Shown: positions 1-64,000 of the stretch, piece by piece
How the letters are laid out: each line of letters begins with the position of its first letter
Numbering within the stretch: the first letter of the stretch is position 1
NCBI GenBank assembly: GCA_902625885.1
Contig: CACODE010000006.1
Span: 8,729-72,728, forward strand
Source: an uncultured Candidatus Poseidoniales archaeon
Lineage (GTDB): Archaea; Thermoplasmatota; Poseidoniia; Poseidoniales; Poseidoniaceae
Length of the DNA: 64,000 nt
Direction: 5' to 3'
The notes under the pieces: model-generated
Seen by the model: only the letters and a program-made list of their open reading frames with translations
Databases searched by the model: none
Told to the model about the DNA's origin: nothing
Translations under genes and position numbers: made by a program

Positions 1-2
1 GC

Positions 3-353
3 GGTATCGAGGTCTCCAAGGAAAAACTCAACGAAGAAGCACGGCACCACTACCACGAAGAAATCGTTCGAGAGGTTCGCAAACTTTGCAACTACCTCCC
101 CGACGATGCGCCACGCCTTTACGTTCCTCACGAGAACTTCAACCGAGAAATTGGCACCTACAAGCGCCAACGCTACACGGTTGAGGGAACGCTGTTTGAA
201 GGCTCGGATGACGAGTGGAACCAGTACATCGAAACGCACCTGCCCACCAAGCAAGATGAAGAAGACCTCAAGGAGTACTTCAAGCAACAGTGGGTTGCAG
301 AAAAGCCCATGACGGCAAAGCAGATCGCTTCCGGCATCGGTGCAGGCGCCTGA
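3..353 (+). CDS. hypothetical protein, C-terminal fragment (5' end outside window)
   Basis: Frame 3 is open from the window edge to TGA at 351-353 (...GIEVSKEKLNEEARHHYHEEIVREV...QIASGIGAGA*). It is absent from the ORF track only because no start lies inside the window. The next gene starts 18 nt downstream. No family motif recognised. Confidence 0.4.
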   Translation, partial: GIEVSKEKLNEEARHHYHEEIVREVRKLCNYLPDDAPRLYVPHENFNREIGTYKRQRYTVEGTLFEGSDDEWNQYIETHLPTKQDEEDLKEYFKQQWVAEKPMTAKQIASGIGAGA

Positions 354-371
354 TACCGAGGTGGATTCAAC

Positions 372-908
372 ATGATTCCCGTTGCCCTGTACGGCGTTGA
401 CGCCGAAATGTGTGAACGCTTTTTTGAAGACCTGCCCAAGTTGGTCACGGATGCGTACGAAGACCGTCCGTACCTTGAATCGCTTTACGCCGTTCAAGCT
501 GAACAATCCATTGAACACGTGAGCATCGCTGACGACTGGTCAAACCGAACACCGTTCGCATGGCCTGAGGACATTGTCAACGAGATCGAAATGGTCCTAC
601 GCACCACAAATTATCCGGACGTTTCCCTGCTTGAGCACCTCATGACGCTCGACGGCGTGGACGCCCAGCGAATTTCCGAGTGGATGCACTTTTCCACCAA
701 CCTTTTCCCGATCTACTCAGAAAAGGCGTGCGAAACACTCCAAAAAATGGGCCTTGAAACCCCTTACAAACCCGACGACATCGCCAGTTATGGCCTCTAT
801 GTCAACCGCATAGAGGGGCTCAAAACGCACGCCCCTGCCGCCGGCCTACCGGAGATTGGACTTCCTCGAACCAGAATGCTTCAGCTTGGCCTGGAGCGAT
901 TTGAATGA
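372..908 (+). CDS. hypothetical cytoplasmic protein (178 aa)
   Basis: ATG at 372. Acidic, with no hydrophobic helices. Its stop overlaps the next start (ATGA at 905-908), suggesting co-expression with the DMT transporter gene. No family recognised. Confidence 0.5.
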   Translation: MIPVALYGVDAEMCERFFEDLPKLVTDAYEDRPYLESLYAVQAEQSIEHVSIADDWSNRTPFAWPEDIVNEIEMVLRTTNYPDVSLLEHLMTLDGVDAQRISEWMHFSTNLFPIYSEKACETLQKMGLETPYKPDDIASYGLYVNRIEGLKTHAPAAGLPEIGLPRTRMLQLGLERFE

Positions 909-1816
909 AACATTCTGCAACACACGCCAAACTGCTTGTTGTTGTGGTGATTTGGGGGCTTGGATGGGTCGCCGGGGTTGTCGTTTCGAACGAAGAAACG
1001 GGAATACCTCCGTTTGCCGCAGGTTGGGCACGGTACGTCCTTGCCATCGCTTGTTTCCTCACCTTTCTGAAGATTACAAATCAATGGATTTTACCGAACA
1101 GAGACCAGTGGAAAATCATCTTCATGATGGGGTTCTTGTCCACGTTCCTGTATCAGGCCTTCTTCATGTACGGAATGCGCTACACGGCAGCGGGTGATGC
1201 ATCACTCATGATCACCTTCAACCCCCTCTTCACAACATTGCTCGCCATTCCATTCTTGGGAGAGAAGTTCAACAAACGCATAGGAATCGGCCTCTTTCTC
1301 GCCATGTCGGGCGTCGGAATTTTGGCACTTTACTCTCCAAATCAAAACATTCCTCTCAACCGCAGAGTGCTTGGTGACGCACTCATCGCCTTGTCTGCAC
1401 TGTCTTGGGCTTTCAACACGATTCTGATGAAGAAGGCAATGACGGGTGAAGCTGCGATGTCTCCACTGCACCTCACCGTATGGTCAAGTGTCGCAGGATT
1501 GCTGATTCAAACGCCAGCCACCATCTGGGAATACACACGATTGGGGCTCCCTACCAATGCAAGCGGGGAGGCGTGGTTATGGTTGGCCTTCCTCTCGGTC
1601 TTCTCAACCGTGCTGAGTTATGTATGGTTTGCAGATGGTGTAAGGAAGATAGGTGCAGGCAGAGCATCGTTTTACGTATACCTTGTTCCGGTCTTTGGAA
1701 TCCTGAGTGGTATATTGCTTCTTGATGAGAAATTAGGCGTATCGATTGTAGCGTCCTTCTTTCTTATCGTAGGAGGGGTTTACTTGGCCCAAACGAAGCA
1801 ATCGTCATCAACCTAA
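905..1816 (+). CDS. EamA/DMT-superfamily transporter
   Basis: 303 aa with about 10 hydrophobic helices in two similar halves (VVVIWGLGWVAG...; ...ALSALSWAFNTILMKKA...), as expected for duplicated EamA domains. ATGA overlap with the upstream ORF. Confidence 0.75.
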   Translation: MKHSATHAKLLVVVVIWGLGWVAGVVVSNEETGIPPFAAGWARYVLAIACFLTFLKITNQWILPNRDQWKIIFMMGFLSTFLYQAFFMYGMRYTAAGDASLMITFNPLFTTLLAIPFLGEKFNKRIGIGLFLAMSGVGILALYSPNQNIPLNRRVLGDALIALSALSWAFNTILMKKAMTGEAAMSPLHLTVWSSVAGLLIQTPATIWEYTRLGLPTNASGEAWLWLAFLSVFSTVLSYVWFADGVRKIGAGRASFYVYLVPVFGILSGILLLDEKLGVSIVASFFLIVGGVYLAQTKQSSST

Positions 1817-1833
1817 GCCCGGTACACCGTACC

Positions 1834-2721
1834 ATGCGAATCACGACTGTTGCTGTCATCGGCGCCGGAACGATGGGTGCAGGTATCGCACAAGTGTGCG
1901 CCCAAGCGGGATGGAAAACCAACCTCTACGACGCTTTTCCAGAAGGCCTTGAACGAGGCATGGAACGCATCACCTCTTTTTGGGAAAAGGGCATCGCTCG
2001 GGGAAAAACCACAGAAGGCCAGAAAAAGGCGTGGTCAGCAAACCTTCACCCTGTAAGCGATCTAAAGGAGGCGGTGACTGAAGCGGACCTCGTGATAGAA
2101 GCCGTTCCCGAGATTCCAGAACTCAAGCACAACATCTTTGCAGAAATTGACCAGCATGCGCCAAAGCACGCCGTCTTGGGCAGCAACACGTCCTCTCTTT
2201 CCATTGCCGATATCGCCTCTGCAACCTCTCGTCCTGAAAACGTCATTGGCATGCATTTCTTCAACCCCGTGCCGATCATGAAACTGCTTGAGTTGGTACA
2301 GCACGAAACGTGTTCAAGCTCCACAGTGGCTCTTGCCGAGGCAGCGGGTGCTGCCATGGGCAAAACAACCATCCTTGTTCGTGATGTACCCGGTTTCGCC
2401 ACGAGCCGCCTCGGTGTGGTCCTCGGCAACGAAGCAATTCGAATGCTGGCTGACGGTGTGGCCAGCGCAAAGGACATCGATACCGCCATGGTGTTGGGTT
2501 ACAAACACCCAATGGGACCGTTGGCCTTGAGCGACCTGGTCGGCCTTGATGTTCGTCGCGACATTTTGCTCAACCTGCAAGTCTCGTTCAACGACGACAG
2601 GTACGCGCCGCATCCACTGCTTGAGCAGCTCGTCAGCGAAGGCCGCCTCGGAAAAAAAACCGGGAAAGGCGTCTACGACTGGTCAAGCGGGCAGCCCGAA
2701 GAAACCGACACCGGTTTTTGA
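1834..2721 (+). CDS. hbd: 3-hydroxyacyl-CoA / 3-hydroxybutyryl-CoA dehydrogenase
   Basis: N-terminal Rossmann motif VAVIGAGTMGAGIAQV, the blocks NTSSLSI and GMHFFNPVPIMKLLELV, and a C-terminal dimerisation block GYKHPMGPLALSDLVGLD. These are typical of the 3-hydroxyacyl-CoA dehydrogenase family. Confidence 0.85.
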   Translation: MRITTVAVIGAGTMGAGIAQVCAQAGWKTNLYDAFPEGLERGMERITSFWEKGIARGKTTEGQKKAWSANLHPVSDLKEAVTEADLVIEAVPEIPELKHNIFAEIDQHAPKHAVLGSNTSSLSIADIASATSRPENVIGMHFFNPVPIMKLLELVQHETCSSSTVALAEAAGAAMGKTTILVRDVPGFATSRLGVVLGNEAIRMLADGVASAKDIDTAMVLGYKHPMGPLALSDLVGLDVRRDILLNLQVSFNDDRYAPHPLLEQLVSEGRLGKKTGKGVYDWSSGQPEETDTGF

Positions 2722-2760
2722 GGCGACAAGCGTCAAATACACCCGGTCGCATGTGCAGGC

Positions 2761-3672
2761 ATGAACGATACTGACGAAAGTCCATGGGGCAACATCAAAC
2801 CTGACCCGTCTCCTGAAGGGGCCGAGCGATTGGACGGCGATCAAGCCGAAGACGGCATGAGTGGCGAAACAATCGTCCAAGCGGAGCCAGAAACCGCACA
2901 ACCCGATGCTTCGCAGTTTACACAACCGGGCTTTCAAGTCCCGGCAACGGGGCAAACCATCACGACGGGAGATGAAAAGAAAGGCGTGAAGATTCCGATG
3001 GTCATTGCCGCAGTTCTTGTCGCAGTTGGTTTGGTGGCGTTCGTGGTCGGTGCGGCCCTCGGTGCTTCAATTGAAGAAAAGTTTGAGGCCCTGTCAACCG
3101 AACCGTACACCGAGTTTGTTGGCGAAAACGCGACGCTCGTTTACGATGACGCCGACGACAAGGGCGAAGCGGGCTGGTACCTCCTAATTCCCGGCGATCC
3201 GAAAGCCGACGCCAACGAGAACGGCGTGATGGACGCGTGTGAAAACGTGAACATCAGGGTCGTTGACCAAAGGGGTGAAGACGCCAGTGAGCGGGCTGCA
3301 AGAATCTCATGCTCAACGAGCATGGACAAAGGTTCGAACGCTGGTGAGGAATATTACGACATCAAGGACCACATCATCGTGGCGAAGATTTGCCAAACAC
3401 TCCCCGATGAAAACGGGTTTGCAGAGCACCGCTGCGATGTGGATGAACAATTCACCATCACCAACGATGCCGGCATCAACATGTCCGTCGTTGACCTCGA
3501 TGAAATGTTGATTCCGTTTGTTGAAGAAACGGTGGCCACCGGCATCGCCAGCGGAGGGTCGTTCCTTGCCGGGTGCTGTTCGCTCTGCGGTGGCATCATC
3601 GCCCTCGTTGTCGGGCTCATGCGCCTGGGTGGCGGCAAGCCAGAACAGCAAGTTCAGTTCGTCATCAACTGA
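2761..3672 (+). CDS. hypothetical membrane protein with acidic N-terminus and Cys-containing extracytoplasmic domain
   Basis: 303 aa. The N-terminal 75 aa are acidic and disordered-looking. One TM helix follows (IPMVIAAVLVAVGLVAFVVGAALG), then a roughly 190-aa D/E-rich domain with several Cys, then a C-terminal TM (CCSLCGGIIALVVGLM). No family recognised. Confidence 0.5.
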   Translation: MNDTDESPWGNIKPDPSPEGAERLDGDQAEDGMSGETIVQAEPETAQPDASQFTQPGFQVPATGQTITTGDEKKGVKIPMVIAAVLVAVGLVAFVVGAALGASIEEKFEALSTEPYTEFVGENATLVYDDADDKGEAGWYLLIPGDPKADANENGVMDACENVNIRVVDQRGEDASERAARISCSTSMDKGSNAGEEYYDIKDHIIVAKICQTLPDENGFAEHRCDVDEQFTITNDAGINMSVVDLDEMLIPFVEETVATGIASGGSFLAGCCSLCGGIIALVVGLMRLGGGKPEQQVQFVIN

Positions 3673-3673
3673 G

Positions 3674-4453
3674 TCAATCAAACGAAGGTGCCCTCTTCTC
3701 CAGGAAAGCAGCAACGCCCTCCACAAACGCATCCGTGGTGCCCGCAGCCTCAATCAACGTCCGCTCGTGGTCAAGGTGCGTTGAAAATTCGTTGTCGGTT
3801 TGAACGTGAAGCAGGTGTTTAGTCGCCTCTTTGGTGTGAGGCCCCCAAGAAGACCACATGACGGCAAGCCCTTTTGCCGTGTCCATCAGTGAAGAGGGTT
3901 CCACAAGAACATCAATCGCCCCATAGGCATGGGCTTCTTCTCCAGACCAAATTTCGTTGCCCATGAAAAAGCGACGGGCGCGTTGCTCGCCCACGAGTCG
4001 GGGAAGAAGCCATGTCGTACCGCCGTCGGGCGAAAGGCCCATGCCCGCATAAGAGGCCGCCATGCGAGCATCGCTGGTGCCAACCCGAGCGTCGCAGGCC
4101 AGAGCCAAGCCGAGACCACCACCTGCCGACACGCCGTTCAGTGCCGCAACAACGATGGTAGAGGACGTTCGAATACGTTGAAGCAACGGGTGAAGAACAC
4201 CGGTCAGGTTGCGTATCAACTCGGGCGCCGAGTTGTTGTCAATCGCCTTCTGAAACGCATGGATGTCGGCACCCGCAGAGAAAAACCTCCCTTCGCCGGT
4301 AAGGACAATCGCCTTGATGGATTCGTCCTTCAAGGCGTTATCGATCGCTTCGGCAATGCTGGGAAGAAAAGCCATCGAGAACGATTGCGTGGACGTTTTG
4401 CCCGCCATTTTTATGACGCAAACAGCGCCATCGAATTCGGTTTCAATCCCCAT
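3674..4453 (-). CDS. enoyl-CoA hydratase/isomerase (crotonase) family protein
   Basis: Crotonase blocks VLTGEGRFFSAGADIHAF and VVAALNGVSAGGGLGLALACD. The ORF-track start at 4459 is TTG, so I moved the start to the first ATG (4453, MGIETEF...). Confidence 0.8.
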   Translation of the reverse strand: MGIETEFDGAVCVIKMAGKTSTQSFSMAFLPSIAEAIDNALKDESIKAIVLTGEGRFFSAGADIHAFQKAIDNNSAPELIRNLTGVLHPLLQRIRTSSTIVVAALNGVSAGGGLGLALACDARVGTSDARMAASYAGMGLSPDGGTTWLLPRLVGEQRARRFFMGNEIWSGEEAHAYGAIDVLVEPSSLMDTAKGLAVMWSSWGPHTKEATKHLLHVQTDNEFSTHLDHERTLIEAAGTTDAFVEGVAAFLEKRAPSFD

Positions 4454-4462
4454 GTTCAAGCC

Positions 4463-5899
4463 TCACAGTTTGACGTTGACGTTCTTGACTTTTGTGTAAA
4501 AACGGAGAGCGTCCTGACTCTGCTCGATGCCAATTCCCGAATGCTTCCACCCGGTAAAGGCCGTCTGCGGGAACGTGATGGGGTATTCGTTGATGGAGAC
4601 CATGCCGCACTCCAAATCTCTGGCGAAGGTGTGAGCGCGCTTCAGGTCCCTGGTCCATACGCCGTTGAGAAGACCAAACGGTGTGTCGTTGGCCAAGGAA
4701 AGGGCCTCTTCGTCGGAAGCAAACGAGGTCACCGAGAGCACAGGGCCGAACAACTCGTCTTGGAACAACAGATGGGACGCCTCGACGCCCGTTACAACGG
4801 TGGCTTGCATGAAGGCACCGTCGCCCTCCACGGCGCTACCACCAAGCTTCAACGAGCCGCCTTGCTTGAGTCCCGCTTCGAGTTTTTCCAAGACCTCAGC
4901 TCGGTGCCGCTCGTGGACAAGGCTGCCGATTCGCACGCCCTCTTCCATGCCAGGTCCAACCTTCCATTTGCCAACCTCGGCACAGACGGCTTCAACCAGC
5001 TCATCGTGAACGTCTTCATGAACAAGCAATCGAGAACCTGCCCAACACATCTGCCCGGCGTTCATGAAAATCCCAAAACAAATGGCTTTGGCTGCATAAC
5101 GAAGGTCGGCATCTGGGAAGACGATGTTGGCGCCTTTGCCCCCCAACTCCAAGGTGACGGGGGTCAACTGTTCGCTGGCTTTGGCCATGACGGCTTGACC
5201 CGTCGGCACGCCTCCGGTCAACACCACGCCGTCCACGCCGCTGTGGCCGGCCAGCGCATTGCCTGCCAGCGACCCCGAACCGGTCAAAATCTGCAAAACG
5301 CCGCTCGGCAAACCGGTGTTGCCCTCATCGATGGCCTTCCCCCACGCTAGAAGGGAGAGCGGGGTCCATGACGCAGGCTTCGCAATCACGGTACAGCCGG
5401 CGGCCAGCGCTGGCGCAATGGAACGAAGCGCCAGTTGGAGCGGGAAATTCCACGGCACAATGTGCGCCGTCACGCCAAGAGGTTGACGAAGCGTGTAGTT
5501 CAATCGAGATCCCGGTACTGGAATGGTGGTGCCTTCTATTTTGTCCGTGAGGCCGGCGAAATATTCCAGTGTCCACGCGCCGTATCGGATTTCTGAAAGG
5601 GCCTCGCGGAACGTTTTGCCGTTGTTCGATGATTCAATGACGGCCAGTTCCTTGGCCTTCTCGTAGGTGACGGCCGCCATTTTGTTGAGAACGCGACCGC
5701 GCTGTGCGGGGTCCATCTTCTTCCATTCTGCACCCTGAAGCGCTTTACGGGAGGCCTCAACACAACGGTCGACGTCACCAACGGTCGCTTTTGGAACCGC
5801 TGCCATGACCTCGCCGGTTGCAGGGTTCATCGCTTCACTGGTTTCGCCGTTTTCTGCTGCGCACCACTCGCCATCAATCCACATCCGTTCTTCGGCCAT
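4463..5899 (-). CDS. NAD(P)+-dependent aldehyde dehydrogenase
   Basis: ALDH family blocks FPLQLALRSIAPALAAGCTVIAKP, the glutamate-site motif LELGGKGANIVF and the catalytic-Cys block FMNAGQMCWAGSRLLV. Start moved to ATG 5899 (MAEERMWIDGEW), which has a GGAGGA SD 4 nt upstream. Confidence 0.85.
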   Translation of the reverse strand: MAEERMWIDGEWCAAENGETSEAMNPATGEVMAAVPKATVGDVDRCVEASRKALQGAEWKKMDPAQRGRVLNKMAAVTYEKAKELAVIESSNNGKTFREALSEIRYGAWTLEYFAGLTDKIEGTTIPVPGSRLNYTLRQPLGVTAHIVPWNFPLQLALRSIAPALAAGCTVIAKPASWTPLSLLAWGKAIDEGNTGLPSGVLQILTGSGSLAGNALAGHSGVDGVVLTGGVPTGQAVMAKASEQLTPVTLELGGKGANIVFPDADLRYAAKAICFGIFMNAGQMCWAGSRLLVHEDVHDELVEAVCAEVGKWKVGPGMEEGVRIGSLVHERHRAEVLEKLEAGLKQGGSLKLGGSAVEGDGAFMQATVVTGVEASHLLFQDELFGPVLSVTSFASDEEALSLANDTPFGLLNGVWTRDLKRAHTFARDLECGMVSINEYPITFPQTAFTGWKHSGIGIEQSQDALRFYTKVKNVNVKL

Positions 5900-6017
5900 A
5901 ATTCCTCCAGCGCAGAACGCTTCAAAGGGGCATCGGTGGGTTGTTTCGGAGAAAAACCGGGAGCCTTGCACCGAGAGAGGACAGAAGCCTCATGTGCTCA
6001 GGTCGCCTCCTCAGTCC

Positions 6018-6680
6018 ATGGCAAGGCGTGTCGGGATAGCGCAACGCACAGCGCAAACCATCTCCACGCGTCCACCTCGATTGCTCATCATTGCGGGAGC
6101 CACGGGTGTGGGCAAATCCACAGCGGCCGTCGGTGTGGCCCAGCGCGCAGGTTTCACTCGAGTGATGTCCACCGACGCCATACGAGAAATCATGCGCGCC
6201 ACCGACAAAGAAGGGCTGCACGAGGCCCTTCACCGGTCTTCGTTTTCACGCGGCAGCAGCGGCGAGCCGGTGTTGGACTGGAACGAAACATGCCTGGCGG
6301 TTGATGCCGGTGTTTCGGCCACCATTGAACGGGCCCGGCGCGAAGGCATCGACCTCCTGCTCGAGGGTGTGCACATCGTTCCAAGCGCAAGATTGCTGAA
6401 AGCATGGGAGAACGCTGGCGGTGTTGCATTGGGCATCGTGATGGTGGTGGACGAAGAACGGGCTCACGAAAACATGCTCAAATCAAGAGACGCCCACTCC
6501 TACCGTCGCTCTGCTCGATACCTTGCTGGCTTCCAGCGCATACGAGCGATTCAAGAGGGCTTCATTGAGCGAGCAAAAATCGCCAACTGGCCCATCGTCG
6601 ACCCGATGCGTGTTGACAACGATGTTGAACGCATTTTCACGCTTCTCAACCGGGCCGTTGATGCCCATCATGAGGATTGA
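6018..6680 (+). CDS. P-loop kinase, 2-phosphoglycerate kinase-like (COG2074-type)
   Basis: LLIIAGATGVGKSTAAVGVAQRAGFTRVMSTDAIREIMR matches the Walker A plus (S/G)TD.IRE block of archaeal 2-phosphoglycerate kinase-like proteins. Start moved to ATG 6018. The 3' end overlaps the convergent pilin-like gene by 13 nt. Confidence 0.5.
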   Translation: MARRVGIAQRTAQTISTRPPRLLIIAGATGVGKSTAAVGVAQRAGFTRVMSTDAIREIMRATDKEGLHEALHRSSFSRGSSGEPVLDWNETCLAVDAGVSATIERARREGIDLLLEGVHIVPSARLLKAWENAGGVALGIVMVVDEERAHENMLKSRDAHSYRRSARYLAGFQRIRAIQEGFIERAKIANWPIVDPMRVDNDVERIFTLLNRAVDAHHED

Positions 6681-7114
6681 ACATTCAACGTGAAGGCGAC
6701 GTCGTACGTCAACATCGCTTCGCCGTCCGAAACACCCAATTCTGCCACGACCTGGATGGTGCTGGCATCAATTTCTGACAGCACGATATCGGTCAGTTTG
6801 ATTTCCACCCCGCGAATTTCTCCATGATGCAGCAAATCATCGTGGACGGTGTCAATGCCGAGTTGAGCGGCTTCCATCGGGGCCAAACCGCTGTCCATCC
6901 AAAGGTCCATTCGCGCTTGTGAAAGGGGTTGAACGACCTCCAGAACCTGACCCGTGGTGTCAATAACATCGTCCGATGCCGCTTCATGTGGAAGGGTTAA
7001 TCCGGCCACTTTGACACCAAAGATGGCCATGGACAGGAGGGACATGAGCAGCACCACACCGGTGGCGAGCAACATCTGCGCACCGTTCGATGACGTCAAT
7101 GTTGTTGGACGCAT
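6668..7114 (-). CDS. pilin-like / FlaF-FlaG-like small protein with N-terminal hydrophobic helix
   Basis: 148 aa from ATG 7114. The N-terminus MRPTTLTSSNGAQMLLATGVVLLMSLLSMAIF resembles a class III (type IV pilin) signal peptide. A GAGGAGG SD lies 9 nt upstream, and the start is coupled to the previous stop by a TGATG overlap at 7112-7116. It is the last gene of the pilus-like operon. Confidence 0.45.
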   Translation of the reverse strand: MRPTTLTSSNGAQMLLATGVVLLMSLLSMAIFGVKVAGLTLPHEAASDDVIDTTGQVLEVVQPLSQARMDLWMDSGLAPMEAAQLGIDTVHDDLLHHGEIRGVEIKLTDIVLSEIDASTIQVVAELGVSDGEAMLTYDVAFTLNVQSS

Positions 7115-7554
7115 CAAGCCCCGCCTCCTCTTGCCCAAACATCGAGCGTGACCGTCCATGCGTAAGGTCCGATGACCACGAGGTGATGCACAGCGACGGT
7201 GCCTCCCGAAGGCGTACCCACCGTGCCGTGCGGGGTCGCCACGGAACTGTCTTTGGCCAGCCAGCAGTTGGCTTCCTTGCCGGGGGCTATCGCCGACTGG
7301 AGAAGCGTGCAAGCCTCTTCGCGTTCGTCGGTGGCGAGCAGTTCTTCCAAGCGACTGTCGCCTTCAATCTCGGCCTCCAAGCCAAGGCCGTAGCGGATGG
7401 CATCGTCCGCCGCCATTTCCAGAGACGAGTCCAAAGCAACGGAGGAGGAATCGGGCACGTGAACCCGAATGAGGAACGTGGCGGACATGAAGAAGAGCCA
7501 AAACAGCGTCAGCATTTCCAAAATGTGGATCTGTGCCTCTTCGTCTCGACGCAC
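7114..7554 (-). CDS. type IV pilin-like protein (class III signal peptide candidate)
   Basis: 146 aa with a GTG start at 7554 and a GGAGGA SD 7 nt upstream. The N-terminus (M)RRDEEAQIHILEMLTLFWLFFMSATFLI fits the archaeal prepilin pattern: a charged residue at -2, A at -1, Q at +1, then a hydrophobic helix. Confidence 0.5.
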   Translation of the reverse strand: MRRDEEAQIHILEMLTLFWLFFMSATFLIRVHVPDSSSVALDSSLEMAADDAIRYGLGLEAEIEGDSRLEELLATDEREEACTLLQSAIAPGKEANCWLAKDSSVATPHGTVGTPSGGTVAVHHLVVIGPYAWTVTLDVWARGGGA

Positions 7555-7558
7555 GTCG

Positions 7559-9133
7559 TTATCCTCCGTAGGAAAGGGGTGAGGGAATGAACGTTCCCGC
7601 GGACGGGTTTAATCCTGGCACTTCGGTAATGCCGATCAGGTCTGGAGAGAAGGCAACGAGGTTGAAAATCAACAGAGCGACAACGATCATCATCCCGGAG
7701 TGCTTGAAACCGGTTGAGAAACGCCCGGTGGCCATCAAACCCGCCATGGACCCGTTGCCAAGGGCTTGCATGGTGACACCATAGTAAAAAATGGTCAGGA
7801 AGAAGAGCGGGTCGATGTTGCGAATCGTCATGTTTCCAATCGTTTGACCGCCGCTGTCGCCCCCGCCTTCGCCGCCTGAGTTTGAACCCGCAATGGCGGG
7901 AATAAACACCTTGGCCAGAACGACAATAACACCGAGGAAAACGAAATACGACGTCCAAATGACGGCGATGTAAGAACCGATGGCGCGTTTGCGTTCACCT
8001 TCAAGGAACTTGATCTCTCGGGAGTCGTTGGCGGCCGTCACCAAAATATCGGAAATTTTTCCGCCGGCGCGGTCGGCCTCAGCGATGAGCGTGATGGCCC
8101 GGCGAACCAGCGGCGTACCGACGCGCTCCGCAAACTGACCGATGACGTCGGAGAATTTGACGCCCCAACTCAGCTGGTCCGACATTTTCTTGACTTCGTC
8201 ATTAAGGGCCCCGTATTCCGAGGTCGCCAACGTTTGGACGGCCACCGTCATCGACAAACCACCCTTCCAGTATTCGGCAAGGTCTCGCAGGAAATCCGGG
8301 AATTTTTCCTCGATTTCGTTCTTGGCATCTTCCACCTTTTCCCAGTAGTATGAGGCGGGGTATAGGAAAAAGAAGAACGTCAGGCCAAAGAAATTCAAGA
8401 AAATGGTGGGGTGGACCTTGACGGGGCCGACATCGACCGCAGGACCCAGCCAAAGCGACTTGTTGTTCATGTTGGTGGGCACGCCGTCCTGATAGTGGAC
8501 CGTCATGTCAATGTTGACCTCCTGAAGCAACTGCCCTTCCTGTTTCGTCATGAAGATGAGTTCGTAACGGGTGTCGGGAGGTATGTTCACGATTTCCATT
8601 TGTTGAGGGCCGGCATTGGCCGTTTTGTTGTCGTCATCAATTACTTTTCCGTCCGCTGAACGAATGGCGACAGCGTATTCGTAATCGCCGGAGGCAACGA
8701 CGGAATAATTCAACCACAGCGGTTGCACGACAGCGGTGCCTCCGGTCGCCGATTCGGGCACGCCTGGCACGTCGAAATTCTTCCCACGTTTGGAAACCAT
8801 GGTCCACTGTTCGTCTTCCCAGGTGATACGATCGGGTTCGTCTTGGAGGATGGCGCAGGTTTGGTTGTGCGTGTACGTCGGCTTCTGGTTGGTCTGGAAG
8901 TATTCTCCCGTCGGGTTCCCCAGTTCGTCTTCGGCGGTAGCACCGCAGTAGAGGTTGGTGAACATCGGCTCACCGTTGGCGGTTGGAACAAACCCGGAAT
9001 TGGCGATCCAAAAGAGGCCGCTGCTGATGCCAAGAATGATGGAGAAAAAGAGGATGATGTACAAGCGTGTTAGGGTGTTGTCGTCTTTTGGTAGGTCCAA
9101 ATTGACGACGATTTTTTCTTTCTTCCGCGCCAC
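7559..9133 (-). CDS. type II/IV secretion system F-domain membrane protein (TadC/FlaJ C-half-like) with large extracytoplasmic insert
   Basis: 524 aa with a GTG start at 9133 and a GGGGGTGA SD 4 nt upstream. Architecture: a TM helix (residues ~22-44), a roughly 190-aa non-hydrophobic insert, a second TM, then a cytoplasmic helical T2SSF-like block (FPDFLRDLAEYWKGGLSMTVAVQTLA...VRRAITLIAEADRAGGKISDIL) followed by more TMs. Confidence 0.65.
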   Translation of the reverse strand: MARKKEKIVVNLDLPKDDNTLTRLYIILFFSIILGISSGLFWIANSGFVPTANGEPMFTNLYCGATAEDELGNPTGEYFQTNQKPTYTHNQTCAILQDEPDRITWEDEQWTMVSKRGKNFDVPGVPESATGGTAVVQPLWLNYSVVASGDYEYAVAIRSADGKVIDDDNKTANAGPQQMEIVNIPPDTRYELIFMTKQEGQLLQEVNIDMTVHYQDGVPTNMNNKSLWLGPAVDVGPVKVHPTIFLNFFGLTFFFFLYPASYYWEKVEDAKNEIEEKFPDFLRDLAEYWKGGLSMTVAVQTLATSEYGALNDEVKKMSDQLSWGVKFSDVIGQFAERVGTPLVRRAITLIAEADRAGGKISDILVTAANDSREIKFLEGERKRAIGSYIAVIWTSYFVFLGVIVVLAKVFIPAIAGSNSGGEGGGDSGGQTIGNMTIRNIDPLFFLTIFYYGVTMQALGNGSMAGLMATGRFSTGFKHSGMMIVVALLIFNLVAFSPDLIGITEVPGLNPSAGTFIPSPLSYGG

Positions 9134-9145
9134 GAACTCACCCCC

Positions 9146-10165
9146 TCACATTTCCTGTTCCTTGCTGCTCGTCCACACCAAAACGGCGTAGGCGATGTGA
9201 ATCAAAGGAATGAAGCCCAACACGATGCCGTACAGCATGCCTTCGCTCATTTGAGCACCAGACCCGGACACCCAGAACATAATGACAAGCATCACGATGA
9301 GGAACAGCGGCATGGCGACAGCAACCACGATGTAGGATTCTGCCAAGAGCGCAATGGACTCCAAAAATTGTCCGAGACGCGTCCGGTTTTCTCGCATGTA
9401 GTGCTCGGCCCTGTTGAGGAAGTACAGCTTGAGCTGCCCACCGGCCGTGAGCGTGCCGACCATGCCTTGGAAAAATTCGGTCAGCCAAACCGATGCCGCT
9501 CGGTCGACGCTCATTTTCATCGCCGTGATGAGGTCGTACCCCAGCAGCGTGATGTCTCGATAAATCATGGCGGCATCGTCCGCCACGTCGCCATAGATGT
9601 CCTTGTTCATGGCAAGCGAACGGAAAATTTTGGCGGGCGTCGCATTGGCTGCTGACATCGCGGCGGTGTAGGACGAGGCGTAGGGGAGGTATTTTTCAAT
9701 CATATCACCGCGCCGCTTGGCTTCCCGCGCAGCGCCACCCCTGTTGTACACAAAACCAGCATAGGGGACGATGACGCCACCTATGGCGACAATAACGACC
9801 TTCAAAACAACCGGAAAGACTTGCAAGGCATAGTCTGGACAACCGTCACCCGGCAGTGTAGGGTCGACAAGTTCAGCGTTCCAGTACGCCCATTCATAAC
9901 ACGGATCTTCGGTCGCAGGGTCTTGAATGCCTTCATAGAACGCAATGACACCGATGTCGGGGATGAAAAAGACGGCCACAAAGGCCCACGACATGAGCGC
10001 AATAGCGATGGACGTGACGATGACGGTCGAGAGGTACACCTCAGGCATCATGCCCATGGACCCTTTGACCAAGTTGGCCGAGAGTTCCTTGTCCGCACGC
10101 GCTCGCTTCTTCACAAACGGCCCGAGAAGCCGATTGCAGATGCGTTGCCATGCTGTCAGGTCCAT
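9146..10165 (-). CDS. type II/IV secretion system F-domain membrane protein (TadB/FlaJ N-half-like)
   Basis: 339 aa with ATG 10165 and a GGTGA SD 4 nt upstream. It has a TM, then a T2SSF-like cytoplasmic block (IEKYLPYASSYTAAMSAANATPAKIFRSLA...YRDITLLGYDLITAMKMSV), then C-terminal TMs. It lies directly downstream of the secretion ATPase. Confidence 0.65.
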   Translation of the reverse strand: MDLTAWQRICNRLLGPFVKKRARADKELSANLVKGSMGMMPEVYLSTVIVTSIAIALMSWAFVAVFFIPDIGVIAFYEGIQDPATEDPCYEWAYWNAELVDPTLPGDGCPDYALQVFPVVLKVVIVAIGGVIVPYAGFVYNRGGAAREAKRRGDMIEKYLPYASSYTAAMSAANATPAKIFRSLAMNKDIYGDVADDAAMIYRDITLLGYDLITAMKMSVDRAASVWLTEFFQGMVGTLTAGGQLKLYFLNRAEHYMRENRTRLGQFLESIALLAESYIVVAVAMPLFLIVMLVIMFWVSGSGAQMSEGMLYGIVLGFIPLIHIAYAVLVWTSSKEQEM

Positions 10166-10192
10166 CCTATCACCGCCCTTGGTTCAGCCGCC

Positions 10193-11725
10193 TCACTTCA
10201 ACCCGTCTACGCGAGCAAGAATTTCGTTGGGTCGGACGTAGTACTCCGTCACGATTTGAGACACCTGGTCCGCTTTTCGGATGTCGTTCAGGACCATCCA
10301 TTCCAAAATGCGCTTGCGTGTACGCAACTCGCGCCGCATTTCTTCTTGGCTGTAGTTGATTTTCACCATGATTTTCTCAAGCACGTAGGACTTGCCGCTG
10401 AACACGAAGTCGTCGTTTGTCACGTCCCAACGGAACACTTCGTTGGTGATGACTTCCATCGAGTTGGGGTCAATGCCCACGATTTCAACGACCTGCTTCG
10501 TGCGTCGAACACGGCGACCGTTGATACGGGTCTGAATTTGGATGGAACAGGCTTCCAGTGCGGGCAGCAACACACGAGGGATGTCGATCGGTTTGTTCTC
10601 GAGCCGGTGCACGAGGGAAGGCACGGAGTCGGCGTGGACGGTTGAGTAGGCGCAGTGGCCCGTGGCCATGGCTTGGAACAGAACGTAGGCTTCCGCACCA
10701 CGAATCTCACCGACAATGATGTATTCCGGCCGTTCACGCAACGCCGCTTTGAGCAGTTCAAACTCACCGATAACACCCTCTTCGCTCTCGCCACCAAACC
10801 CTTGCCGGGTGAGCCCGGGCACCCAGTTGGGTTGAGGGATGTTGACTTCACGGGTGGATTCGATAGAGACGATTTTCATTTGCCACGGTATGAAAATGCA
10901 CATGGCGTTCAGCGTCGTTGTTTTTCCCGATGCGGTACCGCCGACGAACAGCATGGGCACTTCGTTTTGGAAAGCGATCCACAAGTAAGCCACCATGAGG
11001 GACGACATGGTTCTGAACGCCACGATGTCGGCTGGGGAGAACGGGTCGTCCTTGAACCGCCTGATACAGAAAGCGGAACCGCGAGTCGAGATTTCGTGGC
11101 CGAGTTTCATGACGATTCTCGAACCGTCCATCAGCGTCGCATCGAGCAGCGGTTCGGCAACGGAGATGTGCTTTCCACAACGCTGGGCGAGTTTAATGAC
11201 GTAAGATTCCAATTCTTCGTCGGTTTCCCAAACACAGGTGGTCTCGACCGACTCAAACTTTCGGTGGTAGGCAAAAATGGGGATGTTGGTCCCGTCAAGC
11301 GAGATGTCTTCAACGTTAACGTCGTTCATCAGCACGTCCATCTTCCCGTAGCCGATGAGGTCCCGGCGAAGGTAGTAGAACAGTTTTGATTTGGATTTCT
11401 TGTTGATTTTCATGCTGTAAGACTTGATGACTTTGTCCATCGCCGTTCGGACGTAGGCTTCGGGATTGGAATCGATTTCTTCGATGTTTGCCGTGAGCGA
11501 ACGGATGAAAATGTCCATGATTTCGTCTCGCTGCTCTTGTTCTTTCTTGGTGAGCGGTGGTTCGATGATTTGGTAAATGATGTTCAGCGTTTGCTTGTCT
11601 CGGACAATCCGGGCAAACGCATGCGGAGGCATGACAGGGTACTTGTCAAGTTCGTCGTACTGCGCTCGCTGGCGAGCTCGCTGTCGGCCACCGCCACCGC
11701 CTCTTTTTCTTGCCATGGTCACCAT
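10193..11725 (-). CDS. type II/IV secretion ATPase (FlaI/ArlI / TadA / VirB11 family)
   Basis: Walker A GGTASGKTTTLNA, the Walker B/Asp box region ALRERPEYIIVGEIRGAEA and the His box FQAMATGHCAYSTVHA. The N-terminal domain is typical of archaeal FlaI-like ATPases. The start is ambiguous (TTG 11740, ATG 11725, ATG 11716). Confidence 0.85.
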   Translation of the reverse strand: MVTMARKRGGGGGRQRARQRAQYDELDKYPVMPPHAFARIVRDKQTLNIIYQIIEPPLTKKEQEQRDEIMDIFIRSLTANIEEIDSNPEAYVRTAMDKVIKSYSMKINKKSKSKLFYYLRRDLIGYGKMDVLMNDVNVEDISLDGTNIPIFAYHRKFESVETTCVWETDEELESYVIKLAQRCGKHISVAEPLLDATLMDGSRIVMKLGHEISTRGSAFCIRRFKDDPFSPADIVAFRTMSSLMVAYLWIAFQNEVPMLFVGGTASGKTTTLNAMCIFIPWQMKIVSIESTREVNIPQPNWVPGLTRQGFGGESEEGVIGEFELLKAALRERPEYIIVGEIRGAEAYVLFQAMATGHCAYSTVHADSVPSLVHRLENKPIDIPRVLLPALEACSIQIQTRINGRRVRRTKQVVEIVGIDPNSMEVITNEVFRWDVTNDDFVFSGKSYVLEKIMVKINYSQEEMRRELRTRKRILEWMVLNDIRKADQVSQIVTEYYVRPNEILARVDGLK

Positions 11726-11831
11726 CCCCCCTGATTGCAAACTGCTACAACATCTCCCCGACTATAACACTTGGGTGAAAATCAGGCATAAATCGCCCTG
11801 CTGTGCTGAATGTTTTGTCCACGAACCGCGC

Positions 11832-12389
11832 CTAGTTGTCCTGAGAAACGCCGGCGAGCCAACCGGTGCACCTGCGATGGAATTCAGGGAGGGCGACGTC
11901 GTTAACTATCGTGTGCGTGGCCTGTTTGATCAGGTCCTCAAGCCCCCAACCGCGTTCTCGCTCGTTTCGGGTCTCAAAGGCTTCACGATCGCCATCCTCC
12001 GGGCGACCGCGTTGAAGGATTCGCTGGAACCGCAACTCTAGGGCCGCTTCGATGGCCACGGTTTGGTACGCATCGCCCCACCGTGCAGCAAAAACGGCGT
12101 CCTCAGCGGTACCGCGAAGGCCGTCGATGAGCACCAGAGCATGATCGTTTAGCAACTGGTCCACACGGTCGCAAAGACGGACGGCAAGAACGTCTTCGCC
12201 ATGCTCGGCTCGCAACGCTGCAGCCACCTCGCCGTACACGTGCGGTGCTTCTTCTAACCCTTGACGCACAACCTCAGCGCGTATCATATCGCCCATGGAA
12301 ACGATGGGGATGTTTGCCGCCGCCATCACCGCCGCAAATTCGCCTTTACCCGAACCCGGCATGCCACAAACCGCCACGACACGAGCCAT
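11832..12389 (-). CDS. UPF0200-type P-loop nucleotide kinase (adenylate/dephospho-CoA kinase-like)
   Basis: 185 aa. MARVVAVCGMPGSGKGEFAAV...IVSMGDMIRAEV matches the archaeal UPF0200 small kinase pattern of a P-loop followed by SMGD.(I/V)R.E. Confidence 0.6.
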   Translation of the reverse strand: MARVVAVCGMPGSGKGEFAAVMAAANIPIVSMGDMIRAEVVRQGLEEAPHVYGEVAAALRAEHGEDVLAVRLCDRVDQLLNDHALVLIDGLRGTAEDAVFAARWGDAYQTVAIEAALELRFQRILQRGRPEDGDREAFETRNERERGWGLEDLIKQATHTIVNDVALPEFHRRCTGWLAGVSQDN

Positions 12390-12440
12390 GGCTTTGCTCT
12401 AGGGCGGATGCTCAAGAACATACCTCCTTTCAAACCCGAC

Positions 12441-14138
12441 TTAGTTTGAGAATTCGGATTTGCCCCATCGACGGTCCATCAATCTCCAAAGCAACATGGA
12501 GGCGAAAATCAACCCGACAGAAATGGCGATCATCCCCATGTAACCTTGCTGAACCATCGAGTCGTCGTACATCTGTGCGGTGGCAGCAAGGCCGTCCTGA
12601 CTCGCGCGTTCCCACCAATTTCCATAGAGGCCGACATCTCCTTGCGTGAACGACAAAAGAAACAGACCGAGAAGAGGCAAAACGGTGCCGATCCAAAACC
12701 ACACCATGATGGAGGCATCAAAAATGGCTTTGTTCGGTCTGAGGCCCATCAGAAAGGCCGTCAAGGCGACGATGTAAATCGAGTTGGCAAACATGACCAC
12801 GATGCTCGTGGGGAGAGAGGCCCACTCATCCAGACGCCAGGCCATCAACACGATGAAAATGAGCGAAATCCACGAGGTGGCGAGGAAGTACACCACGACC
12901 TTTGCTCGTATCAAATCCGGGACCTTCAGCGGTAGCCCGTTCATGAACTCCGGTGAATCCAGAATGGTCAGCCACGAATAAAAGTTGAAGCCAAAGAATC
13001 CCAAAAAAGGGGCGTAAGAAAGAAGGTTGATGGGGATGGGCGCCTCTGCGAAATCGACCAGCCAAGCCATGCCCAAGAGCACCAACAACGGGATGGCGTA
13101 GGAGACGGTCATTTTCTTGATGGCTCCCGACCTGAAAAGATCGACGAACTCCTTGGAGACGATGAGACGAATGTCGCCTCGGCCCAAAAAGCCCAACCGG
13201 CGGTAAACCGGCGTCAGCAGGTCGCCACGCTCGACGACGCTGACGTCAAAATCATCCAAAATGAGCAACGAAGCTCCAAGGCCGATGCCGAGGGACAGCA
13301 GCATCCCAAGGAGAATGGCCATCCCGCTTTGCGTCGATTGGGCTGCTAGACCCCAAAGGAGGACATCCAAAGGCAGAGCTCCAACGCCGATACCAACGCC
13401 CATGACGACGACGACCACGGGGCCGAAAACGGTGAAGGGGCGGCCTCTAAGCCACAGCGAGGAAGCCAGGAAGGACAACGCCAGCCCCTGCCCAAGCGTC
13501 GTCGCCATGGCGAGCCATGTCCAAGGGAGCGAGGACCAAAGAAGCGGCGTACGGATACCAGCGAACCCATCAAGAAGAATCCCAAGGGCCATGCCGGCGA
13601 TGATTGGTGTAAGGATCAAGAGCACATAGAACAGCAAATCTTTGACGAAATACGCAAAATGCGCCATGGAATTGGGGAGCGGCTGAAGAGCGGGCGCAGC
13701 GAGCAGGTAATTTTTCGTGCCTGTGCGACGAACGATGGCGTCCCTGCCCATGAACGCAAAGGTTCCCATGCCAAGCGAAAACATGAACATCGGCAGATGG
13801 AGAGCGAAACGCAGTTCCTGCCAAGTGAACGTTTTGTTGTCAATGTCGGAGGTCTGGGCCGTTGAATCGCCGACAAGGAATTGCAGACCGATGGTGGAGA
13901 TGGCGGTGACCAAGGTAAGAAGCAGCGGAAAGAGAACCATCTGCCGTTTCTTAGCGAATTCAACGCTCTTTCGTGCCTCTTCAAGAAACATCACCCGAAA
14001 GGTTGCTGAAAAGGAAGCCCAACCGCGCAACGGCTCGTTCAGCACAACGCCGTGTGCGGAAGTGCGCAACGATGCGGCGTCGCTGAAGTCCTCCTCCGTC
14101 CAAAGACGCGATTCGATGACGGTCCCTGCCATGTTCAT
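12441..14138 (-). CDS. polytopic membrane protein, putative ABC transporter permease
   Basis: 565 aa with more than 10 hydrophobic helices. Its ATG overlaps the stop of the upstream ABC ATPase gene (ATGA at 14135-14138), implying a permease partner. No specific family recognised. Confidence 0.55.
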   Translation of the reverse strand: MNMAGTVIESRLWTEEDFSDAASLRTSAHGVVLNEPLRGWASFSATFRVMFLEEARKSVEFAKKRQMVLFPLLLTLVTAISTIGLQFLVGDSTAQTSDIDNKTFTWQELRFALHLPMFMFSLGMGTFAFMGRDAIVRRTGTKNYLLAAPALQPLPNSMAHFAYFVKDLLFYVLLILTPIIAGMALGILLDGFAGIRTPLLWSSLPWTWLAMATTLGQGLALSFLASSLWLRGRPFTVFGPVVVVVMGVGIGVGALPLDVLLWGLAAQSTQSGMAILLGMLLSLGIGLGASLLILDDFDVSVVERGDLLTPVYRRLGFLGRGDIRLIVSKEFVDLFRSGAIKKMTVSYAIPLLVLLGMAWLVDFAEAPIPINLLSYAPFLGFFGFNFYSWLTILDSPEFMNGLPLKVPDLIRAKVVVYFLATSWISLIFIVLMAWRLDEWASLPTSIVVMFANSIYIVALTAFLMGLRPNKAIFDASIMVWFWIGTVLPLLGLFLLSFTQGDVGLYGNWWERASQDGLAATAQMYDDSMVQQGYMGMIAISVGLIFASMLLWRLMDRRWGKSEFSN

Positions 14139-14920
14139 TCCTCTGCGTCGTCCGCCACGCCCTCATCGCTGAGACGTTCCACGTCCTCTATCGAACGCCC
14201 AACGAGCCTGATGAACACGTCTTCCAAGGTCTCGTCAGTCGATTGTTTCAGGCCTTTGACCGTGCCGGCAGCGAGCACTTTCCCGTCGTTGATGATGGCC
14301 ATCCTGTTGCACATCCGCTCGGCCATTTCAAGCACGTGGGAGCAGAGAAAGATGGTCCCGCCCTCGGCGACATGATTGAGCAACCATTGCCGGCATTTGC
14401 GCTGGTATATCGGGTCGAGGTTGGCAAAGGGTTCGTCAAGGAAGAGCAGTTTCGGCTTGTGGATAAAGGCGCTTGCAAGCATGACTTTTTGTCGCTGACC
14501 TTTGGACAAATCTTTGCACATAGTGTCCCGTTTTTCATCGAGACCAAACCAGTCGAGCCAATGCTCCACCTTGGCCTTCATGTCGCTCACGCCACGGAGT
14601 CGGGCGACGAACTCAAGAAATTCTGCCGGGGTGAGGAACGAAGGGGGCGATTCAGATTCTGGGACGATACCGATGTTGGCTTTCACCTTCTGTGGGTCGT
14701 TCACGGCGTCAACACCGAGGACCTCAATTCGGCCTTTGCTCGGCCGGAGTTGCCCGGTGAGGAGTTTGATGAACGTGGATTTACCGGCCCCGTTTGGACC
14801 AAACACCCCAAAGAACTCACCAGCATGAACCTGAACGTTAAGGGGATGCAGTGCGATGAAATCACCGTATTTTTTTGCCATGTCTATGGCACTGACCATC
14901 GGTTCTGCCTCGTCAGTCAT
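14135..14920 (-). CDS. ABC transporter ATP-binding protein
   Basis: Walker A GPNGAGKSTF, signature-like LSKGQRQKVMLA and Walker B LLFLDEPFANLD. Start moved to ATG 14920 (MTDEAEPMVSAIDM...), which sits about 26 nt downstream of a TATA-like TATGATAATC and may therefore be leaderless. Longer alternatives at 14986 and 15259 overlap or abut the divergent gene. Confidence 0.85.
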   Translation of the reverse strand: MTDEAEPMVSAIDMAKKYGDFIALHPLNVQVHAGEFFGVFGPNGAGKSTFIKLLTGQLRPSKGRIEVLGVDAVNDPQKVKANIGIVPESESPPSFLTPAEFLEFVARLRGVSDMKAKVEHWLDWFGLDEKRDTMCKDLSKGQRQKVMLASAFIHKPKLLFLDEPFANLDPIYQRKCRQWLLNHVAEGGTIFLCSHVLEMAERMCNRMAIINDGKVLAAGTVKGLKQSTDETLEDVFIRLVGRSIEDVERLSDEGVADDAEE

Positions 14921-14940
14921 GCCCCGTTGATTTCGTTTCT

Positions 14941-14950
14941 GATTATCATA
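14941..14950. promoter_or_regulatory. AT-rich TATA-like element in divergent intergenic region
   Basis: GATTATCATA (minus strand TATGATAATC) is the only AT-rich patch between the divergent ABC ATPase gene (start 14920) and crotonase gene (start 15014). It is about 26 nt from the minus-strand ATG. Confidence 0.3.
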
Positions 14951-15013
14951 CCTTGGTTTGTGCTCATTGATGTCCGGCGATGACATCAAGAAGAAGGGGC
15001 CGTTAGAAGTGGC

Positions 15014-15856
15014 ATGAACCCACCCCAAAGTGACGTTGTGAGCGTTGAACTTCACCCCATCGACGAAGAGAAAGAACTCGGGCACTTTGCCTGCATGACG
15101 ATCAACAGGCCCGACAAACTGAACGCTTTGAACAGCGAAGTGATGGCGTCCATCAAGGCGGTTTGTGCTTGGATGGAAGAACAAGACAGCGTACGGGTTT
15201 TGGTCGTCACCGGCGCTCCACCGAACCCACCGCCGGAGGGGAAGCGAGCCAAACCCCATGCCTTTGTCGCCGGTGCGGACATCACCGAGTTCATCGGCGC
15301 TGATGTGGACAGCATCCGGAAGCGGTTCACGGACAACGCCGTGGAAGCGATTTGGAACCTCACCAAACCCACCATCGCCATGGTGGACGGTTTTGCTCTG
15401 GGCGGTGGTTGTGAAATCGCTTGCTCCTGCGACATCCGCGTTTCAAGCGATCGCTCGACGTACGGAACGCCAGAGATCAACCTTGGTCTTATTCCTGGAT
15501 ACGGAGCCACGCAGCGATTGGAACGGCTCGTCGGCTACGGGAAGGCGCACGAGATGGTCATGACCGGCGACATGGTGCCGGCAGAAGAGGCTCACAGAAT
15601 CGGCCTCACCAACCACGTTGTATCGCCGGGTGAGTTGGAAGCAACGGTGTTCGCCATGGCTCGACGTATCGGCAGCAAATCGTCCCACACGCTAGCGGTT
15701 GGGAAGCGCACGGTGCGAGCGGCCCTCGATGTTGGTCTCTCCGAGGGCATCGGGGTTGAGCTGGATGAATTTTCACAGATCTTTGCAAGCGAGGACCAAG
15801 AGATTGGTGTTCGCGCCTTTGTCAACAGAGAAACGGCTGAGTGGAAGCATCGCTGA
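15014..15856 (+). CDS. enoyl-CoA hydratase (crotonase family)
   Basis: MTINRPDKLNALN, HAFVAGADITEF and MVDGFALGGGCEIACSCD are canonical crotonase-fold blocks. Confidence 0.8.
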   Translation: MNPPQSDVVSVELHPIDEEKELGHFACMTINRPDKLNALNSEVMASIKAVCAWMEEQDSVRVLVVTGAPPNPPPEGKRAKPHAFVAGADITEFIGADVDSIRKRFTDNAVEAIWNLTKPTIAMVDGFALGGGCEIACSCDIRVSSDRSTYGTPEINLGLIPGYGATQRLERLVGYGKAHEMVMTGDMVPAEEAHRIGLTNHVVSPGELEATVFAMARRIGSKSSHTLAVGKRTVRAALDVGLSEGIGVELDEFSQIFASEDQEIGVRAFVNRETAEWKHR

Positions 15857-15891
15857 CTGTGTGGCGGACAGTGGCTACTTGCGAGGGAGCG

Positions 15892-16824
15892 CTACTCTTT
15901 CATTTCTTCACGCATGGCGTCAAGAGCGGTGCTCGATGAAGGCAGAGGCGGGAGCGCCAAAGGCGTGCCGTCTGGACCCATGAGTGGAGGCAACGCCTTT
16001 CCATCAGGCCCGAGCAGTACCGGGGGTGCTGCCGGCTCAGGTTGGCTCGAGCCAATGGATTCAAAGCCGGTATCGAGGGGCAAGCGAAGCTTGAGGATGC
16101 GCCCCTCGTCAATGCGAACAAAGGTGGCCCCGTATACATGCCCGGGCGCCGGGTTTTCGGGCTCGACGAGCACGGTATGGCCGTGGCCTTGGGTTTGAAG
16201 CAACGCCACGAGGTCCTCTCCTGATGCATAGTCTTCCCACATGCGAGCGGTGGAGGCTCGAATGTCGGCCATCTGGCCCATTCGACGACGCTTGATTCGC
16301 TCTCTGATGGCCTCGTGACGAACCCTTCGGTCCCTTACCGTGACCTCGATGTCAGCGTCTTCGACCGACTCCGGACTGACATCCACCACGTATTCATCGG
16401 CGATGTGAACTTCCTCAAGTTCGACCTCGATGACGACTTCTTGTTCCTCTTCATCGCTGTCCTCGGCCATTTTTGCCGCCTCAGCAGCGGCTATTTTAGC
16501 GAGTTTTCGCTCCCGCAACGATGCGCCATCAACGGGTGTTGACCGAACCGGTTCTGGAATGTCGTCCTCCTCATCCTCGGCGCCCTCTGCCTCGGTTTCG
16601 GCGGCGTTTTCAATTTCAGGAGTGGTCGCCGCCTGAGCACGGGATGGCCGAGACTTTCGTCGAGGTTTTTTATTTCCACCAAGGTTGATCCACAACACGG
16701 CAAGCAACGCCATGGCCGCCACAAAAGCCCACTTGGCTTCGTCCGTGAGTTGGCCGAGGGTCGAGAGATAGAAGCCAAACACGGAGATGAACAACACGCC
16801 AACAGCGGTCCTTGCGAATCCCAT
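15892..16824 (-). CDS. hypothetical membrane protein with acidic/charged linker
   Basis: The track start at 16842 is TTG, and the first ATG at 16824 gives MGFARTAVGVLFISVFGFYL. It has two N-terminal TM helices, a K/R patch, a highly acidic E/D/A region and a Pro-rich C-terminus. No family recognised. Confidence 0.45.
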   Translation of the reverse strand: MGFARTAVGVLFISVFGFYLSTLGQLTDEAKWAFVAAMALLAVLWINLGGNKKPRRKSRPSRAQAATTPEIENAAETEAEGAEDEEDDIPEPVRSTPVDGASLRERKLAKIAAAEAAKMAEDSDEEEQEVVIEVELEEVHIADEYVVDVSPESVEDADIEVTVRDRRVRHEAIRERIKRRRMGQMADIRASTARMWEDYASGEDLVALLQTQGHGHTVLVEPENPAPGHVYGATFVRIDEGRILKLRLPLDTGFESIGSSQPEPAAPPVLLGPDGKALPPLMGPDGTPLALPPLPSSSTALDAMREEMKE

Positions 16825-16872
16825 GTCCCTCGCCCTATCCAATCATTCGTTCTTTATGACGATGATGGAACG

Positions 16873-17547
16873 CTACGGTCCATCCTGTGAACGCTGGTTT
16901 TGCCATTCATTCAGCAAATCGTCAAGCGCTCTTTTTCGATGACTAAAGCGATGCTTCACTTCCACACCAACCTCCCCGAAGGTTTGGCCATGGGTGCTCA
17001 GAGAACCAAGGTTTTCAGGATCGAGAGGGTGTCCGTCTTCGTCCAAATCGTAGGGGATAAAAATCGGGTCGAAACCGAAACCTTCCGCCCCCTGAATTTG
17101 GGAGGCAATGGAGCCCTGGCATTCACCACGCCCGATCAGTACCTCTCCGTTCTTCCACAGGACGGAGACCGCCTTGAAAGAGGCGGCGCGGAGCCGTTTC
17201 GCCCGAACGGGGTCCTCGCTCTGAAGGTGTTCGAGCAAGCGTATAACACCTTGATTGCCGATTGTATCGTAGGCGTAGGAGGAGTAAACTCCCGGGAACC
17301 CGTCCAGAGCCGTCACGAAAAGGCCGGCATCCTCCACGAGGAGCATGGCGTTGTCGTGAGGCAGATGGTTCAGCGCTTGCTCAATTTTGGCCCTAGCCAC
17401 CGACTCCAGGTCCGAGGCTTGCGGCTCGACAATGGCTCCATCGGGGACCTCCAGACACTTCACCTCTATGCCGAGCTCTGCAAAATGCACGGAGGCCTCG
17501 GCTAACTTGCCCGGATTTGAGGTCAAGAACCAAACCGTGTCGCTCAT
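16873..17547 (-). CDS. rdgB: non-canonical purine NTP pyrophosphatase (RdgB/HAM1/ITPase family)
   Basis: FLTSNPGKLAEA, LVEDAGLFVTALDGFPGVYS, FGFDPIFIP and SHRKRAL are the conserved HAM1 blocks. Start moved to ATG 17547 (MSDTVWFL...). Confidence 0.8.
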   Translation of the reverse strand: MSDTVWFLTSNPGKLAEASVHFAELGIEVKCLEVPDGAIVEPQASDLESVARAKIEQALNHLPHDNAMLLVEDAGLFVTALDGFPGVYSSYAYDTIGNQGVIRLLEHLQSEDPVRAKRLRAASFKAVSVLWKNGEVLIGRGECQGSIASQIQGAEGFGFDPIFIPYDLDEDGHPLDPENLGSLSTHGQTFGEVGVEVKHRFSHRKRALDDLLNEWQNQRSQDGP

Positions 17548-17648
17548 GATATCTACGAACAAGCGGCGGCCTATGACCATGCTTGTTTTGGGTTGATGAG
17601 CGCCAGTCAAGAAGGAGATTCTTTAATCTCGTTCGAACTCAAACGAGC

Positions 17649-18020
17649 ATGATATCAAACTGGGTTCTTGTTGCTTTGGGTGGAGGGCTTGGTGCCGTTC
17701 TTCGTTTTGCGGTGAGCGAGGCCATCCCTTCAGAGGATGTGCCGTGGGCCACGTTATCGGTGAATTTGGTCGGTTCGCTGCTGCTTGGGGCGATGACGGC
17801 TGCTGTGGCCACGCAGGTGATGTCCGAGTCGCAAGCCATGTTCCTAGGCATGGGACTCCTTGGCGCCTTCACGACGATGTCAACCTACTCGGTTGAAACC
17901 ATTGGGCTCATCGAGGACGGAAAGTGGCGTATTGCTGTTGCATATGTCCTGTTAACGGCCGCTGCAGGCCCCATGCTGGCATGGATTGGCTGGAAGAGCG
18001 GGAACGCCATGTTGGCATGA
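17649..18020 (+). CDS. crcB: fluoride ion channel CrcB/FluC
   Basis: 123 aa from ATG 17649, with four hydrophobic helices. VALGGGLGAVLRF, TLSVNLVGSLLLG and GLLGAFTTMSTYS match the CrcB pattern. Confidence 0.8.
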   Translation: MISNWVLVALGGGLGAVLRFAVSEAIPSEDVPWATLSVNLVGSLLLGAMTAAVATQVMSESQAMFLGMGLLGAFTTMSTYSVETIGLIEDGKWRIAVAYVLLTAAAGPMLAWIGWKSGNAMLA

Positions 18021-18021
18021 T

Positions 18022-19140
18022 TCACTTCAGAATCGCCAACATCCTGTTCAGTGCGATCAGCGAACCTTCCTGCACGTCCTGAGGCACCACGATCTGGTTG
18101 GGTACCTCCCCGTCCACGAGCCGTTCCAGCACGTCCATTAGGTAGGCTGGATGAATCATGTACATCGTTGAACAAGGGCACACCTCTTCGTCCAAACACT
18201 CGATGTGTTTGTCGGCGTGCTCCTGAGCGAGCCTTGCAACCATGTTGATTTCTGTGCCGATGGCGATGCTCGTGCCCGCAGGCTGTTGTTCGACGAAATT
18301 ACGAATGTACTGCGTTGAACCGTTGGCATCGGCCAATTCAACCGTCTCTCTGGGGCATTCGGGGTGAACCACCACCACAGCACCGGGATGCTTCGCCCTG
18401 AAGTCAGTGATCTGTTGCGGCGTGAACCGCTTGTGAACGGAACAAAAACCGTGCCAGAGGACGATACGCGCCTTTTCCAAGGAGCCCATGGCCCCGATTC
18501 CTGGCGTCCAGGTGGGCATGCGGTCAGCGGAGATGCCCATGGCCAGGCCGGTGTTTCGCCCGAGGTGTTGGTCCGGAAAGAACAGCACTGCGCCGTCGGC
18601 CCCGGCCCGCTCAAAAGCCCATGTCAGCACGCCCTCAGCGTTTGATGACGTGCACACAACACCACCATGACGACCGACGAAATCCTTGAGATCGGCGCTT
18701 GAATTCATGTAGGTTACCGGAACGAGGAACGCCTCGCCATCGCCGGCGGGTTCCTCGGGATTGGGCCGGTGAATGGGGTCGGCGAGACCGGATTCTTCCA
18801 GCAAGGTTTCCCAAGCCACCTCAACCTCGCTCAGGGTGGCCATGTCGGCCATCGAACATCCGGCTCTGAGGTTTGGTAGAATGACGCTTTGGTCGTCTGA
18901 TGTCAAGATGTCCGCAGATTCGGCCATGAAATGAACCCCGCAAAACACGATGTATTTGGCATCGGACGCCGCTGCTTTCTGGCTAAGCATGAAGGAATCG
19001 CCGAGGAAATCGGCGTGCATGACGATGCTGTCTCGCTGGTAATGGTGGCCGAGAATCAGCAAGTCGTCGCCAAGTTGGTCTTTGAGCTCTTGAATGCGAT
19101 CCGCTATGGCGTGCTCTTCAACGGACATCGAGGTGTCCAT
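18022..19140 (-). CDS. nadA: quinolinate synthase A
   Basis: LILGHHYQRD, FCGVHFMAESADIL and VVVHPECPRE are NadA family blocks. The start is ambiguous (ATG at 19176, 19140 or 19128). I chose 19140 because a GTGA lies 5 nt upstream. Confidence 0.85.
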   Translation of the reverse strand: MDTSMSVEEHAIADRIQELKDQLGDDLLILGHHYQRDSIVMHADFLGDSFMLSQKAAASDAKYIVFCGVHFMAESADILTSDDQSVILPNLRAGCSMADMATLSEVEVAWETLLEESGLADPIHRPNPEEPAGDGEAFLVPVTYMNSSADLKDFVGRHGGVVCTSSNAEGVLTWAFERAGADGAVLFFPDQHLGRNTGLAMGISADRMPTWTPGIGAMGSLEKARIVLWHGFCSVHKRFTPQQITDFRAKHPGAVVVVHPECPRETVELADANGSTQYIRNFVEQQPAGTSIAIGTEINMVARLAQEHADKHIECLDEEVCPCSTMYMIHPAYLMDVLERLVDGEVPNQIVVPQDVQEGSLIALNRMLAILK

Positions 19141-19226
19141 GAAGTTCACACTGCACATGGGGAGGGTCACGGTCATGCGTCTCGTATGGTCCTAAACCGA
19201 CACCCTTTTTCAAAGGGCGTTTGGGC

Positions 19227-19943
19227 ATGAATCTTCAAAAAGAAGACCATGGTGTGCTGGGCATGGTCTTCAATCCAGTCGAACGGCTCCACCTCGGAGC
19301 GGAGGCCGAGGTCTGGAAAGGCGACTGGTTTGGAAAGCCTGCTGTTCGCAAACAACGGCGGCCTCGTTCTTGGCGACACCCAAACCTTGACCACCGCTTG
19401 GGTGTAAGGCGCATGATCAGCGAGGCGAGGTTGTTGATACGCACTAGAAAGGCCGGGCTTTCCGTACCTGCGGTGTGGGATTTGGACTACGAGAGTGGCC
19501 AACTCATCGTTGAATTTCTCAATGGCCGCCCACTCATTGAATTGCTCAACGACCCTGGGCTTGACGAAGAAGGTGCTAAGGCCTTGTTGCAACGGGTTGG
19601 CGGTGCCGTTCGCAGGTTGCACCGAGTGGCGATCACGCATGGCGATCTCTCGACCAACAACATCCTTATCGACGATGAAGAGGTTCAGCTCATCGATTTT
19701 GGACTCGCTTCAGTTGAATACGATGTGGAGCGTTTTGGCATTGACCTGCATGTTCTGGACGAGATATTGGGCGCCTCACACCCCCAATGGGAAGGCGCTA
19801 TCGACTGGGCGATCGATGGCTACCTAATGGAAGAGGGGAAACTCGGCCCTGCCCCTGTTTTGCAGGGTGGCGCCATACCCTCCGCCAAAGAAGTCCGTAC
19901 CAGGCTCGAAGACATCCGCACTCGCGTGCGGTATCACGGCTGA
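19227..19943 (+). CDS. bud32: Kae1-associated serine/threonine kinase Bud32 (KEOPS subunit)
   Basis: HLGAEAEVWKGDW..., SEARLLIRTRKAGLSVP, HGDLSTNNILI and LIDFGLA match the small RIO-like Bud32/PRPK kinase. The track start at 19221 is TTG, and the first ATG is at 19227. Confidence 0.75.
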   Translation: MNLQKEDHGVLGMVFNPVERLHLGAEAEVWKGDWFGKPAVRKQRRPRSWRHPNLDHRLGVRRMISEARLLIRTRKAGLSVPAVWDLDYESGQLIVEFLNGRPLIELLNDPGLDEEGAKALLQRVGGAVRRLHRVAITHGDLSTNNILIDDEEVQLIDFGLASVEYDVERFGIDLHVLDEILGASHPQWEGAIDWAIDGYLMEEGKLGPAPVLQGGAIPSAKEVRTRLEDIRTRVRYHG

Positions 19944-21997
19944 CGGCCCAATCGTCGCTCACTCTGCCGTTGCCACATGTTCCAAGCCACGACCACGAAG
20001 GCGGCCAAAACACCCGCTTGCAAAACAATGCTCGAATACAAACGCAACTCGGGTTCCCAGGGATGAATTTGGACCGTTGTCTCTTCACCGTCCATTTGGA
20101 AGTAGACCAAATGGTGTTCAGAAACCAACGGACTCCACTGGTCTTTCAAATCCGAGGTGATGTGCTGCGGCGACGTATTGGTCGCCAATTCCATGAAGTA
20201 AATTTCCCAGTCGAGGTACTTTTCTTGAGGTTTCAAGGGGTTGTAATGGTCGCGCACCGACCAAGCGAGAATCCCGTGGTCCAGCGAAATGTCGGAGACG
20301 TGAAATTTGGGGTTGCTGGCCAACCACTGCCCGGCTGTTGAGCGATTGTAGAGGACCAAGCGGTCGGTCGCTGAGACGTTGACCGTCACCGCAAGGTACT
20401 CACGGTCAAAAGCGATGTTTTCCACGGTGGCGTTTTCCATGTCGACAGGCGTGCCCCACTCGGCTAGGGTATCATCCTCTTCAATCGGCGCCGAGGCGTT
20501 GATGGCGTACGAAACCTCTCCGCGAACGCCGATTTGAACCATGTTCACGTCGGTCGGTCGGTCCTCCGTGACGTAGGCGATTTCAGACCCTGCACAGGTC
20601 ATCGACCGTATGGCTTCGGAGGCCTCTACCTGCAGTATTTCGGCACCATCAAGACCGGTTACACGAAGCACACTACCCGAAGTGTAAGCCAACACGAGAG
20701 CGTCGTTTTGTTCACACAAAAGGAGGTGTTCGTGTTCTTCAAAAGGCATGATTTGAACGATGTTTTCGGGTGCATTGAGGTCGTAGTAAAGCAGCGATGT
20801 GGCGTTCGTGACCACAAGTGTGTCACCTTGGTTGGTGAATGAAGAATTGAGATCAAATTCGGGCACACTCAAAACGATCGGCTCGTATGCATCGGCGGTC
20901 AAGTCGTAGACGTGCAGGGACGTGCCCTCCGTCTGATTTCGAACGACCAACCAGTCGTCTGAGACAACGGCCGACTCCGGAGCCTCAACGCCACCTGCAG
21001 GAAGAGAACGATGGGTCAAGTCCCAAGTGATGACGGCAGCCACAACGATGAGGATGACCACCGCGATGTGGCCGGTTTCTCTGCTCGAGGGCGACCGGTA
21101 CTGTTTGACGGTTCTTGCAAAGCGAGAGCGAAACCACGACCACGCTTGTCGGGGTTGGGTGAGCAAGGTAACGATGCGGGCGTTCATCGTGCGCTCGTCG
21201 AAAAACTTCCACCAGGTGTTGGAGGTCCGGTCGGCCATGGAAACGGCAGCGCCGGCGATGAGCATGCCGCCGATGATGTCAACAAACCAGTGTATGCCGA
21301 GGTAAATGATGGTGAAAGCCGTGAGAACCGTGTAGGCGAATATGGTGTACCTGTAGCGGTTCCAACGCCGGTCCTCATCAAACCGCGTCAAACAGAGCCA
21401 TACGGCAAAAGGGATACCGATGTGCAGGGATGGCATGCCGTTGGTAAACGGGTCGATTCGGCGGAACCAATCAGCGATTTCCGGCGTCAGGGTGTAGGCA
21501 AGGGTCTCCATACCCGGAATGGTTTCACCGGTGACACGGACGTTGAAAAAGAGGTAGAAGGGGACGGCAAGAATGTACACCCAGGCGATGGACAGGGTGA
21601 CGCGGTCGGCCAGCCATCGCTCGTCAAAGTAGGCGAAATAGAACACCGACACGTAGCAAACAAACATGAAGCCTGCGACGTAAAAATGCGTCAAAGCGGT
21701 GGTGAGCCAGTCCGCTTCGAAGGTTTCCTGCACCCACAAGACGAGGTTACCTTCGATGGCCCACACATACGGCGTCATGTCAAGGCCCGTGCTGGCCATC
21801 AACAACCTGTCGATTTGATCCAGCATGTCTTTGGCGTTGTAAATGGCAAAAACGATGAGAATGTGAACCCAGTAACGACGAAAAAAGTCAACAAAAGGTG
21901 GAAGTGAAAGTTTCGCCCACGGTGGTTTGAACACCGGGAGAAGGATGACGCCCAAGGCCAGAGCGCTGATCATCCAGGTCAGGTAGACACTCTGCAT
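19934..21997 (-). CDS. PAP2-superfamily membrane phosphatase/transferase fused to an extracytoplasmic beta-propeller-like domain
   Basis: 687 aa. The N-terminal ~280 aa are polytopic with PAP2-type motifs (NGMPSLHIG; LGIHWFVDIIGG). A TM follows (IAVVILIVVAAVITW), then ~330 aa of repetitive beta-rich sequence reminiscent of TolB-like propellers, then a C-terminal TM (IVLQAGVLAAFVVVAW). Confidence 0.6.
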   Translation of the reverse strand: MQSVYLTWMISALALGVILLPVFKPPWAKLSLPPFVDFFRRYWVHILIVFAIYNAKDMLDQIDRLLMASTGLDMTPYVWAIEGNLVLWVQETFEADWLTTALTHFYVAGFMFVCYVSVFYFAYFDERWLADRVTLSIAWVYILAVPFYLFFNVRVTGETIPGMETLAYTLTPEIADWFRRIDPFTNGMPSLHIGIPFAVWLCLTRFDEDRRWNRYRYTIFAYTVLTAFTIIYLGIHWFVDIIGGMLIAGAAVSMADRTSNTWWKFFDERTMNARIVTLLTQPRQAWSWFRSRFARTVKQYRSPSSRETGHIAVVILIVVAAVITWDLTHRSLPAGGVEAPESAVVSDDWLVVRNQTEGTSLHVYDLTADAYEPIVLSVPEFDLNSSFTNQGDTLVVTNATSLLYYDLNAPENIVQIMPFEEHEHLLLCEQNDALVLAYTSGSVLRVTGLDGAEILQVEASEAIRSMTCAGSEIAYVTEDRPTDVNMVQIGVRGEVSYAINASAPIEEDDTLAEWGTPVDMENATVENIAFDREYLAVTVNVSATDRLVLYNRSTAGQWLASNPKFHVSDISLDHGILAWSVRDHYNPLKPQEKYLDWEIYFMELATNTSPQHITSDLKDQWSPLVSEHHLVYFQMDGEETTVQIHPWEPELRLYSSIVLQAGVLAAFVVVAWNMWQRQSERRLGRQP

Positions 21998-22077
21998 TGC
22001 GACGCACCTCGGTTATCTGTCGTGGCTTCCCTTCATCAAAGCGTCGTCAAGCAAAGACCTGCACGGTGGGGTTGTGT

Positions 22078-22431
22078 TCACCAGGCGCCGTGAACGTAGG
22101 GTTTCCCTCGGTCAGGGTCGCGTCGGTTCGCGAGGTCATAAATACGCTCGAAGCGGTAAATCCCGCTCGAGCAGCCCTGTTGCCATTCAAACGCCAACGC
22201 ATATTTTCCAATGGTGCGGACCGTTGGTTTCTCGGCCGGTAGCGACTCAATTTGCCGTCGCAAACTGCGAGCAGAATCGTCCTCGTTTCGCAACGGTGAG
22301 CATTTTGCACAGGGGCAAGCATGACGTAAATCGTCGTAAGTAACGGTGTAAGTGGTCTCGTCATCGTAGGTGAGGATCATGTCCTGCTTTCGCCGTTCCA
22401 ACTTCTTCAAGGTCGGTAGTGTCTCTGCCAT
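22078..22431 (-). CDS. DUF971-family protein
   Basis: 117 aa. YDDLRHACPCAKCSP ... YALAFEWQQGCSSGIYRFERIYDL matches the DUF971 (gamma-butyrobetaine hydroxylase-like N-terminal) pattern. It lies 10 nt downstream of the Mrp-like gene, a frequent pairing. Confidence 0.6.
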   Translation of the reverse strand: MAETLPTLKKLERRKQDMILTYDDETTYTVTYDDLRHACPCAKCSPLRNEDDSARSLRRQIESLPAEKPTVRTIGKYALAFEWQQGCSSGIYRFERIYDLANRRDPDRGKPYVHGAW

Positions 22432-22440
22432 GACCCACCC

Positions 22441-23526
22441 TCAAATGATTTCAAGGCCGCCGTCAGCACCGTCGGAGAGTTGCTCTTGGATGGCTTCAAC
22501 GACTTTTGCAAAGGCGACGGCGGATGCGCCCTCCGGCTCCGAGACGATTCGGTGAACGCCGTCGTCGCCACCCCGGACAAAGCCCGGGTCGAAGGGAAGC
22601 GCTCCCAAAAACGGGACACCAAACTCTTGAGCCGTTTCCTTCCCACCGCCTTCTTTGAAAATATCCAGCGTAACTGAAAACTTTCCACCGTCGTCAGCGG
22701 TCGTTGTCAACGTTTTCCCTCCCGGCGCTGCAATGGACACCTCGGTGCCTGGGGCGGCGGTACCGTTGACCGTGAACCCGCTCATGTTTTCGACCACACC
22801 AAGCACCGGGACTTTGAGCGATTCTGAGAAGGTAATTGACTTGCGGCTGTCCAAAAGGGCAACCTGCTGAGGCGTGGTCACGATAACCATGCCGTCAATG
22901 TCGGGCAGCGATTGAGCCACGGTCAGTGGCTCGTCAGAGGTACCGGGAGGAAAATCGATGACGAGGTAGTCAAGTTCTCCCCACTCCACATCGCCGATGA
23001 ATTGCTGAATGGCCCCGAGCTTGATGGGTCCCCGCCACACAACAGGCGTGTCTTCGTCTTCAAGCAGAAACGCCATGCTGATCACCTTTACCCCAAGGTG
23101 GCCCTGGGCTGGGTGTATGCGTCCGTTTTCAACGTGCAATCGGCGACCGTCAAGACCCATCATCTTGGGAACGTTGGGCCCAGTGATGTCAATGTCCAAG
23201 ATACCTACCGTGAACCCCTGCTGAGCCAGTGAAAGCGCAAGACCCGTGGAAACGGTGGATTTACCCACGCCACCTTTGCCCGAAAGAACCATGATTTTGT
23301 GCTTGATTTTTCGCCCGATTTCTTCCATGGCCATCTTGCGCTTCATCTGAGCATAGGCCTGTTCCATCTGTTTCTGTTCTTGGGCAGACGGTCCTGCCGG
23401 AGCCGCATTGGAGGCGACTGGCAAGTTGATGGACACGGGTGAATCCGCCATGATTGGACCACGAATCATGCCTACTTCAACCCACCCACCGGTTTCGGGA
23501 ACCCGAAAGAGCGTCAACATCGCCAT
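22441..23526 (-). CDS. Mrp/NBP35/ApbC-family P-loop ATPase (cysteine-free variant)
   Basis: Deviant Walker A VLSGKGGVGKSTVS, the block LDYLVIDFPPGTSD, and VVENMSGF followed by an insert where CxxC normally sits. The start is ambiguous (ATG at 23526, 23469 or 23451). Confidence 0.75.
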   Translation of the reverse strand: MAMLTLFRVPETGGWVEVGMIRGPIMADSPVSINLPVASNAAPAGPSAQEQKQMEQAYAQMKRKMAMEEIGRKIKHKIMVLSGKGGVGKSTVSTGLALSLAQQGFTVGILDIDITGPNVPKMMGLDGRRLHVENGRIHPAQGHLGVKVISMAFLLEDEDTPVVWRGPIKLGAIQQFIGDVEWGELDYLVIDFPPGTSDEPLTVAQSLPDIDGMVIVTTPQQVALLDSRKSITFSESLKVPVLGVVENMSGFTVNGTAAPGTEVSIAAPGGKTLTTTADDGGKFSVTLDIFKEGGGKETAQEFGVPFLGALPFDPGFVRGGDDGVHRIVSEPEGASAVAFAKVVEAIQEQLSDGADGGLEII

Positions 23527-23855
23527 CGCCGTTCAAAGGCGACGTGGGTCGTCAACATCAGGGACACAACACCGACGATAGCGACCACTGACCACGTCAT
23601 CCCGGCGTAAGCCCATGCTAGGGCAAAGGAGAGGACCAACGATATCGGAAGGCATCGCCGGGCAACGGTGCGTTTTCGGGCGGTTTCGGAGGCGCCGGAA
23701 AGCACGGCTGTTATCGGACCAAAACCGATGGTCTGCAGGCTGATGAGCGAGGCAACGATGGCAAAGGCCCACCTCACGTCGTTGGCGGCAAAGACGATGT
23801 GCAACAAGAAAAACAAACACAAAGCGGCGAGATTGATAGCCACAGCCCGCCGCAT
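23514..23855 (-). CDS. small hypothetical membrane protein (3-4 TM)
   Basis: 113 aa, almost entirely hydrophobic helices. Its 3' end overlaps the maximal Mrp start by 13 nt. No family recognised. Confidence 0.4.
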   Translation of the reverse strand: MRRAVAINLAALCLFFLLHIVFAANDVRWAFAIVASLISLQTIGFGPITAVLSGASETARKRTVARRCLPISLVLSFALAWAYAGMTWSVVAIVGVVSLMLTTHVAFERRWRC

Positions 23856-23939
23856 GGCCGTACCTGAGGCTCAACCTATGTGAAGGCATCAACGCACTGT
23901 GGAGAAAGAATTGAAATGGGGTCGCCGTGAGTGTCCATC

Positions 23940-24311
23940 ATGAAGGTGCTTTTCGTTTGTGTTGGCAATTCTTGTCGGTCACAAATGGCTGAAGGATTGG
24001 CACGGTCAATGGGCCTTGAAGCCGCCTCAGCAGGCACGCACCCCGCCTCAAGGGTTGCCCCACACGCCGTTAAACTGCTAGAATCAAAGGGCATTGACAC
24101 AACGGGTATGGCGCCAAAAAACGTCGCCGACATGGACACCGGTGCCTTTGACACCATCATCTCGATGGGCTGCGGTGTTCACTGCCCTGCCATCCGCTTG
24201 GATGAGGACTGGGCGTTGGAGGATCCCGTCGGACAACCGTACGAGGTCTACGAAAAGACGGCATTGGAGATTCAGCGACGCCTTCAGATGTTGCTGGATC
24301 AGTCGTCTTGA
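23940..24311 (+). CDS. low-molecular-weight phosphotyrosine phosphatase / ArsC-type arsenate reductase family
   Basis: MKVLFVCVGNSCRSQMAEG carries the CX5R(S) P-loop of the LMW-PTP/ArsC family. 123 aa from the first ATG (the track start at 23931 is GTG). Confidence 0.75.
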   Translation: MKVLFVCVGNSCRSQMAEGLARSMGLEAASAGTHPASRVAPHAVKLLESKGIDTTGMAPKNVADMDTGAFDTIISMGCGVHCPAIRLDEDWALEDPVGQPYEVYEKTALEIQRRLQMLLDQSS

Positions 24312-24619
24312 GGTGTCGGCATCTCACCGACCCCCTCAAGGTCTATTCGCAACACGCTGACCGTGCGCGTGCCGTTTTCTCCCTCAACTTCCTCGGACTC
24401 GCAAGAAAGCCCCTGAATGTTCACCGTCTCCGGCAAACTTTGAGCGATGTGCCCGTTTCTTCGGCGACACACCTCAGCGACATCAACCGCTCTCGAGATG
24501 GTGGCGCCCCTCGCAACGAGTTGCAACTCTCTGTCGCCGTCCTCCATCGCCTTTACAACGGCCCTCACGTAAGCGTGAAGTGGTTTTTTTCCGACAAAAA
24601 TAATTCGACGCTCGCCCAT
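24299..24619 (-). CDS. albA: DNA/RNA-binding protein Alba
   Basis: 106 aa from ATG 24619. IIFVGKKPLHAYVRAVVKAMEDG...LVARGATISRAVDVAEV is the Alba signature. A TATA-like GTTTATGG lies about 40 nt upstream. Confidence 0.85.
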   Translation of the reverse strand: MGERRIIFVGKKPLHAYVRAVVKAMEDGDRELQLVARGATISRAVDVAEVCRRRNGHIAQSLPETVNIQGLSCESEEVEGENGTRTVSVLRIDLEGVGEMPTPQDD

Positions 24620-24677
24620 GCTTATCGGGATTTGTTGGTGTTGTCCACTCCATAAACATTCACGGCAATCAAGGCGC

Positions 24678-24682
24678 AAAAA
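24678..24682 (-). terminator. oligo-T tract downstream of tRNA-Gly
   Basis: The minus strand reads ...CCGTTGTTTTTGCG..., with a T5 run about 13 nt after the tRNA 3' end. Archaeal terminators are typically oligo-T. Confidence 0.35.
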
Positions 24683-24694
24683 CAACGGCAAGAG

Positions 24695-24766
24695 TGCGAG
24701 CGCCGGGACTCGAACCCGGGTTCAGGCGTTGGCAACGCCCGGTGATAACCACTACACTACGCTCGC
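24695..24766 (-). tRNA. tRNA-Gly (anticodon GCC)
   Basis: The reverse complement folds by hand into a cloverleaf. The acceptor stem GCGAGCG/CGCTCGC is a perfect 7 bp. The anticodon stem is GGGCG/CGCCT with loop TTGCCAA (U33, GCC, A37). The T-arm is CCGGG-TTCGAGT-CCCGG and the discriminator is A. CCA is not encoded. Confidence 0.9.
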
Positions 24767-24847
24767 TAACGGTTGGCCCAATTGCCACGGGTTTAAACCA
24801 TTGTCGGCGGGGAAATACGGAGGCTGGATTTGGGGACAGTCGGCTGA

Positions 24848-27800
24848 TTATTGCATGCCGAAACGGTCGTTGCCACCCTCTTCATTGCGGCGCCACAATT
24901 GCACCAAGACCACAACAGCACCAAAGAAGAGAATGACGCCCAAGCCGATCAGCACCTGAGAATCAACGCCACCGCTCACGGTGGCTGTTGAATCGTCCGC
25001 CACCAGCTTGACCACAGCATCGCCCGTGTTCATTTCGCCGTAGGCGTCAAACGCACGCACAGCGATTTCATGCGTTCCCAGTGGCGTTCCCTCCCGTACC
25101 GACAGCACGGCGGTGTAAACGCCATCATTGGCAACCTCATCGCCACCGTTTACCCCATCATCGTGCATGTTCGTCCAGGTTGGTCCCCCGATTGGAGCGT
25201 AGATACCAAGCCGAATCTGAACGCGTTGAATGCCGTCCGGGTCGGTGACTTGAACGGTGTAGACGTGGGTTGACGCTGGCTTTTTGCTTACCGTCGCCTG
25301 TTCCAAGATGATCGTGGGTCGGTCGTTGAGAATGCGAACCGTGATGTCGACGGCGGCGGCGCTGTTCACGTGATGAGGTCCAAAATAGGAATCGCCAACG
25401 ACGGAGGTTGGCGTGAAATACCGCTGCTGTGTCGAAGCGCCCAACCCGTCCTCAGCGACCACAAGAAGGGACTGCTCACCCGGAGTCATGCCGTTTGGCA
25501 TGGTTACCATGCCGGCCCAAAGCGAACCGTCCTCGGTGGTCAACTCAACGACGTCCCCGCCGTACTCACGCAAGTCAAGATGTACAGCGGCCACACCATG
25601 ACCGTCGTAGGCGCGCACGTTGATGACGATGGATTGGCCGCGCTCTAGAGCGCCAGGCACGGCTTCAACTTCAAGCAAACGAGGTGGTAAATTATCGACG
25701 TGAAGAGTGGCATCAAGTGATGATGAGGCCCCGAAACTGTCGGTGGCCGTAACACCAACCGTCGCCGGGCCCGCGTGCAATCCGCTGATGACAACAGAAG
25801 CCGTGAACACATCGTCGCCAACAACCAAATCGCCGTCCAGGCCTCGGTCGTTCAAGGCAAGTAGCCCCAATCCTAGTGAAGCCAAATCGGCTTCGACGGC
25901 AACAATGTTCCATTCGTCGTCCGCCACATGAATCTCAAGGTGAGCGATGGCGCCGCCTTCGCCAAAGGCGAGACCGTCTCGCCACTGAACCTCTCCAATG
26001 GTCGGTGCCGTGTTTTCGTCCTCGGATACGATCGCCGGGGAGAGGACCCTCGCCAGCGTTTGGGTTTCAGCCAAGGAAACGCTCTCATCGTCCTCTCCAA
26101 AAGGCACAGCAAGCGTTCGCTGCACGGAAGACAACAGGCCCTTGAGCGGTCCGACCGAAACCATGGTGCCGGTGGCCGTTCCCGTTTCGCCATCGCTTCC
26201 GTAGGTCCCACTCCACTCGATGACGGTCAGGTTGTGACCGTCCCTCGTGTCAATACGCGTGTCGCCGGCAACGACGTTGAGGACGATGCCATCTTGCTGG
26301 GCCAGCCTGATGCGGTCGTCTTTGATGAGCGGGATTGGCATCAAGCCGTTTTCTCGACCCACGGTGAGGTTGCCAAGCCCTTCCTGTGTGTCCGGGACCG
26401 AGGCGTTTCGTTGCTGTGGACTTCGTTCGGGGTATTCCTCGCCCTCAGAGGCATCGGGCCCCGTCTGCCGCCAAACAAGACGAACGGTTCTGTTGTCCCA
26501 ATCGGACTGAACCGCTTGGTAATCCCATGTCTGATTGTGTGTCGCCCCCACACCAGCGCCGTCAAAGAAATTGCCACCGCTGATGCCAGTGATGTTGAAC
26601 CACGACTCTTGGAAAATCACATTCACAAGAAATTCATCACCGGTTGCATTGCGCTGCATGCCCGTGGTTTCTATGCCGCGCACAACACCAAAATCTCCTT
26701 GAACATCTCCGGTGATGGTGCCGTCCACATGCAGGTCGTCAATCAGCGTCGTTCCGTTTTCCAGTTTGGTATGAAGATCAAGGATCGTGCCGTTGACCTG
26801 TACTGAAGCATTGTCATCCTCCCCCACAAAACCAAAGGTTCCTTGCCCGTACAACTCCTCCAGGTGTTGCGTTCGAACGCCATCTTCCCAACGGTTGATG
26901 GACGTAAAGCCGTCAAGAGAAACATCCAACCGGGTGTCTTCGTCGATCAGCACAAAATCCGCCATGGCCTCAAATTGGGTGTGTTGCAGAACACGAACGC
27001 CGTCCACATCCGTGTACTCAAAGAAAAAGACGGCCAGTTCGCCATCGATGTTGAGGGACGAGTCGTCGCCGCTTTCCTCGGAGATGTTCAGCGACCCTGT
27101 GGCTTCAAGCGAAAGATGCTCACCGACCACACCGTTAATGACCGAACGGTTGAGGGAGGCCTTGGAAACGTCGGCATCAATCACCGTAACCGTCTCGCCA
27201 TCAACCACCGTTGTCCGCAAACCGCCGTGGCCGCGAGCGTCAAAGATCTGGCTGGTGAGGACACCAGCAACAACCGTTTCGTTTTTCCACAGTTGAGTTA
27301 ACACCAAATCAAGATCTGTGGTGCCGTTTTCCGTGCTCTCAACGGTCTGGAACGTGCCGTTGCCCAACTCCCACGAGGAGAGCGTCTCACCGATGCGTTG
27401 CTGCCAACCCTGCCCCGTGAACGCCAGGGAAAAATTCTGGTTCCCTTCCTCGGTAGCGTAATCCTGTTCAAGGGCCCAAGAGGTCGAAAGAAGAACCTCG
27501 TGATCGTCCATCGGCTGGTTCCACAAACCCACCACGAAATTTCTCGAAGCCTCCACTTCAAGCCCCGAAACCCCGTTGTGTTCGGTGATTGTGACGGTTA
27601 AATCCACGCTGTCGCCCCACGCTAACGAGGTGTTGAAGTTCAGCAGCGCCGTGCGAAAACCGTCCGTGCTGTCCCAAGAAACGGTGTGGGTGTTTGGCAA
27701 CGCAACGCCGTTGCGCTCGTGAAGCAATTCAACATCAATGCCGTATGTACCGTTGTCGGAGAACGTGAGCAAGTAGGCGTGCGGGTTCTCAGCACCCGTG

Positions 27801-27925
27801 CCGTCAACCCAGTGCGTGGTGATTTGCACGGTTGGCGAGGCGTTGCCTTGAGCGGAGACGGGCAGGAGAGAACTCAAGAGGAGGGCCGCAAAGCACAGTG
27901 AGGCCAGCCTGCGGCGGTGTATCAT
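24848..27925 (-). CDS. large secreted, C-terminally anchored surface (glyco)protein, S-layer/adhesin candidate
   Basis: 1025 aa. It has a signal peptide (MIHRRRLASLCFAALLLSSLLPVSAQG), well over a dozen N-x-S/T sequons and beta-rich Ig-like C-terminal repeats. A single C-terminal TM (VLIGLGVILFFGAVVVLVQLW) is followed by a short basic tail. Confidence 0.6.
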   Translation of the reverse strand: MIHRRRLASLCFAALLLSSLLPVSAQGNASPTVQITTHWVDGTGAENPHAYLLTFSDNGTYGIDVELLHERNGVALPNTHTVSWDSTDGFRTALLNFNTSLAWGDSVDLTVTITEHNGVSGLEVEASRNFVVGLWNQPMDDHEVLLSTSWALEQDYATEEGNQNFSLAFTGQGWQQRIGETLSSWELGNGTFQTVESTENGTTDLDLVLTQLWKNETVVAGVLTSQIFDARGHGGLRTTVVDGETVTVIDADVSKASLNRSVINGVVGEHLSLEATGSLNISEESGDDSSLNIDGELAVFFFEYTDVDGVRVLQHTQFEAMADFVLIDEDTRLDVSLDGFTSINRWEDGVRTQHLEELYGQGTFGFVGEDDNASVQVNGTILDLHTKLENGTTLIDDLHVDGTITGDVQGDFGVVRGIETTGMQRNATGDEFLVNVIFQESWFNITGISGGNFFDGAGVGATHNQTWDYQAVQSDWDNRTVRLVWRQTGPDASEGEEYPERSPQQRNASVPDTQEGLGNLTVGRENGLMPIPLIKDDRIRLAQQDGIVLNVVAGDTRIDTRDGHNLTVIEWSGTYGSDGETGTATGTMVSVGPLKGLLSSVQRTLAVPFGEDDESVSLAETQTLARVLSPAIVSEDENTAPTIGEVQWRDGLAFGEGGAIAHLEIHVADDEWNIVAVEADLASLGLGLLALNDRGLDGDLVVGDDVFTASVVISGLHAGPATVGVTATDSFGASSSLDATLHVDNLPPRLLEVEAVPGALERGQSIVINVRAYDGHGVAAVHLDLREYGGDVVELTTEDGSLWAGMVTMPNGMTPGEQSLLVVAEDGLGASTQQRYFTPTSVVGDSYFGPHHVNSAAAVDITVRILNDRPTIILEQATVSKKPASTHVYTVQVTDPDGIQRVQIRLGIYAPIGGPTWTNMHDDGVNGGDEVANDGVYTAVLSVREGTPLGTHEIAVRAFDAYGEMNTGDAVVKLVADDSTATVSGGVDSQVLIGLGVILFFGAVVVLVQLWRRNEEGGNDRFGMQ

Positions 27926-27976
27926 GGTGGTATTCCGTAGCCACTCCCCTTCAAGACTTTGGGAAGGTTGTGCCCC

Positions 27977-28936
27977 TCACAGGTCAAGAATGTAGCCAAA
28001 GATGAGCGGCAGGACGATGCTCGCGTCGCTCTGAATGTTGAATTTCGGGGTCGTAGCGTAGAGTTTCCCCCACGTGATTTTTTCGTTCGGAGGCGCCCCC
28101 GAATAACCACCGTAGGAAGCCGTAGCGTCCGTGATTTGACAGAACCAAGACCACAACGGAACGTCGTGTTCGCCCAGGTCTTGATGCAACAACGGCACCA
28201 CGCAAATCGGAAAGTCTCCGGCAATACCACCACCGGCCTGAAGGAAGGCCAGTGGATGCGCTGCGGCTCGATAAAAAGCCATCAGGTCGGTCATGTAGTG
28301 GGTCCCGCCAAGAACGATTCTGGCTTCAAACATGCCTTGCGAACAGCGGGCTGCAAAGATGTTGCCGAGGGTCGAGTCCTCCCACCCTGGGACATAGAGA
28401 GGTAGGTCCTTCTCAGCGGCAGCCAGAAGCCACGAATCCTTCGGATTGCCCTGGTATTGGTCCTCAAAAACGCCCGATAGCAGCAACCGGTAGAGGTAGC
28501 CATGAGGGAGCATCGATTCCCCAGCGTCCTGAGCGGCGGTCCACGCTGTCAACAGGTGGTGTTCTACGGCTCGAATGGCGGCCTCTTCAGGTATGCATAC
28601 GTCCGTCACCCTGTTCAGATTTCTGTCGTGAAGGCTCATCTCGTCTTCCGGTGAAAGGTTGTCTGGGAAAGGGACATGATGGTAGGCGTCGCGAGCGACC
28701 AGCTTGAACAGATCTTCCTCCAGATTCGCACCGGTGCAGGAGATGGCAGCCACATGACCCGCACGAATCATCTCGGACAGCGTGCGACCGATTTCTGCCG
28801 TGCTTAACGCCCCGGCAAGGGTGACAAAAAGTCGCCCGCCCTCGTCAAGAAAGTCAACCAGCGAGTGGGCTGCCCGCTGCAACGTTCCGGCATTAAAATG
28901 GCGAAAATGTTCATCCACAAAACGACGTATTGGCAT
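27977..28936 (-). CDS. dys: deoxyhypusine synthase
   Basis: GGRLFVTLAGALSTAEIG, AISCTGANLEEDLF and the C-terminal ITWGKL block match the deoxyhypusine synthase family. 319 aa. Confidence 0.85.
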   Translation of the reverse strand: MPIRRFVDEHFRHFNAGTLQRAAHSLVDFLDEGGRLFVTLAGALSTAEIGRTLSEMIRAGHVAAISCTGANLEEDLFKLVARDAYHHVPFPDNLSPEDEMSLHDRNLNRVTDVCIPEEAAIRAVEHHLLTAWTAAQDAGESMLPHGYLYRLLLSGVFEDQYQGNPKDSWLLAAAEKDLPLYVPGWEDSTLGNIFAARCSQGMFEARIVLGGTHYMTDLMAFYRAAAHPLAFLQAGGGIAGDFPICVVPLLHQDLGEHDVPLWSWFCQITDATASYGGYSGAPPNEKITWGKLYATTPKFNIQSDASIVLPLIFGYILDL

Positions 28937-28939
28937 CGG

Positions 28940-29326
28940 TCAAACCTCCGAGATGAAGCGTTCCATTCGTTCCTTGCGGACGCACACCAAATCGGGGAAA
29001 CGTTCCATCAACCCGTTGTGGATACGAATAGCGATTTGTTCCGGGTCGGTGTCGCCGCAGGTGAAGCAGTCGATGGCGAGCAGACCGCGGTCAGCGTAGC
29101 AGTGCGCCGTGATATGGCTCTCATCGATGAGCACCACGGCCGCAAATCCGGGTGGGGAAAGGTCCCCGTCAAACGGGGAAAGGTGCGCATGGACCTCTCT
29201 CGCAGGGCTTTGCTCAACCGCCTCTCGCATGAGGGCGAACAGCCACTCACCGGTGATTTGCTCGTCGAAGTATGCCCCTGTGTAGTCCAAGAACACGTGA
29301 GCACCTTGGTTGGATGTTGAAGACAT
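28940..29326 (-). CDS. speH: S-adenosylmethionine decarboxylase proenzyme (pyruvoyl, SpeH type)
   Basis: 128 aa. VVLIDESHITAHCYAD contains the E-S self-cleavage site and matches the ESH.s.HT.PE block. A downstream DCFTCGD block is also present. Confidence 0.8.
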   Translation of the reverse strand: MSSTSNQGAHVFLDYTGAYFDEQITGEWLFALMREAVEQSPAREVHAHLSPFDGDLSPPGFAAVVLIDESHITAHCYADRGLLAIDCFTCGDTDPEQIAIRIHNGLMERFPDLVCVRKERMERFISEV

Positions 29327-29345
29327 GCACTCACCTGATTACCGT

Positions 29346-30371
29346 TCATTCACGCCTGCTCGTGGAAACGGGCGCCGCCTGAAAATCAACGAAATAAGAA
29401 CCAGAAACGGGTACTTCGGTTTCACGTTTGGTTCGGTACCATCGACCCTCTTTTTTGCTCAGCAGGTGGCAGGCCACCGTTTTTGCAGCCAGACAAGCAG
29501 CGGTAAATTCCGTCAACGGTGTGTCGTTTTGTGGCACGATTTCGTTGATGTCTGAACTGATGACAACAGCGTTCGGGTTAGCGAACAGGACCTCAATGGA
29601 TTCAACCACCTGCCAGTAGCTAAGGCCTCCGGGGACAGGCGTGCCCGTTGCCGGCACCAAGGCGCCCTCCAAACCATCAATGTCCAGCGACAAGTGAACG
29701 GGTCCACAAAGGGAACGCAATTCATCCAACCAAACCTCCCATTGTTCTCGACCGGTGTGCGGGTGCTGTGTGTCTTTTGCGAAAAACGTCGATATCCTGC
29801 CGTCGGTGGTTATCCTTTCAAATTCCTCCTGACAGTACGCCCGAACACCTGCCTGAACGACCCGACCGACGCCGACATCAAGGCTACGTGAGGCTGCACA
29901 GGCGTGAGAAAACACCTCACCGTCCAGTGATGAGCGAAGATCGGCGTGAGCATCGATTTGGACAATGGTGAGGCTCTCTAGGTCCCCGCTAACCAGTGGA
30001 TGGAAACGAGCGGCTCGAGCGATTGGCGGCAGTATGCCGTGCTCGCCTCCCAAAAAAAGTGGAAAAACCTCTCCTGAAAAGAATTGAGACGCGTGGGCTT
30101 CCAACTGGTCCAATTGGTCGCGAAGTGTTGGGGCGGAGCCTTCCCAGACCGGCTGAGTGGAAATGACTGAATTGTCGGGCAATTCAGTTCCCAGCAGGTC
30201 ATCGTACAGTTCAACCTGCGCGCTTGCAACCAAACACGCCAAGGGACCGTCCTGCGTACCGCTGCCGTACGAGGTGGTGAGTTCAAATGCAAGAGGCACA
30301 ATCGACACATCGGGAGGGCCGGAGTGAGCGGGCAGGCCCAAGAAGGTGATGATATCAAGGCCCTCATCCAT
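29346..30371 (-). CDS. speB: agmatinase (ureohydrolase/arginase family)
   Basis: The Mn-ligand blocks GGEHGI, VQIDAHADLR and LSLDIDGLE are present. Start moved to ATG 30371, which has a GGGAG SD 5 nt upstream; an alternative ATG is at 30392. Confidence 0.8.
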   Translation of the reverse strand: MDEGLDIITFLGLPAHSGPPDVSIVPLAFELTTSYGSGTQDGPLACLVASAQVELYDDLLGTELPDNSVISTQPVWEGSAPTLRDQLDQLEAHASQFFSGEVFPLFLGGEHGILPPIARAARFHPLVSGDLESLTIVQIDAHADLRSSLDGEVFSHACAASRSLDVGVGRVVQAGVRAYCQEEFERITTDGRISTFFAKDTQHPHTGREQWEVWLDELRSLCGPVHLSLDIDGLEGALVPATGTPVPGGLSYWQVVESIEVLFANPNAVVISSDINEIVPQNDTPLTEFTAACLAAKTVACHLLSKKEGRWYRTKRETEVPVSGSYFVDFQAAPVSTSRRE

Positions 30372-30545
30372 CGTATCTCCCGGATGGCGCATCCTTCATC
30401 ATCCTGCCGATACAACTGCCCCCGATTTCAAGCCTCAAATGGATGATTTCATGAAAAAGGATGCAACACTTAATATGGGTTGGTGACCAATAATTAATGT
30501 CAACGGGGAAGGAAATAACCCGCCTTTCCCACCGGAGGCACCAAC

Positions 30546-30965
30546 ATGGGCATGACACTCGCAGAACTCACCAAAGCCATTCAACAGCACATCGATCTCG
30601 ACATGGATGCTGAGGTTGCGCAAGGAATGGCTGAACACGCCCTCGGGTTTTTCGGATTCTACAATCGCATCATTGACAACGCCCTTGAACCAACGGACAG
30701 GAACTTGTTTTACATGTTTCAAGACTACGATTTGCTGACCACAGAGTCCGAGGAAACCACCCTTTGGGACGGTCGCGAATGGCGCATCCACTATTGGAAG
30801 TTCAAGCCCGACCTCAGAGAGCGCGTGGAAGCTTACATGCAGAGAAACCTCCAGGAGGAGGAAATCGATCCTTTTGCCGACATTTACGCATCGGACGGGC
30901 CCAGCATCTGGACTCGCGAAGGCGAGAAAGTGGCCAACCCCAACGCCTTCACCTCCGATTGGTGA
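30546..30965 (+). CDS. hypothetical acidic cytoplasmic protein (139 aa)
   Basis: ATG 30546 with a GGAGG SD 7 nt upstream, and AT-rich TATA-like patches upstream. No TM and no recognised family. It ends in ...NAFTSDW. Confidence 0.5.
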   Translation: MGMTLAELTKAIQQHIDLDMDAEVAQGMAEHALGFFGFYNRIIDNALEPTDRNLFYMFQDYDLLTTESEETTLWDGREWRIHYWKFKPDLRERVEAYMQRNLQEEEIDPFADIYASDGPSIWTREGEKVANPNAFTSDW

Positions 30966-31012
30966 TGCCAAGGCATGCAAGCGTTTTTGATTCGCAGCGT
31001 TGAGGCCCCGGT

Positions 31013-32383
31013 ATGCGAGTTGCCGTTGCTTTGGTCGTTTGCATGCTGCTGGCGGCTGTTCCATCAGCTGCGGCCCAATACGACCCCAGTCAAACCCCTA
31101 TGTGGCCTGGCGAACCCATTGACAATCATGTTCACATGACGTGGGCGGCTTTGACCATGGAAGTGAACGATTGGGCCGATGAAAATCCTGACATCGTCGA
31201 CTTGACCAGCGCCGGAAAATCTGAACTCGGCAGGGACCTCTGGGTGGTTCGCCTTTCCGACTGGTCCATGGACACCAAACCCAACGGCTCCGCCAAGGAA
31301 ATCATCTACATCGATGGCGGCCATCACGGCAACGAGTACCTTGGAACGGCGCTGGCATGGCTGTCTGCAAAGTGGTACATCAACGGCTGGAACGACGGCA
31401 ACGAGGAGGCCGTTCGTGCGCTGCAGAACTCCGAAATTCATGTCCTGATCATGCTCAACCCGGACGGCAACGACATTGACACGCGCTGGAACATCAATCA
31501 AGTTGACCTGAACCGTAATTACGACCACTACTGGAACACCTGCCCGACGACGCAGCCCGGCAGCGCCGCCTTTAGCGAATCAGAAACCGAAGCAAACGCT
31601 GCATACATCAACGCTCATGTAACCGATGCCGACCTCTACGTGACCATGCACACCGGCGTGTGGATCATCCTCTACCCTTGGGGAAAGTGGCCCGAACAGC
31701 CGCCGGACTGGGAATTGTTCTGGTCCATCCGAGACACGGTCAACGAAGACATCTCCGAAATCCCCATTCAAAACGCAAACCAAGGCCTCTACCCCAATTG
31801 CGGAACGAGCAGGGACTACGGGTACGGCATCATGGGCTTCCCTACCTTCACGTTTGAAACGGATGACGAGCAGTTTGTACCCGGCACGTTTGAGGACGTT
31901 AACGACCGCCTTGCCGAGGAGATGGACGTCATGCGGTACCTCATCGAGAACGTCTGGCATTGGCGCGCCCGACTGGTTGTCGAATCGGTTTCCATCGAGG
32001 AAGGTGAGCTCACCCTCGACATCACCAACCACGGCCAAGCCTCAACGGCAAATGCGAGCCTGGAATACCACAGCGAAACAAACGAAGTGCTGTGGTCATC
32101 CCCGCTCTTTGGCGTCAACGCAACCAACCATTCGGTGGTGTCCTTCCCGTTTGAACAGAGCGTGTTGAAATCGACCGGAACATGGAACCTCAACTACCAA
32201 AAGCGTGTCATCAACGCTGCAACATGGGTCAACGAATCCGTGGACGAAAACACGAGCGTCACCGTGGTAGAGGCAGACGATCGCATGCTCACAGGGGCTG
32301 GATTGTTCAACCCGGTTTCGGTGATCATCGGCATGATTGGGGTAGCTCTTTTGACCAGAAGAGAAACCTCGCCAGAGGCCTAG
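31013..32383 (+). CDS. M14-family zinc carboxypeptidase, secreted and C-terminally anchored
   Basis: It has a signal peptide (MRVAVALVVCMLLAAVPSAAA), the zinc motif IDGGHHGNEYLG (HxxE), NPDGND and LNRNY blocks, and a C-terminal TM (VSVIIGMIGVALL). Confidence 0.8.
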   Translation: MRVAVALVVCMLLAAVPSAAAQYDPSQTPMWPGEPIDNHVHMTWAALTMEVNDWADENPDIVDLTSAGKSELGRDLWVVRLSDWSMDTKPNGSAKEIIYIDGGHHGNEYLGTALAWLSAKWYINGWNDGNEEAVRALQNSEIHVLIMLNPDGNDIDTRWNINQVDLNRNYDHYWNTCPTTQPGSAAFSESETEANAAYINAHVTDADLYVTMHTGVWIILYPWGKWPEQPPDWELFWSIRDTVNEDISEIPIQNANQGLYPNCGTSRDYGYGIMGFPTFTFETDDEQFVPGTFEDVNDRLAEEMDVMRYLIENVWHWRARLVVESVSIEEGELTLDITNHGQASTANASLEYHSETNEVLWSSPLFGVNATNHSVVSFPFEQSVLKSTGTWNLNYQKRVINAATWVNESVDENTSVTVVEADDRMLTGAGLFNPVSVIIGMIGVALLTRRETSPEA

Positions 32384-32445
32384 AGTGCGGCTACTGCAGT
32401 CTCAAGTTTACATACATTGAAGTGATTCCAAGGACTGGGGAGAAC

Positions 32446-32598
32446 ATGAACCGGAGAACGAGCCGAAACCAACGCAAGGTCCGAGTGCCCAAGCGGTCAA
32501 AGAAACCGGTGAAAACCAAGGAAAAGCCGGTTGAAGTCGTCGCAAAACAAGAGGTTGACGACTCTTGCAACATCACTGGCTGTGGCTGTGGAAACTAG
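32446..32598 (+). CDS. candidate small basic peptide with Cys-rich C-terminus (50 aa)
   Basis: MNRRTSRNQRKVRVPKRSKKPVKTKEKPVEVVAKQEVDDSCNITGCGCGN. The ATG at 32446 is preceded by GGGGAG (3-nt spacer) and by a TATA-like TTTACATAC about 30 nt upstream. A 9-bp-stem hairpin follows. There is no homology support, so this is speculative. Confidence 0.3.
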   Translation: MNRRTSRNQRKVRVPKRSKKPVKTKEKPVEVVAKQEVDDSCNITGCGCGN

Positions 32599-32643
32599 GA
32601 AACCCGCACCGGGGTATGTCGACCTCGCGACGCTCGGGTTTCC
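32598..32643 (+). other. perfect 9-bp inverted repeat (hairpin) immediately after the small ORF
   Basis: GGAAACCCG (32598-32606) pairs with CGGGTTTCC (32635-32643). The 28-nt loop itself contains a GTCGAC palindrome. No T-run follows on the plus strand, so terminator function is uncertain. Confidence 0.3.
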
Positions 32644-32724
32644 GTGAAAAAAGGCTGATAACAAGCAGATGGCGGACTGCGAGGGTTGAAGTGGTGGAAA
32701 TAGTTGGAGATGCTTGGTGAAACC

Positions 32725-34212
32725 ATGCAAGTGACCATCAGTTCAGGAAACAACATCAACGGAACCCTCATTCTCCCCCTTTTTGAGGGTGGAGAAGCCC
32801 TCCCAGAAATCGTTGAGGGAATACCAACTGCCCTCAAGAGCCAAATCAATCGCGTTTTGGCCGATGGTGATTTCAAAGCAAAAGCCAACGCCACAATGAC
32901 CCTCGCTGGCACCGAGGGCGGCAAGGCCATGCTCGTTGGCCTCGGTAAGGCCGGGAAGGCCGACACTCACGCCTACAGAGAAGCCGGCGCGACCGTTGTG
33001 GCCTCGTGCAAAAAAGTTCACGGCAACGAGTTGACCGTTGTCTTCCACAACACCGACGTGCCGTGCATGACCTCGTTTGCGGAAGGCATGATGCTTCGAG
33101 ATTACAGCTACGACCTCTACAAAAAGAAAGACGAGGACGAAACCAACCTCGCCGCTCGAATCAACTGCAGCGAAGGCGACGCAACCGCCCTGTCGGCCGC
33201 CATCGACCGTGCAGCATCCATCGCCAGCGGCGTCCACCTCTCTCGAGACTTGGGGAACTGCCCACCAAACGACATGTACCCGATGGCGTTTGCCGAAAAG
33301 GCGGAACAATGGGCAAAACAATACGACAATGCGAAAGTCGAAGTCATTGACTACGAAGCTGCAAAGCGCCACGGCATGGGCGGCTTGGTGGCCGTGGGTA
33401 TGGGCTCCTCCCGCAAACCGTGCATGGTCATTTTCACACTCAACGGCGACCAGAAGGGACAACACCCCATGCTGGTTGGCAAGGGCATCACGTTCGACAC
33501 CGGCGGTATTTCCCTCAAGCCCGGCGCAGGCATGGACGAGATGAAGTACGACATGGGCGGTTCCGCCACCGTTTTCGGTACCATGGAAGCGCTCGCCTCA
33601 AGCGGCTATGCCGGAAAGGTCGTCGCCATCACCTGCATGGCTGAAAACATGCCAGCGGCCAACGCCCAACGACCAGGCGACGTGATCACAACCCTTTCTG
33701 GAAAAACCATTGAGGTCCTCAACACGGACGCTGAAGGACGACTGGTCCTGTCGGACGGCTTGTGGAAGGCCGGAACCGACTACGACCCAGAATACATTGT
33801 GGATTTCGCCACCCTTACCGGTGCCTGCGTCGTTGCTCTGGGCCACGAAGCCACCGGCCTGTGGTCCAACGACGATGATTTCCGAACGCGAATTCACGAA
33901 GCCGGTAACGATGTCGGTGAGCTCGCTTGGCCCATGCCACTGCTTCCTGCCTTCGAAAAGGAGATGACCGACTCAAAAATCGCCGATACCCGAAACCTCG
34001 GTGCAGGTCGGTGGGGAGGCGCCAACACAGCGGCGGCCTTCCTCAAGCAGTTCGTGCCCAACCGCAGCGACGACGAAGATGCCGAGCAAATCACCTGGGC
34101 CCACATGGACATCGCCGGAACGTACTGGGGTGCAAAGTCCAACAAGATGGTGGGTCATGGAGCCACAGGCATCCACGTGCGCACGATGGTTCGTTTGATC
34201 ACAGGCGAGTAA
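32725..34212 (+). CDS. pepA: leucyl aminopeptidase (M17 family)
   Basis: VGKGITFDTGGISLKP and NTDAEGRLVLSD are the M17 catalytic-domain signatures. Start moved to ATG 32725 (MQVTISSG...). Confidence 0.85.
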   Translation: MQVTISSGNNINGTLILPLFEGGEALPEIVEGIPTALKSQINRVLADGDFKAKANATMTLAGTEGGKAMLVGLGKAGKADTHAYREAGATVVASCKKVHGNELTVVFHNTDVPCMTSFAEGMMLRDYSYDLYKKKDEDETNLAARINCSEGDATALSAAIDRAASIASGVHLSRDLGNCPPNDMYPMAFAEKAEQWAKQYDNAKVEVIDYEAAKRHGMGGLVAVGMGSSRKPCMVIFTLNGDQKGQHPMLVGKGITFDTGGISLKPGAGMDEMKYDMGGSATVFGTMEALASSGYAGKVVAITCMAENMPAANAQRPGDVITTLSGKTIEVLNTDAEGRLVLSDGLWKAGTDYDPEYIVDFATLTGACVVALGHEATGLWSNDDDFRTRIHEAGNDVGELAWPMPLLPAFEKEMTDSKIADTRNLGAGRWGGANTAAAFLKQFVPNRSDDEDAEQITWAHMDIAGTYWGAKSNKMVGHGATGIHVRTMVRLITGE

Positions 34213-34328
34213 GCCCACAACCACAGCGGCCGACAGCGACCCGGAGGCGGTACGCGTCCAGCCTGCCACGCTGATTGAAACCGAGAAGGCGAATCGCTTC
34301 GTACACCGGCACTTTTGATTAGATTTAT

Positions 34329-35069
34329 ATGGGGTTGCGCTTTGGCAACTACATAACCGATGGTTTAGTAGTGGTGGAAAGTTTGGCCGACGACTGGGAA
34401 GATGAGCTGCTCAACAGACTGGAAGAGATGTTGCGAAACATGGGCATGCCCATCAATCGGGAACAACTCAAAGGCTTCATGAATCAGTTCAAAGATCAGT
34501 TTGATGCCTTGGGCATCAACCCTGAAAAAATTGCGAAGGGCGAGGTCAACTTCAACTTCGACATCTCCGATATTTCGAAAATGTTCAACGCTGGAACGTC
34601 CATTGAGGACCTGTTCAAGAACCTCGGCATGGACATAAAGGTGGATGCAGCGCCCGTTGAAATCGACCCCTCGGCGCTTGAGGCGAACGATGACGAGACC
34701 CTCAAACTCCCTGCCGAAGACATCTATCTTGACGGTTGGAACATGTCCGTCACGCTGGATTTCGCGCTCAAGGGCGACATTGAATCCGAGCAACTCGAAA
34801 TTGAACTCGTGAAAAACGGTTCCCAGATTGAAATCATGCGGACGACGCAACCCAAGCCGTTAGCACTGGTGGAGCTCCCCCACCCTTGCGACGACGTGGT
34901 TGACTGGACGCTCAACAACGGCATTCTCGACATCACCCTGAAACTGACGCCGCAAGGCAAGGCGTTGGAAACAGACGATGACGACAATCTCCCTGCCCCC
35001 GGGGAGGTCAGCATTGACCTCGGAGACGAGGACGATGATGAGGACGACGGTGGCATCCCCATCTTTTGA
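34329..35069 (+). CDS. acidic Hsp20/alpha-crystallin-like protein (tentative)
   Basis: The C-terminal half ([33 protein letters not shown]...[15 protein letters not shown]) resembles an alpha-crystallin/CS beta-sandwich, and the protein ends in an I-P-I type motif (DDGGIPIF). The start is uncertain because a TATA-like GATTTATAT overlaps the ATG at 34329. It lies 15 nt upstream of dnaK. Confidence 0.4.
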
Positions 35070-35083
35070 AGGAAGTGAACACA

Positions 35084-36967
35084 ATGAGCAAAGTGATTGG
35101 AATTGACCTAGGAACAACAAACAGCTGCGTAGCCACCATTGAAAATGGCGAACCGGTTGTCATACCGAACGCAGAAGGCGCACGCACCACACCCTCTGTG
35201 GTGGCGTTTGCGAAGGACGGCGGCGAACGCCTCATCGGTGTCACAGCAAAACGGCAAGCGGTGACGAACGCCGACCGCACGATGATCTCGGTCAAACGGC
35301 ACATGGGCACCAAGTGGACCACCGATGTTGACGACACCTCCTACACACCGCAGGAAGTCTCGGCCTTCATCCTCCAGAAGTTGAAGGCTGATGCTGAAGC
35401 CTACCTCGGCCACGAAGTAAAGCAGGCGGTCATCACCTGCCCTGCTTATTTCACGGACGCCCAGCGAAAAGCGACCAAAGATGCGGGACGAATCGCCGGT
35501 CTTGAGGTGCTCCGCATCATCAACGAACCAACGGCTGCAGCCTTGGCTTATGGCGTTGACAAGACACAAGATCAGACCATTCTCGTCTACGACCTGGGCG
35601 GTGGAACGTTTGACGTATCCGTGCTGGAGATCTACGAAGTGGACGGCCAGCCCCAAATTGAAGTGAAAGCCACGGCCGGTAACAACAAACTTGGTGGTGA
35701 CGACTTCGACGAGAAAGTCATCAAGTGGATGGTTGCTGAATTCAAAAAGGACACGGGCATCGACCTCTCGAAAGACAAGCAGGCCATGTCCCGTCTGAAG
35801 GAAGCGGCCGAGAAAGCCAAAATCGAACTGTCGGGAACCCAGCAAACGCAGGTCAACCTCCCGTTCATCTCCATGGCTGATGGGCAACCGGTCCACATGG
35901 ACTTGTCCCTTTCCCGCGCCAAGTTTGAGGACCTCATCGCTAAACTCATTGAGAAAACAATGGTGCCTACCCGTCAGGCCATGAAAGATGCGGGATTGAA
36001 GAAAGGCGATGTTGACAAGGTCATCCTCGTCGGTGGCTCGACTCGCGTGCCTGCGGTTCAAGACGCCGTCGAAAAGGAGGCCGGGAAGCCGCCATACAAA
36101 GGCATCAACCCCGATGAAGCGGTCGCCATGGGCGCCGCTCTCCAAGCAGGCATCATCGCTGGAGACGAGGGCGTCTCCGATGTGTTGCTGCTCGACGTCA
36201 CGCCGCTCACCCTCGGTATCGAGACCCTAGGCGGAGTGATGACCACCATGATCGAGCGAAACACCACCATCCCCGCTCGACGCTCGGAAATTTACTCAAC
36301 GGCTTCTGACAATCAGCCAGCCGTGGAAATTCACGTGCTGCAGGGCGAGCGAGAATTCGCTAAAGACAACGTGACGTTGGGCCAATTCCAGCTCGTTGGC
36401 ATCCCACCAGCACCCCGCGGCGTTCCACAAATTGAAGTCACCTTCGACATCGATGCCAACGGCATCGTCGACGTGAGCGCAAAGGATATGGGCACCGGAA
36501 AAGAGCAGTCCATCAAGATTGAATCGGCCACCTCCCTGAGCGAAGATGAAATCCAAGCAAAGATTTCGGAAGCAGAGAAGTTTGCAGAAGAGGACCAGCG
36601 ACGAAAGGCCAAGGTTGAGATGCGCAACATGGCCGATCAGGTTGTCTACCAAACCCGCAGAACGCTCGAAGAGTCGGCCGACAAACTCGACGACAGCGAT
36701 GTTGACCCCGTCAAATCGCACCTTGACGAACTCGAGAAGATGGTCCAAGACGATGACGGTAAACCGATCGACATCGATTCCATGGACGATGCAGCCATCC
36801 AAGCGAAAGTCAAAGAAATCGAGGAAGCCATGCACGCAGTCTCAACCAAACTCTACGAAGCTGCGGCTGCCGAGATGGCTCAGCAAGAGAGCGGAGAAGA
36901 CGGTGACATCAACGTTGAAGACGGCGTTGTGGATGCTGACTTTGAAGTGGTTGAGGACGAAGACTGA
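35084..36967 (+). CDS. dnaK: molecular chaperone DnaK (Hsp70)
   Basis: [26 protein letters not shown] and [14 protein letters not shown] are the three Hsp70 signatures. It ends in an acidic tail. Start at ATG 35084 ([10 protein letters not shown]). Confidence 0.95.
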
Positions 36968-37026
36968 ACTTCTGACGAATCGCGCTCAATCGCTTGGCTT
37001 ATTGGGAAGCGAACGGTGGACACACC

Positions 37027-38637
37027 ATGAGCGAAGTCCCGATTCTCAAGGAGACGACGCGAACAACGGGCAGAGAGGCGCTGCGAAACAACATCACAGC
37101 GGCCATGGCGCTCGCCGGAGCCGTGAGGACAACCCTTGGTCCTCTGGGGCAAGACAAGTTGCTCATCGACGATGAAGGACGAACGATGGTCACCAACGAC
37201 GGCGTGACCGTCCTTGAATCGGCAAAAGTCGAGCACCCCGTCGCCAAGATGCTGATCAACGCTTCAACCACGCAGGACCGCATCGCCCGCGACGGGACCA
37301 CAAGCGCAGTCCTCCTGTCGGCTGAGCTTTTGCAAAACGCTTGGGAGCTGGTGCTCCAGGGCGTCCATCCCTCTGCCATTGCGCGAGGCTACAGGCAGGC
37401 TGAAGAAGCGTGTCGAGGCCACTTTGCTGAGTTGATTATCGAAGCCAACGACGACCAGATGCTAGCGGCCGCCAGAACCGCCCTGTCCGGTAAAATTCAC
37501 GGAGCCATGCAAATTCACCTTGCTGAGCTCGCCGTTAAAGCGGCGACCGCCGTCGTTGAAGAACGCCCAACGGGAAACGTCGCCGATCCAACTCGGGTCA
37601 AAATTTTGACACAAACCGGCGGCAGCATGACCGACTCGTCGGTGGTCACCGGCTTGGTTCTCGCCAAAAAACGGGTTTCAGACCGAATGCCGAAGCACTT
37701 GGCATCGGGAAAAATCGCCCTTGTCGATGGTGGACTGGAGCGCCGAGAAATCATGAGCAATGTCAAACTCAACGTCTCCGACACCGGCGTTTTGGAGAGT
37801 TTCCGACAGAAAGAAAAGGCAATTCTTCTCGAGCAAATCAACCACCTTGTGGACCTTGGTGTGACGCTTCTCGCTTGCAAAGATGGCATTGATGATGACG
37901 TGCATTCAGCGCTCTGTGAAGCGGGTATACAGGCTTACAGGCGCGTGGCAAGGTCCGACTTGGATTTGTTGGCTCGCGGTACGAACGCCACGTTGAGCCA
38001 CGACATCAAAGGGCTGAGGAAGACGGACCTTGGCGTGTTCATCAAGAGCACAAACGAACGGTGGAATGGCGTCATGCACTGGATCGTTGAAACGGAGGAA
38101 GGCGGCGCTACGTTTGTGGCCAAAGGCTCCACCAACGAAACGGTTGGTGAGGTGGAACGGTGCTTTGGCGATGCCCTCGGCGTGGCGTGCCAACTTCTCG
38201 AGGAACCGCACCTGCTCGCAGGAGGTGGTGCTACGCAAGTCGCTCTTGCTCGACACCTTCGACGCTTTGCTGAAGGCTTTGCAGGGCGCGAACAACTGGC
38301 GGTCGAAGCCTTTGCAGATGCGCTAGAAATCGTACCGAGAACCCTCGCACAAAACGCAGGTTTGGACCCGCTGGATTCCCTCCTCCAAACGGTAGCGCAA
38401 CAGGCAACCGACGGCACATCAGCAGCCCACCACATCGGTCTCAATGTTGAGAAAAAGGTCCCCAGCAACATGGTTTCTGACGGCGTAGTGGAGCCTTTAC
38501 GCATCACTCGGCAAGTTCTGGCAGGTGCGACGGAAGCGGCGTTGTCGGTGTTGCGCATTGACGATGTGTTGTGGGCGAAACAAGACCCGACTGCTCCCGA
38601 TTTACCCGGTGGGGATGAAACAGAAACGGGTCCTTAG
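37027..38637 (+). CDS. thsA: thermosome subunit (group II chaperonin)
   Basis: TLGPLGQDKLLIDDEGRTMVTNDGVTVLE, HPVAKML and LLAGGGATQVAL are TCP-1/thermosome family blocks. Start at ATG 37027 (MSEVPILKE). Confidence 0.9.
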   Translation: MSEVPILKETTRTTGREALRNNITAAMALAGAVRTTLGPLGQDKLLIDDEGRTMVTNDGVTVLESAKVEHPVAKMLINASTTQDRIARDGTTSAVLLSAELLQNAWELVLQGVHPSAIARGYRQAEEACRGHFAELIIEANDDQMLAAARTALSGKIHGAMQIHLAELAVKAATAVVEERPTGNVADPTRVKILTQTGGSMTDSSVVTGLVLAKKRVSDRMPKHLASGKIALVDGGLERREIMSNVKLNVSDTGVLESFRQKEKAILLEQINHLVDLGVTLLACKDGIDDDVHSALCEAGIQAYRRVARSDLDLLARGTNATLSHDIKGLRKTDLGVFIKSTNERWNGVMHWIVETEEGGATFVAKGSTNETVGEVERCFGDALGVACQLLEEPHLLAGGGATQVALARHLRRFAEGFAGREQLAVEAFADALEIVPRTLAQNAGLDPLDSLLQTVAQQATDGTSAAHHIGLNVEKKVPSNMVSDGVVEPLRITRQVLAGATEAALSVLRIDDVLWAKQDPTAPDLPGGDETETGP

Positions 38638-38650
38638 CCCGAAACCTGCC

Positions 38651-38660
38651 TTTCATATAC
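38651..38660 (+). promoter_or_regulatory. TATA-like box upstream of HMG-CoA synthase
   Basis: TTTCATATAC is centred about 25 nt before the in-frame GTG at 38681, the spacing expected for an archaeal TATA box and a leaderless transcript. Confidence 0.35.
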
Positions 38661-38680
38661 CCGTCTTCCGACGGACAACA

Positions 38681-40252
38681 GTGTCCGAAACGAGCAACCC
38701 CCCTGTTGGAATTGACGACATCGCCATTCATTTCCCACGTCTGTACATGGACATGAAGGACTTTGCCGACCTTCGTGGAGCGGACTACGGAAAGCTCAGC
38801 AAAGGCCTCGGTTTGGAAGCCATGGCCATCCCGGACGTTCACGAAGACACGGCAACCATGGGCGCCATGGCCGTCATGCAACTCATCGACAGAAACGGGC
38901 TTGACCCGCGAACCATTGGGCGAATGTACCTCGGGACCGAATCCGCTCTTGACGGCGCCAAACCAACGGCGACCTACATCGTTGACATGTTGACACAGCG
39001 GTACGCTGAACGCTTTGGAGACGACTGCTTCCAAACATGCGATGTGGTGGACATGACCTTTGCATGCATCGGGGCGGTTGATGCTCTCCACACCACGCTT
39101 GATTGGGTAGCACGCTCCAAAGAAAACGATGAACGTCTTGGGATCGTGATCTTCTCTGACAACGCAAAATACGCCTTGGAATCGTCAGGAGAGTACACCC
39201 AAGGTGCCGGCGGCGGCGCCCTGTTGATTCGCCGAAACCCACGGCTCCTCGAGATACCGGACTGCATCGGTGTTTCGACCACGCCCGTCCACGATTTTTT
39301 CAAACCACGCCGAGAAGTATCCATTCGGTCCGTGATTTCAAACGTGCTCCAACTCGCACAGGAAGCGGGCCAGAGCGTCAAAAAAGGCCTCTTGGACCGG
39401 ATGATTCGGCACCTGCCGAAATCCACGGTACGGAAGCTCGGTATTTTCGCTCACGGCGAAGAAAAGGTGAGCGTGCATCGAGACGACCCCGTGTTTGACG
39501 GCCAATTTTCCAACCTTTGCTACCAAAACGCCGTGCGTCAAGCCTTCTTTGATTTCACAAAAAAGGCCGTGAAATGCGACCGAATTGACCCACGAACCGA
39601 CGATCCCTTCACCGAACAGTGGTCGCGCATCATCATGCACCTGCCCTACGCCTACCAGGCCAAGCGCATGTTTCCCGACGTGTTCCGACACGACCGGGAG
39701 CACACCCCGATGTGGAAAGACGTGGTCGACCTTATTGGCCACATGCCACCTCGGCCCGAAACCAACGACAGAGAGGCGTTGGAAAACTGGGAGAGGGAAA
39801 AAGACGCTTACCGACGCCAAATCTCCAAAACACCTCAGTACACGGCCTTCCACGCCAGCCGCATCGAGAAAGGTCAGCGAGCGAGCAGCCTCATTGGCAA
39901 TCAGTACACGGGCTCCATTTTCCTGGCGCTGATGTCAACGTTTGAGTCCGATTTGGAAGACAACACCAACCTTGACAACGCACTCTTCGGCATGTGTGGC
40001 TACGGTTCAGGAGCCAAGGCAAAAGTCTTCGAAGGAAAGGTCAATCCAAGGTGGCGAGAGGTTGTCGCTACATGGAGGCTCTTCGAACGGTTGGCTGGTC
40101 GTATGGCCATTGACCACATCACGTACGAAAACCTCCACAAAGGCACTCAGGACAACAGCGTCATCGAACCACGAGGCGAGTTTGCTCTCGTTGACATCGG
40201 CGAAGAGGGCGTTGAAGAAGGCGCTCGACGCTACAAGTGGGTCAAAGCCTGA
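38681..40252 (+). CDS. hydroxymethylglutaryl-CoA synthase (long, bacterial/eukaryal-like form)
   Basis: VGIDDIAIHFPRLYMDM..., IGRMYLGTESALDGAKP, the catalytic-Cys block VDMTFACIGAVDAL, YTQGAGGGALLI and GYGSGAKA align by eye with the HMGS/MvaS family. I propose the GTG at 38681 as the start; the alternative ATG at 38615 overlaps the thermosome gene by 23 nt. Confidence 0.8.
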   Translation: MSETSNPPVGIDDIAIHFPRLYMDMKDFADLRGADYGKLSKGLGLEAMAIPDVHEDTATMGAMAVMQLIDRNGLDPRTIGRMYLGTESALDGAKPTATYIVDMLTQRYAERFGDDCFQTCDVVDMTFACIGAVDALHTTLDWVARSKENDERLGIVIFSDNAKYALESSGEYTQGAGGGALLIRRNPRLLEIPDCIGVSTTPVHDFFKPRREVSIRSVISNVLQLAQEAGQSVKKGLLDRMIRHLPKSTVRKLGIFAHGEEKVSVHRDDPVFDGQFSNLCYQNAVRQAFFDFTKKAVKCDRIDPRTDDPFTEQWSRIIMHLPYAYQAKRMFPDVFRHDREHTPMWKDVVDLIGHMPPRPETNDREALENWEREKDAYRRQISKTPQYTAFHASRIEKGQRASSLIGNQYTGSIFLALMSTFESDLEDNTNLDNALFGMCGYGSGAKAKVFEGKVNPRWREVVATWRLFERLAGRMAIDHITYENLHKGTQDNSVIEPRGEFALVDIGEEGVEEGARRYKWVKA

Positions 40253-40357
40253 GTTCAGTGGCAACAGTCGGGCAAGCAAGTCCGCCGCATCGGTGGTTGG
40301 CTCGCTGTTTCATTGCACCTTGAACATGAACTGCGTTCTGTTGGGAGAAGGCTCAAG

Positions 40358-41311
40358 TCAATCGGAGAGTCCGTTAAGCATGGCCCTGGTCATGGCGTGA
40401 AGATCGTACGCTGGAGACCACCCCCACTCTTTTTTTGCGATTGAGCCGTCAACTGAATCTGGCCACGAATCGGCGTAGGTTTGGCGAACGTCCGGAACGT
40501 AATCGCAGCTGAAACCTTCAACCTCTTGAGCGATGGCAGCAGCGAGTTCCTCTGCGGTGAAAGAAAAACCGTCAATGTTGTAGCCGGTTCTTGAAGACCC
40601 GAGCGATGTTGCCGGGGCTTCCATGACCATCAGCGTCGCTCGTATGGCGTCGTCCATGTACATCATCGGCAATTTGGTGTCCGGCCGAACAAAGCACCGG
40701 TAATGCTTCGAGCCAACGGCGGCGTGAAAAATCTCCACGGCGTAGTCGGTCGTGCCGCCGCCGGCTGGCGCTTTGTAAGAAACAAGGCCGGGATACCGAA
40801 GCCCTCTGACGTCAACACCATGCAGCGTCCAGTACTCCAGACCAAGTGCCTCACCTTCCACTTTGGTCTCGCCATAAACCGTTGTGGGATTGAGCGGCGT
40901 ATCCTGTGGTGCGTGTTTGGGTGCGTCAGGTCCGAACACAGCGATGGAAGAGGGAACGAAGACACGACAACCGCATGCTTTGGCCGCTTTGAGAACGGCA
41001 ACGGTTCCGCCAACGTTCACGCTTCGGCACAATTCTGGATTTTTCTCTCCCGTGGCCGAAAGAAGCGCCGCAAGGTGATAGATGGTGGTCACGCCTTCGT
41101 CACGGCATAGACGAGAAACCGAAGCGGTGTCGGTGACGTCAAGGATGGCGAAAGGACCCTTAGAAACGCAAGGATGGCCTTCCACGGTACGGATGTCGGA
41201 TGCGATGACGGCGGCATCGCCGTGTTTTGCCCTCAACGCTTCGACAAGTTCGGTGCCGATTTGACCCAAGGCTCCCGTGACAAGAACACGGTCGCCTGTT
41301 GGTTCCGACAT
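40358..41311 (-). CDS. extended-SDR NAD-dependent epimerase/dehydratase, L-threonine 3-dehydrogenase-like
   Basis: VLVTGALGQIGTEL, VIASDIR, IYHLAALLSA and the catalytic VYGETK (YxxxK) resemble the SDR-type threonine dehydrogenase subgroup. The substrate assignment is tentative. Confidence 0.65.
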   Translation of the reverse strand: MSEPTGDRVLVTGALGQIGTELVEALRAKHGDAAVIASDIRTVEGHPCVSKGPFAILDVTDTASVSRLCRDEGVTTIYHLAALLSATGEKNPELCRSVNVGGTVAVLKAAKACGCRVFVPSSIAVFGPDAPKHAPQDTPLNPTTVYGETKVEGEALGLEYWTLHGVDVRGLRYPGLVSYKAPAGGGTTDYAVEIFHAAVGSKHYRCFVRPDTKLPMMYMDDAIRATLMVMEAPATSLGSSRTGYNIDGFSFTAEELAAAIAQEVEGFSCDYVPDVRQTYADSWPDSVDGSIAKKEWGWSPAYDLHAMTRAMLNGLSD

Positions 41312-41421
41312 GAACCTTGCTACTTCTGACGATACTTGAAAGTAAAGCCGAGGCTCAATTGGTTCCGCTGGCCAATGTTGATATGATATGCGCGAGAGTA
41401 ATCAGCACCGTTGATGGTTCA

Positions 41422-43059
41422 ATGAAGTACGTGGTGGTCAGCGGAGGGGTTCTCTCGGGACTCGGAAAAGGGGTCACTGCCAGCAGCATCGGCGTCCTCC
41501 TCAAAGCCGCCGGCCTTCGTGTCACATCAATCAAAATTGATCCCTATCTCAACAGCGATGCCGGCACCATGTCGCCCTTTGAGCACGGTGAGGTCTTTGT
41601 TCTGGACGACGGCGGCGAAGTTGATTTGGACCTTGGCAACTACGAGCGGTTTCTCGACATCAACCTCTCAAGGGACAACAACCTCACAACAGGAAAAATA
41701 TACGCCAAAGTCATTGAGGCAGAACGACGCGGCGATTACCTCGGCAAAACCGTTCAGGTTATTCCGCACATCACGGACGCCGTCCAAGATTGGATCGAGG
41801 ACGTGGCTGCCCGTCCCGCCGACGGAAGTGACAAGACACCCGATGCCTGCATCATTGAGTTGGGAGGCACCGTTGGCGACATTGAATCCTCACCCTACGT
41901 GGAAGCCCTGAGGCAGTTCCAATTCAGGGTCGGAAGAGAGAACGTGACCTTTGTGCACGTGTCGCTGGTGCCCGTTCTTGGTCCGGTTGGCGAACAAAAA
42001 ACAAAGCCAACTCAGCACACCGTGAAGGAACTTCGAGGGCTTGGCATTTCCCCCGATATCCTCGTGTGTCGCTCCTCCTCGCCCCTCAACGATGAGACCA
42101 GAAACAAACTCGCTGCCTTCTGCCATGTCCAGCCCGGCGCCGTGATGTCAACGCATGACGTACCAAACATCTACCACGTACCGCTCATGCTCCACGAACA
42201 AGGCCTCTGCGACATACTCGGCGTTGATTGCACCGTCACCGGTCTTTTGGATGAGTGGACAGCAATGGCTCACCACCTCGACACGCTCACAAAAGAGGTT
42301 CACATCGCCATGGTTGGGAAATACACCGACCTTTCCGATGCCTACCTCTCGGTCATCAAGAGCCTGCAGCACGCCGCCATGGCCGTAGACAGGAAATTGG
42401 TCATCGACTGGATCGAGGCCAGCCATCTCGAGCAAAGTTGGGACGTCGAGGAACACGAGGAAGCTTGGCATCTGCTTCGTGAAGCGCACGGCGTCCTTGT
42501 TCCCGGGGGCTTTGGCGACCGAGGCATAGAAGGAAAAATCCTCGCTGCACAGCATGCGAGGGAGCAAGGCGTGCCGTTCCTCGGCATTTGTTTGGGCTTG
42601 CAAATTGCGACCATTGAGTTCTGTCGAAACGTGTTGGGATTGAACGGAGCCAATTCCACCGAGTTTGAAGACAACCCCGAGCACGCCGCCGTGATATTCA
42701 TGCCCGAGATCTCCAAAACCCACCTCGGCGGGACGATGCGTCTGGGCAGCCGTCCAACCCTTTGGCAGAAAGATGGCTCAAAGATCAGGGAACTCTACGG
42801 TCCAGGGGACGCGGTCGACGAACGCCACCGCCACCGCTATGAAGTCAATCCAGATTTGATCGGCCGCATTGAGGAAGCGGGTCTGATGTTTGTCGGGAAA
42901 GATGAATCGGGTCAGCGGTGTGAAATCTTTGAACTCAAGGACCACCCTTACTACGTCGGCGTCCAGTTTCATCCGGAATTCAAATCCAGGCCCGGAAAAC
43001 CCAGCCCGCCCTTCCTCGGCCTTCTGAAAGCGGCCTCTTCAAACGGTAAACAGGCATAG
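41422..43059 (+). CDS. pyrG: CTP synthase
   Basis: [17 protein letters not shown], the synthetase-domain blocks and the glutamine amidotransferase block [13 protein letters not shown] with HRHRYEVN are present. Start at ATG 41422. Confidence 0.95.
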
Positions 43060-43115
43060 ACAGCACCCCTGTGCGGCTGATTTCGCTCCACTGGGTGAAC
43101 ATTAAAGGGCAGAGG

Positions 43116-43853
43116 ATGCCTCTAATCGCCATGAACAACCGGACAAAAGCGGTATCAGGGGCCGCCGTTTTTTTCGGCTTAATTTGGTATTACGTCTTTC
43201 CCAACATGATCGCATGTGGCACGACGGAAACGGGTGATCCGATTGGCTTCTGTGAAGATGTCCTCCATCCCATGCTGACCTACTTCTGTGGCGTTCCCCC
43301 GCTCATCATCGCCTGCATGGTTTACGCCCTTCAACAAGGGGAAAGAAGGCCTGTTGAACTTCACCAATTGAACACCGAGGAAAACGGCCAAATGATCGTT
43401 CCAGCGTCTTTTGGAACACAAACGCAACAGATGTCTGCGCAGGAGTGGTCCGGTCGAGTGATGACCCTGAGCGCCTTTTCGCTCGCCGGTGGTTATGCGT
43501 TCATCTTCATCGTTGGTTTGCTGGCGATACCGTTCCTTGTGTTGTGCGGCTCAATGGGTTCAAACTGTTCCGACAGCGACTTTTTGTGGGCTGAAAACAG
43601 CATCGCAGCGGGGTACATTGTGATGCGACTCAGCGTCGCCGTGTTCGTTCTGTCAGCCATCATCAAAGGGATTCTCGATTTCAAAAACCCCGCCGATGTG
43701 GATGAAAGTGCGGCACCCGTTCTTCGAGTGTCCGGAGCCAACGTTATCGTTCGATGCGCCGCCTGCAAGAAAAAAATCAAATTCCCGTCGTCGTATGTTG
43801 GCGAGGTGCAATGCCCGAAGTGTGACCATGTGTTCCTAACGGGCAACCAGTAG
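43116..43853 (+). CDS. hypothetical membrane protein with C-terminal zinc-ribbon
   Basis: About 5 hydrophobic helices, followed by a cytoplasmic VRCAACKKKIKFPSSYVGEVQCPKCDHVF (CxxC...CxxC). Start set to ATG 43116. No family recognised. Confidence 0.45.
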   Translation: MPLIAMNNRTKAVSGAAVFFGLIWYYVFPNMIACGTTETGDPIGFCEDVLHPMLTYFCGVPPLIIACMVYALQQGERRPVELHQLNTEENGQMIVPASFGTQTQQMSAQEWSGRVMTLSAFSLAGGYAFIFIVGLLAIPFLVLCGSMGSNCSDSDFLWAENSIAAGYIVMRLSVAVFVLSAIIKGILDFKNPADVDESAAPVLRVSGANVIVRCAACKKKIKFPSSYVGEVQCPKCDHVFLTGNQ

Positions 43854-43859
43854 GGTGGC

Positions 43860-44573
43860 TCACCCCTCTGAATCGAGCCACTGCCTGACCAAACCCGGAA
43901 GAAGTTCACCCGCTTTTCCGAGGTGCACCTCGTCGAACGAATCGAGATTAAGTGGAGGTTCAGCGTTCACAAGCACCGTCCGGGCGCCGTGACGGCGGGC
44001 CACGTCAACCAAATCCGCTGCCGGATAGACATGACCCGAACTCCCAACGACAACAAACACTTCACAAGCGTCTACGGCCCGGTATATCGCCTCCATGTGC
44101 ATCGGTATTTCACCAAACCAAACGATATCCGGCCGAACCCTGCTCGGTGTTGAACAGCAGGTACACAAAAGAAAATCGTCGCTAAAATCGGTTGAATTCA
44201 TGCGCTTTTCGTGCCGTCCTGTAGCTTCGCAACGAAGCGTTTCTAGGCGTCCATGCATGTGAATGACGTCGCTTGACCCTCCCCTTTCGTGAAGGTTGTC
44301 AACGTTCTGCGTGATGAGGACCATGCTGTCCAAACCGTTCTGAAGTTGAGAAAGCGCTACATGCGCTGGATTGGGTTCAACATCCTGCAGTTGACGACGA
44401 CGGCGCTGATAAAAATGCCAAACCAGGGAGGGGTCAGCAAGCCAAGCTTGCGGCGTGGCGACATCCTCGATTCGGTGTTCTTCCCAAAGGCCACCGTTGT
44501 CCCGAAACGTTCGAATGCCAGACTCGGCCGAAACACCGGCACCGGTCAGGACAACCACCCGTTTCCCTTGCAT
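43860..44573 (-). CDS. cobB: NAD-dependent protein deacylase (sirtuin, CobB/Sir2 family)
   Basis: VVLTGAGVSAESGIRTFRD, ITQNVDNLHE and VVVGSSGHVYPAA are the canonical short class III sirtuin blocks. 237 aa. Confidence 0.8.
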   Translation of the reverse strand: MQGKRVVVLTGAGVSAESGIRTFRDNGGLWEEHRIEDVATPQAWLADPSLVWHFYQRRRRQLQDVEPNPAHVALSQLQNGLDSMVLITQNVDNLHERGGSSDVIHMHGRLETLRCEATGRHEKRMNSTDFSDDFLLCTCCSTPSRVRPDIVWFGEIPMHMEAIYRAVDACEVFVVVGSSGHVYPAADLVDVARRHGARTVLVNAEPPLNLDSFDEVHLGKAGELLPGLVRQWLDSEG

Positions 44574-44659
44574 GAGAATTCGTCAAGGCTGAAGATATAT
44601 CAAGAACATGATGGCATCATGACGGCGTTGCTTCACAAAATCGGTTTGTTGGGTCTGCC

Positions 44660-45844
44660 TCACAATTCCGCCACGCGAATAAGGCGCGTCGTGCGGAAGC
44701 CTTGAAGAATTTTGACGAAGCGTTTGGCTTGAAATTCTGCATCAAGGCTTTCATCGCCCGTATCGATTCGAACCGAATCCAGACCGATCAACTTCGAGGG
44801 CGTGGCGACGCCCAGAATGTTGCGATGGCCAACAAGACGCAGCACAGCTGGCGAGAGTTGCAGGTTTCCACGGCCGATGAGGAACCCTTGCCCACCCATG
44901 GGGGACAGCAACAACAACACAGGCCGTGAACCATCGCCTTGAAGGTGGTTGCCAAGAATCTCCAACAAACCTGCCTCGTTGAGGTCGTTGTGCACAGTGG
45001 GACCGTGTTGAACATCGATACCAAGGAGCGTCAGATTTAGTTCCAAATGTTCGCCCATGCGCCGCAGCGTCCCTCCGCTTCCCCAGACCACCATCAGGTC
45101 GGGTTCGTCATCCAGCAGGGTGCGAACGTGGTGAGCGAGGCCTTCGATGGTATCTTCTTCACTGACTCGCTCGACCTGCTCTTTTGCGCCTTGCATGTAG
45201 CGGGGCGAAGATGGCGTCCAGGCCTCACCGTACATCCGGACTTTCCATTCGCCCTTAGCGTACACTGTTTCATCCAAATCCATGACCTCCGTGATGGCTG
45301 TTCGCAAATCCCCCAGTGCGAAGGCGAGGGCAACTTCAGCCGCCGCTTTTGGAGTGGTTGCAAAGCAGCCTGAGTGCATTTTCACGCCACCTGGTACCCC
45401 GATGATGGCGATTTTTTGGGCCTCTTCTCCAGCCTCTTCGAGAGCGTTGACGATGTCTCGCGTGGTGCCGTCTCCCCCAGCATAGAGGATGGCATCAACC
45501 CCGTTTGCGACGAAATCGTGGACCAGCCTTGCCGTGTCTGCTGGTGTGGTGGTCTTTGGTGTGGAGCCGATGCTGCTGACGCTAAACGTCGGCGGTGAGG
45601 CCTGTGGAGGCAACCATGTGCCGCCCATGCGCCCGTCCCAAACGACCAACTCAAGAACAACATCGGTCCGGTTCAGCGATGACGTAGCCATCGACGCAAG
45701 ATGGTTTAGGCACTGATTCATTCTTGGGCCCGCCCTGTCTTCCGCACCAGCGGCTCTGGCTTCTTCCGCCCTGCCGTCGCTGCCTTTGAAACCCAATTTT
45801 CCACCCAGACCTGCGTCAGGATTGACCAAGATGCCGAGGCGCAT
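44660..45844 (-). CDS. ATP-NAD kinase-like protein (COG3199-type)
   Basis: MRLGILVNPDAGLGG... and ILYAGGDGTTRDIVNAL resemble the NAD kinase/diacylglycerol kinase catalytic fold of archaeal COG3199 proteins. Start moved to ATG 45844. Confidence 0.55.
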   Translation of the reverse strand: MRLGILVNPDAGLGGKLGFKGSDGRAEEARAAGAEDRAGPRMNQCLNHLASMATSSLNRTDVVLELVVWDGRMGGTWLPPQASPPTFSVSSIGSTPKTTTPADTARLVHDFVANGVDAILYAGGDGTTRDIVNALEEAGEEAQKIAIIGVPGGVKMHSGCFATTPKAAAEVALAFALGDLRTAITEVMDLDETVYAKGEWKVRMYGEAWTPSSPRYMQGAKEQVERVSEEDTIEGLAHHVRTLLDDEPDLMVVWGSGGTLRRMGEHLELNLTLLGIDVQHGPTVHNDLNEAGLLEILGNHLQGDGSRPVLLLLSPMGGQGFLIGRGNLQLSPAVLRLVGHRNILGVATPSKLIGLDSVRIDTGDESLDAEFQAKRFVKILQGFRTTRLIRVAEL

Positions 45845-45951
45845 GGGGTTGGCTAGCGGCACTCCCTCAAATAGGCCTGCTTCGGTTGAGTTGGGGGTTT
45901 TCCCAAAAAAAACACCCCAGTCTTCATGAGGAAGGGGGCGCATGGCCATTC

Positions 45952-46254
45952 ATGAAAGGACCGCCGACCGATGAGCCCAGTCTTGAGGACATTTTGGCAA
46001 GGGACTTTGCAGAGTTGATGGTCGGTGAAAAAAACCTCAACCCGGAACCTGCGGAAAAGACTCCTGAGAAGGAGTCCCTCAGCGAAACCAAGCCAAGGGT
46101 GTACAACCAACGCATTGATGCTGTGGAGGAACGCGATGCATTCGTCGTCAAAGCACCAAAGAAGAGCCAAGATGAACCTGCGCAAAAGCCGTCAAAAAAC
46201 ATCCTTGCAAAGCCGAGCGCAGAACCGGGCGATGACTTTGATGTTGACTGGTAG
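45952..46254 (+). CDS. hypothetical small acidic, disordered-looking protein (100 aa)
   Basis: This is the only sizeable ORF in an otherwise ~490-nt gap. It is P/E/K-rich and ends in ...GDDFDVDW. There is no family support, so coding status is uncertain. Confidence 0.3.
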   Translation: MKGPPTDEPSLEDILARDFAELMVGEKNLNPEPAEKTPEKESLSETKPRVYNQRIDAVEERDAFVVKAPKKSQDEPAQKPSKNILAKPSAEPGDDFDVDW

Positions 46255-46333
46255 AACGGGTTCGAAAGGTTTGACTGAAGCGCGGGATTCATAGCAAGCG
46301 CACCACCCCCTAACATCACGGAGAACCGATAGC

Positions 46334-48358
46334 ATGGCCATGATTCAAGTCACGATGCCAGACGGCACGGTGAACGAATACGCAGCAGGAATCACCTGCA
46401 GCGAAGTGATCACCGACGCATTTGGCAAAAAACACGGGTGTTTGGCCGCTCGAGTTGACGGTGTGGAACGCGACCTAGCGACGGTGCTGAACAAACCATG
46501 CTCGTTGGATGGCATCAAAGCAGCGTCCGCAGAAGGCATGTACATTCTCAGGCATTCTGCCGCCCATCTTTTGGCTCAAGCCGTGATCTCGCTCTACCCA
46601 ACAGCGTTGCCCACCATCGGTCCACCCGTCGATCGAGGGTTCTACTACGACTTTGCGATGGAACCAATCACCCAAGGGGACCTCAAAGCGATCGAGAAAA
46701 AAATGCACGAGCTCGCCAGAAAAAATCTCGCTTTAGAGCGTATCGAACTTGACCAAACCAGCCTACGCGAACACTTTGAATCCAATCCTTACAAACTTGA
46801 AATCATCGATGACAAGCTCGAGGCGGGCGAAGGTTCAACGATTTACAAGCAGGGCGATTGGTACGATTTGTGCTTAGGGCCGCACGTTTCGAGCACGTCA
46901 AAACTGATGTTTGTCCGGTTGACGTCCGTTTCAACGGCCTACTGGCGGGGCGATCAGTCCAGAGAGCAACTGGTTCGCATTTATGGTTTGGTTGAACCGA
47001 CAAAAGACGCCCTCAAGGCCACCTTGGCTCGAATGGAGGAGGCAAAAAAGCGTGACCACAGAAAACTCGGCAAGGATTTGCAACTGTTCCACATCGACGA
47101 GGAAGTTGGCCAAGGCCTCATTCTCTGGACACCTCGCGGTGCGATAGTTCGTCAAGAACTTCAGGACTTTATTTCTCACCATCTCAGGAGGCAGGGGTAT
47201 TCACAAGTCTTTACGCCGCACATTGGGAAACTCGACCTCTACCGAACCTCGGGCCATTTCCCCTACTACCAAGATTCCCAATACCCGCCACTGGTTGAAA
47301 GAGACCTGATGAACAAGCTGGCCGATGAAGGGTGCAGTTGCGGTGATTTGTCGAACATGATGAAATCGGGAGAAATTGACGGCTACATGCTCAAACCGAT
47401 GAATTGCCCTCACCACGTCAAGATTTACGCAAGCCAGGCTCGCTCCTATCGGAACCTTCCCTTGAGGTTGGCCGAATTTGGCACCGTCTACCGCTGGGAA
47501 CAATCGGGTGAAATCTCTGGAATGACTCGAGTCCGTGGCTTCACTCAAGACGATGCACACCTCTTCGTCACCGAAGACCAACTGGCCGATGAGGTGCTCG
47601 GATGCATTGAACTCGTCCAGATCATCTTTGACAAGCTTGGGATGGAAGACTACCGCGTTCGAGTGGGGCTGCGAGACCCCGATTCATCGAAGTACGTGGG
47701 CGATCCAATTCGGTGGGACAAAGCCGAGGATGCCTGTCGTGCTGCGGCGCAATCGCTCGGTGTTGAGTGGTCGGAGGAAGAGGGCGAAGCCGCCTTCTAC
47801 GGTCCGAAAATTGACTTCGTCGTGAAGGACGTGATCGGCCGAGAGTGGCAACTGGGAACCGTTCAAGTCGACTACAACCTTCCCGAGCGCTTTGATTTGA
47901 CCTACAAAGGAAGCGACGGCGTCCTCCACCGACCCGTCATGATTCACCGTGCACCGTTCGGCTCGATGGAGCGTTTTTGCGGCGTCCTTATCGAACACTT
48001 TGGTGGGCGATTCCCAACATGGTTGACCCCAACACAATGCCACGTTATCACCATCCGTGAAGAGCACAAGGCCTACGCTGGCCAAGTGGCCGAGGCCCTC
48101 AAAGAGGCCGGCGTGAGGGTTGAAGTGGATGACTCGGACAACAACATCATGAAGAAAATCCGAAACCATCGTAAACTCCAACCCGCCTACCTCGTCATCC
48201 TTGGCGACGAGGAGGCGCAGAGCAACACTGTGAGCCTACGAGCCAGAAACGGCGACCAGGTTGCCGGTGTGCCTCTGCAAGATTTCATTGCGGACTTGAG
48301 CAACGAAATTGAACAAAAAACCCCCGTCCCCTCGCTTGTTCCGAGTCCTTCCGAGTGA
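46334..48358 (+). CDS. thrS: threonyl-tRNA synthetase (bacterial-type N1/TGS + N2 editing architecture)
   Basis: It has a TGS-like N-terminus (IQVTMPDGTVNEY), the editing-domain motifs RHSAAHLL and DLCLGPHV, the class II core (YRWEQSGEISGMTRVRGFTQDDAHLF) and an anticodon-binding C-terminus. Confidence 0.95.
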   Translation: MAMIQVTMPDGTVNEYAAGITCSEVITDAFGKKHGCLAARVDGVERDLATVLNKPCSLDGIKAASAEGMYILRHSAAHLLAQAVISLYPTALPTIGPPVDRGFYYDFAMEPITQGDLKAIEKKMHELARKNLALERIELDQTSLREHFESNPYKLEIIDDKLEAGEGSTIYKQGDWYDLCLGPHVSSTSKLMFVRLTSVSTAYWRGDQSREQLVRIYGLVEPTKDALKATLARMEEAKKRDHRKLGKDLQLFHIDEEVGQGLILWTPRGAIVRQELQDFISHHLRRQGYSQVFTPHIGKLDLYRTSGHFPYYQDSQYPPLVERDLMNKLADEGCSCGDLSNMMKSGEIDGYMLKPMNCPHHVKIYASQARSYRNLPLRLAEFGTVYRWEQSGEISGMTRVRGFTQDDAHLFVTEDQLADEVLGCIELVQIIFDKLGMEDYRVRVGLRDPDSSKYVGDPIRWDKAEDACRAAAQSLGVEWSEEEGEAAFYGPKIDFVVKDVIGREWQLGTVQVDYNLPERFDLTYKGSDGVLHRPVMIHRAPFGSMERFCGVLIEHFGGRFPTWLTPTQCHVITIREEHKAYAGQVAEALKEAGVRVEVDDSDNNIMKKIRNHRKLQPAYLVILGDEEAQSNTVSLRARNGDQVAGVPLQDFIADLSNEIEQKTPVPSLVPSPSE

Positions 48359-48364
48359 TACGCT

Positions 48365-50893
48365 ATGACAACACCGACCATCATCCAAGGGTTTTCCTGG
48401 AACATGGCGGGACCGCTGCTTTTTGCATCCTTAGCGGCTTGGTTTTTCTGGCGAAACATCGTGCCGCGGCAGTTGAGAGGCTTGCAGGTTGCCTTTCAAA
48501 CGGGGGAGAAAAAATACGAAGTCCACCGCGTCACGGACTCGGTCGAAGACGTGCGAAAACTCCTGACGAGAGAGGGTACGCGGCTTGGTGTCGTTTCGTA
48601 TTTGATGGCCCTGACGGGAAGCCTTGTCCTCCTGTTTGAATTCATCAATTTCCGGACAGGAGTCACGGTGGGTTACCACGCTCCGTCGGTGGCTTTTGCG
48701 CTGGTGCTCATCGCCGTTCCGGCGGTTGTGTCAAGCGGGACTTCGCTTGGCGCACAAGTCATCAAACCGCACGGTGTGAGTCGAGCCTCGCTTCAAAGTA
48801 ACTCAAACCTCCGAAACGCCTCGTACTTTGCCCTCACCATGGCGTGGATGTTACTGGCGTTCGGTGTCGGAATGGTGCTGGAAGCGGCCGCGTTCTCACC
48901 AACCATGCGGTACAGCACCATGGCGCTGGTGGCGTTCAGTCCTGCCGTGCTCGCTTACGGTCGTATTCTGGGTTCCTCGTGGCACGCCTTGAAGCAGTCC
49001 TCTTCCCAAATAGCAAAAGGCGGCGCATCGCCGTTTCACAACCATCTGCCAAATGCTCGTCAACAATTCATCGCTCAAGTGGTTCATTTCAACCTTATCG
49101 TGATGCCTTTTGTGGCGTTCAACACGCTCGTTTCGTTGATGTTGCTGATCTACAACCCCGACCTGTTCGTTCATTCGGACCGGGTGGTCAACCTGCCGGA
49201 ATATCGAGTGCAGTCCACGTACATGGAAGAGGGAGGTGTCCTTGGTTTTGCACTCATTGAGCTGTTCTCTTTCATACCTCAGGCCGGCATTCGCGTTCCC
49301 ATCGTGACGACGTTGCTGTTGTTCTTGCTCTTGAACGTCGCAGCGATCGGTTTCCTGTTCGTTTACGAAGTCGCCCGAATTCTCTTTTTGGACATTCAGG
49401 ATGTGTCGGGTCGCGGCGGAATCCGTCTTGCCGACAGCCGTTTGCTGCGCGCTGAGCCCATCCAGCAAGCGAACGTCCTGAATTTCTGTTTCACCGGTTT
49501 TGCCGGCCAGTCGATGCTGCTGCTCGCCCTTGCGATGATCACGTTTTGGGATTCAAGTTTCCTGCCACAGGGAACCGGTTGCGGTTCATGGGAAGGGAAC
49601 GTTTGTAACGTTTTGGAAAAAGACATGCTGGAGCAGTTGACGTGGATGTTGGCCGCCGGTGGACAAGTGGCCTTCCTGTTGGTGTGGGCCTTGTCCAGAA
49701 AACGCTCCACAACCCTCAGCGAGATCACTTTTGACGCTTCAATGGACGAGGACCGCACCCGTTTACGCGGCATGAGTGACATGATTTACCTCAAACAGCG
49801 GTCAACCAGCGTGCTGCTTGGCAACGACGATTGGACCACTGCCATAGAACGGTTTGAATCGTCCACACAGGGACGTGAAGCGATGCTTGTTGGCTTGGAT
49901 ATGATCCGTTCCACCAAAGCCAAAATGCTGCTCTACACCGGACTCGGGCGCTGGGACGAAGCCGAAGAATTGGCGGTTGACTTGCTGGCTCTGCAGGGCG
50001 GGAGGGACGCTCAAATTTCGCGCTTGGTCCTGTGTGCGGCGAGCCTTGCGCAACGCGACTACAGGGAAGCCGTCCCACGATTGGCATTGCTGGACAACAG
50101 CGATATTGAGGCCGTTCGCCTCCGTTGGGTCGCCAGCGTGCTGACTGGACAGCACCACTTGGACAAGGAAGCCAAATCCATGCTCAGTGTTGACCCGCTT
50201 CGCAAGGACAACATCCGAATGCTGGAGCAATTTGATGGGGAGGGGACGGTCTTAAGAAAAACGCCCATAAAACAACCATCTCAGCGATCGATGTACCTTT
50301 CAGAAATCGCTCGGATGAGGTTGACCGGACAAAGCGAAGAGGCCCTCAACCATCTCGAGCGCCAGCTGGCAGCGCTTGACGAAGGTGCATGGCCTCATGG
50401 CCAGTTGGTGGCCGCTTTACTCAACCTTGACGATGGGAGAACGCTGACCGCCGTTAGCGCCATCAAGAAGCTGTCAAAACAACACCCGCGTCATCCGCAC
50501 ATCCGCGCCGTTATGCACCAGCTGGCGGGCATGGGCCAGGCGAAACGACCGGCCTCTGAGCCAACCAGGATTCAATGGCTGCTGGAAGGGGAAACCGATT
50601 GGAAGCAGGCTTGGGGGCAACACAACGTCGCGCCTCCACCCACGCTTGAAAACACAAGTCTGCGGGAACACGCCATGAACGCCAACGCTTGGATGCTGCT
50701 TTTGAGCGAGGAAGGTACGAACCAGCGAGCGGCAAAGAAGGCGATGAAAAGCTTGGTCGATGAGGTACCTGTGGGGTTGTTTACCCACTTAACCGGCCTC
50801 ACCATCACAATAGGTGGCATGCCCGTTGATTTGGGCCTCCCGGCAAACATCAACCTCAACGCTGCTCGAAAACACGGTCTGCTCGACCGGTGA
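48365..50893 (+). CDS. hypothetical polytopic membrane protein with C-terminal helical-repeat (TPR-like) domain
   Basis: 842 aa, starting 7 nt after the thrS stop. The N-terminal ~430 aa contain about 10 hydrophobic helices. The C-terminal ~400 aa are alpha-helical repeat-like (A/L/E-rich). No family recognised. Confidence 0.5.
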   Translation: MTTPTIIQGFSWNMAGPLLFASLAAWFFWRNIVPRQLRGLQVAFQTGEKKYEVHRVTDSVEDVRKLLTREGTRLGVVSYLMALTGSLVLLFEFINFRTGVTVGYHAPSVAFALVLIAVPAVVSSGTSLGAQVIKPHGVSRASLQSNSNLRNASYFALTMAWMLLAFGVGMVLEAAAFSPTMRYSTMALVAFSPAVLAYGRILGSSWHALKQSSSQIAKGGASPFHNHLPNARQQFIAQVVHFNLIVMPFVAFNTLVSLMLLIYNPDLFVHSDRVVNLPEYRVQSTYMEEGGVLGFALIELFSFIPQAGIRVPIVTTLLLFLLLNVAAIGFLFVYEVARILFLDIQDVSGRGGIRLADSRLLRAEPIQQANVLNFCFTGFAGQSMLLLALAMITFWDSSFLPQGTGCGSWEGNVCNVLEKDMLEQLTWMLAAGGQVAFLLVWALSRKRSTTLSEITFDASMDEDRTRLRGMSDMIYLKQRSTSVLLGNDDWTTAIERFESSTQGREAMLVGLDMIRSTKAKMLLYTGLGRWDEAEELAVDLLALQGGRDAQISRLVLCAASLAQRDYREAVPRLALLDNSDIEAVRLRWVASVLTGQHHLDKEAKSMLSVDPLRKDNIRMLEQFDGEGTVLRKTPIKQPSQRSMYLSEIARMRLTGQSEEALNHLERQLAALDEGAWPHGQLVAALLNLDDGRTLTAVSAIKKLSKQHPRHPHIRAVMHQLAGMGQAKRPASEPTRIQWLLEGETDWKQAWGQHNVAPPPTLENTSLREHAMNANAWMLLLSEEGTNQRAAKKAMKSLVDEVPVGLFTHLTGLTITIGGMPVDLGLPANINLNAARKHGLLDR

Positions 50894-52678
50894 TTACACC
50901 CGTCTTCGCAACCGCTCCATCGCTGCATCGGCTGCGCCCAATGCCTCGAGAGCCTCAGAAACCCGACCTTTTTCAAGACAACTTGCCGCTTCAGCCACCG
51001 CTTCCTCACAAGCCCGTCTGTCCTCATCGATAGCTTTGATTTGAACTGCTTCGCATTGATTGCGCAAAACACTCCATTGCTCGCTGACGAAATCGTAGAG
51101 TTCGTTCGCTTCTTCTGCGGCGTGGTTTTCCCGATCCAGAGCGGCAAGCAATTGCTCAAGCAGCATGCCGGCATGCGACCAAACTTTGTCGTCGGCCGCT
51201 TGAATGATTTCTGCGAGCTTGGCCTCCCATGCCTCGCTGTCGTCCCTGGATGCAAACCTCTCTCGAAGTTTTTTCTTCTGCTTGAGGGCACGGAGCACAT
51301 CGTCCATGGCCGCTCGCTCGCGCTCAACCGTTCGAACTACACCGTCCGCCAGACCGATGCACTGGCTGGCATTGCCAAGCGCCAATGCCTCATTGGCTTG
51401 GTTCAGACGGTCCTGCATTTCTGTCGTGTCCAGGCCATCGCTCTGTTCCACGGTCCGAATCGCTTCATTAAGCGAGTTCTTGGCACGTGCGAGGGCTTCA
51501 TCATCCGCTTCAAGCTGCGAAGGTATGGTCATCGCAAATTCGAACGCCTCCTTAGGCCTCTCCTTCGCTAAGCTGGCTTTGGCATCAGCAAGAAGTTCCC
51601 GGAGATGGTTGATGCCATCGCCCTCCTTACCGTCCATGGCGCTGGTCGCTTCAGCGATGGCGGCCTCGGCCTTTTGCCACCACTGGATGACTTCATTCGC
51701 TCGTTGTTTGGCTTGCCGAAAGAGTTGCTCACCCTCCCGTAAAGAACCAAGTTTGACCTCCCTCTCTCCCATCTCGTACGCTTTTCTCGGCCGCTTCACC
51801 ACGGGAGCGATGTCCTCCGCTCGCTCAACATGCGACAGCGCTTCTTTTCCGATCACCTCAACATCGCCTGCGAACGAAATCGCACGTTCCATGTCCTCCT
51901 CACTCTCGTCCAACAACCGCATGCCGTACACGGGGTCAACATGCCCTTCCTCCTTGGCCGTGGTCAGCAGGCTTGCGGCCTGGGCGACTGCTGCACCTTG
52001 GGATTTTAACTCGAGCAGCCGGGTCTCAAGCCTGTCCAGACGTTTCCTGAATTGCTTTCTTTCGAGTTTTTGGTCGTCACCCACAGTCCATGAGTAAACG
52101 GTGTCGAACAAGGCTGCAGCGCAGACCGTAAAGGCCAGACCTCCTTCGAGGGTTGCCATCGGTTTGCCAGCGGTGAAGGTGAGCGCAAGGGCCGACATGG
52201 AACCAATGCCGGTGAGCACGGCTCGGTAGCGAAGAACACCAAAATTCCCTTGCATGGTCCGATGAGAGAGTTGACGACAAACGATACCGCTGGCGAAAAT
52301 CAGCACGCACCCAGCGTTGTTTAACTGACCATCGCCCAAGCCCAGAGCGGCGATGCAGAGCAACAGCGGCCATGCCACTGTGGTGGCCGACGCGACTCGA
52401 GATCTGGCCGAAGGGTCGTCTAAAGTCAAATCTTGGTTGAAAATACCCCAAATCAACAGAAGCAGAGGGGCGCCGAAGCTCGTCAGGACGACACCGTCGC
52501 CGTCGATGAGGGATTGAAGGGACGGTGCAGCTAGCCAAACGGCGCAAGCGAGCAACAAAAGCGACGCTATGAGAGTGGCGGTGTCCACCCTCTTGAGGCG
52601 GTTCGCCCGCTCGGCTTCAACGGCAGCATCTGCGTCCGCCCAAGTTACCATGGATGCCTGTCGGTGCTTTTCCTCCAT
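50894..52678 (-). CDS. hypothetical membrane protein with long cytoplasmic helical/coiled-coil domain
   Basis: About 6 N-terminal TM helices are followed by ~380 aa of E/A/L/R-rich helical sequence. The track start at 52684 is GTG, and the ATG at 52678 has an upstream GGAG. Its stop abuts the convergent 842-aa gene. Confidence 0.5.
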   Translation of the reverse strand: MEEKHRQASMVTWADADAAVEAERANRLKRVDTATLIASLLLLACAVWLAAPSLQSLIDGDGVVLTSFGAPLLLLIWGIFNQDLTLDDPSARSRVASATTVAWPLLLCIAALGLGDGQLNNAGCVLIFASGIVCRQLSHRTMQGNFGVLRYRAVLTGIGSMSALALTFTAGKPMATLEGGLAFTVCAAALFDTVYSWTVGDDQKLERKQFRKRLDRLETRLLELKSQGAAVAQAASLLTTAKEEGHVDPVYGMRLLDESEEDMERAISFAGDVEVIGKEALSHVERAEDIAPVVKRPRKAYEMGEREVKLGSLREGEQLFRQAKQRANEVIQWWQKAEAAIAEATSAMDGKEGDGINHLRELLADAKASLAKERPKEAFEFAMTIPSQLEADDEALARAKNSLNEAIRTVEQSDGLDTTEMQDRLNQANEALALGNASQCIGLADGVVRTVERERAAMDDVLRALKQKKKLRERFASRDDSEAWEAKLAEIIQAADDKVWSHAGMLLEQLLAALDRENHAAEEANELYDFVSEQWSVLRNQCEAVQIKAIDEDRRACEEAVAEAASCLEKGRVSEALEALGAADAAMERLRRRV

Positions 52679-52781
52679 AATCACTCCGATGTCTTGTCCG
52701 TTTTTGCTGGCTTAACCAACTCCACGTAGCGGCAAGGTTCATGGGTGTCATCGGCTTGTATTTCTATCACGAGGGAGTTGC

Positions 52782-53723
52782 ATGCCGGGACTCATAACAA
52801 TGGATGATTTATCCAACGATGAAATATTGAGCATTTTGGACGACGCAGAGCGATTGCTTCCGGTCGCAAAAGGGGAACTCTACCTCCCTCTTTTGCAAGG
52901 TAAAATTCTCGGAAACCTCTTCTTTGAGCCAAGCACTCGAACCCGAATGTCGTTTGAAACCGCCATGAAACGCCTTGGTGGCGATGTTGTCAACCTTGGC
53001 GACGTGAAGACCTCCTCTGTTGTGAAGGGGGAAACCCTGTTTGACACCATCCAAATGGTCGATGGTTACACCGACATCATTGCGATGAGGCACCCGCGTC
53101 AAGGGGCTGCGCAATATGCGCAAGACGCTGCTCGTGTGCCGATTCTGAACGGCGGAGACGGCGCTGGGCACCACCCCACGCAAACCATGCTCGACCTGTT
53201 CACAATTCGGCAATCCCACGGCCGACTTGATGGCTTGAAAGTCGTTCTGGCAGGCGACCTTCGCTACGGGAGAACCGTGCACTCCCTCAGTCATGCGCTC
53301 ACGAGATTTGGGTGCGAATTGATTTTTGCCAGCCCGGAGTTGTTGAAAATGCCACGCGAAATTGTGGAAGACTTGGGCGCTCATGGTGCCAAAGTGACCG
53401 AAACCGAGGATTTGCTCGGCTCCATCGGAACAGCCGACGTGGTCTACATGACCCGCATCCAAAAGGAACGATTCGCTGACGAAGACGAGTACGCCAAAGT
53501 GGCCGGCGCCTACAAGTTGCAAGCCGCCAACCTTGAGGGTTGCAAAGAGGGCATGATCATCATGCACCCTCTACCGAGGGTCGACGAGATTCACCCGTCG
53601 GTTGACGCGACACGCCATGCAAAATATTTCCAGCAGGCTTTCAACGGCGTCGTGGCCAGAATGGCCCTCCTGTGCAGGCTGTTGCACGTTGAGGTCCCTG
53701 CCAACATAGGAGGTGATGCTTGA
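52782..53723 (+). CDS. pyrB: aspartate carbamoyltransferase catalytic subunit
   Basis: FFEPSTRTRMSFE, HPTQTMLD and MHPLPRVDEI are the ATCase signatures. A GAGGGAG SD lies upstream of ATG 52782. Confidence 0.9.
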   Translation: MPGLITMDDLSNDEILSILDDAERLLPVAKGELYLPLLQGKILGNLFFEPSTRTRMSFETAMKRLGGDVVNLGDVKTSSVVKGETLFDTIQMVDGYTDIIAMRHPRQGAAQYAQDAARVPILNGGDGAGHHPTQTMLDLFTIRQSHGRLDGLKVVLAGDLRYGRTVHSLSHALTRFGCELIFASPELLKMPREIVEDLGAHGAKVTETEDLLGSIGTADVVYMTRIQKERFADEDEYAKVAGAYKLQAANLEGCKEGMIIMHPLPRVDEIHPSVDATRHAKYFQQAFNGVVARMALLCRLLHVEVPANIGGDA

Positions 53724-54199
53724 TGTCTCAAGAACACAACATGCGAAGGGTCACGGCCATCCAGAACGGGACCGTAATCGACCACATTCCCGCCGGCCAA
53801 GCCATGCGCGTCCTCGAAATGTTAGGCCTTGACAAGGGCACATCCGTGCCCGTATCGTTGGTAATGAACGTCCCTTCAATGAAAATGGGAACAAAAGACA
53901 TCATCAAAGTCGAGGACAGGGAACTCAACCAAGCCGAACTCAATCGCCTTGCCTTGGTCGCTCCAGACGCCCACGTCGCCATCATTCGGGCCTACAGCGT
54001 CGCCGAAAAACTGACGATTGAACTCGGCGATGAAATCGTCAACGTTGTGAGGTGCACGTTCTCAAATTGCATCACCATCAACCCTCGAGAACCGCTGGCG
54101 CATAGGCTGCGCGTTCTCAGCCGTGTACCGCTGGACCTGCGGTGCCATTACTGCGGCCGCCCGCAAGATCCGGATGAACTCGTGGCGAACGTCATCTAA
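53723..54199 (+). CDS. pyrI: aspartate carbamoyltransferase regulatory subunit
   Basis: VTAIQNGTVIDHIPAGQA and the C-terminal zinc domain (VRCTFSNC...LRCHYCGRP) are present. The ATG at 53723 overlaps the pyrB stop (TGATG). Confidence 0.85.
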   Translation: MSQEHNMRRVTAIQNGTVIDHIPAGQAMRVLEMLGLDKGTSVPVSLVMNVPSMKMGTKDIIKVEDRELNQAELNRLALVAPDAHVAIIRAYSVAEKLTIELGDEIVNVVRCTFSNCITINPREPLAHRLRVLSRVPLDLRCHYCGRPQDPDELVANVI

Positions 54200-55206
54200 T
54201 CGTCATCAACACCGAGCAAGTCCCGCATGTCGCACGCCTTGCATTGAGATCCCGAACTCGGACTTCCGCAGCGTGGACAAGGCGTGGGCGGAGCAGGGCG
54301 CGATTCATTGCCTCCTAGTTTGACGATTTGGTCCCGCAACCCTTTGATTTGGTCGGCCATCCGCACCAGTCCATGCCGTGTTCCGGGTACATCTGCCTCC
54401 ATCAACGCAACCATTTCCCTGTGGCGCCAACGCAAAGCGCCTCTTGCATTGGGGCATTCCTCGTGGTGCATGGGAAGCTCGCGATGAAGGGCGTAAAGAT
54501 GCACTTCTTGTTCAGGGACCCAGCGCAGGGGGACAATTCTGGGAGAAAGCCCGTCGACAGGTGTCGCTGTGTGGGGAGCCAAACGAAGCGTGCGTTCGAT
54601 GTCGGCGTTGGCCATGTTCATCAACACGGTTTGGGCCATGTCGTCCAAATTGTGCCCCAACGCGATGACATCCGCCCCGACCTTTTCTGCGAGGTAATTA
54701 ATGCCCTGGCGCCGAAACACGCCGCAGTAAGAACACGCCATGCGTGGTGCATCGTTGTCTTTCTTGATTATTTGAGGAAGGCGTTGAACCACCTCATCGA
54801 TTTCAACAAACGACAACTCCGGGTACGTGACGACGTGATGCTCCACGCCCAACCGTTCGCAAAGCGATGCGGCGCAATCGATGGATGGGGGGCGATAACC
54901 CTCGATGCCCTCATCCACAGTGCCCGCAACGACGGTCACGTCCCTCCGCTTACCGATCAAGTCCACGATAGCATCCAGGAGAACCGCCGAGTCTTTGCCC
55001 CCAGAAACAGCCACAAGAACCGTTGTGTGCCGGTCTTTGTTCAGCGGTAGCTGTGCTCGCAATTCCTTGCTGATTTTCTTTCGGACGGATTTGGCCAAGT
55101 GTTTCCCGCACAAAATCCGGCCGGAATAGGCTTGTTCAACCACGGCCGGTTTTCCGCAAGAATCGCACGAAGGTACCGTGAACAGTTCCTTGGCGTCGGC
55201 CCCCAT
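54196..55206 (-). CDS. tRNA 2-thiolation PP-loop ATPase (TtuA/Ncs6/TtcA family)
   Basis: It has the PP-loop VLVAVSGGKDSAVLL, the blocks CSYCGVFRR and ALGHNLDD, and N- and C-terminal CxxC zinc fingers (CDSCGKP...CGKH; CPRCGSP...CKAC). Confidence 0.75.
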   Translation of the reverse strand: MGADAKELFTVPSCDSCGKPAVVEQAYSGRILCGKHLAKSVRKKISKELRAQLPLNKDRHTTVLVAVSGGKDSAVLLDAIVDLIGKRRDVTVVAGTVDEGIEGYRPPSIDCAASLCERLGVEHHVVTYPELSFVEIDEVVQRLPQIIKKDNDAPRMACSYCGVFRRQGINYLAEKVGADVIALGHNLDDMAQTVLMNMANADIERTLRLAPHTATPVDGLSPRIVPLRWVPEQEVHLYALHRELPMHHEECPNARGALRWRHREMVALMEADVPGTRHGLVRMADQIKGLRDQIVKLGGNESRPAPPTPCPRCGSPSSGSQCKACDMRDLLGVDDD

Positions 55207-55279
55207 GACCGTGCCTCATCGGATGTCATGTTTCAAATCAGCGGCCACCCGGTTGATAAGGACCCTGATTGTGAACAGT

Positions 55280-55317
55280 ATTTTCCAATTAAAAATTCAA
55301 ATACGCAATTGGAAAAT
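55280..55317. promoter_or_regulatory. perfect 11-bp inverted repeat with 16-nt spacer
   Basis: ATTTTCCAATT (55280-55290) and AATTGGAAAAT (55307-55317) are exact reverse complements. They lie in the 321-nt AT-rich gap between the divergent ttuA-like gene and the Roadblock operon. Confidence 0.5.
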
Positions 55318-55423
55318 TTTGATGATAAAGCGCCGAGCCGAGCAGAAAAGAACCTTCCATAGATGCCGTAATTCACGGCACCGCAGGCGAGTTGGCCGAC
55401 GCCGGGCATTGCAGAAAAATATG

Positions 55424-55439
55424 TTTTCCAGTTGGAAAA
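55424..55439. promoter_or_regulatory. palindrome TTTTCCA-GT-TGGAAAA (operator-like)
   Basis: 7+7 nt palindromic half-sites identical to the arms of the upstream inverted repeat. It sits immediately 3' of an AAAAATAT TATA-like patch and about 90 nt upstream of the Roadblock ATG. Confidence 0.45.
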
Positions 55440-55527
55440 TAAGAAAAGGTCCCCAAATCGTCAAAAAAGGGCGTCTGGGCGCAAAACTTCTTGAAGGCTA
55501 CGGCGGTGTCAGCAAGATTGAGCAGCC

Positions 55528-55869
55528 ATGTTGCAACACCTCTTGAGTGAATTTCTCAACGTGGAGGGAGTTGAACAAGCCATCATGGTGGACGACCGTG
55601 GTCGGCTCCTATCGAGCGTCGGCCACGAGGGGATGTTGCCGAAAACAGACCGGGTTGTGGAACTCGCTGTGGCCGCTCTGGAGGCGACTCAAGGTCGCTG
55701 TGACGGCGATCTTCAGGAGGTTTGGATAGAAGGTGAACAATCCACCCTTCTCGACATCCTCACGCCGTATCGAATCGTTATGCTCTCCGGTAAAAGAAGC
55801 AACATCGCACGCTGGAGGCACTCGATGGACCACTTGCGACAACAGCTTGCAACAACCCAAGAAATGTAG
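55528..55869 (+). CDS. Roadblock/LC7 (MglB-like) domain protein
   Basis: 113 aa. LNVEGVEQAIMVDDRGRLLSSVGHEG...AVAALEA...EVWIEGEQSTLLDILTPYRIVMLSG follows the Roadblock/LC7 alpha-beta-alpha pattern, by-eye recognition only. Confidence 0.6.
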   Translation: MLQHLLSEFLNVEGVEQAIMVDDRGRLLSSVGHEGMLPKTDRVVELAVAALEATQGRCDGDLQEVWIEGEQSTLLDILTPYRIVMLSGKRSNIARWRHSMDHLRQQLATTQEM

Positions 55870-55879
55870 GTGAACACAC

Positions 55880-58800
55880 ATGTTTGAATTGCCGAATGGA
55901 ACGCCTGTCACAGAACCGATCAACCTTGATGAGGGAACGCTGCAATCCTTCGCTCACGGCGTCATTTCAACGTTCATCGGACGAAGAAAGACCCCGGTTG
56001 GGCACCGACTTGTCAGAGCAGGACGCATTGTTGGCTACCTCGCCGAATCCGAAGAAAAGAACGTGCTGCTCGGAGGTGCCGAAGCAAAAACCGCTTTGGA
56101 AGCCGCAGAGACGGGACAAAAGGTGCGTCATCTTGCCTCTTCCTACACCATGGCTGGTTTGGGTGGCTTGGCCGATGTGGTCCCCGAAGCCTTCGTTCAT
56201 CAGGTTGACCGGCAGGGATTGAAATCAGGCACCAACGAGATTGAACGCTTGTTGGCTCGCGACCTCTCAACCGTGATTCGAACCATCACGGAAGACACGA
56301 CTGTTCGCGGAGCGATGGCCATCGACAGCGGCATGCTGATCGACCATGCTGGCGACCTCCCAGGGCTTGGTGATGAGGAACGCTTGGCGAGCGAACTTCA
56401 CGAATTGATGAGCAGCATGAAGGGGGAAAAAATGCACGAAGGTTGGGGCATGAAGGGCCAAAGTCACTGGACCCTCCACACAGATAACGGTGCCCTCCTT
56501 CTTGCCCAAAGCGGTGAGATTTCCCTTGCTGTTTGGACCGAGAAAGGGGCCAACCACGCCAGGTTGTTGTCCGCCGCTTCCATCAGCCTGGAGGGCGATA
56601 TCGTCGCTGCTGGGGCGCACGGTGCGAAATTGCCAGAGGGTTTTGCCCTTCGAGAGGGCCGTGGAGGGGCCGACGCTGTTGTTTCGTTTCTCAAGGCCGG
56701 CGTTGATGAAAACGTCACCGGCCACATCCAATCAGGCTCAGGCAACAAAGCCGCGTCCCTCATTCTTTCAAAAGGGGTGCCGGTCGCGCTCTGGGCACCT
56801 TCCTGCGACAATGAACAGGAGGCCATGCTCGCCCTTACGGAAGGGAAACGCAAAGTGAAACTCCTGCGCTTCCCTGCAGGCACCATCGTGTCGGCCAAAT
56901 CGGGCACCGTGGAAGGTTTCACGATTTCAGGCTTCATTCAATCGCTCTCAACGGTACGAACCCGTTCGGAAGCCCGACAGGCCTCCTTGAAGGCGCTTCT
57001 TGATGACCTTCTTGGTTTTGAAGCGGGTCTGGAAGCCCTGCGCCACGCACGGTCGAAAATGAAATTCAAGTCCGACGGTGCGGACGTTGCCGAACCGCTG
57101 CCCGTCATGCGAGACGAAGCGGTGGCTGCTGTTGATGCAGGTCTGCGCCGAAAACTCAACAAGGCCGAACGGGCCATTGATGAATTGAACAACGAAAAAG
57201 CCGTCCTCAACGCACAGATCAAGGCTTTGGAAAAGAAGAGAGAAGCAGCGCAAGTTGTGGCAAGAGAGGCTGCTGAATCACGGAAAGAAAACACCACGGC
57301 ACTGGAGGACGCCAATGCCCAACTCAACACCATGCAGGTCGACCTGGCACAAGCCCGAGGGCAATGGGAAGAGGCGGAATCCCGCGCAGAACGTTTGGTC
57401 CGACGGGTCAACGAGTTGGAACATCAAGTCAGTGAGAGAGCTGCTGAACTTGCCAAAGCCATCGGCGAGGCTGAGAGCAGCGCCGAGTTGCAAACCATGA
57501 TCGAAGAGCTCGCTTTGAAAGAAGCCGAACTGCAGGCCAATCTCGCTGAAGGAAGCGAACGCCTGAGCACCATCAGGAAACAAAGCGAGGACGAAGAACG
57601 CCGACTCAGGGTGTTGAGCGAGCAGGTGAACACCAGTCGTGAACGTCATGCGAGAGCTCAGGAAGATTTGATCGCTGTTCAGGAACAAGTGAACGTCAGC
57701 AACTTGGAGCTTGAATCGGCACGCTCCGAAGAAAAGCACGCTCGCCGGCGAACCGAAGAGGATCGCCTGCGTCGAGCAGAAGACGAAGCCCGCAGAACCA
57801 ACACCCAAGCGGAATTGCGGGAATTGATGGAAGAAAGGCGCCAGATCCTGCGGGAACTGGGTGATTTGGGGGCCAGAAGAGGCCATGCAGAAGCGGAATT
57901 GGCTTCGCTGGTGGACAAAGCGACTTCGCTGGCAGAGGCCCATGAAGAAGCGCTTTCCGATATTCAAGAGGCGGAGCGACTTCGCGCCCGTCTCGCCGAA
58001 GAACCGCTTGCTCAGGCTCTTTTGGACGACAACAACACCTTCCAAGGCCTCGGTCCCGTTTTGGAACGTTTGGAACATGCTCGAAGCCTTGGCTATTCCG
58101 TGACCATGCTTGACCGAGCCGTCGAAAGGGCCCTGCAAGTCATCCAAGGAACGGTCGATCATGTTGCTGCAACGCCACGTCATCTTTTGTCGTCGGAGGT
58201 CATGACGCTGCTCGAACGGCAAGTACCCCAAACAGCAGGTGCCGTCCGCGGTTTAGCAAGATGGTCGGTTCAACAACGGCTCGAACAACAACTTGGCGAA
58301 ACCGTCAATCATGTGGTGGTGGATTTGGAACACCTTTTGGAGGATTTCGACCGTTCCATCACGATGCTTCGTCGCATTCGAAACGTGCTTGAGCAGGTGG
58401 AGCGCCTCGGTGCACCTTCGCACGAAGTGCATGCCCTGCTGGCCAATTGTCAGCGTCCAGAAGCCCTTCCAAGCTTGGCTCTGGGCACCCGAAAACTCAT
58501 TCAGGTGGCGTTGGACGACATCTATCTTGAAGCCGACCAGCGGGACGCTGGGGAGGCAATAGGTCTGGAAGAGACCGCCCGAGTCTTGGAGGAATTGATC
58601 ACACAACTTGACGCCTCGGGATTGACAGATGGCCGTCCAAGAGGCATGATGTGGGATTTCCAACGCGACGGTTTGCTTCCGTTTGAGCGGGAATCCATTC
58701 CTAAGCAACAGCGAATACCGGTTGACGAAACCATGCTCAGCGACATGGAACCTCACCTTGTCCAGGGAGATATCGCCGAGCCCATCGTGTCCACCACGGT

Positions 58801-59062
58801 AGAGGATACCGATGAAGAGGGTTGGTCGCCGTTGCCCCCGCCGGCTGAAGAATTGGAAACACCCGTGTCGGCCGACCCTGCAGGCATCACGGCCGACTCG
58901 CTCACGGCACTGGAGGATGAACGCGCCCAACTGGAGGCTGAACTGGCTCGCCTTGATGCAGAGCATCGTCACCGCCTCCATCACACGACCACACCTGCCA
59001 CCACGTCCACGGATTCAGCGCTCGCCGATCTTGAATCGCGTCTTTCCGATGTAGAATTTTGA
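55880..59062 (+). CDS. giant multidomain protein: two PATAN/DUF4388-like segments, Roadblock-like domain, long coiled coil, acidic tail
   Basis: 1060 aa, with an AGGTGA SD 7 nt upstream overlapping the previous stop. Residues ~125-230 are Roadblock-like (VRGAMAIDSGMLIDHAGDLPG...GALLLAQSGEISLAVWTE). Residues ~18-85 and ~262-331 resemble DUF4388/PATAN (RAGRIVGYLAES...LLGGAEAKTALEAA; NKAASLILSKGVPVALWAP...EQEAMLALTEGKRKVKLLRF). Residues ~415-710 are heptad-like and E/R/A/L/Q-rich. No P-loop is seen. Confidence 0.6.
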   Translation: MFELPNGTPVTEPINLDEGTLQSFAHGVISTFIGRRKTPVGHRLVRAGRIVGYLAESEEKNVLLGGAEAKTALEAAETGQKVRHLASSYTMAGLGGLADVVPEAFVHQVDRQGLKSGTNEIERLLARDLSTVIRTITEDTTVRGAMAIDSGMLIDHAGDLPGLGDEERLASELHELMSSMKGEKMHEGWGMKGQSHWTLHTDNGALLLAQSGEISLAVWTEKGANHARLLSAASISLEGDIVAAGAHGAKLPEGFALREGRGGADAVVSFLKAGVDENVTGHIQSGSGNKAASLILSKGVPVALWAPSCDNEQEAMLALTEGKRKVKLLRFPAGTIVSAKSGTVEGFTISGFIQSLSTVRTRSEARQASLKALLDDLLGFEAGLEALRHARSKMKFKSDGADVAEPLPVMRDEAVAAVDAGLRRKLNKAERAIDELNNEKAVLNAQIKALEKKREAAQVVAREAAESRKENTTALEDANAQLNTMQVDLAQARGQWEEAESRAERLVRRVNELEHQVSERAAELAKAIGEAESSAELQTMIEELALKEAELQANLAEGSERLSTIRKQSEDEERRLRVLSEQVNTSRERHARAQEDLIAVQEQVNVSNLELESARSEEKHARRRTEEDRLRRAEDEARRTNTQAELRELMEERRQILRELGDLGARRGHAEAELASLVDKATSLAEAHEEALSDIQEAERLRARLAEEPLAQALLDDNNTFQGLGPVLERLEHARSLGYSVTMLDRAVERALQVIQGTVDHVAATPRHLLSSEVMTLLERQVPQTAGAVRGLARWSVQQRLEQQLGETVNHVVVDLEHLLEDFDRSITMLRRIRNVLEQVERLGAPSHEVHALLANCQRPEALPSLALGTRKLIQVALDDIYLEADQRDAGEAIGLEETARVLEELITQLDASGLTDGRPRGMMWDFQRDGLLPFERESIPKQQRIPVDETMLSDMEPHLVQGDIAEPIVSTTVEDTDEEGWSPLPPPAEELETPVSADPAGITADSLTALEDERAQLEAELARLDAEHRHRLHHTTTPATTSTDSALADLESRLSDVEF

Positions 59063-59316
59063 TGATGGTCATGTCAGAAGAGACGACCACATTGATGGGC
59101 CGAGAAGAGGTTCAGGGCGGTCGCTATCCGTTGTGGATTGAAAGGGTGCTTTTCCTGGCCGCCCTTCTGCTCTTCATCTTTTACAGTACCGCAGCTGTTG
59201 AGGCGGTTGGGCATTCCATCATTGGCCCGTTGGTGGGTTACGTTGTGTTCCCACTTTGCTTGCTGGCCGGTGCTGAATTGTTGGGTCGCTTTGCACAGGG
59301 CATGCTGAGTTCATAA
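59062..59316 (+). CDS. small 2-TM membrane protein
   Basis: 84 aa from ATG 59062, which overlaps the giant gene's stop (TGATG). It has two hydrophobic helices (VLFLAALLLFIFYSTAAV; LVGYVVFPLCLLAGAELL). Confidence 0.45.
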   Translation: MMVMSEETTTLMGREEVQGGRYPLWIERVLFLAALLLFIFYSTAAVEAVGHSIIGPLVGYVVFPLCLLAGAELLGRFAQGMLSS

Positions 59317-60528
59317 TTGGATGAAATCCTTTTGCTCCGGTTCAACCGGAAGCCTGTTGGTTTTGGATTGTATGAAACCAATGACCCTTTGCCATGGAAT
59401 GAAGAAGCGAAGAACGGCCATGATGCTTAGGAAGAGCAAGGCAGAGATGACCAGGCCGTAGGTGAGCGTCAACTCGATGGATTCAGAAACCTGACCTGCC
59501 CATTGGCTGCCTGTTGTGTCTGAAACAATGGTCAACAGCACCTTGTGGAAGCCAAGGGCGACCATCGTGGCCAACCCGGTGAGGCCCAAAAACAAGAACG
59601 TGTGACGAAGGTGCGTGTTGAGAACGTTATCCATTTGACGAACGTATTCGGGATCTCGCTTGCAGGATTCAGGCAGGCGGAAAGCGTACTCGAGGTTTCG
59701 GATAACGCCATAGCTCGCTTCCTGGAAGACCATGATGAGGACGGCGATGAGAATCAAATTGAACTGTTCTCGTGTCACCAAGTTGATGCCAAACAGACCA
59801 ATCGTGGGGTCTGAAGTTTGGCTTTCCAACGTCGCCAACGAACCGGCGTAGGCGCCGAGTTGGGACTTGATAAGCGGGAACGTTAGGATGGCGTGAATAC
59901 CCAAAAAGAGGAGCGTGAAACCGATGGCCCAGGCGATGGAACGACGAGATAGGCCCCAGATGCCACGCGTTCCCATGATCACCGGCAGCAGGTAGATGAA
60001 AAGAATGAGCAAAGACATGATCATCAACAGCGGCGTTTGCAACGTTTCCAACTCATCGTTGGTAGGGAAACGGAGTTCAAACGAAAACAACATGCCTGCG
60101 AACCACATCAACACCAAACGACCGATGAGCAGCATGATGAGGCCCAAAATGAAGGCGAGTTTGATGCGTTGTTGCACCTTCGGGGATTGAAAAGCAACGA
60201 GCGCCATCAGGCCTCCGAGCCCCAATCCCAGCACCAGAGGCACGAAAAAGCGGGCCATGCCGTCCCTGCCCTCACCGGTCAACCAGTCCCCCAGAGGAAG
60301 TTGGTCAGCAATGAGCAGTTCAATCGAGTCAAACACCATGGTGTGGTCAATGGAGCCAACAACGTACGTCGATACCACCTCGAGGTACATACCGATGAGG
60401 GCGACGGTGGCAATGACCTGAAGAGCGATGATTTGCCAGCGCCGGCGGAGCATCTTCAAATGGAGCGTACGAGGTTTCGCCACCCCGTCTAGGTAAACAT
60501 CGGATTGGAGACCTACTTCACCTGCCAA
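59311..60528 (-). CDS. hypothetical polytopic membrane protein (about 9-10 TM)
   Basis: 405 aa. The TTG start at 60528 has an AAGGGGGT SD 6 nt upstream and lies 1 nt after the DUF58 stop; an alternative ATG is at 60453. It is the last gene of the DUF4350-like/DUF58 operon. No family recognised. Confidence 0.5.
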   Translation of the reverse strand: MAGEVGLQSDVYLDGVAKPRTLHLKMLRRRWQIIALQVIATVALIGMYLEVVSTYVVGSIDHTMVFDSIELLIADQLPLGDWLTGEGRDGMARFFVPLVLGLGLGGLMALVAFQSPKVQQRIKLAFILGLIMLLIGRLVLMWFAGMLFSFELRFPTNDELETLQTPLLMIMSLLILFIYLLPVIMGTRGIWGLSRRSIAWAIGFTLLFLGIHAILTFPLIKSQLGAYAGSLATLESQTSDPTIGLFGINLVTREQFNLILIAVLIMVFQEASYGVIRNLEYAFRLPESCKRDPEYVRQMDNVLNTHLRHTFLFLGLTGLATMVALGFHKVLLTIVSDTTGSQWAGQVSESIELTLTYGLVISALLFLSIMAVLRFFIPWQRVIGFIQSKTNRLPVEPEQKDFIQL

Positions 60529-60529
60529 C

Positions 60530-61783
60530 TCAATACCCCCTTACCTGCATCAATGCCTGAGACAAATCCATGTCGGGCATCCAATCGATAACTTGCGCCC
60601 CAGATCCTGCCAAAGTCGTGAGCCGATTTTGGCGTTCAAGTTTGAGAACCTCGTAGGACATTCTTGGGATGCGGCTTACCAATCGCTCAAAGTCCACGCT
60701 CGACGGCGACAGAACCGTCACCTCATGACCGCGACCAACCAAATCTCGAACGGCGGCCGGCACCGTACCGTCCCCCTCACAAGAGGAGATGACGAAGACC
60801 GGGCTGCCTCGGCTAAATCGACCGCTTAGCGAGTTGGTGACGGCCTGCAAGGGCATGGTACCTTTCGGTCGGACGCCTGCAAGGGCGCTGAGGATTTTGA
60901 AATACTGCTTGTCCCCGGTATCGGGAGGTAGGTAGGAGAGTTTCTCGTCGTAGATGGCCAGAGCGACGGAGTCCCGGCGCTTGAGGAAGAACGCAGCGAG
61001 ACTCGCCGCTGAAACGGTACCCATCTCGAGCGGGTTCTTGAGAACGGTACCGATTCGTGCCAAGTCCCTGCTGTCCAATATGAGGTAAAGGTCCGTGACC
61101 GCATCTCGACATTTCTCGTTCACCATCAAATCGCCAGTTCGGGCAAAAGCCTTCCAGTTGATGTTCTTGAACGGGTCCCCGGGAACGTACTCTCGAAGCG
61201 AGTAAAACTCCGAGCCCTGTCCCGGTGTTCGCAGGGTGGTGGCGCCGGTGTACATTTTTGGCGTTCGGCTTCGAAGAAACGCTTCTTCGATGTCCTTGAT
61301 TTGCGGGAAGATAACGATGTCGCTGTGATGGTCGACGTACATGTCTTCAACGCCCAAATTGAAGGTGTTTCGCGCACGCAACGAAACGGGTCCAATGGAG
61401 TAGTGACCCCGAAGCGGACACCGGAGGACGTAGCGTATGCGTGCGCTTTCCCCCGGCTTCAGGTTGATTTGCATCTGGTTCAGGCCGCTTCGCAACTTCA
61501 TCTCATGGGGAATGTTGTCGTAGATGTCCAGCATTTGCGTCTTCCGATTGCTTCGGTTGGTGACTAAGAGTTCGACGTAAAGGTCGTCGCCCTTGTAGAG
61601 GTTGTCGGCCGAGAGCGTGCGTTGGACTTCGACATCACCATGACCAGAAATCCAGGAGTTGACAACGATGAACGCAATGAGCGTCAAACCGAGGATCATC
61701 ATCTGTTGATTGGAAATCATCATGCCGATGAGCACCAGTGCGATGCCGCCGGTGAATGTAAAGGAGGCTTTGCGTGTCCACAT
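60530..61783 (-). CDS. DUF58-family protein (vWA-like, usually MoxR-associated)
   Basis: It has two N-terminal TM helices, a beta-sandwich region, and the hallmark block LREYVPGDPFKNINWKAFARTGDLMVNE followed by LYLILDSRD. A GAGGTGA SD lies 4 nt upstream of ATG 61783. Confidence 0.75.
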   Translation of the reverse strand: MWTRKASFTFTGGIALVLIGMMISNQQMMILGLTLIAFIVVNSWISGHGDVEVQRTLSADNLYKGDDLYVELLVTNRSNRKTQMLDIYDNIPHEMKLRSGLNQMQINLKPGESARIRYVLRCPLRGHYSIGPVSLRARNTFNLGVEDMYVDHHSDIVIFPQIKDIEEAFLRSRTPKMYTGATTLRTPGQGSEFYSLREYVPGDPFKNINWKAFARTGDLMVNEKCRDAVTDLYLILDSRDLARIGTVLKNPLEMGTVSAASLAAFFLKRRDSVALAIYDEKLSYLPPDTGDKQYFKILSALAGVRPKGTMPLQAVTNSLSGRFSRGSPVFVISSCEGDGTVPAAVRDLVGRGHEVTVLSPSSVDFERLVSRIPRMSYEVLKLERQNRLTTLAGSGAQVIDWMPDMDLSQALMQVRGY

Positions 61784-61792
61784 GATTTCACC

Positions 61793-63412
61793 TCACTGGC
61801 GCCCCCACGCCTTGATGCGTTTCACCAGCGCAACGGTCTGTTCCAGGGTGTACTTGTTTCGTGTCTCCACGGCAAATTTAGCAAGCACGGGGTCGTTGAT
61901 CATCGCCAATAACTCGTTGGCCTTCATCGCTTGGAATTCTTCACGATTGAGCCCGTTTTGATTTCGAACTTTTGAGAGGAAGACCTGACGAATCTTGTCC
62001 ACCTTAGAATAATACGCATAACGATTGGCATCGCCAAACCCGTAGTAGATGATGCTGAACACATGCCGCCAAGGTTCGGGGTCGCGTTTCTTGATGAGAA
62101 CGGCTTCAAAGGTAATGAACAAGATCAGGAACAGGAGGAGCATCGCCAGCCCCTCGCCCGTGAAGTAGACCAGCAGGAAGTACACGGTGTTGTATGAATC
62201 CGCCATCAGGGCGCTTTGTGGATGCCGGGACTCATCAAAAATGACCATGGCGTTTTCAGCGGGCTGACCGGCTTCGTCGGCGAGTTCACTCATCAGGGCT
62301 TCAGCGATGAAGTCAAGCGCCCATTTTCTGTTGTGGTTGGCTGGAATCATGGCATCGGTGGGTCCGTATTTGCCTTCGTTGAAACCCTCCCAATCGTACA
62401 TGGCGTTGATGAGAACCGAACCGTCGGCAACAAACACGACCCGCCCGCCATCGCTAGGAGAGCAACTCGCTCGGGCGCAGGCCTCAATGCTCAAATTGAA
62501 TTGACCGAGTTTGTCAGGCGTTTCAGGCGTGATTTCGTTGCCCACCCAGATTTCACCGTCGCCGTTCATGTCAACCGTCGCTTCGCTACTGGTCAACGCC
62601 AGAATAGCCACCTCGGAAAGCGGCCCGCGCACACCTGGTATGACTTCAAGATCTGTGATGTTGTTGAGCAGCACCTGGTAGGTGCCGTTGTAGTTGATCT
62701 GCCCTCCCGAGATGTGTTCCCTGCACAACGGGGCCTCGTCAACGTCAAGACGTTGACCGTCCAATACGGAACACGGGTGTTCCCCGGGCCCACCAACATC
62801 GGCCCAACGTGGATGGGTGGAGAGTGTTGATGGGTCCAACTCCGTGCCGTCCATGCCACAAGGGTTGCTTTGGATGCACATCCAAATGTAATTTCGATCC
62901 AGTTCGTTCACGTAGGTTGGGTCCTCCACTCGATGACCCGTAAATTGAACACCGAAGGCTTCGGCGATGGTGTTGGCAAATCCGTAATCTTCCAGAATCA
63001 TGGCGGTTCCGCCGGCCTCAATAAATTCCACAATGGCGCTGATTTCGGAAGGCGAATAACCACTTCCTGAGGCGATGGTGATGAAACCGTCGTCGTCAAA
63101 CTGAGGAAGCGTGAGCGTGTCTCTTTCAACGCCCGCCAGGATGTAGGTCGTGTTACGAGGGTCCTCGATGTCGGCGAGCAGCAACGGGCTGCTTACCAGC
63201 GACCGTGTCTCAATACCCATGCTCTTGATGTCCTCGCGAAAGGCGGACATGTCGTTCCAATCGTCGTCGTAAGCCGAGAGTTGATTTGTGGCGCTCAGGT
63301 TGATGAAGTTCAGGAGGATGGTCATCAACAAAATGAACATCACCGCCCAAAACGACGCCTGAAGAGCAAGCCTTCGGACGTTGATGTTCAGAGATGAGCC
63401 CAACATGTGCAT
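61793..63412 (-). CDS. DUF4350-like membrane-anchored protein (tentative)
   Basis: It has an N-terminal TM (FWAVMFILLMTILLNFI) and a large extracytoplasmic domain with YILAGVERDTLTLP...AIVEFIEAGGTAMILEDYGFANTIAEAFGV, reminiscent of DUF4350/GldG-like proteins found in MoxR-DUF58 clusters. A second TM and a cytoplasmic helical tail follow. The first ATG is at 63412 (the track start at 63415 is GTG). Confidence 0.45.
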   Translation of the reverse strand: MHMLGSSLNINVRRLALQASFWAVMFILLMTILLNFINLSATNQLSAYDDDWNDMSAFREDIKSMGIETRSLVSSPLLLADIEDPRNTTYILAGVERDTLTLPQFDDDGFITIASGSGYSPSEISAIVEFIEAGGTAMILEDYGFANTIAEAFGVQFTGHRVEDPTYVNELDRNYIWMCIQSNPCGMDGTELDPSTLSTHPRWADVGGPGEHPCSVLDGQRLDVDEAPLCREHISGGQINYNGTYQVLLNNITDLEVIPGVRGPLSEVAILALTSSEATVDMNGDGEIWVGNEITPETPDKLGQFNLSIEACARASCSPSDGGRVVFVADGSVLINAMYDWEGFNEGKYGPTDAMIPANHNRKWALDFIAEALMSELADEAGQPAENAMVIFDESRHPQSALMADSYNTVYFLLVYFTGEGLAMLLLFLILFITFEAVLIKKRDPEPWRHVFSIIYYGFGDANRYAYYSKVDKIRQVFLSKVRNQNGLNREEFQAMKANELLAMINDPVLAKFAVETRNKYTLEQTVALVKRIKAWGRQ

Positions 63413-63466
63413 CACAAGGAATTGGTTCCTGTATGGGGAACGCTCGCTATTGACTTTAGAAGGTTG

Positions 63467-63485
63467 TCCAACTTGGTTGGAAAAA
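63467..63485. promoter_or_regulatory. palindrome TCCAAC-TTG-GTTGGA followed by AAAA (minus strand TTTTTCCAAC-CAA-GTTGGA)
   Basis: It has 6+6 nt perfect arms and lies 55-70 nt upstream of the DUF4350-like gene start. On the transcribed strand it begins with the same TTTTCCA half-site as the palindromes at 55280-55439. Confidence 0.4.
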
Positions 63486-63509
63486 TGCTCACGCGTGCTT
63501 CGTTTGCGG

Positions 63510-63749
63510 TCAAACGTTCAAATGAATGTTATCGGCAATGCGTGCCACCGCCGTTCCCGGTATTCGAACGGTGTTCTCGGTGTGCTCAAACGGAAGGGCA
63601 GAGGCGTTGACCGAAGCTTCTACTTCAACGAGAAGTTCACTGATGACGCCCGTGTTGAGGTCAAAGCTCAAATCGATGAGGGTGCCCATTGAGGCGCCGG
63701 TTCGGTCCAGAACGGTGTTTCCAAGGATTTCTCGACCGAATATCGCCAT
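63510..63749 (-). CDS. PRC-barrel domain protein
   Basis: 79 aa. GREILGNTVLDRTGASMGTLIDLSFDLNTGVISELLVE...VRIPGTAVARIADNIHL fits the small archaeal PRC-barrel pattern. A GGTGA SD lies 4 nt upstream of ATG 63749. Confidence 0.6.
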   Translation of the reverse strand: MAIFGREILGNTVLDRTGASMGTLIDLSFDLNTGVISELLVEVEASVNASALPFEHTENTVRIPGTAVARIADNIHLNV

Positions 63750-63813
63750 CCGCTCACCGCTCCCTGTGGTTGTTTGAACAGTGGAATCTCATCAATGCGT
63801 CGGTGATGGAACC

Positions 63814-64000
63814 TCACATGGTTTCGATGCCGCGACTGAAATCACGGTTGCGCTTGATGTTGGTGAGCCCCGAGGTCAGTCGGGTTTCCATCTTCTGGTA
63901 GTACTCGAGCATGTCGGGTGTAACCGTTGGTCGAACACGGGAAATGGCTTCCTCGAAATGGGATTTGGTGACCTTTTTCTTGCCTGCTCTCATGCAAATC
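63814..64000 (-). CDS. AAA+ ATPase, CDC48/VAT-like, C-terminal fragment (5' part outside window)
   Basis: The minus-strand frame is open from the window edge to TGA at 63814-63816: ...ICMRAGKKKVTKSHFEEAISRVRPTVTPDMLEYYQKMETRL...IETM*. The block (H/D)FE.A...V.P(S/T)...(D/E)M..YY is typical of the end of the CDC48 D2 domain. Confidence 0.55.
   Translation of the reverse strand, partial: ICMRAGKKKVTKSHFEEAISRVRPTVTPDMLEYYQKMETRLTSGLTNIKRNRDFSRGIETM

Follow-up and report, generated by a model that had tools for sequence, protein, structure and literature searches.

A Poseidoniales-specific three-gene operon with two Roadblock domains that may build a membrane-anchored coiled-coil scaffold

Three tightly linked genes on one strand of archaeal DNA encode a 113-aa Roadblock/LC7 protein, a 1060-aa multidomain protein with a second Roadblock domain and a long coiled coil, and an 84-aa protein with two transmembrane (TM) segments. 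We consider it somewhat better than an even chance that they constitute a Poseidoniales-specific operon building a coiled-coil scaffold that is anchored to the membrane and has a Roadblock head, and the design of this scaffold is probably new. No published description of the trio was found in the literature. Marine Poseidoniales are abundant, and the trio has been seen only in them.

Positions are those of the window, the whole 64-kb stretch of DNA analyzed, whose source organism is a Candidatus Poseidoniales (MGII) archaeon. Gene 2 runs in the order D1, Roadblock D2, D3, coiled coil of about 280 residues, helical bundle and acidic tail. The features are:

55528 to 55869, + strand: gene 1, 113-aa stand-alone Roadblock/LC7 protein (ORF, Pfam Robl_LC7, family profile)
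55868 to 55873, + strand: AGGTGA, Shine-Dalgarno-like site that shares bases with the gene 1 stop (TAG) and lies 6 nt ahead of the gene 2 ATG (sequence read)
55880 to 59062, + strand: gene 2, 1060-aa multidomain coiled-coil protein (ORF list, orthologs)
55955 to 56179, + strand: D1, aa 26-100, alpha/beta domain of four strands, helix, strand and helix (AF2, pLDDT ~85-89)
56255 to 56593, + strand: D2, aa 126-238, internal Roadblock/LC7 domain (PDB profile, AF2/Foldseek, Pfam)
56642 to 56869, + strand: D3, aa 255-330, alpha/beta domain (AF2, pLDDT 82-92)
57137 to 57976, + strand: coiled-coil region, aa 420-699 (heptad statistics)
57977 to 58714, + strand: C-terminal helical bundle, aa 700-945 (AF2, conservation)
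58715 to 59059, + strand: acidic tail, aa 946-1060 (composition, alignment)
59060 to 59064, + strand: TGATG, in which the gene 2 stop and the gene 3 ATG overlap (sequence read)
59062 to 59316, + strand: gene 3, 84-aa 2-TM protein (hydropathy, family alignment)

The junctions between the genes are those of an operon, as the earlier note had proposed, and the ORF list and a reading of the sequence confirm the three ORFs, the AGGTGA site across the end of gene 1 and the TGATG overlap. Among about 65 related loci, gene 1 and gene 2 are spaced by -8 to +11 nt and gene 2 and gene 3 mostly by -4 to +12 nt; the trio is translationally coupled. The 84 aa of gene 3 are counted from its ATG, and its entry in the ORF list begins at an in-frame TTG at 59059.

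Gene 1, in which a Roadblock/LC7-like pattern had been noticed, is confirmed from its sequence as a divergent Roadblock/LC7 protein. Pfam Robl_LC7 matches it at E=9e-5 with 22.6 bits (gathering score 23) and matches nine of 20 gene 1 orthologs, while the family profile searched against the PDB matches solely Roadblock/MglB chains, the best being 7f8m at E=6e-4. An ARWRH motif near the C-terminus is nearly invariant in the family alignment. The second Roadblock-like module, suspected at about residues 125-230 of gene 2, is likewise confirmed as D2. Its profile matches the PDB entry 3leq (CvnB5) at E=1.5e-5, followed by the Asgard Roadblock 7f8m and LAMTOR4; its AF2 model (pLDDT 80) has MglB 6hjm as its top Foldseek match (E=3.6e-6, TM 0.71), and all 50 of the Foldseek matches listed for D2 have the Roadblock fold. 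Pfam Robl_LC7 matches five of 14 gene 2 family members. Gene 1 and D2 also have a detectable sequence relationship, with hmmsearch of the gene 1 HMM against D2 sequences giving E=6e-6 to 7e-5 and hhalign aligning the two in full-length register at E=0.0027.

Solved Roadblock domains are homo- or heterodimers (MglB2, MglB/MglC, LAMTOR2/3 and the Rag C-terminal domains), which makes it most likely that gene 1 pairs with D2, the two forming a pseudo-heterodimeric Roadblock platform that heads the coiled coil. Papers on MglB/MglC and RomY are also said to describe a dimeric, NTPase-regulating Roadblock role. Judging from every characterized Roadblock platform, the most likely role of the head is to bind or regulate an NTPase, probably a small GTPase, whose gene lies elsewhere in the genome, and together the two would position some envelope-associated process. 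That Roadblock proteins are dimeric and regulate NTPases is established (Koonin and Aravind 2000; Miertzschke 2011, both as summarized in PMC4316618). As the earlier note had observed, the Walker A pattern [AG]xxxxGK[ST] is absent from the three proteins and the adjacent genes. No small GTPase was found within the window or the inspected flanks, and no GTPase or other candidate partner NTPase in the window or within 10 kb of the trio in relatives, an absence that we count against the NTPase-platform explanation.

D2 is flanked by two segments (residues ~18-85 and ~262-331) that had been likened to the PATAN domain (DUF4388, Pfam PF14332), reportedly described by Makarova et al. in 2006. Folded alpha/beta domains do exist at these places, namely D1 and D3, the latter with the AF2 order strand, helix, three strands, helix, strand and then helices at 349-374, but statistical similarity to PATAN/DUF4388 was not detected. 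Neither domain has a Pfam match. DUF4388 matched none of 14 diverse gene 2 family members, although the same Pfam tool scores a synthetic DUF4388 consensus at E=3.7e-37; when D1 and D3 were compared by hhalign with a profile built from 122 genuine DUF4388 proteins, the probabilities were 2.2-2.3%, versus 5.2% for a Roadblock negative control; and hmmsearch of D1/D3 against PATAN gave E=0.3-1.3 in tiny databases of 35-122 sequences. With HMMER and profile-profile scores no better than negative controls, a PATAN/DUF4388 identity for D1 and D3 is not supported. No sequence similarity between D1 and D3 was found, and no solved PATAN structure was available for fold comparison.

These scores weigh against the idea that the trio is an MglA/MglB-type polarity module, with D1 and D3 as PATAN sensors and the Roadblock pair as GAP/GEF, that positions type IV pili or archaella. 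Such a module would accord with MglB as the best fold match of D2 and with the documented association of PATAN and MglB genes, which are neighbors in bacteria (PMC4316618). Like PATAN, D1 and D3 are small alpha/beta domains beside a Roadblock module, the DUF4388 consensus is compatible with their order of three strands, helix, strand and helix, and hhalign in its best register puts G.i.f..G.vv.A / G.eA..l where it had earlier been proposed. A PilB/T2SSE ATPase gene also lies in the window (10193-11740), although 45 kb from the trio. Besides the scores and the dissimilarity of D1 and D3 to each other, however, gene 2 lacks REC and the other domains that typically accompany PATAN, no MglA-like gene lies nearby, and the family occurs near-universally across the order, whereas motility genes in MGII are, as far as is known, patchy. 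We regard a polarity module as quite unlikely.

The long heptad-like segment described for gene 2 is located at residues 420-699, where hydrophobic occupancy of the a/d positions lies 6.3 SD above shuffles (z=6.3) and Gly and Pro are nearly lacking (0-2 per 35 aa). Nothing in the databases matches it but the arms of the SMC, Rad50 and JetC coiled coils, and these far under the cut-offs. A chromosome-organizing or DNA-repair protein of the SMC/Rad50/JetC kind would explain the E=3.9e-13 of NCBIfam SMC_prok_B on gene 2 and the matches of Rad50, ASRP and PADLOC JetC, but these are all confined to the coiled-coil region (residues ~312-727) and score at most 48 bits versus cut-offs of 300-1087. Gene 2 has neither a Walker A motif nor a TM segment anywhere along its length, its N-terminus is a Roadblock head and its C-terminal helical bundle is unlike an SMC head; the missing ATPase head effectively refutes an SMC-like identity, to which we give next to no chance.

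The helical region and acidic tail said to follow the coiled coil are both present. The bundle is all-helical in the AF2 model (pLDDT 81, pTM 0.70) and is the most conserved part of gene 2, with 56% identity in the most distant orthologs versus 28-36% in the other folded regions. It has no match among PDB folds (best E=1.4), and the sole PDB match of its profile is a weak one to FliS at E=0.017. The tail, with 28 D+E versus 5 K+R, begins with a variable, acidic linker in which a Trp is conserved, continues with two conserved amphipathic helices, and ends in the alignment as L.D[LIV][ED]-[LFIM]-COOH. The bundle and C-terminal peptide form a putative output or partner-binding end. Searches with D1, D3 and the bundle gave no functional clue, and this counts against the scaffold explanation.

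A coiled coil of about 280 aa with globular ends would also suit a cytoskeletal or filament-forming protein, as are crescentin, DivIVA and coiled-coil-rich proteins, in which the Roadblocks serve as dimerization or assembly modules and there is no nucleotide-switch partner. This is unlikely, though it is to be taken seriously: the neighborhood has no GTPase, both families of the order have the protein, and the high conservation of the C-terminal bundle is expected of a self-assembly or partner interface. Yet to our knowledge every characterized Roadblock protein works with an NTPase or motor, conserved Gly-containing breaks interrupt the coiled coil, and there is no evidence of polymerization.

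In the scaffold that we favor, gene 2 probably dimerizes via its coiled coil and the 2-TM partner could tether the complex to the membrane. Gene 3 has the two TM segments attributed to it, with hydrophobic stretches at about residues 24-46 and 50-72 (hydropathy) and conserved motifs before TM1 (YPLWIE[RK]) and after TM2 ([ST]E.[IL]GR..Q). A 2-TM ORF of 66-85 aa occupies the same position in most related loci, and the family alignment and HMM still detect a homolog in L084 and L086, the most distant lineages. Gene 3 has a predicted N-in/C-in topology, and its cytoplasmic motifs are the probable docking site of the complex, which would in this way be fixed at the membrane.

Full-length orthologs of gene 2 are 1020-1089 aa long with identity down to 25%. 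Gene 1 adjoins gene 2, with identity to relatives down to 17-28%, in every locus with an intact upstream flank except L087, where gene 1 and gene 3 both go undetected beside gene 2. Gene 3 follows in most loci, down to 25% identity and across both Poseidoniales families; it is missing in L072 and L078, and in L084 and L085 an FG-GAP gene is inserted with the gene 3 homolog still following. Gene 1 and gene 2 have been inherited together in almost all of the order. The family occurs only in Poseidoniaceae and Thalassarchaeaceae: it has 63 representatives in a set of 1.84 billion clustered proteins, relatives are encoded in at least 131 species genomes, and none turned up outside the order Poseidoniales. 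Roadblock similarity, a conserved giant gene and a trio that is syntenic rather than scattered, on which the earlier note had made its reading depend, were all found.

Synteny across the order extends to the wider neighborhood (TtuA, PyrBI, a DUF58 cluster and CDC48), and indeed to the full 20-kb region, so that adjacency, even when conserved, is by itself weak evidence of a functional link. The three genes might be mere neighbors in a rearrangement-poor region, with gene 3 going functionally with the convergent 8-TM/DUF58/DUF4350 cluster or alone, and the loci in which gene 1 or gene 3 is absent or gene 3 is split from gene 2 agree with this. It is nevertheless very unlikely, as the genes lie on one strand and overlap stop to start or are spaced by at most 12 nt in dozens of loci that are 25-83% identical, gene 3 lies on the strand opposite to the DUF58 cluster, and the trio is intact where PyrBI and a 596-aa gene are inverted or moved (L043, L046, L047 and L073). 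The near-universal presence of the trio in both families argues for a core cell-biological rather than an accessory role, and may point to a function such as division, shape or envelope organization. The polarity, division or pilus-positioning roles suggested in the earlier note are speculative.

Among known systems, archaeal SMC, Rad50 and ASRP share a long coiled coil with gene 2, with compositional matches, but gene 2 lacks their ABC-type ATPase head and hinge and scores far below the family cut-offs. The Streptomyces conservon (the CvnA-D system; CvnB in PDB 3leq and 3kye) provides the best PDB profile match of D2 and is a membrane-associated complex with a Roadblock protein, whereas the trio locus lacks genes for a CvnA-like sensor kinase, DUF742 (CvnC) and the CvnD GTPase, and the domain architecture is entirely different. 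Of the Asgard Roadblock proteins (PDB 7f8m, 7yh1 and 9jue), it is the Thorarchaeota 7f8m that gives gene 1 its best sequence match in the PDB. Like MglB/MglC of the Myxococcus and Thermus MglA polarity module (PDB 6hjm, 6h5b, 6izw and 1j3w), the trio combines two paralogous Roadblock modules in one system, D2 having the alpha-beta-beta-alpha-beta-beta-beta fold of MglB and gene 1 being a stand-alone Roadblock protein of similar size. Unlike that module, the trio is archaeal, has no adjacent MglA-type GTPase gene, embeds one Roadblock between D1 and D3 in a 1060-aa coiled-coil protein, and includes a 2-TM partner gene. The Rag GTPases differ in carrying Roadblock domains of their own, and no such GTPase was found in the window or inspected flanks. 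Ragulator, whose LAMTOR4 and LAMTOR2/3 are matched by D2, is anchored by lipidated LAMTOR1 rather than a 2-TM protein and has no coiled-coil rod, but as a membrane-anchored scaffold of Roadblock heterodimers it is, functionally, the nearest analog of the model that we propose.

The earlier note described three linked genes as an operon lacking a GTPase, consisting of a Roadblock/LC7 protein, a giant with a second Roadblock module flanked by PATAN-like segments, and a small protein with two transmembrane (TM) segments. The genes, referred to here as the trio, are laid out as follows.

55528-55869, forward strand: gene 1, an ORF of 113 aa
55880-59062, forward strand: gene 2, an ORF of 1060 aa
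59062-59316, forward strand: gene 3, an ORF of 84 aa

The trio is translationally coupled, is conserved throughout the order, and includes a conserved small membrane protein. Both gene junctions are as first described: an AGGTGA Shine-Dalgarno-like sequence at 55868-55873 overlaps the TAG stop codon of gene 1, with the gene 2 ATG lying 6 nt further on, and a TGATG at 59060-59064 contains the TGA stop codon of gene 2 overlapping the ATG of gene 3. Scans with Rfam and for tRNAs found no RNA gene in or near the operon, and no Walker A motif is present in any of the three proteins. The Roadblock pattern noted in gene 1 is supported by a Pfam match to Robl_LC7 (PF03259; E=9e-5), which at 22.6 bits just misses the gathering score of 23. 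This family is matched by nine of 20 gene 1 orthologues, which match no other Pfam family. A PDB search with the profile of the 20 orthologues returned Roadblock/MglB chains only, the top match being a Thorarchaeota Roadblock protein (7f8m, E=6e-4) to which gene 1 aligns over nearly its full length, and from this alignment we infer an alpha-beta-beta-alpha-beta-beta-beta(-alpha) fold. An ARWRH motif near the C-terminus of gene 1 is nearly invariant in the family.

The databases contain a protein 100% identical to gene 2, annotated as hypothetical and assigned to a Candidatus Poseidoniales archaeon, which places the window in Marine Group II. An AF2 model of gene 2 residues 1-375, built with 14 diverse orthologues as input (mean pLDDT 80), contains three alpha/beta domains, D1 to D3.

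D1, gene 2 residues 26-100: alpha/beta domain (AF2 model)
D2, gene 2 residues 126-238: Roadblock domain (AF2 model, profile, and Foldseek)
D3, gene 2 residues 255-330, with helices continuing to residue 374: alpha/beta domain (AF2 model)

The second Roadblock module suspected within the giant corresponds to D2, and three independent tests (PDB profile, Pfam, and fold) back this assignment. In the AF2 model D2 has the Roadblock order of elements (helix, two strands, helix, three strands, helix). Its profile matches CvnB5 in the PDB (3leq, E=1.5e-5), followed by 7f8m, LAMTOR4, and further Roadblock-type chains among the top matches, and Robl_LC7 is matched by D2 of five of 14 gene 2 family members. 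Foldseek with the three-domain model found MglB (6hjm; E=3.6e-6, TM 0.71), and all 50 of the 50 matches listed have the Roadblock fold, so that matches to D1 or D3 could not show among them. A BFVD search with the N-terminal model gave weak longin- and profilin-type matches and nothing else, and the automatic IMG annotation flags a Roadblock COG in one gene 2 orthologue. The gene 1 HMM matches D2 sequences (E=6e-6; 7e-5 in the reverse search), and as judged from these profiles gene 1 and D2 are related Roadblock modules. The trio thus has a free Roadblock module and a paralogous one that heads a long coiled-coil protein. Roadblock/LC7 proteins form homo- or heterodimers via the edge of the beta-sheet and helix alpha2; the relatedness of gene 1 and D2 is compatible with such dimerization without proving it.

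The segments flanking D2 had been likened to PATAN (DUF4388, PF14332), and this label found no support from Pfam, hhalign, or hmmsearch. DUF4388 was matched by none of 14 gene 2 family members and by neither of the isolated segments (residues 1-105 and 248-345) at E-values up to 10, while a synthetic DUF4388 consensus that we wrote as a positive control scored E=3.7e-37. Used as a query, the same consensus yielded 122 real PF14332 proteins for the hhalign and hmmsearch comparisons. Against the profile of these 122 proteins, hhalign gave probabilities of 2.3% for D1 and 2.2% for D3, compared with 5.2% for a Roadblock negative control, and hmmsearch --max in both directions gave E-values of 0.27-1.3 in databases of 35-122 sequences. 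A sequence search found no PATAN structure in the PDB. Neither profile nor HMM comparison detected sequence similarity between D1 and D3, and the idea that they are repeats of one domain found no support. Given the AF2 folds and the failed PATAN tests, we regard D1 and D3 as real folded domains without a family label; dropping the PATAN name keeps a misleading annotation from spreading.

The same evidence bears on the proposal that the trio is a PATAN/MglAB-type polarity module. On its side, the secondary-structure order of D1 and D3 in the AF2 model is compatible with the DUF4388 consensus, and the best PATAN alignments of both domains, though insignificant, share the register proposed in the earlier note. 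Since the PATAN tests were no better than negative controls and the locus holds no small GTPase, we consider this proposal unlikely. MglA/MglB-type modules are recognized by an adjacent or same-operon Ras-like small GTPase gene, and the locus has none. As the earlier note had it, no GTPase lies nearby: small GTPases are missing from the P-loop ORFs of the 64-kb window, which encode an AAA_33 kinase-like protein, a ParA/Mrp protein, an ABC ATPase, and a PilB/T2SSE ATPase, and from the annotated genes lying 10 kb or less from gene 2 in four other lineages. The term GTPase-less applies to the locus alone.

The remainder of gene 2 agrees with the initial description of a heptad-like stretch, a helical region, and an acidic tail. 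Residues 420-699 have an a/d occupancy 6.3 SD above that of shuffled sequences, with Gly and Pro nearly absent. Matches of gene 2 to SMC, Rad50, and JetC fall in this coiled coil alone, at no more than 48 bits against cut-offs of 300-1087. The hallmark of those proteins is an ABC-type ATPase head with Walker A, Walker B, and signature motif, one part of which lies at the N-terminus and the other at the C-terminus. An SMC-like identity, which these matches would favor, is extremely improbable because gene 2 has no Walker A motif and no such head, and we attribute the matches to coiled-coil noise. A defense-system or phage origin was likewise rejected, as PADLOC and PHROGs matches are absent outside the coiled coil. 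Residues 700-945 are modeled by AF2 as an all-helical bundle (pLDDT 81, pTM 0.70), which is the most conserved part of gene 2, with 56% identity in the most distant orthologues versus 28-36% for the other folded regions. Foldseek found no relative of this fold in the PDB (best E=1.4), and FliS, the sole match in a PDB profile search (E=0.017), was judged spurious. The end of gene 2 opposite the Roadblock domain is occupied by a strongly constrained new helical bundle. The acidic tail (residues 946-1060; 28 D+E versus 5 K+R), encoded at 58715-59059, carries a conserved Trp within an acidic stretch (DEEGW..LP.P.D) and two conserved amphipathic C-terminal helices, and the protein ends in L.D[LIV][ED]-[LFIM]-COOH. 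This end is reminiscent of a short linear docking motif, although it matched no known motif; a MIM1-type ESCRT-III motif was rejected because the spacing, judged by eye, is wrong.

Gene 3 is a real and conserved gene with two hydrophobic segments, in line with its description as a 2-TM protein. A 2-TM ORF of 66-85 aa lies downstream of gene 2, at -4 to +12 nt, in most Poseidoniaceae loci, including loci where tblastn sees no similarity to gene 3. The family shares the motifs YPLWIE[RK] ahead of TM1 and [ST]E.[IL]GR..Q behind TM2, and its HMM recovers homologues in the most distant lineages, represented by loci L086 and L084. The charged flanks and the positive-inside rule suggest that the N- and C-termini both face the cytoplasm.

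Gene 2 residues 1-380, searched against 1.84 billion representative proteins, returned 63 representatives, all of them members of the gene 2 family or their fragments, and a scan that took one genome from each GTDB species found relatives in at least 131 genomes. Among the 80 loci kept, the lineage-level labels are Poseidoniales, most of the remaining labels are generic archaeal, and one is Verrucomicrobiales. The last belongs to locus L012 (NZEQ01000033.1), from a MAG labeled Verrucomicrobiales bacterium, which carries a complete Poseidoniales locus at ~82% identity with the same neighbors; this contig is probably mis-binned. Named cluster members belong to the Poseidoniaceae and the Thalassarchaeaceae. 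As a gene set kept in both families and found in no other lineage, the trio makes a promising candidate for a cellular structure that defines the lineage.

Synteny of the trio in relatives was upheld, gene 1 adjoining gene 2 in every locus with an intact upstream flank except L087, a locus of the lineage of the gene 2 relative P0132 (34% identity). In L087, family HMMs run on six-frame translations detected neither a gene 1 nor a gene 3 homologue beside gene 2 (regions 7694-8184 and 11369-11587), and the C-terminal end of gene 2 differs in that lineage. Gene 3 is absent from loci L072 and L078. In L084, whose lineage is the most distant and whose gene 2 is down to 25% identity, the gene 3 homologue (14578-14859) retains YPLWIER. 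Here gene 2 is separated from that homologue by an inserted gene for a 448-aa FG-GAP repeat protein (13221-14567), as is also the case in L085. Further features of the window are as follows.

10193-11740, reverse strand: T2SSE/PilB-type ATPase with a PilB3-like C-terminal domain, 45 kb from the trio
24694-24766, reverse strand: tRNA-Gly(GCC), the sole RNA gene detected in the window (ARAGORN, Rfam)
24848-27925, reverse strand: 1025-aa protein, no Pfam match
48365-50893, forward strand: 842-aa protein, ~8 TM segments, no Pfam match
50894-52684, reverse strand: 596-aa protein, 3 TM segments and a long helical region, no Pfam match
59311-63415, reverse strand: cluster convergent to the trio, encoding an 8-TM protein (405 aa), a DUF58 protein (417 aa), and a DUF4350 protein (540 aa)
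63510-63749, reverse strand: PRC-barrel protein, 79 aa (Pfam PRC, E=2.9e-6)

The 842-aa and 596-aa genes are conserved beside the trio in relatives. BLASTP found no similarity between gene 2 and the 596-, 842-, and 1025-aa proteins, and a paralogous origin from these large neighbors was set aside. The PRC-barrel gene directly adjoins a CDC48-type AAA ATPase gene in related loci; small proteins of the PRC-barrel type have been linked to cell division in archaea. No MoxR ATPase was seen beside the 8-TM/DUF58/DUF4350 cluster. In loci whose gene 2 identity is 62-86%, that of the DUF58 protein is 97-99%, which suggests unusually strong constraint on the DUF58 protein. The sequence of the T2SSE/PilB gene suggests a locus for a type IV pilus or an archaellum-type structure.

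Adjacency by itself is weak evidence of linkage, since the surrounding 20 kb (ThrRS, PyrBI, TtuA, 8-TM/DUF58/DUF4350, PRC barrel, and CDC48) are also largely syntenic, as would be expected if the three genes were mere neighbors without a joint function. However, four loci (L043, L046, L047, and L073) show rearrangement of PyrBI and the 596-aa gene but keep the trio intact and tightly spaced, and we consider it quite unlikely that the genes are mere neighbors.

The reading that we lean toward, by a modest preference for the model as a whole, is that the trio encodes a membrane-anchored coiled-coil scaffold with a Roadblock head. Gene 1 and D2 would pair as a Roadblock heterodimer comparable to MglB/MglC or LAMTOR2/3, gene 2 would dimerize via its coiled coil, and gene 3 would hold the complex at the membrane. 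The Roadblock head would engage an NTPase encoded elsewhere, which is the weakest step of the model, and the bundle and C-terminal peptide would recruit a target. A conceivable but doubtful variant dispenses with the GTPase, making the trio an order-wide cell-biological machine in which a membrane-anchored cytoskeletal coiled coil bears a Roadblock heterodimer head between two new alpha/beta domains, and the bundle recruits division, shape, or envelope machinery. If true, this machine would represent a prokaryotic Ragulator-like membrane scaffold of independent origin, arisen within a major lineage of uncultured marine archaea.

In the surface ocean, Poseidoniales (Marine Group II) rank among the most abundant archaea; to our knowledge they have no cultured representative and their cell biology is almost wholly obscure. 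The trio is a solid order-defining gene set in this ecologically dominant uncultured group. In the literature searched, no paper links Poseidoniales with the gene 2 protein or with Roadblock biology. The trio joins an ancient NTPase-regulator fold, Roadblock, to a long coiled coil, a new helical domain, and a membrane anchor, and bears on the use of Roadblock platforms beyond eukaryotes and Asgard archaea. It also offers concrete constructs for biochemistry, namely gene 1 with D2, the C-terminal bundle, and gene 3.

The Roadblock modules of the trio belong to a known superfamily. In the databases and the literature searched, the gene 2 architecture (alpha/beta domain, Roadblock, alpha/beta domain, coiled coil, new bundle, acidic tail) is absent elsewhere, as are a free Roadblock partner and a 2-TM partner of such a protein. 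The Streptomyces conservon CvnA-D consists of four genes, for a sensor kinase, a Roadblock protein, a DUF742 protein, and a GTPase. Unlike the conservon, the trio has the Roadblock modules alone of this set, and its neighbors are TtuA, PyrBI, and the 8-TM/DUF58/DUF4350 cluster. The closest functional analogies to the trio are MglB/MglC and the membrane-anchored Ragulator.
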